Source: Mytilus edulis
Taxonomy: Eukaryota
Reading direction: 5' to 3'
DNA: 64,000 nucleotides
Assembly (NCBI RefSeq): GCF_963676685.1
Contig: NC_092347.1
Location: forward strand, 37,882,001-37,946,000
Shown here: positions 1 to 64,000 of the stretch, piece after piece
How the letters are laid out: the number at the start of each line of letters is the position of its first letter
Position numbering within the stretch: position 1 is the first letter of the stretch
Position numbers and translations under genes: made by a program
The notes under the pieces: model-generated
Database searches by the model: none
Seen by the model: the letters and a program-made list of their open reading frames with translations, nothing else
What the model was told of the DNA's origin: nothing

Positions 1-1933
1 GTGCCATTTCCTGAGAATATTCTTGGCTGTATGTAGTTTCATCGAGTTACCATACAATGAATTGCAATAAAGACGAAGGCATTGACTGGATTGAAGAAGA
101 AAGAGGCAATTCTTCCGAAGTTGGGTATACTTCTGTAGTTTGTAGAAATGTTTTTCTATTGTATGCTTGCAGCGAAATGAAATATCTGTCCGTTATTTGT
201 GTCTATCACATTTGACATTAAGATTTTGAGGTCAGTTTTCAATTGACTAGCAGCTGATATGGCATCTCAAATAGTTATTTTGTTACAAAATATTGTTATA
301 TTTGCCTTGAACTTGTTGAAGTTGTGTGACAACTGAATTTCTATAGAAATCAATGAGTTTAGACTGCATTTTACAAGTACAATATATTAAATTAGAATCA
401 GCTGGAAGAAAAGATCTTTATTTATATATTAACGGCGTCATGAGAAATGACCATTAAATCGTTGTCAATAGCCAATTTGTTTTTAGTAAAAACAGTATCG
501 TGATCTGAGATATCTGCTTCCACGGGTTTGGATTTTTTTTCGTTTTTAGCAAATAATTTGTAATGCAACCAAAATGACAGTGCTTGAAGTTTAAAAGATG
601 GACGGGAAACTATTTCAACTTTAACTTTATCTGACACGGTTAAAACATTCTTAATACTCTAATCTGATTCAAACTTGAGTAGTTTTTGATCTTTCTAAAA
701 TGTTTTGTTGCAACAAAATATACAAGCGCTCCAATTGAACGACTGCATTCTAGAACGCGTAGACATACCCGAAACTGAGGAACAACAATCCGATAATTGT
801 ATGTCGTCATTAAATATCAAATTAGAAGCTTCCTCCCTCTAAAATGGGGAATAACTATGTTTACTTGTGTAACTTTTGTAGCATGAACGATGATAAACTG
901 CCTGCACGGACTTCGGCAAATTAACAGCTATCGCATGAAACATCTTGATGTTCACCTCATCTAATCTTTTATTCAATGCAGATACAAACATCGACTTCCC
1001 TATACTGGTAAATTGACTCAAAATTTCAGTCGAGGTATTTTTCTTTTCTTTGAATATTAAGCACTGCATAAAATTTAACAACTTTTGTCTCTGCTTTGGA
1101 CTTAATGGAGCAAGTTGCAACGGACTTGACATATCACGGAATATTTGCTGAAACTATCCGTCAATTTTTTTGATTTTACAATAAGACTTCTCTGACAAGT
1201 ATATTTGATTTTTTATAACAAAAAACATAGAATATAAACACATACAAACAAAGTATGTAGCGTATATCAGTGCACTTCAATCAAAAATATGTGTATATAA
1301 AAGAGAAAAGGTAGATATATCATAAATCAGTTGAGAGCAAATTATTGACTAATACACAAAATGTGACGGAAGGCAAGTGATTAAGTTCCGTGTTGAAATT
1401 GAAGTTTTTTATTCCATTCTTTTTCCATCGATTTCTTAAGGGTTTTTTTCATATTTTGGTTCCGAAATTTTTATCACTGATTAGTTTTATGAAATACTAC
1501 ATGCTTAAAATATTTTGGGATAATTTTTATTTCTTCTATGGAGAAGAAACTAAAGTTTGTGTCTGAATTTGCAATTAAAATTACCTCAATTTTAAACAGC
1601 CCAAACTTTGCAAATTTTATAGATTATAAGAAAATGAAATACTGAATAGAATATTTTGATATATAAAAATATTTTCAGGAAAAAATATTTCAGTTAAATG
1701 TAAGCAAACATACACAATTTTTCATTTTGAAAAAGGGGGGTTGAAACTCTCCCATATACAACTAGTCATTAAAACGACTTTTAGAAAAATGTGACCGTAC
1801 GAAAGTCGGACGACAGGGCAAAATCTAAAGAAGACATATTTGTCTTTAAGTTAAGACCAGTTTTAGCCGTGTGTTATTTGGGGAGATTAAACTCGCGATC
1901 TAGACGACTTTTTACACTTCTGTCACCGCACTA
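1..1933 (-). mobile_element. Decayed Academ-like DNA transposon, 5' part (runs off the left edge)
   Basis: Minus-strand fragments 839-1132 (AVYHRSCYKSYT) and 422-637, plus broken frames (FNWSACIFCC, PSSLLQFIVW), resemble the N-terminal YHxxC/CxxC region of Academ transposases. A putative terminus reads TAGTGCGGTGACAG on the minus strand from 1933 (Academ ends are 5'-TAG). Many stops; the other TIR is not in the window. Confidence 0.5.
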
Positions 1934-4610
1934 TTAGCATATTTGCATTCTGCAAAGGTGTAATGGTGGCTAGTTAAAAAAAAAATTTAAAAAATGTAGG
2001 ATACAGAATTTTATAAGCATGACATGTATAACCTGCATAGAAAGACACACAATTATAATATGTGATAGCATTTTTTTTCTATTTGTGAACTAGGAATTAA
2101 GGAGCAGATCCAGTGTTCTTGGAAATGAGGAAAGGGAGGAAGATGTAAATGTCCGTAATATTAAAACTATCACCGAGCGTATGGAGGTCATTTTTACAAT
2201 TATCTTATCACTACAAAAACATATTAAAATGGCGTTCTCCATGAAAGCGTCCGCCTGAACTATTCACCACGCAGCAGTCCATTTGGGGCTGTTCATTCAA
2301 CAATATTTAAGTCTGTTTGCTCTCAAAAAATTTGTATTGCCACTTTTTCGTCTCAATCATTCCAATCCAAAATACGTGTCTTAATCCGATATTGTACATT
2401 TCTGAAATGCAAACATTATTAAAAGTTCATGAACTACGTAGTCTTTTTTTATCAGTTAGTCTGTTCGATGGAATCTTATCGTTGCAAACGAAACGCCCAT
2501 TGAAAAAGTAGGTTTGCTCTGACAAACATTTACTGATTAAGGTTCTCAGTATTTGTTTATTTTAAAAGTTATTCTTATGCATCAAAATTTGAAAAAATAA
2601 CAATGTATTTCGCGACTATAATCTCAGCTTCATTCTTACATAAACTTTGTGTGTTTTTTATGTCCATTAATAATCTTATAAGCATGAAATATTTCACGTT
2701 TTTAACTAAGATATTTACTTTATTTATAGATTTGATTCCTTTTTTCTTTTGTATTTTACTGACCGCTTCCATCCTCGCTTTATTTCATTCAACTACAAAA
2801 ATCGCTTGGAAACAATGTGTAAATTTCTCTGATGTAAATGTATAGCCACTAATGAAAACATAGAATTGTAAAAAAAAACCCAGCTGAGTCCTATTTCTGA
2901 TCTGGGAATGTGCTTTGTTAAAAAATGTTGTTGTTTTTGTTTAAAAAATGTGTTTTAAACTGCACAACTATTCTAATAAACTTTAACATCTTAAATGAAA
3001 TTATTTAAAAACAAATCTCCCTTGAAAATTTTGGTTGTCTTCAAATTTCATTGTTATTCTTCTAAATAACATCCGTTATTTTAAGGCACAAGCAGATTTT
3101 TATACTTTTTATACTTTGTATGTGCTGTTAAAAGAAAGACAATTCGTATAAACTACAGAACTAATTCAAACTATCCTAGCATGAAAAGAGTTATTGGAAA
3201 ACATATATTTGGGATACTTGTATTATTTGTATATGTGGTATGGTAAATCCAGAAAAGCGCTTTAGACACATCAAATCTATGGTGTGTTATTCTCAGTTTG
3301 AAAGCAACTTAACATATTTACAAAAAAAAACAAAGCTGTAATCAAGATATCATTTAACCTTGACAAGTTTATAAAAGGAATTCGGAATTCTTCTTTCTAA
3401 ATTTAGATTTCTTATTCATATATATATATATATAGCTGGTCGGCAAACACGTCATTTAAAGAACGAATTGAATGTAACAGTCCGTTTTTTTTCAAATTCA
3501 GTAAGTTGATTAATTATATTTTTATTTTAAAAGTTACTTTCTGATTTTTACTATTTTATTTGCATTTTTATATAACATGCACTTTAATTGCATTATTACT
3601 AACTAGGATAAAAACTGAGAACAGAAAGAGACGTAACATGATTATTTCTGAGCAATTGCTTAAAATGGATATAAAAGATAATGTATAGTTACAACCAATT
3701 CTATTGCATACTGTCCCGTGTAATTTTAGTAGAATTGTACGTAATTCAACTTTGTTTTAAATTTTATAATTGCATGCACATTGGTTTCAGTGAAAGGAAC
3801 AATTGATTTTATAATACATATTTGAATTGATAATGAGACATATTTTAGGTTGTATATATACTTTAATAAGAGTTAAGTAAAATTTGTCGGTCTGATTTGA
3901 TAATAAAATATCCATTTCCTTCTTATTTGATTTCGGTGTTTACCTGTTGTTAACAAACACTTTTTGTAGAATGTTGACAACGATTGTATTCGAAATAGGT
4001 TGAAGGCGGTTTTCTCAATAAAAGATTTTGGCAAAGAATCAAATGAACTAAAACATATATTGAACATATATCACTACCTTTTATAAATGTTGAAAAAGCA
4101 AACAAAGAGGGAATGACATGTATAAATAATTACTTTTGTAATTTATTTAAACATTTATTTTGCAGCATATACAAGTAATATATATTTTTTACGCTTAAAA
4201 AAACACAGAACACAAACATGTGTATAAAAAGGTTTTGTTTAAATACGTGACTGGGGTTAGTACAACTAAAAGACTAATTCGATTTTTTTCCCTGACATCT
4301 TTCAAATAGTTATGCCGTCTTGAAAGAATATGTTTACTGTGACGCTAAACTACGAAGGAAGGAGTCAGACAAAAAAAATACCCAGAAAGGCATCACAGAA
4401 AAAAAATACTTAGAAGTCATGACAGAAAATAATAAAAATAGCCTATTAAGACGTCATAATTATTTGGATTAGACTGGAGCTAATCATTTCATTATTTGGT
4501 TGCCGTTACATCAATTGAAAACATGGCGTAATCAGATGATTTAACAAGCGTCAATTAAAAGTCAGTATCTGTACGAGTTAAACATCTGTATTGCAAATTT
4601 CATTCTTAAA

Positions 4611-7600
4611 AGAGGGACGAACGATACCAGAGAGACAGTCAAACTCATAAATCGAAATTAAACTGACAACGCCATGTCTAAAAATGAAAAAAAACAAGAC
4701 AAACTATAGTTCACATGACACAACATAGAAAACTAAAGAATAAGCAACACGAACCCCACAAAAAACTAGGGGTGATCTCAGGTGCTCCGGAAGGGTAAGC
4801 AGATTCTGCTCCACATGTGGCACCCGTCGTGTTGCTTATGTGATAACAAATCCGGTAAATAGTCTAATTCGGTAGGTCACATTCATGAAAAGGAAGGGGA
4901 TTGTAGTTACGACGTCAGGGACATATCCGATATTATTTGTGAAACGGTTATTCTATAACGGTCAACCAACTCGTGATGGCGTCCGTAAAATTTACGAAGG
5001 GATGATTTGAACTTTGAACTTCACCATTTGGAACTCTTGGTTTAATAGTTTTCTTGTGAGCAGCAACCCTCTATCAAGAAAATCATGATAGTAAATGCAA
5101 GCACGGGAATATCGTATCAATTGGGAGATATATACCCCGTATGCAGGTGCTGCTGGAATGTTGCTACTTAGAAATGGAAAGTTCACAATTGGAAAGCTGA
5201 AATCATCTCTTTTGTCGTAAAGTTTTGTTTTCAACCGACCCTCATTGTCAATTTCTAAATGTAAGTCAAGATATGAGGCTGACTTAACTGTATCTGTAGT
5301 AGTATCCTTTATCTCTTGTTCGATGGGATAGATGCGTTCAACATAGTCACCAAATTTTGTGAATTATTTAGTGAAAGAACATCATCTATATAGCGGAAAG
5401 TAGAGTTAAAGGATATTGCTAACTTCTTGTCCTTCTTGTCTTTCTTCCTAAGAAGTTCCTTTATGAAGTCAGCCTCAGAAACAAGTCGGCAAGAAGAGGG
5501 TCAATTTGTACCCATTGGAATACCGACAGTCTGTTGAAAAACACGCCCTCCGAACGTAACAAATATGTTGTCAATTATCTTGATAATGTCAGTTTCAGAG
5601 AATTTTTTGTTTGAATCAGAGTGATCCTTTACAAAGTAGGATTTATCCCTCCCTAAGACAAGATACTTGTATCTACGTTGGCCATTCTTTTTAATGGAAC
5701 AAAGCAATACCAACTCTTTCAATTTGTCTTTTAGTTTGGAATGTGGAATACTTGTGTAAAGTGTAGAAAAGTCAAATGTTTAATACTATTACACGATGAA
5801 AGAGAGTTAGATTGTATGTACTCTAAAAGATCTTTGAAATTTTTAAGTATCCACATCTGATTCACGCCACCTCTAGAATAGGCAGTTTCACAATAACTTT
5901 AAAGCCCGTCTTTGATTGCTGATAAAATAGATGTTAATAATTTAGAAAGAGGTTTTGTGGAGCACTTGGAAGACCCAGCAATATACCGTTGTTTGTAAGG
6001 ACACTTATGTAGTTAATGTATCTGTTACAGGCATTTTCTGAATTTAGGCATTTTGTTAAATGCCTGAAAATTTTAGGCATTCTCTAAAATGCCTGCAAGA
6101 TTCAGTCATTATACATAATGACTAATTTTTCTAGGCATTTTACAAAATGCCTGGAAAAATTGAAAGGCATTTTACAAAATGCCTGAAATTATTCTAAAAA
6201 ATGAAATATTAAAAATAAAAACAATTGAAAGCATTGAATAACAGAACAGTTTTATTTATGATAGTTATTACTGAATCAAAAAAGAAGAGTTTAAATAATC
6301 AAGAATAAATTTTACTAAATATTCCAAAAAACTCTACAATTATTTATCATTTCTCAAAATGTTTGTATTACAGAACTGTTACACAATATTTGTCCTGAAC
6401 TTTTGTAAATACATAATTGTTTGGCATTAAATCTGGTTTTAGCACTTCAACCATATTTGGAGAAACCGGAATCATCACACATTTAGCTCTTTCATTACCC
6501 TTATTGACAAAACACTTAACGTTCGACAGCATTGTATTTCACAATAAGCAATTGTCAATTGACCCCTTAAGGAGTTATTGCCCTTAACAGTCAATTTTAA
6601 ACATTTTTGTTTTTAATTTTTGTAATCTTTTACACAAATTAATTTAAACCTAGCCACAATTTGCAATAGGCTATCCTGATTGAAAAATGTATCCGATGAC
6701 ACTGCCAACCATATCTTTGCATCACACCAAAACACAGCCTTGTATGGCAAAACCCATACTTTAGAGGGGATTTTTTTTTCGATGTGGGTGTATAAAATTA
6801 AAATTCTCATTATTTTTAAATTGGAATATTAAATATTGTCATATGTAAGTGAAATGCAATACTAAATTTCTTCACGTTAATAACTCTACATTTTTTTTTT
6901 ATGTTCTGCAGTTGCAATTTTCTGTCCCTATCCAAAATACCTTCATTTCAATTGCAAGCGGCAGTTGAAATGTCTGTCCTATATCAGGATCAATCCTCTC
7001 CAGAAATAACCCAAATGAATTATAACCAAATTGTTCACGTCTAAAAAAAATTACATATTTGCGACTGGAAGCAAACAAAAACCATGTCAATTAAAAAAAA
7101 ATCTTTTTCTCTGCTTCTTATGTTTTATTTTAATTTACTGTTTTGAATCCAGAATTTCTAAAAAATTTATTGTAAATTTTGTTGTATTGACAGAACAACT
7201 TGTCCTGCCATTTTGACAAAATAATCAAATTCATTGAGTATGTACTTTATGTAGTTTCACTAAAAAGTACACATCATATGACATACAAACCTTCCCAGCT
7301 GGTTTTCGGAAAATAAATTAATTCTACCGAACCATTAGATATTTTCTTTGCAGTATATTTTGTTTTTGTCCACTTTTGTCAATGATAGCCTTCTTCTACA
7401 AATTGCCTGAAACTGAACAGCCAATTTGTTGAACTTGGCTTCCAAATTTCAGTCAATTTACAAAATGACCAGCTATTTTTAGTCATTTTGTATAATGCCT
7501 GTCAAGTTTAGGCATTTTATAAATTGCCTGAAAATTCAGTCATTTTACAAAATGCCTGAATTTAGAAAATGCCTGTAACATATCCAATACAGTGATGGAA

Positions 7601-7790
7601 GATTCAGTTCTTCATCATTGGTTGAAATTCCAAAGGAACATAGAACAGACCTATGATTATCCAGGATTTCCTCTTTGGTAAGTGTCGTGAGGGTATATGT
7701 TGAGTTTCCAATTGAATTGTCAATACCTAATTCGTTTATCAAGCAATTAATGTAATGAGTTTTACACACAAAAACGATGTTGTTTGGGGT
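4611..7790 (-). mobile_element. Penelope-like retroelement (probably Naiad-type, RT at C-terminus), 5'-truncated and decayed, interrupted at 6023-7580
   Basis: Minus-strand RT motifs: LPSLYWI..LHKCPYKQRYIAGS (split by the insertion), FQQTVGIPMGTN (5501-5722), FRYIDDV (about 5378-5399), KTKLYDKRDDFSFPIVNFPFLSSNIP..YGVYISQLIRY (4992-5234). No GIY-YIG seen after the RT thumb. Frameshifted. Confidence 0.8.
6023..7580. mobile_element. Non-autonomous TIR DNA transposon, Ginger-like (TGT...ACA termini, 4-bp TSD)
   Basis: Left end TGTTACAGGCATTTTCTGAATTTAGGCATTTTG matches the reverse complement of the right end CAAAATGCCTGAATTTAGAAAATGCCTGTAACA. TATC flanks both sides (6019-6022, 7581-7584). Excision rejoins the Penelope RT motif. 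Confidence 0.75.
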
Positions 7791-8260
7791 TGATCTGCTT
7801 GTTCAAAAAGTCATGTGCCAAGTCAGGAAAATGCCCATTGTTATTTTATAGTGTGTGTGTTACATTTTAATATTGTGTTTCTGTTGTGTCGTAGTTCTCC
7901 TATAATTATATATAATGTATTTCCCCCAGTTTTAGTTTGTAACACGGATTTGATTTTCTCTCAATCAATTTATGAATTTCGAAAAGCGACATACTGCTGT
8001 TACCTTTTGTTTATACAGTAAAATAGCTTAGTCAAGTATTTGCAAATGTATATGAATTATTAAATCGTTAGTATTACACTTTTATATATCAAGTGGTAAA
8101 AATAGCAACAAGAAAACTAAAATGAAGGTGTTTTTGCAATTTTAGATGTTAATGTTAACGTTCAACGTTAGTTTACTTACAATATCCATAGCATTTTAAT
8201 ACTAGATATATATGGAAACAACATATACTTATACACATTTGTACATTTTTAGGTAGGAGA

Positions 8261-8468
8261 ATGGATAAATCTCAACAGAATTATTTACGGATAGTGGCAG
8301 TTGTTTACGGGCCAGGACTACATGCAGTTCGAAGTTACTTTGACCGGTGCTTTCCACCAAATTTGCTAAACACCCAACTTTCAAGCGTGTTAAGAAAAAG
8401 ACTAGAGACGCTGAAACAGAAAAAAGTGATGAGTAACGCTCAATGGGATACCTTATTTCCTGCAAATG
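8261..8468 (+). CDS. Coding exon 1 of HEPN-STAND-ANK gene (HEPN N-terminal half)
   Basis: Acceptor TTTTTAG ends at 8252, ATG at 8261, MDKSQQNYLRIV...QWDTLFPAN, donor G|GTATGT after 8468 (phase 1). Confidence 0.8.
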
Positions 8469-11400
8469 GTATGTTTGAGTTTTTTTAATTTTTTTAAAAG
8501 AACTTTTTGAATTTTGGGTTTTCAATGCTTTCAAACATCGTAGTTGATTTGGCTTTAAAATAATTTTTATTTAACTCTGTCTTATATAGACGAAAGGCGC
8601 ATCTTACTGACGTATCCTGTGTTTTCGTATTTTTTATGTTTTGGCCATAAGTGTTGTCTGATTTTATTAGCATAACGTTGTATTCTCCCTTAACATCTTT
8701 TTAACTACAGTGTTTTTTGTTTTGTTGAATTCGTGGTATGGAACATTTAAATAATGTCAATTAAGACATGCACCTATCAAAATGTTATCTTGCCAAATTT
8801 AAAAAAAAAACTTTCCATCAGAGCTAAACTGTAACTATTAGATATATTGATAATTGCACTAAATAGTGGAGAATAATAAGCTTCCCTTCAAATAATTAAT
8901 CGTCTCTTCATTTTACAGGTATTGTATCTTCGTGCATGTTTGATGTTGCGATAATGACACTCTTACTGCGACATTTTCATATAAAAACAGAACCCAGCAG
9001 CGGATACGATGTGCTTCCACCTGATTTTGATCAAACACCTGCTGCCGATTTGGCGAGAATTAAGTTCTATAGAAACTTAATAGCTCACTCAAAAGACGGA
9101 ACAATTGATGAAGAATGTTATACGGAGGCGTGGAGACATTTATACAGTGTGAGTGAGGTTTTTTTCCATTATTGTAGTATACGGTGTTATTATTTACCAA
9201 ACAAATATGTCACATGCATGATCAATGATTAAGAATTATAATGCCTAAATATAAAGATTCTTTCTAGTCTGCAAAAGATTGATATCGTATCATTTAACGT
9301 TTAGAAATTCTAGTCTAACATGGTTTAGCATTACCTCAAAGTTATTGTGGAGTTTAAGCTTTCTCCGTAGTGTTACGTAGGCTACTATGCCTTTTCGTCG
9401 TCTTTCTTGTTTCGTCATTACTTTGCCAGTTTCTCTGTGACTGATGAGATTTTGAAGTCCCCTTTATTTTCGCGGCCTTGTGTTTTAGAATGTGTAAATT
9501 ATGCCTTTTTTCAATTAACAGGTAGTAGACAGATTAGGCGACGCTCATTTAAAACAAGAATGTGAACTATTAGGACGAGTAGATTTGAACATGGCATACA
9601 AGGCCCTGTGCGAAGAACTTTCAAGAAATATAGCAACACTAAGAGAACATGCATCTGCACTAGAATCTAGTCAAGACCAGCTGACCAGTGATTTGATAAA
9701 ACAGGAAATGATTTCAAGAATAAATGAGAATATTATTAAACAGTTAATAGAAGATATCCAAAGTAAAAATAAGGAAGCGGTGTGCATTTTGGAAACACGT
9801 ATGAACAATCTCAAAATACAACTAGATGGCATGTTAGACTGTCTCAATACACCGCAAAGTACTATTCCACGTAATATGAAAGGTAGATTGTGTTCTTTTA
9901 TAATTCATCTTACTTGACTATACAACAAGCTTAGTTTATGAAATTTGTACCTACAATCCATTGTTAAATGGCATGTACAAAATGTACCGCGTAACCCAAA
10001 TGCAGGTCAAACAGGGATTTGTGTACACAGGTGGTTGTAGCATCCCCGTATCAATTATTATAAATTGATCGAGAATTGTTTTGATTAGTTTCGTCTAAAT
10101 CCTATTCTAGTAATTGCATTTTTTGAACAGAGATCTGAATTAAATATACTAATAGGTAAATATTATCTGACTCGCAAGCTATTTGGCAGAAAACTGTTGT
10201 TTTCTTCGTATTAAATATAAACTTGACCAATGTACAACGTAGGTTTTACAGTAACGAATTGAATTTGTATGAACTATTTTCGACAATCGACTACGCAGGC
10301 GACAGTTAACTTATTAGCAGGGATAATAGACTACTGTAATCACTGGCCAGTCAACACTGATGTTGTCAGTTCGAACCCAGCTCGTGCAGTTGCACTCGAC
10401 TCCAATCTTACTTTATTAGGATCGTCAGTTTTCTTATCGAAGGTCGGTGATTTTCTCCTGGCACTTCGGGGCTTCCTCAACCAATAAAAACTAGCCGTCA
10501 CGAAATAGCCAAAAAGCGGTGCTAAAAAGTTGTGTTAAAACACAACAAATCAAAATCAGGTAAGGGAGGGGGTACCTTCAATAAAGCCATGAAAAGAAAA
10601 AAAAAGAAAAAAATAATAATAATAAAAGTAATCACATAATAATAACACAATATCAAAATCAATTTTCAAACAAAACAATATCATACAGAAACTCGATCTA
10701 TAATAGAATGCAATCGATAAAATACGTGACTGTATACTATCATTAAAAAACAAGCTTTATTCAATTCCTTACAGCAGAATGTTGTTATTATGATAGTATA
10801 CTACATCATAAAAAATCTAAGTTCTAAAAGTGGAATGTAAACGTAGATTTATTGTTTGTAAGATGTCCAGGATAGTGTATATTTCGTGGAGAAAAACAAT
10901 CGTTGCATAGTTGTGCGTAATGATACGATAACGGTAATTTCAACCTCGTGCTATGGAAAATACAATTGTTTTGAATATTTATAATTCACTTTATTTCAGC
11001 AAAAATAGTGCGTCAGATAAAAACATGGATTGATGACGAGAAGAAGTATGTTATTATCGATGCTGCAATGGATGCGCTAGATCTACTTAAGAAACATCCT
11101 TTTTTGACAGTTGCTGGAAACGCAGGTTGTGGAAAAACTGCTCTCATAAGACATTTAGCCCTACATTTTATGTCGCAAGGCTATGAAATAGTTCCAGTTA
11201 TAGAGCCAAAAACCATTGTAGAATACCATGATGAAACACGAAAACAAGTGTTTGTTTTGGATGATGTTTGTGGGGTTCATACAGTAGATCAACAGAAACG
11301 CGGGGCTTGGTTAGACTATGGACAGGTTATCCAAGATTGTGTGTTGCAATCTGGTGCTTTACTGCTAGTGTCAGTTAGGCTTTCTATATTGAATAGCGAG

Positions 11401-14400
11401 TCGTTACACGATTTAAAAGTTTTATCTCAAAATGTTATCAATCTAAAAGACAAAAAGTACGCATTGTCATTAAAAACTAGACAAGACATTTTTCGATCGT
11501 ATTTCAAAAAGGGTTATGAGGAACTAGGGATAACTGACAAATCTTTAAACTCTCACGATGCATTTCCTTTATTATGTCGATTTTCTTCTAGATCATTATA
11601 CATAGTCGAAGATAACGATAAAGAAAATTTAGATTCGAATTCAGAGAACATTATCAATGATTTGGATACATTCTTTCAAACTCCTATTCAAGTAATTGAG
11701 TGCGAAATAAAATCCTTGAGAATCAACTCGCCAGTTAGCTATTGTGTTCTAGTACTGTGCTTACTATTTAACGGCAGGCTACCAAAGCAGGATCTCTTTC
11801 ACTCAAATAGATATAAAAAGCTTTTGAAAGATTGTTATAGTGTGTGTGGTCTGAATAGAGGTACTTCAATCAAGACCGTCTATGACATATTTCAAAGTCT
11901 GAAAGATGTTTATCTAAAAGAAGTTGATGGTACATTTATGTTCATTCATGACATAATAATGGATATTGTTTCAGTTTGCTTTGGGAAACACTCCCCAAAT
12001 ATTATTCTCAAACATGCCAATATAGAGGTAATAATTGAAAGAGTTCAATTAAAAAAGAATACTGAAACAATCGGGTATAAAATTTTTATCCCAAAAGATC
12101 ATCATTTTAATTTTTTTCAAAGACTTTACACGGAAATTAAAATGGGAAATGTATGGCAGATTTTCAATCACTGCCAGTTAGAAATTCAATGGGTTCAAAG
12201 AGCATTTACAAATTATTTAGAAAAAAAGAGTAACGATGAATTACGTTCAATTTTTTTTCTAGTTGAAGACAAAAAAGGAGATCGTAATCAAAAACTGCGT
12301 TTGAAACTTATGGACATCTGGGCTCAAACTCTTGATATAAACCCTGTAAATTTAGAATTTCAGTCATATCTTGACTTTATTGTAAATACAGCCTTCCACT
12401 GTCTCCTAGGAAAGGGTCTTTTCGAAATTATAGAGTTATTAGAGAGAAGAGTATGTAGCGATGTGTACAATGAATTGTTTAAAGCTGATAGTGCGTGCAC
12501 ATTAATTGCAATTTTAGGAGGAGATCTAAATATATACTCTTGGATATTGAACGTTCAAAAGAAAAGAACATCATGGCGAAATTTAAGGTATAAATTACTT
12601 CAAAATACATTTTTAATTCAAGATTTCCAATGGGCGGTTGTGACAGGTCGAACAAATATTGTAGAATGTCTTCTGCATTACGATATTTGCATCACCTGTT
12701 TGAATGAATCGATAACTTCAGACGACCTGCTTCACATAATTGGAAAACTTTTCGGATTTTCAGTTTATAAAGAAAGAGTAAAATTGTTCTTGGCGAAGTT
12801 TATACAAAAAAATATATTAAATCTAAATTGTGGAGTTGAATGGTCTGACTTCAATCTTGATAACTTTATAATGTATTATAGGAAAGTAGGATACATGCTC
12901 TTCTTCACCAAAGATGACAATTTCAATAAGTTAATATATAAAAAATTTAATTCTGATGTTCAGCCGATAGTTATCAAATTATTTCAGAATAGAGTAGAGT
13001 TTCAGTGTCCTCAGTTCCCACTACCAAAAACTATTGGTGATGAGTTTCAAGGTCGCATGAAAGTAAGTCCAACATGTATTGCATTAGCAGCAATCCTTGG
13101 TCATGAAGCCGTTGTTAATCTGTTATTACTGAACGGTTCTAATCCAAACAAAATCAGTATCCCATCGAATAATGTGGCCAAATCACGTACTGCTTTACCA
13201 GTAGTTTACGCAGCTATGTATGGGAGATTATCTATTGTACGAAATCTGCTCCAGAATGGTGCCAATATTGAATCGACTGGCCCAATGGGGTGCACGTTAT
13301 TGATATTTGCGTCTAGTTATGGTCATTATGACTTAGCCAAATTCTTACTGGATAAACATGTTCATATAAATGCTACAAACATGTTTCAAAACACTGCTTT
13401 ATTGTATGGATCTAAAAAGGGACACATAAATATTGTTAACCTTCTTCTAGAAAATGGAGCAATTACAAATACTGCATGCTTCAAATCATCAACGCCATTG
13501 ATGGAAGCTTCAAGCAGGGGACACCAAGAAATCGTCGATAATTTATTGTGTCATAATGCATCTGTAAATGCTTGTGATAATGAAAATAGGACATCATTAA
13601 TAAAAGCCGCCGAAAATGGGCATTGCAAAATCGTCAAAAGACTTTTAGAAAGACAAGCTGATATTTATATTCGGAGTCACGAAAACGAAACAGCACTGAT
13701 GGTTGCTAGTAGGAAGGGTCATTTAAAAGTTGTTTCGATTTTGATGGAGAATATATATGCCAATTTACACAAGTATTATATCACAAAGGAGAAAGAACTT
13801 TCGACGCAAGAGAATGCCTACAGACGTGCTTTTGCGAGATTGCCATACGCATTTTGTTCCCCTCCGATTACTGAAGTGAGCGAGGAAATTAATCAAGCAT
13901 TCTCGAAAGCTTATCGATGTGGACATATTGATATAATGACATTTTTACTTGACAATGGCGCAAACGTACGTCAAGTAAAATCACGTACATCTCGTAGCTT
14001 GTTAAATGATGCAGTTTTTAGAGGTAAATATAGAATCGTTAACTTACTTCTAAAAAATGGAGCACAAGTACAAAAAAGAGCAAACTCTGGTATCCCACCG
14101 CTAATGTTAGCTTCTTTTAAAGGACACACAGATATTGTAAAACTTTTGTTGACATATGGATCTAATATCAACTCAACATCTGAACATATACCAATTCTTT
14201 GCACATTAAAAGAGGGCATTTGGATACGACAAAATAGTAACGAATCAAAGTTTAATGACAAAAACGGTACTGCCTTGATCTGTGCGATCCAAAAAGGCGC
14301 TTCTTTGAAATTGATAGAAACATTATTACATGAAAAACACATCAATATTAACTCGCAAACACACATGGGAAGGACTGCTTTAATGATTGCTTGTGGATCA

Positions 14401-14700
14401 TGTCGTGCGAAAGTCGTAAATTTGCTATTGCACTATAAACCTGATTTGAACATCAGGTCCGACGTTGGTGCAACTGCTCTAGATATTGCATCAGTACGAG
14501 AATTTAGAAATGAAAATATAATAAAAGATTTACTGAGAAACGGAGCTATGTATTGTAGAGATATGATTCCATTTCAAGAAGGTTATCAAGTATGTCCTGT
14601 TCGTTCTTCAATTTCACAAATCGAATTTGATATAAAATGGATCATTTCACGAATTATTATAATACTTGGACTATTAACACTTCTACCTTTATGCGAATAG
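8261..14700 (+). CDS. HEPN (DZIP3-like) - coiled coil - nSTAND3-type NTPase - ankyrin-repeat protein, about 1499 aa; NLR/STAND-like putative immune receptor
   Basis: Coding exons 8261-8468, 8919-9148, 9522-9882, 11000-14700. All introns are GT-AG with matching phases (1,0,1) and the exons total 4500 nt. Motifs: HEPN FDVAIMTLLLR..DLARIKFYRNLIAH; Walker A GNAGCGKT (11116-11139); Walker B VFVLDD; FPLLC and FIHDII STAND motifs; about 13 ankyrin repeats (about 13070-14550). Confidence 0.88.
8919..9148 (+). CDS. Coding exon 2 (HEPN catalytic half, RNLIAH at 9071-9088)
   Basis: TTTTACAG acceptor, phase-1 entry restores G-I-V-S-S-C-M-F-D, donor AGT|GTGAGT. Confidence 0.85.
9522..9882 (+). CDS. Coding exon 3 (end of HEPN plus coiled coil)
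   Basis: AACAG acceptor, VVDRLGDAHLKQECELL followed by heptad-rich L/I/E/K/Q sequence, donor G|GTAGAT. Confidence 0.8.
10305..10558 (+). mobile_element. tRNA-derived SINE with V-SINE-like core in intron 3
   Basis: B-box-like AGTTCGAACCC (about 10368), V-domain-like GATTTTCTCCTGGCACTTCGGGGCTTCCTC (about 10449), and an AAATCA-repeat tail. The 5' boundary is approximate. Confidence 0.6.
11000..14700 (+). CDS. Coding exon 4: STAND NTPase, helical domains, ankyrin array and hydrophobic tail in one 3.7-kb exon
   Basis: TTTCAG acceptor ends at 10999, phase-1 entry in frame with the 1230-codon ORF, stop TAG at 14698-14700. Confidence 0.92.
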
Positions 14701-15099
14701 ACACAATTATGAACAATACACATCAGTCAAAGATATTTTCGTTTCAACCATCTGCGATGTCATTTCTTTTAAATCCGACGCATATCCGTAATCAATCACA
14801 TTTTTTAGTTCCAACTAAGGAATTAATAAATTATGAAAAATGTGTAACGTTGTAAGCATGACAACTTAAATATTATTTAGAAGAAGAACAGACAGATGGC
14901 AAATGTTCTAAGAACAGTGTTTGGCATTTATCAGAAAAGATAACTAACAAGCCAGCTAACAACTTGTTAATACTATATATATATATATAGTATATATGAT
15001 TAAAAACGGTTGTATTCATCGATCTAGCCTGTTGCGATTGCTGAACAAATAAAATTACTTAGTTTTTATACGGCATACTTTTTCTGTTAATGTTATAAG

Positions 15100-15140
15100 A
15101 TCACTGAAGAGACATATATTGTCGAAATGCGCATCTGGTG
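15100..15140 (+). ncRNA. Minimal type I hammerhead ribozyme (Penelope/retrozyme type)
   Basis: ATCA-CTGAAGA-GACA(TATAT)TGTC-GAAA-TGCGCA-TC-TGGT: complete CUGANGA/GAAA/UH core, 4-bp stem II, palindromic stem III, short stem I ATCA/TGGT. Confidence 0.65.
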
Positions 15141-16299
15141 CAACAAAATTGGTACCGTTGATTTTATTCTCTCATATAGATTTGACCAAATAATGTTTTC
15201 ATCTTTTATAAAATTTTATCTCTGCTGTTAGATTGTCAGGTGAATAAGACGCAAAATGTAAAGCTCTGGATGTTTGTTCGGGTTTGGTTCTATATTTTGT
15301 TGTTCTTTTTTAACTATAATTATTGTGAATTAGGTAGTTGATAATTGGACAACAAAAAAGTCACGTTTCATCATAAATCCTAGTTATGTGTTATCTACCT
15401 GTGTCAATTTTATAGAAGAAAGTTTTGGTTGTAAAGTTGATCCGATGATGGTACATGTCTGAATTGGTATCATGCATCACATATATAGTGTACCAAAAAA
15501 TATAATCGTTTCAAATCTAGTCTAACAATATATCTGTGATCATTTTGAGCAAACACGTGTTACTATTATTTATGATTCAGCTTAGTGTTTAAACTATAGA
15601 ATTTTCAAAACAGTTCATAATTTGGAAAAAAAGATATATTGATGATCTACCACCATATGATTTTCGAAGGGTATATTTTAATTTTGATATGTATGAATCA
15701 TAAATTGTCAACATAACATAATCGTTTAATTGAACATGATGACCGACTCTGTGAGTTTTGCAATTTAAATGACTTAAATGATGAATGTCACTCTCTGTTT
15801 AAAAACTTTAAATGTGTTTTATTTCTAAAATGAAAGCAAAATGCTTTTACCCTGAAATTTTTATGAATAGCATCAAACTGTGAGGTATCGGAACCAAATG
15901 TCAAGCAAACATTTTGGAAAATTGTTCTGTCTTTTATAAATTATGTATGTGCCTGTAAAGTCAGGAGCCTGTAATTTAGTAGTTGTCGTTTATTGTTGAA
16001 TATCCAATTGGTTTTTCAGTCATTGTTTTATACATAAATTGGGGGTTAATCAATTTAACAAAACAAAGGTTTTTTGGTTTTTATTGTCTATTTTGGGTCC
16101 TATAACAGCGTTGTTTTGATGGAACGATTATAATTACAAAGCAGTGTGTTAATTTAATTTTTTTATCCGTCGTTTATATGGATTTTTTTGTTGTTGTTAT
16201 TTTTTTGTTTTTTTGTTATTGTAATATTAAAAATTACACTGGTCTTCAATCGTTAACAAATTGATCGAAATATTTCCTTGAAAAAAAAATGAAAACAAC

Positions 16300-16900
16300 A
16301 CGTTTAATAATTTCTTGCGTCCGAAGCGCTTTTTTTATTTACCTTCATCGGGAACGCTCAAAGCCAAGCATTTGAAATCCGGAGATGTATAAGTACCGAA
16401 ACTGTTGAAGAGCTATATGTAAAAAACCTAAAATAAATAGCCAAATTCATCTAAAGATAAGCGACAATTAACCCAACAAAACCTGAAGGTGCTCTAAGTG
16501 CTCCGGAAAGGTAAGCAATCTGTCGTGTTGCTTTTGTAAGCACAGAGCCTGTGATAAAGTCTTATTCTGGAGGTCACATTAGAGGAAAAGAGGACGGTAT
16601 ATTGTGTTTACAACAATGTGAAACAGGTATTCTATAATGGTCAAACAACTCGATCATGAAACCGTCCGTAACATTTTCGGTGGGATGATTTCAACTTCAC
16701 CAATTATAACTCTAGTCTTGGTTCAATATCTTATTTGTAAACAACAACCTGGCTTCTATCATTATGCAAGCTTTGGGATATCATATCAACTGAAAAATAT
16801 ATACTTCATATACAGGCGCTGCTTGAATGTTTCTATATAAAGATATAAATGCGGCACAAATTTGGACAATAGGGTCAACATGAAATCAGTGTTATCACTA
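16300..16900 (-). mobile_element. Old Penelope-like remnants: degenerate hammerhead repeat (16317-16357) and 3' fragment of the family at 4611
   Basis: 16490-16900 aligns by eye with 4775-5150 (GTGCTCCGGAAAGGTAAGCA, GGGATGATTTCAACTTCACC). The minus strand of 16317-16357 reads GCGTTC-CCGATGA...AGCGCT-TC-GGACGC. Confidence 0.6.
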
Positions 16901-18315
16901 TTACAGGAAGTTGTATTAGTAAGAGACAACAGGTGTTTGTTGAATACTTCTGCTTCAGTGAAAAACAGGTCTAAAACAACACTCGTAGTAAAAGGTTAAA
17001 GATGTTTTATAATAAACTTTAACTGAAATCGGCAGTATTTGGACCAGATGCCAGAAGGTATTTAAACCATCAGATCAGTGTAAGAAGGACCGTTTTAACG
17101 AATCAAATCAGAATATCATGTTTTTCGGTCTTGTTATTGAAAGTTGTAGCTCTACATTTTTGATAATATAAAAGATTGACACTTAGGTAAGAAACTGTTT
17201 GAAATGCCGACTAACGTAATTTTCATACGAGATACGTTTGCATAATATATAACATTTAAGATGAGCACGATTACTGTAATTGAAATTTGGAAAGTATTGA
17301 AAGGATATGTGGTATCTGTGATCCTGTTAGGTAAATTGTGTCACAGTTCAAAACCAATAAACTAAAATGCAAAGTTACAAAGTGAGCTTCATTTTAAATT
17401 GTAAAGCAAACAACAATCATTCATCATCATTTTAAAGACATATATTCTAGCAAACATATCAAGTTATCAGAACAGTGTTGTACTGTCTGCAATGTGCTTA
17501 TAGAGCACCAATAATTATCCATGTTTCAGATAATAAAGAATCATGGGTTTGAATATTCATTGAATCATGGATTTGTATGGTAAGAGCATGCATATCCTTG
17601 ATCAAATTTAAAGATTTGTTTATCCCGAAAATGATCACAATTTTTTTATGAATAAATTTAAACATGGACAAAAAGACGAAATGATGAGATATGGCCTAAC
17701 AAATTCAAAATGAAAATATAGCGCATGCCAAACAAGGCAACATTTAAGCTCAAATCATTTAAAAAGTGTACATGTATCGATTATTTCAAAATTGATTCTT
17801 TATACTCAGTCTTGGCACTCAGGAGCAGATGATTTTTTCTATCAAAGTTAAGGATTAAACATTGAAATTTATTCGAGTATATTTCCTTGTAGACAGTACC
17901 AATTTTCAACAATGCAGATTGAGAACCGAGGCTTATACGAAGTTGACTTTTTTAATAAGAGTTTTAATAATTTTGATATGATTAGATAGTTAGGTCAGAA
18001 AATAATGGATTTAAATGGATCGTGAGGATACGGCTGGATATAAATATAAGTTATATGTCATTTAAAATGGTAGCTATCCTCCTTATTCATGCTATTTTGA
18101 AATCGTGCCCATTTTTTAAAAAATAGCCGAATTTTTTTTTAAACACTTCATAACACCGTGTAATTCGCGGCCAGGGGGATTCTCAGAGAATAAGCATATA
18201 TTTCCTATCACTTTTACTTGTTGCGGGACTGGTGGTAATCAAATAACACTATTATTACTGAAAGCAACAAACTGGTACTTGACAAATCATTGTAATTTCC
18301 TAATTTGATGTCGTA

Positions 18316-21300
18316 TAGAATAGAATATTTTTATTTCCCAAATTAAAGGGCATAAAATCAGATACAATTGATTTACATAATTGGTAACAACAACAATAAT
18401 AGAGGCATATACATATATATTTGGAATATAAGCATTGGTCAGAACCAACCAAAAAACACATATATATTGTGAATAAAAGAATAATAAAATTACATTATAC
18501 ATGTATATGTATTTATTCTCAAATTATTTACTTGACTTAGTGTCAGTGTTCATACCTGATCTCCTTAATTCAAAACAGTCACAAATATAACAGCCCAGTT
18601 TTTCCATAAAGAGTAACATTTTCTTGGGTCAAGAGCCATAAAAATTTAGAAGATTTATTTAAATTTATAAAATTATAACAATTGTTAGAAATGTCTTGAA
18701 AAAAATTGTCCCTTTGAATATCATAAAGAGGGCATTCTAATAAAAAATGAAGCTCATCTTCAACTTTACCAAGTGAGCAATTAGAACAAAGACGCTCAGA
18801 TCTTTCTATATGCTTTTTTGAATATCTGTCTGTCTCAATTTTTAAAGAGTGAGCACTTATTCTTAATTTACAAATTGACTGTCTTTTTTTGAAGTCCTGC
18901 AATTCTAAATATTTTTCTTTTTTAAAACAATTTTTTATAGAAAAATAAGTACCAAGCTTCCCTTTTTCGGAGTTAATTGTTTGATACTTCAGTTTATTCC
19001 AAAATGTGAAATAACTTTTACATAGTTTTTTTTAACATACTGACATAAAGAACCAATTGATCGGTCAAAATTTGGTAATTCAATCTCTCTCTGAATATAA
19101 TCTATACTAGAATACCATGTATTTACATTAGAGCTATGTAACTGTTTACAACATATAAATGCATCAAATAATAATCCTTCTTTCAAATGTTCCAGTCTAT
19201 GACAATATTTTAACATTGATAAAATTATAGTAAAATACATAGAAAATCTACCAAGCTCTGACATTACAGCTATATTACTTGACTTTCTGTTTACACCAAG
19301 AATATATTTCATAAATTTGGTATGAGCTTTTTCAGAAGAATCCTGACCAAAGACTTTTTCTAATATATAATCATTATCTTTTTTACAAGCAGCTGAATCC
19401 GTTCTAAACATTCCCCATATTTCACTGCCATATAATAGTATGGGTTTAATTGTATGATCATAAAGATGTAAAAAAGTGGCAATACTAGGGTTAGATGATG
19501 ACAAGCATCTCTGTAGCTTAAAACAAGCTTTTAAAGATTTGTTGTATAATTCATCTTTACACTGCTTAAATATACCACTAGATGTAAATGTGATTCCAAG
19601 ATATCTATATAATTTTGCACTTTCAATCTCTTTACCTCCAAAATGTAAACAGCATTTTTAAAAATTTTCCTGGCTTGTTAAAAATTATACTTTTTGTCTT
19701 TTTTAAATTTACATCAAAACACCATTCTAAACAATATTCATGTAACATATTAATTCTCTTTTGCAAGCCTTCCTGTGTTTCTGAAAAAATTACTACATCA
19801 TCAGCATACATAAGACAGTCTACTCTACGGTTATTAATATTTACTGGATCAGGACAAGATAAAAACTTGTCAGGTAGATCATTAATAAATATTTTTAAAC
19901 ATGGAGTCATTTCATTATCAATTTTAACACAGAGGTCACTTTTATTATACATATCTTTAATGATAGAATAAAACTTTCCAGTAATATTGTTTGTTAAAAG
20001 CTTATATCTGATACCCTCATGGATCACGTTATCAAAAGCCTGTTTAAAATCTACAAAACAGACAAATAGTTTACTTTTTACTTATATATTTATCGATAAT
20101 GGTTTTTAAAACAAAAACATGATCAGATGGTCTACATTTTTTTGAAAATCCAATTTGACATGGATTAATCACTGATTCTTTTACCAAAAATTTATCTAGT
20201 CTGTTATTCAAAACAGAGTTAAATAATTTACCAACACAAGAGTTAATGGCAATGCCACGATAATTATCTGTTTTACTTGGATCACCAGACTTAAAAACAG
20301 CAGATAAATAGACTGATGACCACTGCATTGGATAAATACCAGATGAAAAAACATGATTAAACAGTTTCTGAATTAAAGGATCTAGAACTAAACTTCCTGC
20401 CTTTAGCATCTCATTAGGTATACCATCCAGACCTGAGGCTTTACCAATTTTGAGTTTAGATATTGATTCAAATATTTCTTTAGTAGAGAATCTAATTCAC
20501 AAAAAGTTTTATTTTTTTCCATATTTTCTATTTTAGAATTAATTTCTTTAATTCTTGTCTCACTAATTGAAGGAGATTTATTCAAATCTGAAAAATGATT
20601 AAACCAGACTTCTGGTTCTACTGACCTTCTTTTACTATCATCTGTAGACTCCTTTAAAGAATTAATAAGTTTCCAGTATTGTTTTGGATCAGAATCTCTT
20701 AAATTGTCAAGGCTATTCAGGATGGACTGTTTAAATGTGCGCATTTTATATTTACGCAATTTATTATACTCTCTGTAGCATTTATAATATGAACCTCTGA
20801 CAATAGGATCATACGGAAATTTTGACAATAATTCTCCTTTAGATACTAGAATTTTCCTCTTTACACCTAAATCAGAATCAAACCATTTACAATTAGGTTT
20901 TCTTTTTTTAGATGATTTATGGCGAAAAATATTTGCCTTTGTAGCAGCAACATTTATTATGTTTAAAAAATCAGGAACTGCTCTCTCTGAATCTTCATTG
21001 CCATATTCATGATTCATAAAATTATTTAAAAGAGATTTGCAAACAGGGTGGCAATTAAAGTGCATCTTGAAATTGACTTGTTGATGATTTTGTCCACTTA
21101 TAACCACCCGGAAATGCATTCATTTTAAATTTATTAATAGTTAAATGTGAAGAATAAGTTGCTAAAATTCCAAAAGACAACTTACAATGACAATCTGAAA
21201 AATTTTGGATGAAATCTGATATTTTGAAAGATAGAATTTTAGGTAAAAGTGCCTCTGAGACAATAACATAATTATGGCAAGCCGTTCTCATCAAAACTAT

Positions 21301-23279
21301 GTTTAAACCCTTTTCTCGAAAAAAAATACACACTGAGATTTAAAAACCTAAAATAACACACTGAGAAATCGAAATTACACACTGAGATTTAAAAAAAATA
21401 AAAAACACACACTGAGAATTCAAAATTACACACTGAGATTTTAAAAAGACACACTGAGATGAAATAAATTGAAAAACACACACTGAGAATTGTTAATTAC
21501 ACACTGAGATTTCAAAAATACACATTGAGATTAATATGCAAATTACTAATGAATATTCATGAGATGAATAATTCAACAGATTAATATCTTGATCTCAAGA
21601 ACACTTGTCATTATAATGAAATGTGATTCCTTCAACCAACATTCGTAATAAATTTCAAGACTTAACATCGCTCATATTCATAAGTTTGTTGCCTATAATT
21701 CAGATCATTACTACCAGTGTATCGGGATGATTTTTTTTAACTTAAAACCGTGGGTCCCTTTTCAAAAGTCTTCCAACTGTCTCCCTGATTTCGCTAGTTA
21801 ATCTTTTATATTTTTGTTACGTTTATATGCTATAATAGACACTTTCAGTAAAAATTTCACTGCATTCTTTTGCAGATTGTTCCAATGTTTTCTTATAATT
21901 TTAGTAAAGTTTTTCACCATTTGGTTATATTTTGTAATAAGAGTAAGTGGGTATTTTTCTAGTTCTTGTATTTTTAAATTTTTTTTTATATTAATAATTT
22001 GGAACCAAATCGAAGGACTAACGAGTTATGTCCCCTTGTTGTTTTAAGCTTGTAATAGATTCAGATTAAGTATGCTAATTAGATATGTGCGCATAAAAAG
22101 TGCGCACAAATCTCAGTGTGTAATTTTAAATTCTCAGTGTGTAATTTTAAATTCTCAGTGTGTAATTTCAAATTCTCAGTGTGTGTTTTCGGTTTATTTA
22201 TTCTCAGTGTGTCTTTTTTAAATCTCAGTGTGTAATTTTTAATTCTCAGTGTGTAATTTTCAATTCTCAGTGTGTAATTTTCAATTCTCAGTGTGCGTTT
22301 TTCATTTTTGTAATCTCAGTGCGTCTTTATGAAATCTCAGTGTGTAATTTTTAATTCTCAGTGTGTAATTTTCAATTCTCAGTGTGCGTTTTGAAGTTTT
22401 TAAATCTCAGTGTGCTTTGTTGTAATTCTCAGTGTGTAAATTTTTCGAAAAATGGTTTAAACATAGTTTTGACGAGAACGGCTTGCCATACATAATCTAC
22501 AACACTCGATCCTGTGGGTTTATGGCATGTAAATTTACCATACAAATCTCCAAATACTCTTCCATTTCAAATTCTCATTTTTGTAGATATACATAAATCT
22601 AATAACTGTTTACCTCTAACATCAACCTTACTATCATAACTATGTCTTACATCTTGAATAGTATCACAATCATAATCATTATATATATAGGTAAATGAGT
22701 ATCATAAACATCATTTTGTATAAAATCTGGCCCTGATCCTGACCGAGCATTCAAATCACCACATAATATAATATCTCCTAAATGTTTATAAGTGCATGTC
22801 ATATCCCTTTCAATAATATCTAATACATCATCATCAGACTGATGTAAATAACTTGACATACTTGGAATTATATAGGCTAGACACAGATATATATCATTTG
22901 TTAGATTAAAAAAGTTCTTATTCAGTTTAATCCACTGATAATCTTTACTGGTATTTTGCAAAATGTTTATGCCTGGACGGATAATATTCTTTATTAGTAT
23001 ACCAAGGCCCCCATAAAATCTTGAATTAGAGGACTGTACTCTACAAACTGGGGAAAAATTGTATCCCTCAACACTAATAGGGGTGTTATATCCCAAATGT
23101 GTTTCTGTCAATAGTATAATATCATAATGAATGATCTGTTTTAGAAATGAGGGGTCATGTAATTTATTGTAGGATTAAGAAATTAAGCCCCCAACATTCC
23201 AAACACAAAAAGATAAATTAGAAAATAGAATATTCTTGTGCTTATTCATTACTTCAATTTAATGTTTAAGAAATAGTGT
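18316..23279 (-). mobile_element. Decayed non-LTR retrotransposon ORF2 (APE endonuclease, RT, C-terminal CCHC), RTE-X/L2-like
   Basis: ATG at about 23249 (CVWNVGGL); APE motifs TETHL, GGLGILIK, CGDLNARSG, SVVDY; RT motifs NYRGIAINSCVGKLF and CLMYADD; C-terminal LRISAHSLKIET..CSNC..EDELHFLLECP; 3' tail AATAAAAATATTCTATTCTA ending near 18316. Broken into 7 or more ORFs, and the RT GVRQG segment is deleted. Confidence 0.88.
21273..22490. mobile_element. Non-autonomous IS3EU-type TIR element inside the LINE endonuclease
   Basis: TIR TATGGCAAGCCGTTCTCATCAAAACTATGTTTAAACC versus right end GGTTTAAACATAGTTTTGACGAGAACGGCTTGCCATA. 6-bp TSD CATAAT (21267-21272, 22491-22496). Subterminal CACACTGAGA repeats in opposite orientation on the two arms. 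Excision restores SVVDYVIV. Confidence 0.85.
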
Positions 23280-23289
23280 TGTTAAAATG

Positions 23290-26042
23290 GGGTGTTGCTA
23301 AACGGCGGAAACGGAATACGGAACGGAAACGGAAACGGAAACTGAAAGAATTGACATCTTTTCTTTTTGGTTATCTCATCTAAATAGGCATGTTTTATAA
23401 AGTATAACACATGTTTACAAGAAAGAAAAACAGAGGAATAAATCTAAAATAAAAGATTTTAGAGCATAAAGTATTGAAATAATTAGCAGGACATATAATG
23501 ATGAGACTGAAATACAAGATCCTAGGCTAGATCATGCATACGTCGTTTATGTGATTCAGGAAACGGTTCGACTTTTCTTATTTAAAAAAAAAGTTGAATA
23601 AATGTCAATAAGATAGTTACCCAACAGCACAAAAATAAATTTACATATGGCCAAAAAGATGGACATTGGCCTCGATTCTATAGATAGGTTGTGAAGTCAT
23701 ACATTTTGGGGAAAATGCTTTTCATCAATTTTTTCTTTTGTTTCATTTTCAATTGTCTTGAATTTTCCTGTGGTGTTTCTTGTTGGGCCTTGTTGCGTTG
23801 TTCTGCATTAGTGATTTTCGTTGTAACTTTTCGTGTATAATGGAAAGAAAACTAAAAAGAAACCTAATGGGACAATGATGTAAGGACAACAACCGATAAG
23901 GAAACCCGGGAACTAGAATAATATAATCTTTATTTTTATGTAGAAAATAATTAAATTGACAAAATCGCTTACTATAAAAACCTTTCTCACCCGATTACAA
24001 TACTGAAGTACGCTGTTTGGTATTACCGTCGGAAAAGCAAATATGCAACTCCTAGAATTTAAAACTAATAAATACGAATTGATGTGAAACAAGTGGCGGA
24101 AAATTAGTAGCCTACATGGATATACGATTTGCACAGTTTCCTTACCAATATAGTCGTAGTCATGTCCTATGCCTTTCAAACTCCAAATGTCCACACTAAG
24201 TCAGCTTTAAATATCATACCGCTTAATTCTTCTCTGAAAAATCAGTCCCTCTCAAGGAGCCGTGATTTTTTTCTTCATTTTTCCAATGGAAAATAGTGTC
24301 ACTCATTCAGTATGATGTTTTACTATTATTTAAAACATTTAAAGATAGTCGAAAGATACCACAGGGACATTCAAACTCGAAAGTCGAAAACAAACTGGCA
24401 ACGCTATGACTAAAAACACAAAAAAGACCAAAAGACTAAAAAAACGAATAGACAAACAGACAAACAATAGTACACAAAACACAACATATAAACTAAACTG
24501 CGATATTTACTAAAAGCATTGATGATATTATAATAATCCAGCCGGTTACGCATTATGTTGGAGCATACTATATGTAAGGGCATCTTAGAGAGAATGCATA
24601 GGGCAAATGTACAAACGTCTGCTGTTCTCCATTCATCAGGTATTCAGCTGGTATTGATGATTGAATTTGTTGCAAAATTAGTAAATAATGATAAAATGTT
24701 TAGCCGCTAATTCATGATATATTTTTTAGACATTCTATGGCTTATTTCTGTTGGCCTTCATACTTTTGATGTATTGAGTCCATATTCTAATTTTCTTTCT
24801 TTCTCGCCCTACTTAATTTATTATGTCTTTTCATTTTGGATTAAACGGTTTATTTAGTGGTAAAATTGAGAATGGAAATGGGGAATGTGTCCAAGAGACA
24901 ACAACCCGACCATATAACAAGACAACAACAGAAGGTCACCAATAGGTCTCCAATGCTGTTTTAATATTTAGGCTATGTCTTCTTAATTAATGTAATTATA
25001 TAAATTGAATTGTTCATTCAGTGTTTCTGCTCTGTCATGTTCGTTTTCTTCTGGTTTTAGTCTTTAGTGGTGGTATACTTTGAGAGTTCTTTTTTTTAAT
25101 CTGACCTGGCCCTACCAAGTTAGCTTTCACGTCACTTGACGTCCGTCGTCCGTTTTCGTCTTTGATAACTTTTCCAAAAATGTTACAAGCACATGTCTTA
25201 ATGGAAGTTTTTAACAGTTTTTGTTAAAATGCAATGCAAGTGCTGTCTATTGAAAACCTCTATGAATAGCGAAAACCTGATGGTCATATGATTTCTAATA
25301 TGAGTTATCACCCTTAATAACACATTTTACCACTTTCCATGTTTGCCTTTAGTATAGAAAAATATAAAAATAGTTAAAAACTATTAATTGCAAAAGTTAC
25401 CAGCAAAACAAGATTTACAAGGAGGTCAAAATTTCCGGCGAAATCATTAGTCGACTCGTTATTAGAGTCTTCGCTCTTAATGATTTTACCGATCATTGGT
25501 GTTGTTACCAAATATCTTGAAAACTATATATAACCGATAGCTAGAAACTATTGAAACAAAAATAGTCAGCAAGACAAGATCTACAAACAAGTTAATATTT
25601 CCGTTATAGTAAGTAGACTTTTTAAACTAATGATTGACCTTAAATGACGGACGACTTTTCATCCTCTCTTGTGTTTTGGGTAAAAACTAAAGAAGATAGA
25701 AAGATTTTTATCATGAACTATTCAAGTCTATAATCACGGTTGGGGAGTTCCTGTTGTTTAAGATGCACAAAAACCTGGATGAATGGCACGTGCTCTTTCT
25801 ATCATCTTCAGTGTTTTTTAAGCTAATAATGTTATGTATTTCCAAAACTGTTTGCTATATTTTGATATCTAGCTCCTATTCTATTGTCAACATAATTGTT
25901 GTGTGATTTCATTTATACTTCAGTCGTTAATCATTTTCGTAGTTCTTTCCATTTCCCCCTTATATTCCGTCCATATAAATATTTCTTTCCGTGTCCGTTT
26001 CCGTTCCGTTCCGTTTTCCGTTTCCGCCGTTTAGCAACACCC
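23290..26042. mobile_element. Non-autonomous Mutator-like (MULE) TIR element, 2.75 kb
   Basis: TIR GGGTGTTGCTAAACGGCGGAAACGGAA versus TTCCGTTTCCGCCGTTTAGCAACACCC. 10-bp TSD TGTTAAAATG (23280-23289, 26043-26052). No transposase ORF. Confidence 0.8.
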
Positions 26043-26289
26043 TGTTAAAATGTGTACTGAAATATTCAAGTAATTTGGGAGAAAAAAATAAAATAAACCT
26101 TGTGTAATTCACAAAATGTTATATGAAATATAGACACACACTAAAAAAAATAAAAAATTCCCAAACAGATATGTTAAGTTCAAAACTAAATTCAAATAAA
26201 GTTATACAATACAATATTAATTTATAAATAGACCGGATATTCTTTGCTGTTTCCTAAACCGATTTAAGTAGCTAGATTTACTTTTATAA

Positions 26290-26344
26290 AGGGGAAGCAA
26301 CTCAACGCGAGATATCTCGCGGGATTTCTGAAAAAGAAGCATAA
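26290..26344 (+). promoter_or_regulatory. Candidate TP53BP1 promoter and non-coding first exon
   Basis: Perfect 16-bp palindrome CGCGAGATATCTCGCG (26306-26321), resembling paired TCTCGCGAGA promoter motifs, followed by a donor-like AA|GTAAGC at 26345. The first coding exon has an acceptor at 34090 upstream of its ATG. Confidence 0.45.
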
Positions 26345-26676
26345 GTAAGCGAAAAATTGGTTTTCTTATCAATTTCTTCACATAGATCATCTTCTACCAA
26401 ATATTGAATCTGAGGAGTGAACATTTATCTAATGATTCATTGTATCTGCAATTGACAATTTGATCAGAGCCTTATTTCTGCACGATAGACGAAGAGAAAG
26501 TAACAAAATCGTTTATGGTTATTTATGTTTTTTAATCAGAACATGATAACATTCATAACTTTAGACAATGACCAAAATTGGAAAAAATGATTTTTTTTAC
26601 ACAGTCACCTACGAATTTACTCTAAGTACGATCTTGTGAATCTGGAAGATTTTTAGGCATATCTTTCACTAGCCTG

Positions 26677-29600
26677 TATGGCAAGCCAAAGTGGACAAAA
26701 AGAGGGGTGCGACTTTTTACCCCAACATACTCCAATAGGCCTATACCTCAAAAACAGTTTGAACATAATATTATTGAATAATAATATCATTTTAGGCATT
26801 TCCATGTTATTTTAACACCAATAAACTTTATTTTATAAATATATTTAATTTTAAATCACTTTTTTCATTGAAACTTGTTCCGTTCCTGTCAGCCGCTTAC
26901 GATCACAAAATTACTTTTTACCCCAATATACCCCAATATTCTCCAATAAAACGTTTCAGCACAATATTCTTGTTGTGAAATGATATTTTACCCATATTTA
27001 TTTTAAAAAACAACCCTATGCACATTTGTGTGTGTTTAGAAGCTTTAAAACTATAGTTTACTCGAATAATGATAATGGTAACACTAAAGACCAGAACGGA
27101 CCTGAAAATACACAGGGCAATTTTTAAATTGCTATTTCTGTTTTACTCCTTCAAATTTAAGTTTTATTCAATAAAATTTGTATTTTCTTAATCAAATTTG
27201 AAAAGTTTTTCATACAGTTGTATGTAGATAAAATTAGAAATATTTTACTTATGTTTTGAAATATTTTTTCAATTTTGATTTTTGATTTTTTTTTCTCATA
27301 TTTTTAAAATAAATGTCTCAAATAAAATTTGAAAATGTTCTCTTACATGAAATTAGATTTTGAAATTTTCATTGAACAAATTATGTTTAATAATCACATG
27401 TTTAAAATTTACGTAAACTTGGAAGGATCAGAAATTACAAAGTTGGTAGTTTCAATAGATAAACTTCAAATTGAAAACTTGTAAAAAATAAAATTTGTTA
27501 AATTCTATTCATCTAGATGAAAAAATATTTTTCTGATGCCACAACTCATGCCTGAATGGGGAGATTCAAAGACTTGAATGGACATCAATCTTACGGTGGG
27601 GTTCATTTTAACTGAAGAACTATTTATTCAATAGATTTCTTTCTTATTCTCTGTTCCTTATTATAAAGTCGAGGCTAGTCATTTAATTAAAATCAACCAA
27701 GTTTTAAAAGAATTAAATGTTTGTAATATAAAAAAAAACATGGACCTTAACGATAACATTATAAGACATCAAGACCAGAAATTCTGTATATTTTAATTTT
27801 TTTTCATTTCTTTATCTTCATAAGTTATCACTAATTCCAGACCGACCGGGCAAGGGTTGTAAAGCCAGTCAAGGTCGTTAAAAACTTCCATTTGTTGTCT
27901 TATTCCAGCCTTTAGTTAGGACTAAAATTGAGAAAAACATATTTTTAGATACATGTAGGAGGTATATCTTAAAAAGCCTGAATATTCCCGAATTGTACAT
28001 GTATCTACAATTCTGCAGATAGCATATTAAATATTTATTTGAAGAAGAAAAAAGTCTTATAAGCCAACACTCTTCTTCTTCTTTAATATAGTAGTTAAAA
28101 AACTCAATAAAGAGTATTCAATACGTGTGTGTTACATTGTTAGTAGGTGCCGAATGTCGATTTACAATTAAAGATCAAAGATAAAAAAATGTGGTGCAGG
28201 ATAAAACATTTCATCATCTATGTAATCAATGTCTTGAAAACTTCTATATAGTTGGAGCTTTCAGTGTCGAATACAATAATTTATTCCAGGCTATTACTGT
28301 TCTCAGAAGTGAACTGGGAAAAGGAAAAGGCCTAAATGTTTCTAAAAATATACAGGTAGATTTATTGAAACTTGTAAAACTCTTATATGTTCAATGGATC
28401 TTCTGCAAAATTGGATTATATTAAAGAAAGCGACTGTCGATTTATAAAATGAAAAGATCTGAATGGCTCTTAAAATTGAAAAAAATATATACATACAAAT
28501 AAGAAGATGTGGTATAATTGTCAATGAGACAATCTTTCTCCAGAGACCAAATATTGTATAGACATGATAGAAGCTGGGAATAACCCATTGGTGGCCCTCG
28601 GCTGTTGTCTGCTCTATGGTCTGGTTGTTGTCTCTTTGACACATTCCCCATTTGGGCAAAGTTAAAATAAATGGTTCCTTGCATATATAGCAATATTTAT
28701 CAACTATGATGATAATTTGATTGGATAAATTGATTTCAAATGATGTGGCTTTATGTGTAGAATATTCCTGCAAAACATCTTCGGAAAATCTCAAGTATTA
28801 AAAAAATTATGTTAAAAAAAGATGCCAAAATTGTCAGGAGTGCAACACTTTTTTGTGACATTTTGAAAAAATACCTTTTTTTCAAGACAGCAAATTGTTT
28901 AATGGAGTGATATGCCTTAAATTCTTATTTGTTTTAAAACTGTTATATCTTAGTAATCATTTTAGCTCAAAATGAAGCTTTTCTATTGAACCGTTTTGAT
29001 ACAGATGTGTTTAAAAAAAAAGGTGTGCCATGTCAGGAGTGCAACACAAAAATTAGTATTACTGAGAAATGGAATGAATTTTGCTCAAATGACTCACACC
29101 TAAACATAAACAAAAGTCAATACTGTAAAACAAATGTTAAAATATAGAAAAATAAAGGTTTGGCAGGTAGGTGAAACTTACATAAATGAAGAGATAAATG
29201 AAAAATGAAGAGATTGAAGCCCGATTTATATAATTCCAAGGCCCTCAGTCGGCTCCAGAAACGACGAAGCAGTGCATCTATTTTGGGTGGGCAAATATCC
29301 ACTTTTTGATATGGGACGAGCTCTGACGTCCCACGGCCCCAGCTTGTCTGGCAAAACAGCCGTCGGACGTCAGAGTAATCTCGGACTATACTTGTGGTAA
29401 CATATTTTATTTTTGTATTCAATTATATCATTTAAAGGACAATGTACTATTCTTTTTTCACAAAGACCAACAAACAACCCCTCATTTGGAGTGTTGTTCC
29501 CAACCTGTTAAAGGTCCATCTTTGTGCATGTTGTGCATAATTCAAAATTGGAAATTTCAACAAGCATCTAATATTCTTACACAAGAAAATAAACCCTGGT

Positions 29601-32043
29601 CTGCTAGCTACATGTTCATCTTTTCTACCGATTTGATAACTAGAATCATGCAAACAGACTTAAGAAAAAGGCATGTAAGTTCATCATACAAATATTGACA
29701 CTTTTTCTAGACAATCCAGATCGTGCAAAATACTTCGCTAAAAATTGTAACCTTTAAAATTGTTGTCGCACACTAAAAACCCCTATGGGAACTTTCAAAA
29801 GTTGGAGGGTATGTAACAAGTCTTACTATTTTTATGCCCCATTTATGGGCATTATGTTTTCTGGTCTGTCCATCCGTCCTGCTTCAGGTTGAAGTTTATG
29901 GTCGAGGTAGTTTTTGATGAAGTTGAAATCCAATCAACTTGAAACTTAGTACACATGTGTTCCTTATTATATGATCTTTCTAATTTTACTGCCAAATTAA
30001 AGATTTTACCTAATTTTCACAGTCCACTAAACATAGAAAATGATTGTACAGATGGAAAATCCATGACACATTCTTGTTTGAAGAAAAAAAAATACGTCAT
30101 AACGATAATGGAACAAAGCTTTTATGGTAATTCAAGTAACCTTTTATTCACCTTCTTCCACCTCAGAGCTATCAGCTCTTTGATTTTAAGGAAATTTTGC
30201 CGTTTTTGGTTAATATCTTGAATATTATTATAGATAGAGATAAACTGTAAACAGCAATAATGTACAGCAAAGTAAGACCTAAAAATAAGTCAACATGACC
30301 TAAATGGTCAATTGACCCCTTAAGGAGTTATTGCCCTTTATAGTTAATTTTTAACAATTTTCAGAAAATTTGTAAATTTTAACTAACTTTTTCCACTGTA
30401 ACTACTTGGCCAAGTTTATTATAGATAGAGATAATTGTAAGCAGCAAGAATGTTCAGTAAAGTAAGATCTACAAACACATCACCATCACCAAAAGACAAT
30501 TTTGTCATGAATCCATCAATGTCCTTTGTTTAATGTTCACCTAGACCAAGGCGAGCAGCTCTAGTTACATTGAGCAGGAACTTATTTGTACTGTTCCCAG
30601 CATTGAGTAGATTCACAATATTACTTCCATGATTCACTGTAACTATATTTATCGGTAAATTTCATTAAATTCTTTGACAAAAAAAAAAACAACACCTTTC
30701 TCTGACATGGATTTCCCTTTACGAGCTTAAAAATTGCCATAGAGTAATTTCATGGATGATTCATATTGACCATTTTGTATATGTCCGTGTTCAAAGCTAT
30801 ACGTACATGAAGGACAAATTATTTTGTTGAATGAAATCAAATTCTAAAGGGTGCCGTAGGAGGACCACTTGAGTGTTGAGCAAGAATTTCTTGGCATGTA
30901 ACAGATCGAAATCTCTGGGTTATGATATTTCATGTATATTTTGAACACAGGGAGGATTTATTTACCCGGCATCTTTTGCAAAAATAAACATAAAAAAAAT
31001 TCTTCCATGAGACATCGGACTTTATGTTTTGAATTGTAGTTCCACTTTCCATATTCGGTGTTTATTCTGAGTCAAGTGCCTGTGCGGAGACTCCAAGTAG
31101 ACAACATGCATGTGTATAACGGCATATTACCCTTTTCTTATAAAATGATTAACGATTGTTGCCTGTCCGGTACATAAAAAGATCGGTTAGAAAGCAAGGT
31201 TTTAATTTTACTTAGATGGGAAAGCTTATTTCAAGGTTGAAAATGGAGAGTGCAAAAAAGGGGGGTTAGGGTGTTCCACTGGGAATATTTTAATTTCATA
31301 AACGCTACATTTGAAAGGTTTATATATATTTTTTTATTTAATCTTTAACTACTAATGGATGTTGAAGGAGTACGTCCATCAGAGTTTTGAGCAAGGATTT
31401 CTTGGCGTATGTTGGTCCAAGAAATGTGAACACACAAACCTGACCCACATTGAATTTCTGCTGACTAATGTCCTCACTGAGTGAAAGATACCCACATTTT
31501 ATTGACATAAAAGAAACTTTCAATGTTAAATATATAAGGATTATTACTTTAAAAAAATATTTGAGATTTTTTAGGTTTGTTTGTTCTGGTTTTTAGTGAA
31601 ACCTTCGTCAATACATGAATAAAGAACGTTTTAAAAGCTTCTAAATGCACAAAAAATGTAAACAGTGGTGTTAAATTTTCATATATCTGCATGTTATATC
31701 ATTCCTTATCATTGAAATTGTATTGAAACTGTTTATTCGAGCCTATTTGGGTACATGTATATTGGGGTAAAAAGTCATTTGTGATCGTAAGCGGCTGACA
31801 TGAATTGAACAAGTTTCAATGCAAAAAGTGATTTAAAATTAAAATTATATTTATAAAATAAAGTATTATTGGTGTTATAATAACCTGAAAATGCATAAAA
31901 TAATATTGTTATTCAATAATAATATGTTGAAACTCTTTATTTAGGTATATTGGGGTAAAAAAGTCATGCCGCAAAAAGAGCTATTTTTTAATGATTTTCT
32001 AATGTTAGAAAATAGCTCTTTTTGTCCACTTTGGCTTGCCATA
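26677..32043. mobile_element. 5.4-kb IS3EU-type TIR element with about 260-bp inverted arms and nested HINE/SINE-like fragments
   Basis: Ends TATGGCAAGCCAAAGTGGACAAAAAGAG and CTCTTTTTGTCCACTTTGGCTTGCCATA. 6-bp TSD AGCCTG (26671-26676, 32044-32049). 26715-26930 is an inverted copy of 31757-31965. No intact ORF. Confidence 0.85.
29829..30080 (+). mobile_element. Short Helentron-associated (HINE/DINE-1-like) element
   Basis: TTTTTATGCCCCATTTATGGGCAT hairpin start, GTCT/GTCC microsatellite, CATTCTTGTT end. Confidence 0.55.
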
Positions 32044-32318
32044 AGCCTGGGCTCCTGACTACTCAGACGGGCGGCTAGATATTGGGCCGGGATACCAGGC
32101 TTATCATTCACTAGCTATATATAGAGATGTAAAAGCCCAAAATATGCATTATGTTTTCAGCATGAGAAAATCTTTTTTTTTACGGTTTTTCATCACTGCT
32201 AACATGGCCAAAGGTGTTGTCAAAATAATTATGACGTCTTAACATTTGAACTGTATAGCTAGTTTTTTCCAAGTCTTGTATTTTCTACTGTGAGACAAGC
32301 CATTTATACCAGGAAATA

Positions 32319-33413
32319 CGAATGACCGAATAACACCGTTATTATCTGAATAACACTTGTAATGACTGAATAACATTATTTTTAATATTAGCACATATTG
32401 GTGACTTTTAGACATTGATTATTAAATAATATTATATAAAAAGTGTATTTGATAACTTAAAAATTATTAACAGCAAGCAGGTAAATTCATAATAAAAGAT
32501 CGTTTTAAATATAACGTGACGGTACCCAAATTGCACCTATTTTGACAGTTTTTTCACCTACGTTTTTTATGATCAAGTAAAATATGTCCATACTGTGTTT
32601 ATTTTGTAGCCCTATCCTTCTTCATTGTATAGGTACACTAATTTGATTTTTAATCCATACTGAGTCCATAAAAAAATGGGTTTGAATCAACCTCCAAACT
32701 ATCCAGGATTCTGTAATGAGGAGTACCCAAATTGCATCCATGCTTAAATTCACATCGTCAAAAGTCTAATAACCGAGCTTTTGTTTAATTTCTTCAAATA
32801 TTTTGAACAATTGGATATTAGTCCATGCTTACTCTTCATATTTTACAAAATGGATGCTTATAATATATTGTTTTTGCTAATTTTAAAAAGATGACGTTTT
32901 GATGACGTCGTACAGTGACGTTTTCGAACATTTTGCTTTTTCAGTAAACAGTCCATCTGTTGATAAATACTGTGAACGTTTTGTGTATATCTAAATATGT
33001 TTACCTATGTTGAAAGACGTGCATAGTATCAAATCAAAAAAATACAAATTGTTTAGTCTCTGGGAAATGTTACAAGATTTCCGTTGCTATTTTTTCTAAA
33101 TAGGTGCAATTTGGGTACCCTTACGTTAGTGTCAATAAGTGTGTACATCCAACATGGCGACCATGTCACATGGTATATAGGGGTTATCCTTGGTTGCCAT
33201 GTTGCATGTAAAAACTTATTGACACTATATTTATAACAATCTTTATGAACTTACCTGCTCTTTATATATATCCTTTTTAAGTTATAAAAACCTTTATTAC
33301 AAAAAAATGTATATACTATTATTGAATAATCAATTGTTTAAAAGTCACTAGTATGTGCTAATATTAAAATTTCAAGTGAAGTTCAGTCCTTACAAGTGTT
33401 ATTCGGTCATTCG
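32319..33413. mobile_element. Foldback (almost fully palindromic) MITE interrupted by a TA-flanked MITE
   Basis: CGAATGACCGAATAACAC versus GTGTTATTCGGTCATTCG. Inner arms AATATTAGCACATATTGGTGACTTTTA / TAAAAGTCACTAGTATGTGCTAATATT and GTGTCAATAAGT / ACTTATTGACAC. Confidence 0.7.
32514..33126. mobile_element. Tc1/mariner-pogo-like MITE (TA TSD)
   Basis: TA|ACGTGACGGTACCCAAATTGCACCTATTT versus AAATAGGTGCAATTTGGGTACCCTTACGT|TA. Confidence 0.75.
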
Positions 33414-34122
33414 AGGTACTGATTTATACCTGGTATCAAACTAGACCAGTGACAAAGCCTTGTTTATTTCAGTATCAACAGATCAATGAAATATGAAACT
33501 TTATTTATTAAAAATTTAGCAATGTTAAGCACAACTTCATATTGTTTGACAATGTATATATGTTACAAACAATGTAAAGTTCCTATTGTCATTGGGAATA
33601 ACACTGAACTTTCTTCCTCTTACATTGAACAGAGCTCTCATTACATTTGCTTGAGTTAGTAAAGATTTAAAACATCATGTATTACAGTGTGTTCCTTGGA
33701 CCTTATGGTGGTACCAAACACCTTGCCTAAAAATAATTTGGCTTGTTTAATTTTCATAAAATTTTGACAAAATATTTACTTTGACTCTTTGACAAAAATA
33801 TTAAAATTTCAAAAACTTGGAACCATACTATATCGTAAAAAAGTCATTGGATATATAGCAATTTCACAAACATTAATTTTTGATTATTGATAAACTTTAT
33901 ATTTTCACAACAATAGAACATGATTAAAACGTTCAGCTGATTAAAAAAAGAATTGCTACATGTATATCAAACTTGAACTCTTTTTGAAATACAGGACATA
34001 ACACTGTGAACAAGTGTACAATGTATGCATGCACAATGTAATTACGCATTATATAGTATGCAAGTTAAATATATCTAAACTTTTTTTCAGATATGTTGAA
34101 GTCATGTTAGAGTTAGATTGTA

Positions 34123-37100
34123 ATGGAAGATTCAGATTCAAATGGTAAAGGATCTCCTTCAGATCCTGTTAAATTTATAATTATGGATTCACAGTATGAG
34201 TCAGAAGATCCAGATATAATGCATCTTCCAGCCCTACAGCAATCAAAAGTAATTTTAAGTTCCAAATTACTAGTCTGACGGTACCTTTATTTGTGTCATT
34301 TCAAAAACTATTGTTATGCATCTAGTAAAATTAAATAAGTAAATTTTATTACACATTGTGATGTATATCATTTATATAGTATGATGACTAGGTCATAGTA
34401 TGAAAACAAAGTAATTGTAATCAATTGGAAAAATCAATAACAGGAACTTTGAACTTAATCATGTTAACAGTAGGATTCATATACCAAAAAAATGTACAAT
34501 TGAATAAAAAGACCAGGTAAAGTCACAATTTGTGTGATTCATTAAAATATGCAAGTATCTGGTACATTATTTACATGTTCAGTTAGATATTTGCACACAC
34601 TTGCCATGAATAATCACACATAACATTTTAAAATTATAACATGTATGTATCAGTTTAGAAAACAATTTGGTATTTGTAATGACTTTTTAGTTTGTTGTAT
34701 AATGTTTTAACAATGTTATGGTATATAATAATTTTTATAGGTACAGTCACAGAGAGGGAAAGACAGTCAGTCCAAGATATTAGAGAACCTAACAAAAACA
34801 ACTATAGAACAGAGTAAGCTATACACCACAAATCCCATTGATACAGGTTTTACCACCCATATCTGCTGAAGTTAATATAAACCTTTATTATTTGTTTTAG
34901 AAATGTTGAAAACATAGGCTTATTTAATGTATGAGTAGTATGTTTGTATAAAAGAATAACACTTTTAAGTCTCATTAAAAAAACAAAAACAGAATGTAAA
35001 CACCAGTATTCTGTATGATGAGGTAGGCAAGGGTGGCAGGGATGCAAAATTTTTGCCCTGCCTGAGCTGTATTGTATATCACCAACATGTTTTTGTTGGT
35101 TTAACTTTATTTGGGTCAAAAGACAAGTGTAAGCAATTGTCATTAATACTGTTTGTATGCATGTCATCCATAAATATTGTAAATTTCTGTGATAATCACT
35201 TTGCAAGTTAGAAATTAATATTTAAAAAATAGCTAACTTCTATACATGTACATTGTACCATCATTGTTACTTTGTTTTTTAAAGTGTATTTGAGGTTCAT
35301 TCAACCATATTCTTTTAATTAGTAAAAATGTTTATCCTACTGCATAATCATTATATCTGCAGGTCATGTGTAAATACCTGAAAGGATTTTGCATTATCAT
35401 GCCTCTTTTCAAATTGAGATGATTTCATCATTTTTTTGGGGTAAAGCTGTTGTCTTTATATTACAGAAAGTGTCAATGTTTTAGTATCTGATAGTGAATA
35501 TGACAGCCATGGAAAATCTTCAAAAAGGAGATCAGCAAACTCTTCAAGGTGATTATCTAAGTCAGTGTTACATGTTATTCAAAGTTCAAGTACAGTTGGC
35601 AGAAAGCTCAAAAATAAACTTTTTTACATATGCAAGAAATTTAAAAAAAAGCAGTTAATATTTGATATAACTGTGTAATACATCCTATTATATTGAATAA
35701 TTAATGTCCCTTTGAACTGTATAGTTGAATAATTGAATGTAACTTGACAGGAACACATGTTTTTTTGTTTCATGTGCATACACATAGAATACTTTGAAAT
35801 AGTTTCACAAGTACCAAATTTCGATGAATAAGAGGGGGAAAAAAATGTGGATACTTAATCTCTGTTTTAAAAAAATATTCTACATATTGCTATAGGAAAT
35901 CTGTATTTTTTTTGTTTGAAACGTAAATCTTGGTTCCATTTACTTATGAAATTTCTTGAAATGCACCCCACACAAATGACACTAATACATTTTTTTATTG
36001 TTATTAGTGACTCTATTATAATGATTGTTGAATCTGAAGACCAAAGTGTGGCGGAATCAGAAGATCAAATGGAAGTTACAGTGATAGAAAGAAAAGGTAT
36101 AATTACACTCAAACTCTTAAAGTTGGGGTTATATTGCATTCACCTTTGAAAATAGGTTAAGGTTGCTCGGGCCTATTTGAAGTTTCTATCAGAAGTGCCG
36201 TATTTCTTGTTATTTTATTCTTTATAGAAAGTTAATCAAATTGGTTGAAAAAAAATAGGGGGTCACGGACCATTTAAGCTCAAAACTTTACTTTTAAACA
36301 GGTATGTAAAAGGGACCATTTTCAATGAAATGATAGGGAAAATAGAGGTATTGACATATTATCTGAATGTCAAAAAAACGTTCCATGACACTTGGTCCAA
36401 AACCGTAATATAGCTTCAAAGAATGAGCCAATAAAAAACATAGGTCACGGATAAGGGAAAAAAATTATTTTGCCTTCAAATCCAAATTTTGGAGGGAAAA
36501 TGGGTGAAATGTCATTTTGACCCTTTAACAAATATGGATAATAACGAAAATATTCTATTAGTCACATAACTACAATGATTTAACATTTTAAATCAATCAA
36601 AATATTTAAAACAATTATATCGAATTTACGACAAATACTTTTGTAATTCATGCGTGAAATTATTAAAAATGTCCTAGATTACAGATTACTGTCGGTTACT
36701 GGGAAAAAATGTAATCAATTACAATCCATTACGAAAACAGATTACGATTACCCCATCCCTGCTCATTATTCACTGTACAAAAAAGTATTTGACCACCAGT
36801 CATAGTTGAGATATTTCAGTGCCTTCCCAGGGGCAGGAAGCCATTTATGTTTTATTGAACAAAACTTAGTAGATTAAAGAAAAAGAGAATATTAAAATAT
36901 CCAAGTAAAAATTAACCTTGTAAGAGTTATTGAATAGAAGGATTTAGTTCTTAGTTGTTTTATTTTAGATTTTGTAAGTTGTGTCTGAAGTTTGTTATTG
37001 TCTAAAATTTTCATTTTCTTTCAGCTGAATCTAGTAAAGGAGTTGAAAGAGAAGAAAAGTCAGATAGTGGTTCCAGGTAAAATTAGTTAAAAGCATAAAC

Positions 37101-40100
37101 AAATATATGCCAGTCCAAATGAAATTATGGCATTTATTCTCTGTTTTGTGCTGTTACAATCATTGACACCATATTATTTCACACCATAATGGTTTTACTG
37201 TTCTATGAGCAGATGGAGTACTCAAACATGTTTACGATAAGTGGCTTTTATCTGTGTTCTTTAAAGAAAAATGTTTGCTAAAATATAGAAAAATTCATTT
37301 GAAAATAATTTGTCACTGGTATTCTTATGGCATCAGGGTTAAGTGGTTTATAAAAAGGATGTGGTAAATTAGAATTGTTTCAATGATAATAGCATGGGTA
37401 CATATTGATGTATATGTATCCCATTCATGATTGTTGATAGTGCAGATGACATTGCAAATGAAGTACTATTTTGTTGGCTTGAATACAGTATCTTGATTTT
37501 GTATATAATATAACTTTTGATCTATTGAACTTATTTTTATAGCATTACATCAAGCAGTAAACAAGACTTGGGAAAGTATGCAACTGCTGAGATGTCCCAC
37601 TCACAAGGAGCAAAACTTAGAGGTCACGTGTTTCCTAAAAGTATTGATCCTTCAGAGGTGGATTTATTTCCTGATGATGAAGGTATTACTTAGGTTCGCT
37701 TGCATAGAGAGTCTATACAAATTTTTTTAAGCACTTTAATTACCATTCTAGTGTTATGCCCCTTTACAAATGGAAAAATTGCTGAATTTGTTCGTTTCTA
37801 TTATCTAACTTAAGTTTGTCTTAACTTAATATAATGAAATGTATGTATAATGCTTATTACCACTTAACTCAGTTTAAGTTCAAATTTTGGCAGCTTCACA
37901 TTTACAATTTTTGAGTTATGTCCCTTTATAACGTTATATGCTAGCTGGACACATTCCTCATTTATTTTTAAATGGATTTCTTTTAAATGTGATTTTATTT
38001 TGTTTCAAATGATGCAGATGATTTATACCTGAGTGGTAAGTTATTGAAAATTCTATTTTTAGTTATAACAGCCACACCTGCTGAACACATTGGAAGTCTA
38101 CACTTGTCACAGCCTATGCTAGTCCCAGAAACTGTAGACGATGAAATGTAAGTATTCAACAAAAAACTTACATGTTGATATTTTATGTTTAGTGTCAAAA
38201 ATTCCACTCCAGTTTTCTCAATTTTTTGTTTGGTCTGCAAAAATTAATTTTAATTATACCAGAATTCAAAAGTAGATTTCAACAAATTTGAATTATCTTT
38301 TCAGATATTTGTATTTTAAATACGTCAAGACTGACAGATATGACTCTCCAGATCCTTAGTATAAATCAAATAAGCAACAGCTTCTTAAAAATAAAACTGT
38401 AGCTTATGTAGTTTTAAACCACACTCTCCTAGGCTTTGTGTTGAATACTATACTTTGATCTATAATGGTTTACTTTTACATATTGTGACTTGGATGGAGA
38501 GTTGTCTCATTGGCACTCATACCACATCTTTTTATATCTATGTTGATTTGTATTTTTCAGATTTGCTGTATCACCATCACAAGACAATTTTCCTCATATT
38601 ATACCTGACTCACCAACTAATGGTATATATCCAATTTGATTTTTATTTATCCAGTTCACCTTAATTGGAAGGTTAAAGAGTGTATTATTGAAAGAAATGA
38701 AACCTTTCTACAAGAATCTGTACCTGTTCATTGGGGTATTTAAATTTTTGCAACATTAATTGTTCCAATGAATTAATACAATAGCTTAACCCTTTCGCCG
38801 ATGAGTCCCGGTTTACCGGGATTCACGCTTCAGACAGCTGACGATGAGTCCCGTTTTACCGGGATCGGAATACCTCTTTTATGTTTCCCGCTTAAAACAG
38901 TGCAAACATGAGTTATCTTTCTTTGATGAATACCCGGATGAAAGTGTAAACATGACGCTTCCGTTTGTTGAAAACCGTGTCAAAATCAGAGGAAATTTAC
39001 GGAATTTACGAGAATTTGAAATGAGGGAACATTTTTTTTGAAAGAATATGGAAGAATTGAAGCCAAACTAGTATACTTTTTTGACAAAAAATGTCGTTTT
39101 AAGTACAAAACACTTGCAATGGACATCGTTCAGTGTGAGGAATTTGTACAGCCTCATAAAAATTTTCAAAATTTTGCCGTTTTGGGTTAAAAAATTACGA
39201 TTTGGGGTCAAAGAGCAGAATTTTGAGAATTTCACCGAGAAAATGCCAAAAATTTGAAAATTTGAATATTTTAAGAAGAAAAAATTATTAAAACATGAAT
39301 AAAACTGTGAACATGGTGTTAGTGAATGAAATAAATACACAAATAACTACAAACAAGTTTTTATTGACATTTATTATGAAGATCTCCCACTTGAGTAATA
39401 GTAGCCAGGGAAGCCATCGTCTCAGAGTAGCTTCTGTCTGGGCAGCAATCGGTGAAATAAAAATAATAAACTGTGAGTGATGAAAATACATGTACCAATA
39501 CCTAAAAATAATCCAAAATAGTTTATGTGTAAATGTTCCAGTATTTTATATGCAACTGATTGTTTGGTTGTTTCCCACAACAAAACATTTATGAATTAAC
39601 TTTTTTATGTTTGCTAGTTTTATATTCATTCATTCATTGTATTGTTTTGTTATATTTTTTACAGTAAAACAATTGACTTTAAAAATACACTATATATAAC
39701 CATGATAAATATTGTAGTATATAATGAAGCTGAAGAAGAATATGACCCTACAGCAGAACAAACATTGTCAGATCAAAATGTGGATTTTAATGTGAGTCAA
39801 TGGCATTATGTTAAACTGTCTAATAAATTTATTGTACATTTATTTTATTGGAAAAATTTGCATCAGTTATACTCAAATTGAATTAGTTTTGTTTACTGTC
39901 AGATCAAAACATTGATTTTAAAGTACATGTAAGTCAATGATGTTATGTTCATTTGTCTAGTAAAGTTATTTTAAATTTTAAGGAGAAATTCTGATACAAT
40001 AATACATTTTATATGTAGAAAGTATGAAGAAAAGAAGGTTTCATATCATTGAGACACCAAACCCATGACAAATAACTAAACAACATCAAAAGGTCCTCAA

Positions 40101-43100
40101 CAAAAAGACCAGCGTCTCCTTATTTGTCTGTGATATACATGTATATAAAGATCACAAGCCATTTTGTATAAGGCATTGAAATATAGTAGAAATATTTTCA
40201 TAATATCATTAATATTAATATTAGAGATATAAACATACACATCTTTTATTTGTAAATGCTTTTATAAGAGTACTGTAAATTCAGAAATTACTGTGAGGAT
40301 TTTATTCATGTGAATAGTGCAACTTGGTTAGTATTGCAATAATTAGAACACACATTCTGATATCTGATATATGCATCTGTATGCAGAATTCCTTAAATCA
40401 CAAAAATTAATCTCATGTTATTGTCCATTTTTGGTAAATTGCAATAATAAATGCACGCAATTGTTTCTGAATTCTGAAAATTGAAATTTCAAATTTTGTT
40501 TATAATCTTAGCATTATAAATGGAAATGAAAAGAAAATTTAAATATTTTCAACAATTTATTGAATTGTCAAATGAATTTTATCCAGATGCATTGCTTTTT
40601 ATGTAACTTTAGGGAACAGTTGTCAGAAATATGTCTCAGAAGTCTAACAAAAGTAGGTCTGCAACACAGGAATCATTCCATCTTCACTTCAGCTGTACTG
40701 AGTATTCTCCAAAACAGGTACTTGTTTATCTTTAAACTTTATCATATTTGTATATTTGAAGTTTCCAGTAACATGGAGTTTTGTAGCTATTTTTTTTCTC
40801 CAACATAAAATATAAATTGGCTGTTTTTAAACATTGAATACACTATGTCAGTAGACATTTGCTTGAGTTTTTATTTAGTCCCTAAATTTCAAAGCTGTTT
40901 TGAATCTTTTGATCAAAAGAAATAAAAGTAAAAACATTCAGTGGGATAGCTTCTATTCTGTTATTACCTTTGTCCACCAAAAAATACCTAAACGCTTTAT
41001 CCTAAGATATGTGTAATGAGAATGTACTGCATTAAAGTTTATTATACTTCTATATCAAAACTACTTTGCTTTTAAAGTTCATGCATGTCTCTTTTGTGTC
41101 CAATGAAAAATAGAACTAAAACCCTGCATGACCTTTATAGTTTGAATAATTCTCAGCATGGCGTGTAATAATGATCACTTGTTCCTCCACATGGTTTCCC
41201 TCCTAGTTTCATTTCAACTTTTTCATAAAGTTTTGAACCTTTTAATATAACTGATTCATTAAAACATACACTCTTGTTATTATTGATTGCATAATAAAGC
41301 TTATCAATCTGGGGTTCACCAGCGCATACGTTCATGGACATGCTTATTCTTTTCAGACAGAAGAAGAAGAAGCTTCAGTCCAGGTGTTAGAAAAGTCTGA
41401 AGATGTTATTGTTATAAGTCAAGATGGAGAACAAGAGGGTACAGTTGGAGTATAATTTTCTGTAAAATTTAATTTATAAAGCTTAAAACATCGTTTGCAA
41501 ACTGTTTAATTACGCACCAGACGTAAGCAAGGAGGACATAAAGTGTTACCCTTGACTGTCTTTCTGGTCATGGGTCCATCTTTCTGTTCTTCCCATTTTA
41601 GTTTCCACACTCTATCTTAAGTTTGCCAAATGCAAACTTTATGAAACTCATGCACAATGCAAAGAACTACAAGATGCACACAGAGTTCAAATTTTAGTTG
41701 TGAGTCATTTACCGCACTGGGCTTATGCCCATTGTGGCAAGGCTTCTGACAATGGATCAAGTAGATAAACATAGACTGTTAGTAGATAATTATATTGTTT
41801 AGCATAATACTACAAAAGCATCAAATATTCATTTGGATCACACTATCATATTGGTAATTTTTATAAGAAACTAAAATAATTTATGTATGTTTATTTTTGC
41901 TTTGATTGTAAAATATTTAATATCTTTTATGTATTTGGAACAGACCAAGGATTATCACAAGAATTTATGTTGCATTTATCCCAGTCCCAGTCAACTCAAA
42001 GGGGAAGTAAATCTACAGATTATAAATCAGAGTGTAGTGAAGGTACAGTTTATCATATAAGAACAATTGAACAATTATTGTTATAGATCACTATAGTCCA
42101 ATATTGAAAAAATACTCAACACTGATCTATTTTATAGTTATTCACTTTCATTCTTTATCCTCTTGAAGACATTTACAAATGCAGATTTACTCTTTATAGA
42201 AAAAGAAATACTATGCTCTAGCTTGAATTTATTTTTAAATATTTAATAAATTAAATTTCATAAAACGTTGAAAGATTTTGCTGCACAGACTTTAAGGCTG
42301 ATCATGACATCATGCATATGAGAAGTTATAAATTGAAGTTATTACAATACATTGCACTACCACTCTTCAAATTTGGATAAATCACATCAAAACAACGTTC
42401 TTGAGAAAATATTATTTTATTTTAAAAATTTTGTATTAATCAAATATGTTTTCATTAAAAAAAAATCAAAATGGTGGGACACTTCTTAGTTATGACATGT
42501 TTTAGTCAATGACAAAAATTGTAACATAAAAATTGCATTAGAATTTTGAATATGTATCATGTATTTCAGGTTTTCATATTAAACTACCAAGAGAAGATGA
42601 CCCTCTGCTGTCATCAGAAAATCAGTTTGACAAAGATGTAGTCCAGGTTGAAAAGAAACAAATATCTCAGTCAAAACAAATGTCATCTCAAGGTCAGCAT
42701 GACCAGGAAGAAGACATGGTTACTCAAACACCCCAGGAGTTTCCAAGGCAACAGAAGTCTGCAGAATATGTAGAGAAATTTAAAAGTCGAAGGGAAGAAA
42801 ATAGTTCTAGTCAAATTACAGATAAACCTTCAAGTCAAAGAATTGAAAGCAGTCCACCAAGGTATACAAATCAACACTTATAATACTATTTAAATCAGAC
42901 CAAGCTATTAAAGGTTATAAAAGGGTAAGGAAACTGCAGTCCCAAATGTTTAAGCTTTGTTATTTTATGTGCGGTTGAGATTCAGCTTTGTTCAACTATA
43001 TTGTTTTGGAAACAAATCTGTGATATTATTTTTTAACAGATTTGCTCTAGTTCTTACATTTTCGAAATACTCTTGCCAATAGTCATATTTAGTGTGAACT

Positions 43101-46100
43101 TTTCAAGTATACTTTTGTCAAATATTTTCAAACTCTTGTTATTTCTATTAAATTTTGTATAATACTATATTTAAAAAAAAATCATTAATGAAAATGTTAT
43201 AAATTGAATTTCTAGACCAAAAAATCTGTTTATGAACAAATAAAAGCTCTAATGTCAAAATATGTTTCAATTTTATAAAAGGACACCTTTGAAGCAGCCT
43301 CCATCTTTGTCTATAGAAATGATCACAACAGAATCACAAGTTTCTGAACATTCATTCAAACTCAACAGTAAGTACAATCTAAGCATAGAATTAATTGAGG
43401 ATGTCAATTGTTACTCATATGATTGGAATAAAGATCAGTGTAGAATAAACCTTCATATTCTGGATTTTTTATACGACCGCAAAAATTGAAAATTTTGTGG
43501 TCGTATATTGGTATCACATTGGCGTCGTCATTGTTGTCGTCCGAATACTTTTAGTTTTCACACTCTAACTTTAGTAAAAGTGAATGGAAATCTATGAAAT
43601 TTTTCAAACAAGGTTTATGACCACAAAAGGAAGGTTGGGATTGATTTTGGGAGTTTTGGTCCCAACATTTTAGGAATTAGGGGCCAAAAAGGGCCCAAAT
43701 AAGCATTTTCTTGGTTTTTCGCACTATAACTTTAGTATAAGTAAATAGAAATCAATGAAATTTAAACACAAGGTTTATGACCACAAAAGGAAGGTTGGGA
43801 TTGATTTTGGGAGTTGAGGTCTGAACAGTTTAGGAATAAGGGGCCTAAAAGGGGTCCAAATAAGCATTTTGTTTGGTTTTCGCACCATAACTTTAGTATA
43901 AGTAAATAGAAATCTATGAAATTTAAACACAAGAAAAATGACCATAAAAGGAAGGTTGGGATTGATTTTGGGAGTTTTGGTCCCAACAGTTTAGGAATAA
44001 GGGGCCCAAAGGGTCCAAAATTAAACTTTGTTTGATTTCATCAAAAAATGAATAATTGGGGTTCTTTAAAATGCTGAATCTAACTGTGTATGTAGATTCT
44101 TAATTTTTGGTCCCGTTTTCAAATTGGTCTACATTAAGGTCCAAAGGTCCAAAATTTAACTTAGTTCATTGAATCCTTGGGGTTCATTGATATGCTGAAT
44201 CTAAAAATGAACTTAGATTTTTGATTATTGGCCCAGTTTCCAAGTTGGTCCAAATCGGGGTCCAAAATTAAACTTTGTTTGATTTTATCAAAAATTGATT
44301 AAATGGGGTTCTTTGATATGCCAAATCTAACTGAGTATGTAGATTCTTAATTTTTGGTCCCGTTTTCAAATTGGTCTACATTAAAGTCCAAAGGGTCCAA
44401 AATTAAACTAAGTTTGTTTTTAACAAAAATTGAATTCTTGGGCTTCTTTGATATGCTGAATCTAATCATGTACTTAGATTTTTGATTATAGGCCCAGTTT
44501 TCAAGTTGGTCCAAATCAGGATCCAAAATTATTATATTAAGTATTGTGCAATAGCGAGAAATTTTAAATTGCACAGTATTCAGCAATAGCAAAAAATCTT
44601 CAATTGCACAGTATTGTGCAATAGCAAGAAATTTTCAATTGCACAGTATTGCACAATAGCAAGAAATCTTCAATTGCACAGTATTGTGCAATAGCAAGTA
44701 TTTTCAATTGCACAGTATTGCGCAATAGCAAGAAATTTTCAATTGAGGTTATCTTTCTTTGTCCAGAATAGTAGTTGAATCAACTTAAATCATTGTTTTA
44801 TACAATATACAATGTATACCGTATATTCCCGAATTTAAAGCGCATCGTTTTATAAGCCGCACGGCCGTTTTTAGGGGGGAAGATTGTTTTTGTCCTTACA
44901 TAAAACGCACCTGAATATTAAGCGCACCCTGAAGAAAACGTACATTTATTCTACTGACCTTATAGTGTCATGAATATTTCCTCCTTTTGCAACTCACACC
45001 GTAATTTGTTTCATTTCTATTTTCAGATTGGTGAGAAAGTTGAGAGTATTTTTTAATATATTTATTTGTGTCATATTAAAATAAAAAATCTTAATAAAAT
45101 AATTATACTTTTCTCATTGTTTTAATTATGCCAGTTTCGTTTGTTGTTTTTTGTCAAGAATGGCCATGTGTTGACAGCTTGGGTGTCCATTGAACCTTGT
45201 TGTTTTGATTAAAATTAGTATGGTATTGATTGCTTCTTTATTGTTTGAATTGGCATTATGGATTTTAATTAATCTTAAAAATGTATGCATGAAAGGTCAC
45301 CCAAGCCATAAAACTGCCATTGTTTACCTTGATTATGACCTACTTACCTGTACCCAAGTGTGAAAACTGTTCACCGATAAGTCAGAAAAAAATTAATTAA
45401 ATCAATCTTAAGAATTTTATTGTTGTCTATAAAATAAAAGTTGAAGTTCTGGAAGTAACAAACATTTTTCAATTTTAATTTGGATAAATACCACATACAA
45501 AACCATTTACTTTTTACAAGTCATTGTCTATTTTTAAATGAAAGTGATATGAGCCATGAAAAGGGGAATTCAAAAAAGATGGCAATAAATAAATGTCTTA
45601 ACAGATTAAATTATAAAAATTAGTATTTTTTTTTTTTTATTTAAACATCCAATAATATTTCGTAAAGATATTTCATTTTGAAACACAATAAAACGACAAA
45701 CAGTTACTCCTCAATATTATATCCTGTATGGTACCTCTTTTCAAACACGATTATCTCTCTTTGTTTATGAAACACTTTCAAGTGTCGATTTAAGCACATG
45801 CATCGTCATTAAAAGAAACTTGGAATATTGTCAAGACACACAATGACTTTCTTTATTATTTCATTAGAAAATTTTATATTAAAACACATTAAATCAACTA
45901 ACAACTACGTATTTATGATAAATACACAATTAATATCCTGTATGGACACAGTTATCTTTCTTTGTTTATGAAATGCACACTAACACATGGTTATCAACTT
46001 CCTGTAAACCAACAATGATTGAATGAAATAAAAAACAAACGATAAAGTAAATATATTTATTTATTCATAACAAAATATGCCACATTAACAATTTATCAAG

Positions 46101-49100
46101 TCACTGCAAGCACTTGACAATCTGACTGTCTCCAGAAAAAAATCCAGATATTTTTTTTTCACGGTCGTCCTGAAAACAGAAAATAATACATACATAACAC
46201 GCACCTGAGTATAACACGCAGGGACAAAGACAGAGAAAAAAACCTGCGGCTTATTTAACGATTTTTACGGTACTCACTTTTACTACCAACTGATAAATTA
46301 AAACAATCTTTACCATTCAGTGATAACAAGCACTTTTTTTTACATTTTAATATTTTATGATGTATTTAAATGAGTATAGTTATTGTTGCAAACTCCATTA
46401 GAAATTTGAATTGAGATCAGTTTTGGAATAAGGGAAAGGGGGATGTGAAAAAAATATGGGGGGGGGGTCAATTTTTCTCATTTCAGATTTCATAAATAAA
46501 AAGAAAATTTCTTCAAACATTTTTTGAGAGGATTAATATTCAACAGCATAGTGAATTGCTCAAAGGCAAAACAAAAATTTTAAGTTCAATAGACCACATT
46601 CATTTTGTGTCAGAAACCTATGCTGTGTCAACTATTTAATCACAATCCAAATTTAGAGCTGAATCCAGCTTGAATGTTGTGTCCATACTAACTTGCCCCA
46701 ACTGTTCAGGGTTCAACCTCTGCGGTCTAATAAAGCTGCGCCCTGCGGAGCATCTGGTTTAATATGAAAGAATTACTGCATGTACTGTGGTAAATTAAAA
46801 AAAGAAGATATTTCAAGTTTAAAATTAAAAAATAAATAGTTAAAAAAAAGGTAGAAATTTACTTCAGTATGAAAACATGTCACCGTCTCCGTCTCTACAA
46901 AGAAAAACATTAAATATAAAAAAGAAGATGTGGTATGATTGCCAATGAGACAACTATACACAAAAGACCAAAATGACACAGACATTAAAACAACTATAGG
47001 TCACCGTACGGCCTTCAACAATGAGCAAAGCCCATTCCGCATAGTCAGCTATAATAGGCCCCGATAGGACAATGTAAAACAATTCAAACAAGAAAACTAA
47101 CGGCCTTATTTCTGTAAAAAAATGAACGAAAAACAAATATTTAACACATAAACAAACAACAACCACTGAATTACAGGCTCCTGACTTGGGACAGGCACAT
47201 ACATAAATAATGTGGTGGGGTTAAACATGTTATAAAACCCCATTCTTTACAATCTGTTCTTCAATGTCTTTAAAGAAATTCATCATTGATTCCAAATATA
47301 CCTTTCCTAGATATAAGATATACAGACATATCTATTACACCTCTCAGATGCAATCATATATAGTCAACCAAATTGTTTCTGCAAAAATTAGCCACTAAAA
47401 AATAACACAAGTATGAATCATTACATATACGAAAATAAAATATAAAATATATGATGAAAATAAAATCAAAGTAATAAGTCAGACAGAAGTTGACTAGAAA
47501 TGGCTAAACACAAAATAGAAATATCCATGAAAAAAAAGCATGAAAACTCCTGCATAAGAAACCTTGGTATTGATCAATCTTATTTATTTGCAGGACCAGA
47601 CGTACATGTTGGCAGTGAACAGTCTCCTCAAGAAGATACCAGAACAGATGTATTTAGAAAAATAAAATCATCAGACAAATCTACTTCTAGATACCAAATT
47701 CATGATGACAGGTAAAAACTTTTGGTCTTTACCCTGATAATAAAGTATTATCAATTTTATAGTCACCACATTTTTTTAAATATGATAGAAAATCAAGGAC
47801 ATAATATACATGTATTAGTAAATTTGGACTTGTTTGTTAAAAGAATTGCATAGGAACCTATCAATGGTTATGAAATGTATACATATAGAGAGTACCTTAA
47901 ACAATCAATAACTAAAAGATTAAACCAGGTGCTTTAAATGCATTGTGTTAATTAAAATACTACACAGAAACGACAATTTAGTCGAAACATCTCTCATAAT
48001 TAGCAGAAAAACTTGAAAACTAATACTTGAGATTTAAAATCTTGTTTAAAAAAATGTAGTTATGTCAGGAGTTCTTGAAAAGTTCTTTTTACAGCTCAGC
48101 TTACAGGATTGGTAATTAAATACATAAAAGTCACATAAAAAAGGAGACTGCACAGCAGACCACCAATAGGCAACAAATCGTGAAAAAAGCAAACTACTGA
48201 GAACAACATACAATCTAGATATCCAAATGAAATCAAAAGACAATTGATATATGTATGAAATATGTAGAATTTCATTCTTTGATATTACTCAATACCTGTA
48301 TTTTTATCTCTATCAGTTGTCTCAGTTTCAGTACTTTCTTTTCTATATCCAACAGATATTACCTATTTCTAAGCACCGTATGACTTTTGTCTCTTTTCAA
48401 ATAAGTTAAAAATTTAACCATTTGTAATAGTTTAGAAAATCTATGTCTTCTATATAACAGTACTAGTTATGCATTAAGGATTGAAATTCATTGATTTAAT
48501 TTATGATATATTGGGTAGTACTTGGATTTAATGTATTGAATTTCAGTGATGAAGAAGTATCCTTTAAGACAGCTGAAGGGAAAGAAGAAAAAGGAAAAGA
48601 CAAGAATCTAGATGAAGAGAAAGAAGATACTCCTCCAAAATTGAAAATGATTCGTACAATATCAAGTGAAGTCACTTCCACAGGATATCAAGGCAGCATT
48701 GAAAGTTTACAATCATCAGCTCATCCAGGAGACACTACAGTGCAGCCTGGAGACACTACTGCTCAGCCTGGAGACACTACTGCTCAGCCTGGAGATACTG
48801 ATGATCATACAAGAGACACTTCTGTCCAGGTAGGAGACACTATTGTTCAGCATGCAGAAAATATATCAACATATTCAGTCGACACTAATCTTCATCCAGC
48901 AGGAGATGCTTCAAGTCATCCAAATGATTCCATGCAAGACGTAGACAAAACTCAATCATATGATACTGAAAAGTATTTAAAAATTGAAGAAAATACTAAG
49001 GATAATTCTGAAATTTTGACAACTGAAAAAGATGTATTTGCACACAATGAGTCTACTGTTGACAAAGATAAGATTGCTGATGTTGATAATAAAAATTTGC

Positions 49101-52100
49101 AAAATGAAGATGTCTCCAGAAAGAGTTTCCAAGTTTCATCACAAAAGACACCATCTCAGAACTCTAGCAGACAAGAAGGACAATTGAAAAATATAAAAAA
49201 GAATTCCAAAACTGTTACAGTGAAAACAGCCAAAAGTTTTAAAGAAATAAATCCAAATGTTAGAAATAATGGCAGTGGAAGAGAGACATGCAACAAAGAA
49301 CCTGAAATTTCATTGACTGGAGCACAACATGATCCATATGAATTCCATGGTAGTCAGTCCCAAATCACAGAAGATATTGAGATGAAAAAGCCTGATGAGA
49401 GCAAAGTAAATCCAGTGGTAAATTCATGAAATAAGTCATAAATTGCAGTGTAAATTATTTTGAGGTTTTTATAAATGCAAAAACTGCGACTGGTTTAGAA
49501 TCACAATAGTATAAAATTGCATTCTGACATTTTATGTATATGTCTGTATTTAAATTTTCCTGAAATCGAAATTATTAATCTTTCATTATTTTTCACTTTT
49601 CAAAACTTGCATTGATAGATGCACACAATAATTTTAAGATTTACAGTACCTTACACAAAAAAGCCTTCAAAACATGCATAGTAAAAGAAACTCATGTAGA
49701 AACTGTTGTAGACGAGTGCCAATGAGACAACTCTCCATCCAAGTCACAATTTGTAAAATTAAAGGTCAAATTACAGTCTTCAACATGGAGCCTTGGCTCA
49801 CAACCAACAGCAAGCCATAAAGGACCCCAGAAATGACTTATTAACTGACTATTCAAACAGGAAAACCAATGGTCTAATCTATGTAAAAATAGAGAAAACA
49901 CTTAATAAACTGACTTATGAACCACATAAACAAATTATAGATAGCCACTGAACATCAGGTTCCTGACTTCTGACAGGTGCATAGAAATGCAGGGGGTTTA
50001 AACATTTTTTGTAGGACTATTTGTGATCATGAATACACACTCAAGTACTAAATGACACTCAGGGACTATGAACAAAAATATTTTTAAGATAAGTATAAAA
50101 GAATTACGTTGTATCAGTAATGAATCAGACAGTGAAATTAAAATTGTATCTGCAAGTAGTAACATTTTTTACACACAACAAAATGGAGTAATCAATTTAT
50201 TTTCTAGGAATACTATAGAACCAGAAAGATTCCAACACAGCCTGGTGAAACTCCACCTTCATCGAGAAAAAGGAAAAGGAAAGTCTATAAAAAGACCGGT
50301 CTGAAAACAAAACCTGCAAGAAAGGCTTCAACAGAACATCATGTCTGTTTCAGCAGTCCTGTAACTGAAAGTCTGACCACTCCACCATCACAATCAATAA
50401 GTGCCAAAAACCTGTCCTCTTTATCAGAAAAATCAGAATCTTCTAAATATAGAGCAGATTTAGGAAGTATTCCCACCAGGACTGGCCAACAAATTTCGTC
50501 AATATATTCACCTCCTCGGGACAGGATTGAAGAAGATTTTCAGAATCCTAATATACCTGTAACTTTGTTAAAAGAACCTATAGTAGCAGAACAACAACAG
50601 CAGACACCAACAACATCCACAGAAATGGGACCTCCAACATCAGTTCCCTTGTCTGCAAGGAGTCCCACCTCATTGACAGTAGTATCTGCACTTTCAACTG
50701 TCACAACACCATCGACAACAGCTGGTATGCTGACTAGAACAGAAACTCTTGTGTTGCCAGAAAGTGGCTCCCAATTAGAACCTGGTCAGGTAAGATGTCT
50801 CGTTTTTTGTTAATGACTAAGGTACTTTACTATTGGCATAGAGGCTGCAAGTTTGAAGATGACTGCCATGTTTACTAAATAACAATACATATAAGTATAT
50901 ATGTCATGTGATCGCCAATGAGAAAACTATCCACCTGTCCAAATGAAGTGGATTTAAGCAACTAAATTATACTGGCCTTCAACAATACAAAAAATTTATA
51001 CTATACTGTATATAATTTATGAAATATGATAAAGAAAAACAAAAATGACAACCGGCAACCAACAACTACCATTGAATTTCAGGCTCCTGACTTGTTATTA
51101 GCACATGTAAAGTCAGTTAGATCCAGAACAGTGTTACTACAAAGAATAAATTAAAATTATGGACATTATCCAAACTTTAACATGTTTATAACAAATGCAA
51201 GATATAAATTTAATTGCAAGGTAATTGAGTCTAATATCCATGTAGATATAACCTTTTGAATTTCTTTTAACATAAAACATAAATGTAAATAATGTTCTGT
51301 TTATTTGTTTCAGGATATACAAGATGACATTAGAATCAAAACCGTAACAACTACACTAGTAACCTACAAGATTGTGGAAACAGTGGAGAAAATCAAATTT
51401 AAAAATGGAACTGTCAAAGTTTTATCACAGCACACAGTATGTATTGTCAATGAATATGGACAATATGTTCAATATTTATAGATTATCTATTGTCATCTCA
51501 ACGAGACTGATTTTCTAACTAGAGCCAGGACGGCGAAAGTGAGGAAAGCAATAGGTTTGACATCACTATTTTACCTATGACAACATTGTTAATTTCTTTG
51601 ACAACAGCACATGCACCCTTAGTTTCTAGCAATAATCTTTCATATCATTCTACTGTGCTGACAAAGAAAATTATCAGTCAGTAAGATCAAAGAAAAATTT
51701 CATAAATAGCGACAAAATAAAGTACAGCAACTTCTAAATAATTTATATAATGCATTGTTTCTTTGGTGTTTAATTGTGAAAAACAATGCTGTCTATTATT
51801 GGCATCAGACATATATACAAAATTGTGTGAAATTGTAACTCTTTAAAATTTATGAAAAAGCATGTTAAATACCAGTTGACATTGAATGTTATTTGTTAGC
51901 ATTAATTCAACCAGAACCTGTTTATATTGCATATATTCCAAAGACATTAAACAGAGAAAACAATTTTAGATTTATTTGTATATTGCTTTTTAATTCCGAC
52001 TGCAGTGAGGGCTTTTTCATCTGTTATGCTAAATAATGTGAACAAGTATGAAAATAATGTTTACAGGGGCGGATGCAGGAATTTTCGAAAGGGGGGGTGC

Positions 52101-55100
52101 AGGGGGGGTGCAAAACATATGTCCCGATACAAATGCATTGATCGGCAAAAATAAAGGGGGGGTGCGCCCCCCCGGAACCCCCCCCTGGATCCGCCACTGG
52201 TTTATAGAGGGTGGTAAAGGTTTATTTTCGTGCAACGTGATCACCGTTTTTTATTTCACGTTCAACATGTTTTTACTTTTTTATTTGACGTTCAGTCGTG
52301 CAAGACGGGTGCCTCGTTCACGTGTTCTGCTTATTTAATTTTACGTGCATCGTGATTTTCAAAGTCTTATTTTGCATGCTCTGTATTTTTCAAATAAAAT
52401 TCAAACACTTGGCAGGGATCGTCAAGAAATACTTTTTTAAAAGCCGTAAACCAATTATATCATAATCATATCAAGTAAAACAAAGAGTTAATATATAAAA
52501 GAAGACAGTGACTCAGTCACAAAAGGTTCACATAAAAGTATTTATTTTCGTGCAACGTTCATTATAGAAATAATTTCACGTTCATAGTGAAATTATGTCT
52601 TATTTCACGTTTTTTTCGTGCAAGCAACCCCCCTTTGCCACCCTCTTTATATATATTGATTGTTTGTCATTATCATTTGTGTACAGGAAAAAATTCCTAT
52701 AAAAACACTTCAAAAGAAAACAGAAACAACTGAAGAATACATCATGTCACCTATGTCTCCATCAAAGACTAATAGTACTGTGACCTCTGGTGACCTTGGA
52801 GATATCAGTTCATCACTTTCAAGGTCAGGAAGTAGTGGTCCTAATTCATTAGATGTCAACAGACTTGGATCATGTGGATCAGAAGTTGTGGTATCCCAGT
52901 CATTGGAATCTGCAGGTATCGTTCAAATATTAAATAGAATTTTGGTGATGAGAAAATGAAATTTGTTTTAAACACGATTGAATTATATATGAAACAAAAA
53001 TGACTGAATTTACAGTATTTAAAACTGTTTTGATCAGAATTTCTATTCCTTAGAATGTTTTTAATTTCTTTGTTTCTCTATTGTTTGGTATAATTTTCTT
53101 CAAAGCTGGTTTTATGTCTTTTCATGGTTTTTACACTTAATGCATTCTTGATTCTGAATATCTTTTTTCATGCCTTAGCCTTTTTGGGCCTAATTTCATT
53201 TTTATTTTTATAAATTAACTGTTAGTGACTTACACTTATTTACAAAAAGTAGGAACAAATAAATGTCAGTCTTATATGACATTCTGAAGTAATTCTTTGT
53301 AAGTTGTTCGTTTTATTCAATTTAGACAGAAAGCAATGGATTTTTAAATAAGAGTCTAAAAACATTAAAGTAATATGCTATTTTCAGAATTAGAAAGGCT
53401 ATTCATTTAAATTCAAAATGCAGCTTAAAAGAAAGACAAAGATTAGTTTTCATACTTTTTATTGCCTTTTATTTTCAGTCTCAAGGAATGTATTATTGTT
53501 GAGGGAACCAGTTACAGCAAGCCCTAGAGACATTCACCACGTATCAGGATCAGAGACTTATTCCCCCTTGGAGGTGTCCAGTATACACAGGGATGTTGAT
53601 CGTAGATTAAGCTCAGAAAATCTGTTTACAAGTCCTGACACTTCTAAAGGAGAAGAGGAAGTCAAGAAAATTGAGACCGGTAGCCTTTCTGATGCTATAA
53701 CTTGTGCACAGAGGAAAATTGTAACTGAACCAGGTTGATTATACCAGAATATTATGCTCAATACAACGGATCTAGAGTTTGATGAGAAACATAGAAATTG
53801 TACAAAGAATTCCTTTTAAATCCCATGATTTTTCATGAAGGGTTAATCTAAAATATCCAGAGCTACCATAGTTATATGACTAAAATTTAAAATGATGGGA
53901 ACCATTTTAGTACAAGTTGTATATTTATCACATACTTTTTCTTTATTATTATGTAAACACCTACATTTCTTTTCATTTGCCTTAAGAATTAAAAAAAATA
54001 GGAATAACCAATCCTTTATTTTTGTCAGATATCATTTTGAGCAAAGCTAAGTGACAGCCTAAATTTTGGTTGAGAGTTAAAGGAATCAGGAAGTACACAT
54101 GACAGACTTTGATATTTGTAATTTTAATGGATTTGATATAAATACATGTAGCTTATTCATGGCAAATGGATGTAAATGACTTTCAGAATCCCTCCACACC
54201 TAATATATTTCTTTCAGTAATTTAGTATACAAAATAATGTCACAGACATAAGTAATGCATGACCCATATTCAGAAATGGAACTTCTCATTCTACCCTCCA
54301 ACCTTCATTTAAATGGAATAGCCCTAGCAGAATTTACAGGTTGAATGTTTTATTCCTGGGCACTCTATTGAATTAGTAAGAATCACATTGTTCACTATAA
54401 AGTTATTTAATCAAGCAAGCTTTAGAATTGCATCCTAAAGGTATATTCAGTTTAGATACAACCTTGTTTATTTTAGTTCCAAGAAGTGGTGAAGAGTCAG
54501 AACCTCTGTTTATATTACCAAAGCCAACAACCACTGGGTCAAGTGCCGAAAGCAATGAAATTAGGTAGGTTTTATGACCAAAGTCAACAATTGATTGATC
54601 TTGTAGAGAAAGCATGAAATTTTTAGAAATCACATGCTGTGGATTTAATATTCGTTGGATACCAATTTTCATGGATTTGGAATCGTCCTTACCCTTTTGA
54701 ATTTGAATTCCAATATACAAAAAATTTAACATTTTCTATAAGAATGTATATGCAGACTTGGCAAAACAACTAAATCAAATATTCACTAAAATGCAAGATT
54801 TCCTCAATCCTTGAAAATAAATGAATCCACAGTACATCAGAATATCTTACTGTTATATGGCATCCTTGTATCTTACGTCTCATACTTATGAAATTATTAA
54901 GTCTTCAATCATCAATACAAATTCAAATAGTTAAGATGTCATTGTTCTATACTTTCTGTTTTAAGTATACAAACCAGTTTACAATATTGGTACTGTTACC
55001 AGAAAAAATACATTTGAACGGGACACTTTAGTGCATTTTCAAGGATTTTAAGAAGATTTGATGAGGGAGAGAATTGGAACATAGAGTAGGTTTCAACTTC

Positions 55101-58100
55101 AAAAACCAATTAGTGAACCTTAGAAGGTTTTGCCATCCATTCAATTAATTTGCCGTAGAAAGTTTTTAAAGAACTCACACATTAAAGCACACTGAAGTGT
55201 TGTGATGTTTCCTCTATATAGAAGGCTTTAGGCCACAATTAAAAATATTATGGTTTGCCCAAACCCTACCCAAAGGTTGAGACAGTTGGAAGGTAGGTAG
55301 GCATTTTCTTATTCTTTTTTTCAAAGAGAGAAATTGAAGTACCGGGTGTTTATTAGTCTTCATGCCTATCTGATAAAAAAAAAACTTCTTCAAATCAGGA
55401 CAATAAAAGAATTTAAGTAGGCAGCTTTTGTCTGGGTAGGTAGCGTTTGGGCAAACAAACCTATTCTTTTTTATGGCCTTATACTTTATTTAGTAAGGAA
55501 CTTCTAGGTTACTAGATTTTGCATTTGAGTTGTTGAACATTTTATCAGGGCCTTTTATAGCTGATTGTAAGATATGGGTTTTAATCAGTGTTGAAAGCTG
55601 TTGACTGACCCATAGTTGCTTACATCCACATCATTTAGACTGTTAATTTTGTTGCAAAATAGAAAAGTAACATCAAACATTTAATCCGTTACAAATCTTG
55701 GGGAAAATATACAGCTTCATATTTTCTTTACACGACAAACTCATCGGAAAATAGTAAAATTTCCCCCCAAACCACACTGATTAAATGTTTGATTTTACTT
55801 CTTTACCTTGCTCTTAATTGAATGAGTACCAGGATGTTGTAGGTAACCTGTCGAAAAATAATATAAATCGAAGTCATAAGTCAGTTATATGATAATAGTC
55901 TTAGTTCATCTGCAATCATACCACACCTCCTTAATTGTATATTGTTATGATTTCAGCCCAGAGATACCATACCAGGACCAAGCTGTGTCCACCACTAAGC
56001 CAGACAAAGTTGAAGTGACATCAAAAGAAATAGGTGATGGTTGAATAATAATTAGAACACTTTGCTTATCATGCATGTGTCCAATATGAATTAAGCTATT
56101 TGTGTATCTTTTCAAATTCCAAGTAGACAATCACTGCAAACTTTGTTTTATCAACAACAAAAAATTATCTATTGTGTTTTTAACTTATCTTTTATAGATT
56201 AAACCAAGATTTGATATTAATTTAACACATATTATATCCTGTGAATTCATTTATTATCTTTGATTCAAATTCATAGACTGATGAAAATCATATTTATGTG
56301 GATATTTGATTTCATGGTTTTGCTAAAATCTTCATACGAAAAATGCTTCATAAATTAGAATTAGTTAAAATCAAGAAATTAAATCAGTTATCATCATTTA
56401 AACTTAATATGATTTATGAATTACAGATGCAAGAATAATGGCAAAGTGGAAGGACACTCACTTTTATCCTGGCGTTATAAAGGAAGTTTTAGGAAAATCA
56501 AGGTTTGTGAATTGGATTGAAGGTTTATGACATATATAACTCACTTTTATCCTGGTGTTATAAAGGAAGTTTTAGGAAAATCAAGTTATGTGAATTGGAT
56601 TGAAGGTTTAGGCCATATATATTGCAACCCTATCATAGTTTTCCACAGATTCATCTGTAAGTTACCTGTCCATTTAAACTTTTGTAAGTTCTATTGTCCC
56701 ATCTAACAAATACAATAGCTAAATTTCTTGCAAGAGAAATCTATCACTGACTGATTAATTTACCTGAACAAAAAATTGAACTGTCAATGATGGAAATACA
56801 TGTACAAATAAGTAATTATAAAATTGCATGTGATGTTGTATTTATTCAATCAATAACACATTTTCAATTTGTTTGATATAAACACTGATTTAAAAATTAA
56901 AAGTTGATTTCTGATAAAATTTCAACATTCTAACTATTAAAATTTGCTTTATTTAAGTCTGTTCACAAAATGATAATGTTTAAATAAAGGTCTATACATA
57001 AATGTATTCTTTATAACTGAACAACCACAATAAAAATGCAAATTCTTTAAAACATAAATATGCATGCAGTAGTTAAAAAAAAATCAGAAATAAACTTTAA
57101 ATCAGTGCTTATATTGAACAGATTGAAAATATTTTATTGAAATTGAATACATACTGTATCACATGCAGTTTATGTGGGTTTATACATGTATTTCAATCAA
57201 CAAAGAAGATTTTTTTTTGGTCAGTCAAATTAATCAATGAGTGATAGATTTCTCCTAGAAGAAATTTAAATGTCCAAGTGAATAAACTACACAGAGAACA
57301 ATAGACAGGTAAACTTGCAAAAGTTTAAATACCTTGGTCAAGAGCAGACGACTCTGTGGTAAACTTTCATTTGGTTCGCAATAACACATTTAGAAATATA
57401 TATATATGTGTACTACAATAGAATTAACATAGATTTGAAAAAGAGTTTCTGAAACTCAGCACAAGATTAACTGACATTCCATGTCATGAAATTAGAAAAT
57501 CTAATAAATTTTCATAAAACTGTGTTTCACCATCGAAAACATTTTAGCAAATAGAATAATTGTTTCTGATATGGTGTAAGTTTGATACTAGTTATTATTA
57601 TCTTGATTTTATGGTTACAATGAAGAACTGATTTCACATTTGAATAAAAATGTATGATTCTCAGGGGAAATAAGTCCTGTCTATTCATTCCTCTGACGTC
57701 AAATACATTAGGTGTTGTCAAGATGCTGTCAAGGATGTTGCATCAAAATGAACCAAGATCACATAGAAAAAAAAAAATTGCATACATTTTCTACTTTATT
57801 CACATGTCAATGTACTGTAGATTCATTTAAACCGTAGGCACCAATTTTCTTGGATTGAGGAAATGTTGTCATTGAGTGGATATTTGATTTGATTTAATTT
57901 TGAAGCTCTAAGAACATTTGTACTTCATTTAACATTTCAATTCATGGTTTACCTGTAATCACTAAATCTACAAAAAAAATGATAACTCTCGAATAATAAT
58001 GAATCCAAAGTAATAATCCCAGAATTTAACTAAATACTATACATTGAACTTATGACATGAATGTGGTGATTCACACATTTGTAATATGCAGTCATGAAAT

Positions 58101-61100
58101 ACATGTTTTGTGTTGACTATTTTTTTTGCAGGTTTAATGTCACAAATTAGCAATATTTGTTTTTTATACCCCCGCTTTAAAAAGGGGGGGTATACTGTTT
58201 TACCTCTGTCTGTCAGTCCGTCCGTCAGTCAGTCCGTCCCATGAAACTTTCGTCACATTTTTCTCAGGAACTACACATCCACCCTTTCTGTAATTTGGTA
58301 TCAACATTTATATATGTCAGCCATACCGTGTGATGCGTTTTCAGATTCATCACTTGACAACTTCCTGTTTACCGAACACTTGTCTGATTTTACACATGAT
58401 AGCCAAGTTGAAAAATTTCGTCACATTTTTCTCAGGAACTACAATACAAGGATTTCTGAAATTTGGTTTCAGGATTTATATAAGTCAGCTATACCGTGTG
58501 ATGCGTTTTCAGATTCATCACTCGACAACTTCCTGTTTACCGAACACTTGTATGATTTTACACATGATAGCCAAGTTGAAAATTTTCTTCACATTTTTCT
58601 CAGGAACTACAATACAAGGATTTCTGAAATTTGGTTTCAGGATTTATATAAGTCAGCTATACCGTGTGATGCGTTTTCAGATTCATCACTCGACAACTTC
58701 CTGTTTACCGAACACTTGTATGATTTTACACATGATAGCCAAGTTGAAAAATTTTCATCACATTTTTCTCAGGAACTACAATACAAGAATTTCTGAAATT
58801 TGGTTTCAGGATTTATATAAGTCAGGTATACCGTGTGATGCGTTTTCAGATTCATCACTCGACTACTTCCTGTTTACCGAACACTTGTATGATTTTACAC
58901 ATGATAACCAAGTTAAAAATTTTCGTCACATTTTTCTCAGGAACTACAATACAAGGATTTCTGAAATTTGGTTTCAGGATTTTTATAAGTCAGCTATACC
59001 GTGTGATGCGTTTTCAGATTCATCACTCGACAACTTCCTGTTTACGGAACACTTGCATATTTTTACACTATTAATATTATCCACTTGCGGCGGGGGTATC
59101 ATCAGTGAGCAGTAGCTCGCAGTTTCACTTGTTTTTTCTATTTATGCTGATATGGTCATTTTACAATGTTTTCTTTCAGATATAAAGTAAGATTTGATGA
59201 TGGTGATGTTCTTGTTATAAAAGGCTGTGATATACTTTTGATAGACAAGTTACCTGTTAGTCAACCAGTGATGGTTCTATCTAAAGATGGCTATTTTTAT
59301 CCTGGTACCATAACAGAGGAAACAGAGAAAGGGAATGTAATTCAGTATACAGTACTCCAAGGAAATGGTCAGAGTGCAAAGTAAGTATATAACTTGCTGT
59401 TCGGTGCGAGCTAAGGCTCCGTGTTGAAAGCTGTACTTTGAACTATAATTGTTTTCTTTTTACACATTGTGACTTGGATTGAGAGTTGTTTATTTGGCAT
59501 TCATATCACATCTTCTTATTTCTATATACATAAGAAGTAAAATCAAAAGTACAGCTGATTTAAACAAGAACAGCAGAGAGAAGAGCTCAAAATTCTTTCA
59601 CCTGATTCCATTCCACCACCACTTTGAATATGATAAAGTCAATATTAAAACAAGGATATGTTGTATGATTACCAATGAGACAACTATTTATATTCCAGAA
59701 GACAAAGATGTAAGCAATTATATATGTCCCTGTATGGCTTCCAACAATGAGCAAAAACCAATACTGTATAGTAAGCTGTGAAAAAAAACATTTAAATCAA
59801 ATAAAATTTATACACACAATCGACCCTATTTCAATTCTAGGAAATATTTAAGAAAACATTCAATTCTTATAATGACATTCTATCTTATATGTAATAAATC
59901 CAGCTTTCTGTTTGTTTCCTATGCATTATTGTCATCAGAAGTACATTGCACCAGCAGTCATGAATGTTGCATTGTATTGGAAAATAAAATACAAATATGG
60001 AATGCCTCAAAATAACATATTCTGATGAAACTTACATGTAATATTGTTACAATCTGTTGAAAGGCAAACATTGCATACTTAAGTATTAATTGCATTGTCA
60101 CCTGAACTTTTGTGTCTTTTACAACAAAGTTCAATAAGTTAGACTTTGGTATTAATATCCATCTTCATTCTAGGTGTTTCTTTCATTTTACAATGTGCAG
60201 ATTGTCTATGACTTATTTGCAATGCATAATACTCACATATCAACACAAAAAAATGGTTTTACTAAGTCTAAGTGTGAAGTAGATTTTCCAGGAAAATACT
60301 GTGTATAAAAAAAGAGGATGTTGTATGCTTGCCAATGAGATAACAAGAGACCAAATGACACAGAAATTAACAACTATAGGTCATTGTACAGCCCATACTG
60401 CATAGTCTGCTGTAAAAGGCTTCGAAATGACAAATGTAAAACAACTAAAACAAGAAAACTAACAGCCTTATTAGTGTTAAAAAAATGAACAAAAAACAAA
60501 CATGTAACAGCAGATAATGACAACCAGTCAAATTTGCTGTTTCATTGACAGAAATCTTTATTTGCTCACATATGAGAGATATGATTATTGGTGTTTACTT
60601 TACCAGGTTCAGATCCAGTCAAGTTATACTTAGTGAGGACCAGGCTGCCTGTCTCATAGCAGACTTACAATGTCGACTTGGTGATCAGTCTGAAGACACT
60701 GAAGAACCTACTGTGCACAATGCTAATGTTAGCTTAGGTAAGTAAAGCAATGTACACAGTAAAACAGGAAGGTTAAACTGCAGTGAAAGTAAAACACATG
60801 TCAAAATAATTTTACGCCAAAAAATGCTTATAAGGGTTTTAATGATTTCCCTAAAGGTTGTAGAAATTTGATAAATCATTGTCTTTTAAACAGCCATTTG
60901 CATTTCGTTTTCAAAATTAATAATTGTACATTTGTTAACTGTATTGAAAAAAGTCTGGAAACTTGACACACCACAATTTGACCTCTACATTTCTAGTAAA
61001 ACCTTCAAAAATATCCTAATTTATAGTAAAAGAAGGGCAAAGATACCAGAGGGACATTCAAACTCTTAGATCAAAAACAACGATATGGCTTCAAAAAGAA

Positions 61101-63873
61101 AAGGACAAACAGAAAAACAATGATACACAAGACACAACATAGAAAACAGAAGACTAAGCAAAACGAACCCCTAAAAAAACTGGGGGTAATCTCAGGTTCT
61201 TCAGTACATGTCATATCTTCAATGAAATTAATATGCAAAAGCCACAATTAGATTTTGTAGGAAATAAAATTAGCAAACCTTCAATGAAAAATCGACTTAA
61301 GTTGCATGTAGGAAAGTTCTTTATCATGTTTATATTTATTTTATAGAAAATTTAGTAATGGGAAAGAGAAGGAAAGAGAGTAGATATGAACAATTAAACA
61401 TGTCAACTGAGGAGCCAAAGCCAGGACCTAGCAGTATAAAGAAGAGTAAAACTCCTTTTTCTCCCACTCCTGGAAAAAGAAAAAAGATTTCCGGACCTTC
61501 TACCAGTACGCCAAGAGTTGCCAAACGTAGGAAAATAGAAGGAGGTACTATATTGAAATAATTCAAGGGCTTTTCAATTAAGATGTTTGTTGGATGGTAG
61601 GAATGTAAATCCAAAACACTCCCACTACCATCATGCTTTCTTTAAATTTTGCATTTATACAGTTAATGGACCTTCTACCATTATTGACCCAAGATCAATG
61701 TTCAAAATAAAACAGAATTTGTGTCTCTACTTTTGTTACATCTACAAAAAGACATGTTCTAATTTATAATTCTAATCGAAATAAATGAAAAGAAAAGAAA
61801 ATAACTTAAAGATAATCAATGTTTATTTGCAGTTTAAAAGGGAACAAATGTAATGAAATTTGGTCCTCTCAAATTTAATATATCCTTTTTATATCTTCCA
61901 AAATTTATAGATGTAATTCTTCAATGATCTATTAAAGCAAAAAAAATGCCGTATTTGTAGTATTAGATATTTTGATGTGTATTGTTGAATTTTTCAGTGC
62001 ATAATTTATAGAAATTGTATATCTGATAGCATGATCACTACAGATAAATATTTTGCAAAACTTTTATATATAGATATTGATGGTATTGTCTCACTTAGGG
62101 CTATTGCTTTTATAGGCATCAGTGGTGTCAGTAATTGTTAATAGTTTATATAAAACAATTTGTTCAGCATCTTTGAATGGTTTTAATTTTAGATGCTGCT
62201 ACTGAGTCAACTACCCCTCCTAGTGGAGATACATCCCCAATATCACATAGAAGATCTCCTCGGAAAGGGAAAGGTAATTTTAACTGTATTTTCTTTTTTG
62301 AAATTTAGGTAATATTTCGGAGTCCCTCTTTCGTTTAATTATTTTCCTTATTAAAGTTGTTTTATAAGAAATAAATTCTAGTTTATCATTCTTATTTTCA
62401 AAACTTCTTCTTTTCGTTTTTAGTACACACCTGTGGTAAAATATGAATATATTGCTTGGGCTGTTCCCATCATACTCCCAACTCATACACTTTTAATGAG
62501 CTACCTGATGTCATTAAACAATGACCTAAGAATATCAGCATTTTATTGGAAAATGCACAATTGTAAAAGGCATATCACCACAACAAGGAAACATAAAGGA
62601 ACAATAAAATTGAGAATGGAAATGGGGAATTTGTCAAAGAGACAACAACCCGACCAAATAAAAACAACAGCAGAGGGTCACCAACAGGTCTTCAATGTAG
62701 CGAGAAATTCCCGCACCCGGAGGCGTCCCTCAGCTGGCCCCTAAACAAATATATACTAGTCCAGTGATAATGAACGCCATACTAATTTCCAAATTGTACA
62801 CAAGAAACTAAAATTAAAATAATACAAGACTAACAAAGGCCAGAGGCTCCTGACTTGGGACAGGCGCAAAAATGCGGCGGGGTTAAACATGTTTGTGAGA
62901 TCTCAACCCTCCCCCTATACCTCTAACCAATGTAGAAAAGTAAAGGATAAAATGTATTATAAGCCATTATTTCAACATATAAGTAAAATAATCATCTAAG
63001 TTTATCCAAAGCTAAATACGTTTTGATAGTTGAAGCATGTCACTAGTTCAGTTTGCTCCCTTATTTTATGTCAATGTAATTGTGTGTTTATTGAAGGAAA
63101 CAGCAAATATTTGCTTTTGTTTAGAGTGCTTCCATCCAAAATAATTGCCATATTTATTATATTAGAATGAAAATAATTCATTAGGGCTAGAATTATTTCT
63201 TAAGTCGTCCATGCTATTTTCATGTGCCCACTGAAATGGATGAAGCATTCAGCAACTTTCAGTTTGCCTGAACTAAAACTTCTACACAAAGCTTATTGCT
63301 ACAAAATACAGATTAAGTTCGAATTTGGTGGCCTCACTTTTACTTTTCTAGATTTATGCCCGTTTACAAATGGAAAAATTGCTGACTTATTTGTTTCCGT
63401 TCTTTTACAAGTTTGCCTCGCCCAGATGTTATAAAACTTGTATGCAATGCTTTTGCCAAAAGATGCAGATCAAGTATGAATTTGGGTAGCGTCATTTTTA
63501 CCTTTCTTGAGCTATGTCCCTTTATAATGTAATATGCAAGCAAGAGGCATCATCTGTGTCCCATGGACATATTCCCAATTTGTAACTATAATAATGAAAA
63601 TGTAAGAACATGACAAATATTATTCACAACACTGTAAGTATGTGGAAAGAGGTACCTGTTATTGCAAATATAATTGTAAGATCTTACTTTGAACATTAAT
63701 TAAAATATTTTTATCCATTTATAAAGGTCCAGCTAATTTACCACAGAAATTATTCCAAGGAATGTACTTCATGTTCACCCAGGTAAAGAAAACATACGAT
63801 ATTGTAGCAAGAGAGAAAGAGATGTTACGAGACTCTGCACAAGAGACGTCTGCTGAGGAAAGTGGTCCTGATG
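34123..63873 (+). CDS. TP53BP1: TP53-binding protein 1 (53BP1), 3'-incomplete in this window
   Basis: Phase-consistent GT-AG exons: 34123-34248, 34741-34813, 35467-35548, 36008-36096, 37025-37076, 37543-37682, 38063-38147, 38561-38622, 39718-39791, 40613-40717, 41357-41438, 41944-42042, 42570-42861, 43282-43367, 47594-47711, 48547-49417, 50208-50789, 51314-51436, 52687-52915, 53479-53733, 54477-54564, 55957-56033, 56427-56502, 59180-59380, 60607-60737, 61347-61544, 62193-62273, 63727-63873. S/TQ-rich acidic N-terminus (FIIMDSQ), SGDLGDISS, tandem Tudor (MAKWKDTHFYPG..YKVRFDDG..VILSEDQ), UDR (VSLENLVMGKRRK), BRCT start (KLFQGMYFMFT). Confidence 0.92.
36665..36761 (-). mobile_element. hAT-like terminus fragment with GTAATC subterminal repeats
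   Basis: Minus strand begins CAGGGATGGGGTAATCGTAATC; repeated GATTAC units. No partner end found. Confidence 0.35.
38790..39457. mobile_element. piggyBac-like non-autonomous fragment
   Basis: TTAA|CCCTTTCGCCGATGAG left end with two subterminal GATGAGTCCCG(G/T)TTTACCGGGAT repeats. Right end only partly matches (ATCGGTGAAA). Confidence 0.45.
43465..46760 (+). mobile_element. Helentron-associated (HINE/DINE-1-like) element with three internal tandem arrays and a nested MITE
   Basis: 5' subTIR TTTTTATACGACCGCA with nearby GTGGTCGTATA, GTC microsatellite, arrays of about 160, 247 and 35 bp, 3' subTIR TGCGGTCTAATAAA, stem-loop GCTGCGCCCTGCGGAGC, ATCTGGTT end. Confidence 0.8.
44819..46270. mobile_element. 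Pogo/Tc1-like non-autonomous element nested in the HINE
   Basis: TA|CCGTATATT...TTTTTACGG|TA termini with subterminal TAAAGCGCA/TAAGCCGCA/TAACACGCA repeats. Confidence 0.7.
46920..47232 (+). repeat. Abundant dispersed SINE-like repeat (AAGAAGATGTGGTATGATTGCCAATGAGACAAC family)
   Basis: Related copies at about 15945-16110(-), 28500, 38430-38540(-), 49715-50005, 50905-51095, 55545-55640(-), 59395-59525(-), 59650-59780, 60310-60525. Confidence 0.75.
48547..49417 (+). CDS. TP53BP1: Largest TP53BP1 exon (disordered acidic region)
   Basis: TTTCAG acceptor, open frame of ORF 48503-49429, donor GTG|GTAAAT. Confidence 0.85.
48722..48847 (+). repeat. Coding 21-bp tandem repeat (QPGDTTA-like, 6 units)
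   Basis: CAGCCTGGAGACACTACTGCT units with degenerate flanking copies, in frame. Confidence 0.85.
51314..52915 (+). CDS. TP53BP1: TP53BP1 oligomerisation-region exons (51314-51436, 52687-52915)
   Basis: IRIKTVTTTLVTYKIVETVEKIKFKNGTV followed by TSGDLGDISSS, matching the vertebrate 53BP1 SGDLGDISS motif. Confidence 0.8.
52064..52199. mobile_element. Small GC-rich MITE
   Basis: CAGGGGCGGATGCAGG versus CCTGGATCCGCCACTG, with GTTTA on both flanks. Confidence 0.7.
52206..52646. mobile_element. TIR MITE (Sola/Kolobok-like) with TTTTCGTGCAA/TTCACGTT subterminal repeats
   Basis: AGAGGGTGGTAAAGG versus CCTTTGCCACCCTCT, with TTAT on both flanks. Confidence 0.6.
54635..54834. mobile_element. About 200-bp TA-flanked CTGT...ACAG MITE (Tc1/pogo-like)
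   Basis: CTGTGGATTTAATATT versus AATAAATGAATCCACAGTA. Related copies at about 57812-58012 and 56240-56340; a sister family at about 40271-40475 and 49446-49648. Confidence 0.55.
55231..55478. mobile_element. PIF/Harbinger-like MITE
   Basis: TTA|GGCCA...TGGCC|TTA (3-bp TWA TSD); inner inverted GTTTGCCCAAACCCTACC / GGTAGCGTTTGGGCAAAC. Confidence 0.7.
56427..61544 (+). CDS. TP53BP1: TP53BP1 tandem Tudor plus UDR/NLS exons (56427-56502, 59180-59380, 60607-60737, 61347-61544)
   Basis: ARIMAKWKDTHFYPGVI / RYKVRFDDGDVLVIKGCDILL..DGYFYPGTI / FRSSQVILSEDQ..ANVSL / ENLVMGKRRKE. Confidence 0.9.
56456..56621 (+). repeat. 83-bp tandem duplication of the Tudor exon 3' end plus donor site
   Basis: ACTCACTTTTATCCTGG(C/T)GTTATAAAGGAAGTTTTAGGAAAATCAAG starts at both 56456 and 56539. 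Confidence 0.9.
56620..57383. mobile_element. Old foldback element (about 760-bp degenerate palindrome)
   Basis: TATTGCAACCCTATCATAGTTTTCCACAGATTCATCTG versus CAGACGACTCTGTGGTAAACTTTCATTTGGTTCGCAATA. Inner pairs GAGAAATCTATCACT/AGTGATAGATTTCTC and CACTGATTTAAA/TTTAAATCAGTG. Confidence 0.7.
58160..59133 (+). mobile_element. Complete HINE/DINE-1-like element with a 168-bp tandem array (about 5 copies)
   Basis: TTTTTATACCCCCGC subTIR plus GGGGGGTATA inverted repeat, GTCY/GTCA microsatellite, units starting 58333/58501/58669/58838/59006, 3' GCGGGGGTATCAT, stem-loop GTGAGCAGTAGCTCGC, CACTTGTT end. Confidence 0.88.
61031..61202 (-). mobile_element. 3'-terminal fragment of the Penelope-like family at 4611
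   Basis: AAAGATACCAGAGGGACATTCAAACTC...CACAACATAGAAAAC..GGGGTAATCTCAGGT matches 4615-4790. Another copy at about 24350-24500. Confidence 0.65.
62605..62945 (+). repeat. Abundant dispersed repeat (AAAATTGAGAATGGAAATGGGGAA..AGAGACAACAACCCGACC family)
   Basis: Other copies at about 24861-24957(+) and 28590-28652(-). Shares GGCTCCTGACTTGGGACAGGC with the 46920 family. Confidence 0.75.
63215..63582 (+). mobile_element. Degenerate HINE-like element with internal repeat
   Basis: Two diverged units (ATGCTT..CAAA.AT.CAGAT.AAGT..GAATTTGG) and end GGACATATTCCCAATTTGT. Related pieces at about 37745-37965 and 41510-41740. Confidence 0.5.
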
Positions 63874-64000
63874 GTATGTTTGTGTCACAACTAAAATACT
63901 ATAAATTCAGAAATAATTGCGATAATTCAAACTCTCATTTTGAAGTTTTTTATATGAATTTAACAGGATTTTTCTCAATATCGCAAAAATTATGATCGAA

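Follow-up and report, generated by a model that had tools for sequence, protein, structure and literature searches.

While bivalves lack vertebrate-style adaptive immunity and interferon, they tolerate heavy viral loads, and their genomes carry hundreds of HEPN-STAND genes with predicted functions. One such candidate lies at positions 8261-14700 of the 64,000-nt window of the Mytilus edulis genome analyzed here (contig NC_092347.1, positions 37,882,001 to 37,946,000; all coordinates below count from the first letter of this window). The initial annotation had read it as a one-protein antiviral or cell-death module with a built-in ribonuclease, which raises the question of whether the locus encodes an intact protein of this kind and, if so, what sets it apart from its many relatives.

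The locus is a real, intact protein-coding Mytilus gene. Four exons on the plus strand, all with canonical GT-AG borders and with compatible phases (1, 0, 1), add up to 208 + 230 + 361 + 3701 = 4500 nt, corresponding to 1499 aa plus the stop codon, and so bear out the splicing to about 1499 aa that had been read from the sequence. Exon 1 (8261-8468; donor ATG/GTATGT) provides the ATG start and the first helix of the HEPN domain, the core of which is encoded by exon 2 (8919-9148; acceptor TTTTACAG/, donor AGT/GTGAGT). Exon 3 (9522-9882; acceptor TTAACAG/, donor AAG/GTAGAT) contributes the probable last HEPN helix, a long single helix and a conserved IPRN linker, while exon 4 (11000-14700; acceptor TTATTTCAG/, stop at 14698-14700) encodes the STAND NTPase, a helical region, the ankyrins and a hydrophobic tail. 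Running for 1232 codons without a stop in DNA of ~33% G+C, the exon 4 frame is far beyond what chance would produce; the remaining ORFs of at least 130 aa within the window measure only 131 to 308 aa. The gene copy is presumably transcribed.

As to its surroundings, the claim that the neighboring transposable elements are decayed could be confirmed in part only, namely for a LINE at ~19-23 kb that is reduced to RVT_1 and endonuclease fragments on separate short ORFs. Intron 3 contains, outside the protein, a SINE-like interspersed repeat (10330-10558, no strand assigned) with 2443 first-look candidates genome-wide, the scored copies of which are 83 to 87% identical. Rfam and tRNA scans of positions 7500-15500 revealed neither a hammerhead nor a tRNA in the introns, and a repeat scan showed no structured repeats at the locus.

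Pfam and other searches were run exon by exon and returned all three families that had been expected, a DZIP3-like HEPN, nSTAND3 and ankyrins; the motifs RNLIAH, GNAGCGKT and VFVLDD were likewise found in place. The resulting layout is HEPN (DZIP3 type), long helix, nSTAND3 (NBD-HD-WHD), helical spacer, 13 ankyrins, and hydrophobic C-terminal tail. Exon 2 alone matches profile positions 39-112 of HEPN_DZIP3 (PF18738) with 63.5 bits (cut-off 27), and exon 1 extends this match collinearly with positions 3-34. Exon 3 contains no Pfam family above cut-off. In the M. californianus homolog P0002, an NCBI model of 1494 aa with an identical Pfam set that maps to all four exon borders, the HEPN match is continuous over the exon junctions (110.6 bits) and crosses the exon 2/3 junction to reach profile position 131, which is why the last HEPN helix probably resides in exon 3.

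The predicted catalytic Rx4H motif, R-N-L-I-A-H (9071-9088), carries an Asn after the Arg, as is typical. Relative to P0002, one residue differs within the motif and three within the 20-residue stretch compared, and the surroundings of the motif are identical in P0008, an M. trossulus model. Searching the PDB with the exon 2 sequence gave no match, and a word-index search with the HEPN region of the M. californianus protein returned at least three proteins, a count that is no measure of taxonomic spread. We predict RNase activity for this HEPN head; our literature search found no demonstration of RNA cleavage by any DZIP3-type HEPN domain, nor do we know of one.

Between the HEPN domain and the ATPase, AlphaFold modeled exon 3 as a single 108-residue helix (residues 2-109, pLDDT 90), which, as a model, is compatible with a stalk or with the coiled coil proposed initially, although the heptad pattern is weak. 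A complex prediction with two copies of the helix scored 0.02, a value that counts neither for nor against dimerization.

The switch, as initially proposed, combines an nSTAND3 profile, intact Walker motifs and a modeled NBD-HD-WHD. The nSTAND3 P-loop domain (PF20720; 11047-11508) reaches 88.8 bits (cut-off 27.2) over profile positions 1-154 of 155, with intact Walker A (GNAGCGKT, 11116-11139) and Walker B (VFVLDD, 11248-11265) motifs. It lies within an NBD-HD-WHD module (11002-12105) that includes a GLPL-like FPLLC and an MHD-like IHD (11944-11952). In alignments with 25 to 32 family members, G42, G44, K45, D87 and R126 of exon 4 are invariant, and the Walker A and B, sensor-1 Arg (R126), GLPL-like and MHD-like motifs are all invariant or nearly so. 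The ATPase part as modeled by AlphaFold (pLDDT 81.6) was aligned over residues 1-368 by VIA-align to NLRC4 (Z 15.3), NLRP3 (14.9), MalT (14.0), NRC2 (13.9), NOD2 (13.7), SAMD9 (12.2) and Apaf-1 (11.2), while most generic AAA+ proteins aligned over fewer residues, largely within ~1-230. At the level of the model and the structure search, an NBD-helical-winged-helix STAND fold is thus confirmed.

For an NLR in the strict sense, the NACHT profile (PF05729) scores 14.2 bits, below its cut-off of 26.7, and Pfam lists only ankyrin families, no LRR, toward the C terminus. The link to bacterial Avs5 is drawn from the shared Pfam family, as reported for Avs5 (PMC12931631), together with one Foldseek match, EfAvs5, which was the top match of the ATPase model. 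VIA alignment to the Avs5 filament was poor (rmsd 22), none of the Avs models in PADLOC matched the mussel protein, and the NTPase family profile retrieved from PDB sequences generic P-loop matches only and no Avs5 chain. PADLOC did match the NTPase to the bacterial candidate defense protein PDC-S73 (E 1e-13), its other P-loop matches being weak.

The presumed sensor consists of 13 ankyrin repeats with two insertions (13060-14571). Counting by eye in the translation agrees with the ~13 repeats initially claimed, and Pfam 'Ank' lists 10 stretches; their position supports the proposed effector-switch-sensor order. The last 20 residues (14638-14697) form a hydrophobic tail, which is probably a tail anchor and would attach the protein to a membrane. 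This tail holds the protein's highest 19-residue hydropathy window (2.28), and the maximum falls at the same C-terminal position in P0001 to P0007 and in paralog L002. Two of the tail sequences contain internal R and K residues, so that the membrane-anchor reading is weaker for these two.

A paralog count and a dN/dS estimate had been suggested by the initial annotation. A profile search revealed at least 651 HEPN_DZIP3 and at least 495 nSTAND3 candidate loci genome-wide. All 24 sampled paralogs combine nSTAND3 with ankyrins, and of the 76 further nSTAND3 loci that were scored, at least 24 are preceded on their own strand, within 11 kb, by a scored HEPN_DZIP3 match, a lower bound obtained by hand from match coordinates. 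The profile limits seen here recur in most genomic HEPN paralog matches, so the intron positions are conserved. The gene is part of an expansion, specific to its lineage, that comprises several hundred HEPN_DZIP3/nSTAND3/ankyrin genes; as one of hundreds, it is not unusual for its own genome. Conservation is evident beyond this genome assembly: P0001, an intact copy from an independent assembly, is 99% identical, exon 1 shares 86% identity with residues 1-70 of P0002, and exon 2 shares 95% with P0008. Relative to its closest paralog, the gene is under constraint, with a dN/dS of 0.29 that is rough because the dS of 1.14 is near saturation.

How new is such a protein? The HEPN-STAND design has already been described computationally for bivalves and corals. 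DZIP3-type HEPN domains fused to NACHT or ankyrins, their expansions in oyster and the analogy with RNase L were tabulated in 2013 (PMC3710099), and re-descriptions followed in 2021 and 2022 for cnidarians, nine invertebrate taxa and pearl oyster (PMC8260672, PMC8662601, PMC9646362). These invertebrate HEPN-NLRs, known from oyster, pearl oyster, cnidarians and others, pair a DZIP3/hRUL138-like HEPN with NACHT and LRR, TPR or WD40 (PMC3710099, PMC9646362, PMC8260672, PMC8662601). They have in common with the mussel gene an N-terminal PF18738 domain with Rx4H, the effector-STAND-repeat order, large lineage-specific expansions in sessile marine animals, and the suggestion that they act as antiviral RNases analogous to RNase L. 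In contrast, the mussel gene has nSTAND3 instead of NACHT, ankyrins instead of LRR, a ~100-residue helix between HEPN and ATPase, and the hydrophobic tail of its subclade.

More distant systems share parts of this design. Among animal antiviral proteins of the STAND type, human SAMD9/SAMD9L has an RNase of its own and is a characterized precedent, SAMD9 cleaving tRNA-Phe (PMC10246899). SAMD9 is also a structural neighbor of the mussel ATPase model (Z 12.2 over 283 residues), yet it lacks an ankyrin sensor and exists in single or double copy, whereas the mussel family numbers hundreds. Its nuclease is an AlbA-type domain and not HEPN. Bacterial Avs5 (AVAST type 5), organized as SIR2-nSTAND3-TPR/Sel1/PPR, has the same tripartite layout and is reported to carry the nSTAND3 family (PF20720) of the mussel NTPase (PMC12931631), but its effector is a SIR2 NADase in place of HEPN; its activation is reported to proceed by filament formation (PMC12931631; PMC11897194). 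RNase L/Ire1 unite ankyrins with a dimerization-activated RNase of the HEPN superfamily (PMC3710099, Table 1), but in reversed order, with N-terminal ankyrins, a pseudokinase or kinase as the switch instead of a STAND ATPase, 2-5A as the ligand, and a KEN family that differs from the DZIP3 one. Human DZIP3/hRUL138 shares the HEPN family, being the namesake of PF18738, but, as an E3 ligase carrying TPR and RING (PMC3710099, Table 1), has neither a STAND ATPase nor an ankyrin array. Of the one-protein RNase/STAND module initially proposed, the anatomy and the effector-switch-sensor logic hold, whereas its novelty does not, given the published design, the hundreds of paralogs and the SAMD9 precedent. 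As a genomic observation, the gene is one more member of a published class. We found no paper in our literature search that functionally characterizes this architecture in molluscs, in line with what had been stated. What is new here is the conserved hydrophobic tail that marks the small subclade of this gene.

On balance, we favor the view, with some confidence, that the protein serves innate immunity as a cytosolic, probably membrane-tethered sensor of the NLR/Avs type whose HEPN domains act as an RNase upon assembly. In the resting state, an ADP-bound ATPase would keep the protein closed. Once the ankyrin domain bound a pathogen-derived or danger ligand, nucleotide exchange would allow the NBD-HD-WHD modules to form a ring or filament; this assembly would juxtapose the N-terminal HEPN domains, and the paired Rx4H motifs would constitute an active RNase, cleaving host or viral RNA and thereby halting translation in the infected cell. 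By this scheme we propose ligand sensing and oligomerization, and infer an immune role.

It is rather unlikely, in our estimate, that a real gene carries a HEPN domain without nuclease activity, one serving instead as an RNA-binding or protein-docking module, with the STAND oligomer signaling via recruited partners like death-fold NLRs or sensing RNA itself. DZIP3/hRUL138 is an RNA-binding E3 ligase. Some HEPN domains, such as that of sacsin, are reported only as binders of RNA or nucleotides, and the TIAMMAt study raised the possibility that HEPN-NLRs sense RNA in the cytoplasm (PMC8662601). In paralog P0010 a K replaces the R of Rx4H, and with at least one paralog lacking the Arg, catalysis does not extend to all family members. 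Yet the full R-N-x3-H is kept here and in the M. californianus and M. trossulus relatives, and the Rx4-6H motif is preserved in 194 of 202 such domains of pearl oyster (PMC9646362), which is hard to explain without catalysis.

An active HEPN-STAND device with a non-pathogen target, be it transcripts of transposons, other mussels (self/non-self recognition) or transmissible cancer cells, appears improbable. In favor of such targets, the genome is repeat-rich, degradation of viral and TE RNA has been proposed for pearl oyster (PMC9646362), and infectious tumor cells have been raised as a trigger of bivalve expansions (eLife 2021, PMC8195603). Against them, the sequence offers nothing to tell them from viral ones, and ankyrin sensors usually bind proteins. 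More improbable still is a copy that is intact but silent or beginning to decay, a recent product of birth and death without a function of its own. The family does turn over fast, and several scored paralog matches carry in-frame stops. None of the four exons or splice sites of this particular copy is damaged, its dN/dS relative to the paralog points to constraint, and homologs from two further Mytilus species, 61 to 95% identical, have retained frame, motif and tail, all of which argues against a silent copy.

Within the favored reading of an assembly-activated immune sensor, the tail permits a more specific and more tentative proposal, which we regard as possible but doubtful: that this gene and a few close relatives form a tail-anchored HEPN-nSTAND3-ankyrin subclade of RNase-headed STAND sensors that face the cytosol from the ER or the outer mitochondrial membrane, where they would watch RNA-virus replication sites and cut RNA locally. 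The tailed members comprise a chromosome-8 paralog, the M. californianus and M. trossulus co-orthologs, and two more distant metagenome proteins; a literature search turned up no account of a STAND RNase anchored to a membrane in this way. If true, the tail-anchored form would somewhat resemble the role of MAVS fused with that of Ire1/RNase L. As an intact and compact copy with a canonical motif, orthologs in sister species and a distinctive tail, the gene is a practical candidate for a first test of a HEPN-STAND RNase. Should animal HEPN-STAND proteins prove to be ligand-gated RNases, they would link bacterial Avs-type defense, SAMD9 and RNase L.

Exon borders read from the sequence between 8100 and 11200 resolve the gene at 8261-14700 (plus strand) into four exons: 8261-8468, which starts with ATG and closes on the donor GTATGT; 8919-9148, with a T-rich tract before its acceptor and the donor GTGAGT; 9522-9882, with the donor GTAGAT; and 11000-14700, entered through the acceptor TTATTTCAG and ending in a stop at 14698. 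All four have canonical borders, the introns fall in phases 1, 0 and 1, and together the exons make up 4500 nt, or 1499 codons plus the stop. Our searches with this gene were all run on single exons; the one with residues 1-500 of exon 4 retrieved P0002, a 1494-aa NCBI model of Mytilus californianus (LOC127734835) with the same Pfam set, HEPN_DZIP3 included. Aligned to the window by tblastn, P0002 falls into four blocks that break exactly at the exon borders, and its HEPN match runs uninterrupted over both junctions (profile positions 3-131, 110.6 bits). Together with the canonical borders and the frame sum, these blocks support the initial annotation, which had proposed four exons splicing into about 1499 aa. 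Over exons 2-4, identity to P0008, a model from M. trossulus, is 89-95%. Since most matches in a genome-wide HEPN scan start at about profile position 36-40 and stop at about 113-115, and paralogue reading frames likewise begin just upstream of the NTPase match, we take both intron positions to be features of the family.

Domains were called with Pfam exon by exon, at cut-offs of 27 (HEPN_DZIP3), 27.2 (nSTAND3) and 26.7 bits (NACHT). Exon 1 covers HEPN_DZIP3 positions 3-34 and exon 2 positions 39-112 (63.5 bits), the latter exon including the predicted catalytic Rx4H motif R-N-L-I-A-H (9071-9088, plus strand). Exon 3 matched no Pfam family and is modelled by AlphaFold as a single helix of ∼108 residues (pLDDT 90), while exon 4 matched nSTAND3 (88.8 bits) and ankyrin families. 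Walker A, GNAGCGKT (11116-11139), and Walker B, VFVLDD (11248-11265), both lie in exon 4 on the plus strand. All three motifs and all three families are thus as anticipated, and our own count in the translation gives 13 ankyrin repeats where about 13 had been estimated.

For the ATPase, we modelled residues 1-700 of exon 4 from an alignment that combined 24 frames of paralogues with 7 homologues from databases (pLDDT 81.6, pTM 0.74). The best Foldseek matches in the PDB included EfAvs5, a wheat resistosome, NOD2, SAMD9 and NLRP2, and further top matches were a STAND-TPR protein, NRC2, ZAR1, Dark, CED-4 and Apaf-1. VIA-align comparisons covering the NBD-HD-WHD unit (model residues 1-368) gave Z-scores of 15.3 for NLRC4 (291 residues aligned), 14.9 for NLRP3, 14.0 for MalT, 13.9 for NRC2, 13.7 for NOD2, 12.2 for SAMD9 and 11.2 for Apaf-1; most generic AAA+ proteins aligned over fewer residues, about 185-230, largely within ∼1-230, with Z of 11-12. 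On this modelled fold, the ATPase is a STAND switch. In family alignments, G42, G44, K45, D87, D88 and R126 (exon 4 numbering) are invariant or almost so, as are FPLLC, in the GLPL position, and I-H-D, which follows the winged-helix hairpin in the MHD position; that FPLLC and I-H-D correspond to these NB-ARC motifs we infer from position. The near-invariant motifs and the modelled NBD-HD-WHD fold agree with the intact Walker motifs and trailing helical domains described initially.

Because NACHT stays below its Pfam cut-off (14.2 against 26.7 bits) and Pfam finds no LRRs, the protein is NLR-like but falls outside the strict definition of an NLR, which combines NACHT with LRR. PADLOC matched it to PDC-S73 (E 1e-13), a candidate defence protein of bacteria, and to no Avs model, and a family profile gave P-loop-level matches only among PDB sequences. 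The suggested Avs link rests on the report that Avs5 carries Pfam nSTAND3 (PMC12931631), a family shared with the window protein, and on the EfAvs5 Foldseek match.

Profile searches of the genome (1.37 Gb, 14 large contigs) point to a large family. PF18738 gave at least 651 first-look candidates, and the best 150 of these, which were scored, all exceed the cut-off; exon 2, at 63.5 bits, scores below the lowest of the matches listed. The NTPase-helical part of exon 4 gave 495 candidates, with 76 scored matches besides the window's own locus (E 1e-221 to E 2e-38), at least 24 of which have a scored HEPN match on the same strand no more than 11 kb upstream (coordinates cross-checked by hand). nSTAND3 was present in 32/32 sampled frames and proteins and ankyrins in 31/32, the exception being the window's own entry, which ended ahead of its repeats. 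The closest paralogue, L002 on contig 8, is 60% identical to the window gene, the others 26-32%. HEPN_DZIP3 and nSTAND3 matches form tandem arrays on contigs 3, 6, 10, 13 and 14 (for example, C6:5.8-6.3 Mb, C3:6.4-7.1 Mb, C13:9.85-9.96 Mb, C10:79.6-79.9 Mb and C14:43.2-43.4 Mb); the window gene is the sole copy within its 64 kb.

Several other features lie around it. Intron 3 holds a ∼225-bp interspersed repeat (10330-10558) that includes a B-box stretch like that of tRNAs, probably a SINE, which drew no ARAGORN or Rfam call and gave 2443 first-look genome candidates, the scored copies being 83-87% identical and spread over many contigs. Non-LTR retrotransposon fragments occupy 18989-23111 on the minus strand, including RVT_1 (19635-20027) and Exo_endo_phos endonuclease (22650-23111) pieces; as these sit in separate short ORFs, the element is decayed, as had been noted of the neighbouring TEs. 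AT skew is strongly positive (0.13-0.18) over 46001-52000, unlike the remainder of the window, and a 308-aa ORF there (48503-49429) is without a Pfam match. A near-perfect hairpin at 7500-7563 (29-nt arms, 2-nt loop) weakly matches the mir-384 model (30.3 bits, far under the gathering score of 72) and is probably part of a repeat.

The outline of such a receptor is already in print, so that the earlier interpretation, an ankyrin-sensing STAND receptor with a built-in HEPN RNase, stands as reasonable but not as a new idea. Anantharaman et al. 2013 (PMC3710099) described DZIP3/hRUL138 HEPN domains fused to ankyrin, NACHT, CARD, Death and LRR, with expansions in Nematostella and oyster, pointed out bacterial HEPN-STAND proteins, and proposed that HEPN with NACHT or Death could degrade cellular or viral RNA by analogy to RNase L. 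HEPN_DZIP3-NACHT proteins number 17-83 per anthozoan species (Emery et al. 2021, PMC8260672), and HEPN-NLRs occur in nine invertebrate taxa (TIAMMAt, PMC8662601). The pearl oyster has >50 HEPN_DZIP3-NACHT genes, with Rx4-6H kept in 194/202 domains and a suggested role in degrading viral or TE RNA (Takeuchi et al. 2022, PMC9646362). Among animal proteins of the STAND type, human SAMD9 has been characterised as an antiviral RNase (PMC10246899). Our literature search turned up no paper in which a DZIP3-type HEPN-STAND protein was studied functionally, in line with the initial statement on this architecture.

Most likely, a ligand-gated STAND oligomer would pair the HEPN domains into an active RNase, each functional step of which we infer from a parts list that is itself observed. 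The strongest competing reading is that the HEPN domain is not catalytic. P0010, a 1046-aa M. edulis paralogue with the same HEPN-helix-nSTAND3-ankyrin layout, reads K-N-F-I-V-S-H at the motif, with lysine for arginine and one additional residue, so some family members may be catalytically dead; for the window gene, with its R-N-L-I-A-H, we consider this unlikely. A target other than pathogens seems less probable still. We give the least weight to a silent copy: the intact HEPN-STAND-ankyrin gene reported initially is confirmed, and its dN/dS against L002 is 0.29 at a dS of 1.14, near saturation.

What is added here is a conserved hydrophobic C-terminal tail that marks a subclade. The last 20 residues (14638-14697) contain the protein's top 19-residue hydrophobicity window, and the C-terminus is also the most hydrophobic part of P0001-P0007, database homologues with identity as low as 35%, and of L002; no such tail was found in P0009 and P0010, nor in the six more remote paralogues with frames that end inside the loci examined. 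The tail sets off a small, probably tail-anchored subclade, the anchor call being uncertain because R and K fall within the segment in two members. Within the tail subclade, the window gene (11560-11640) and L002 also carry an acidic, D/E/N/S-rich insertion of ∼17-20 residues directly after FPLLC, absent from 23/23 other aligned paralogues. Its intact state, canonical motif and conserved tail make the window gene well suited to a first experiment.
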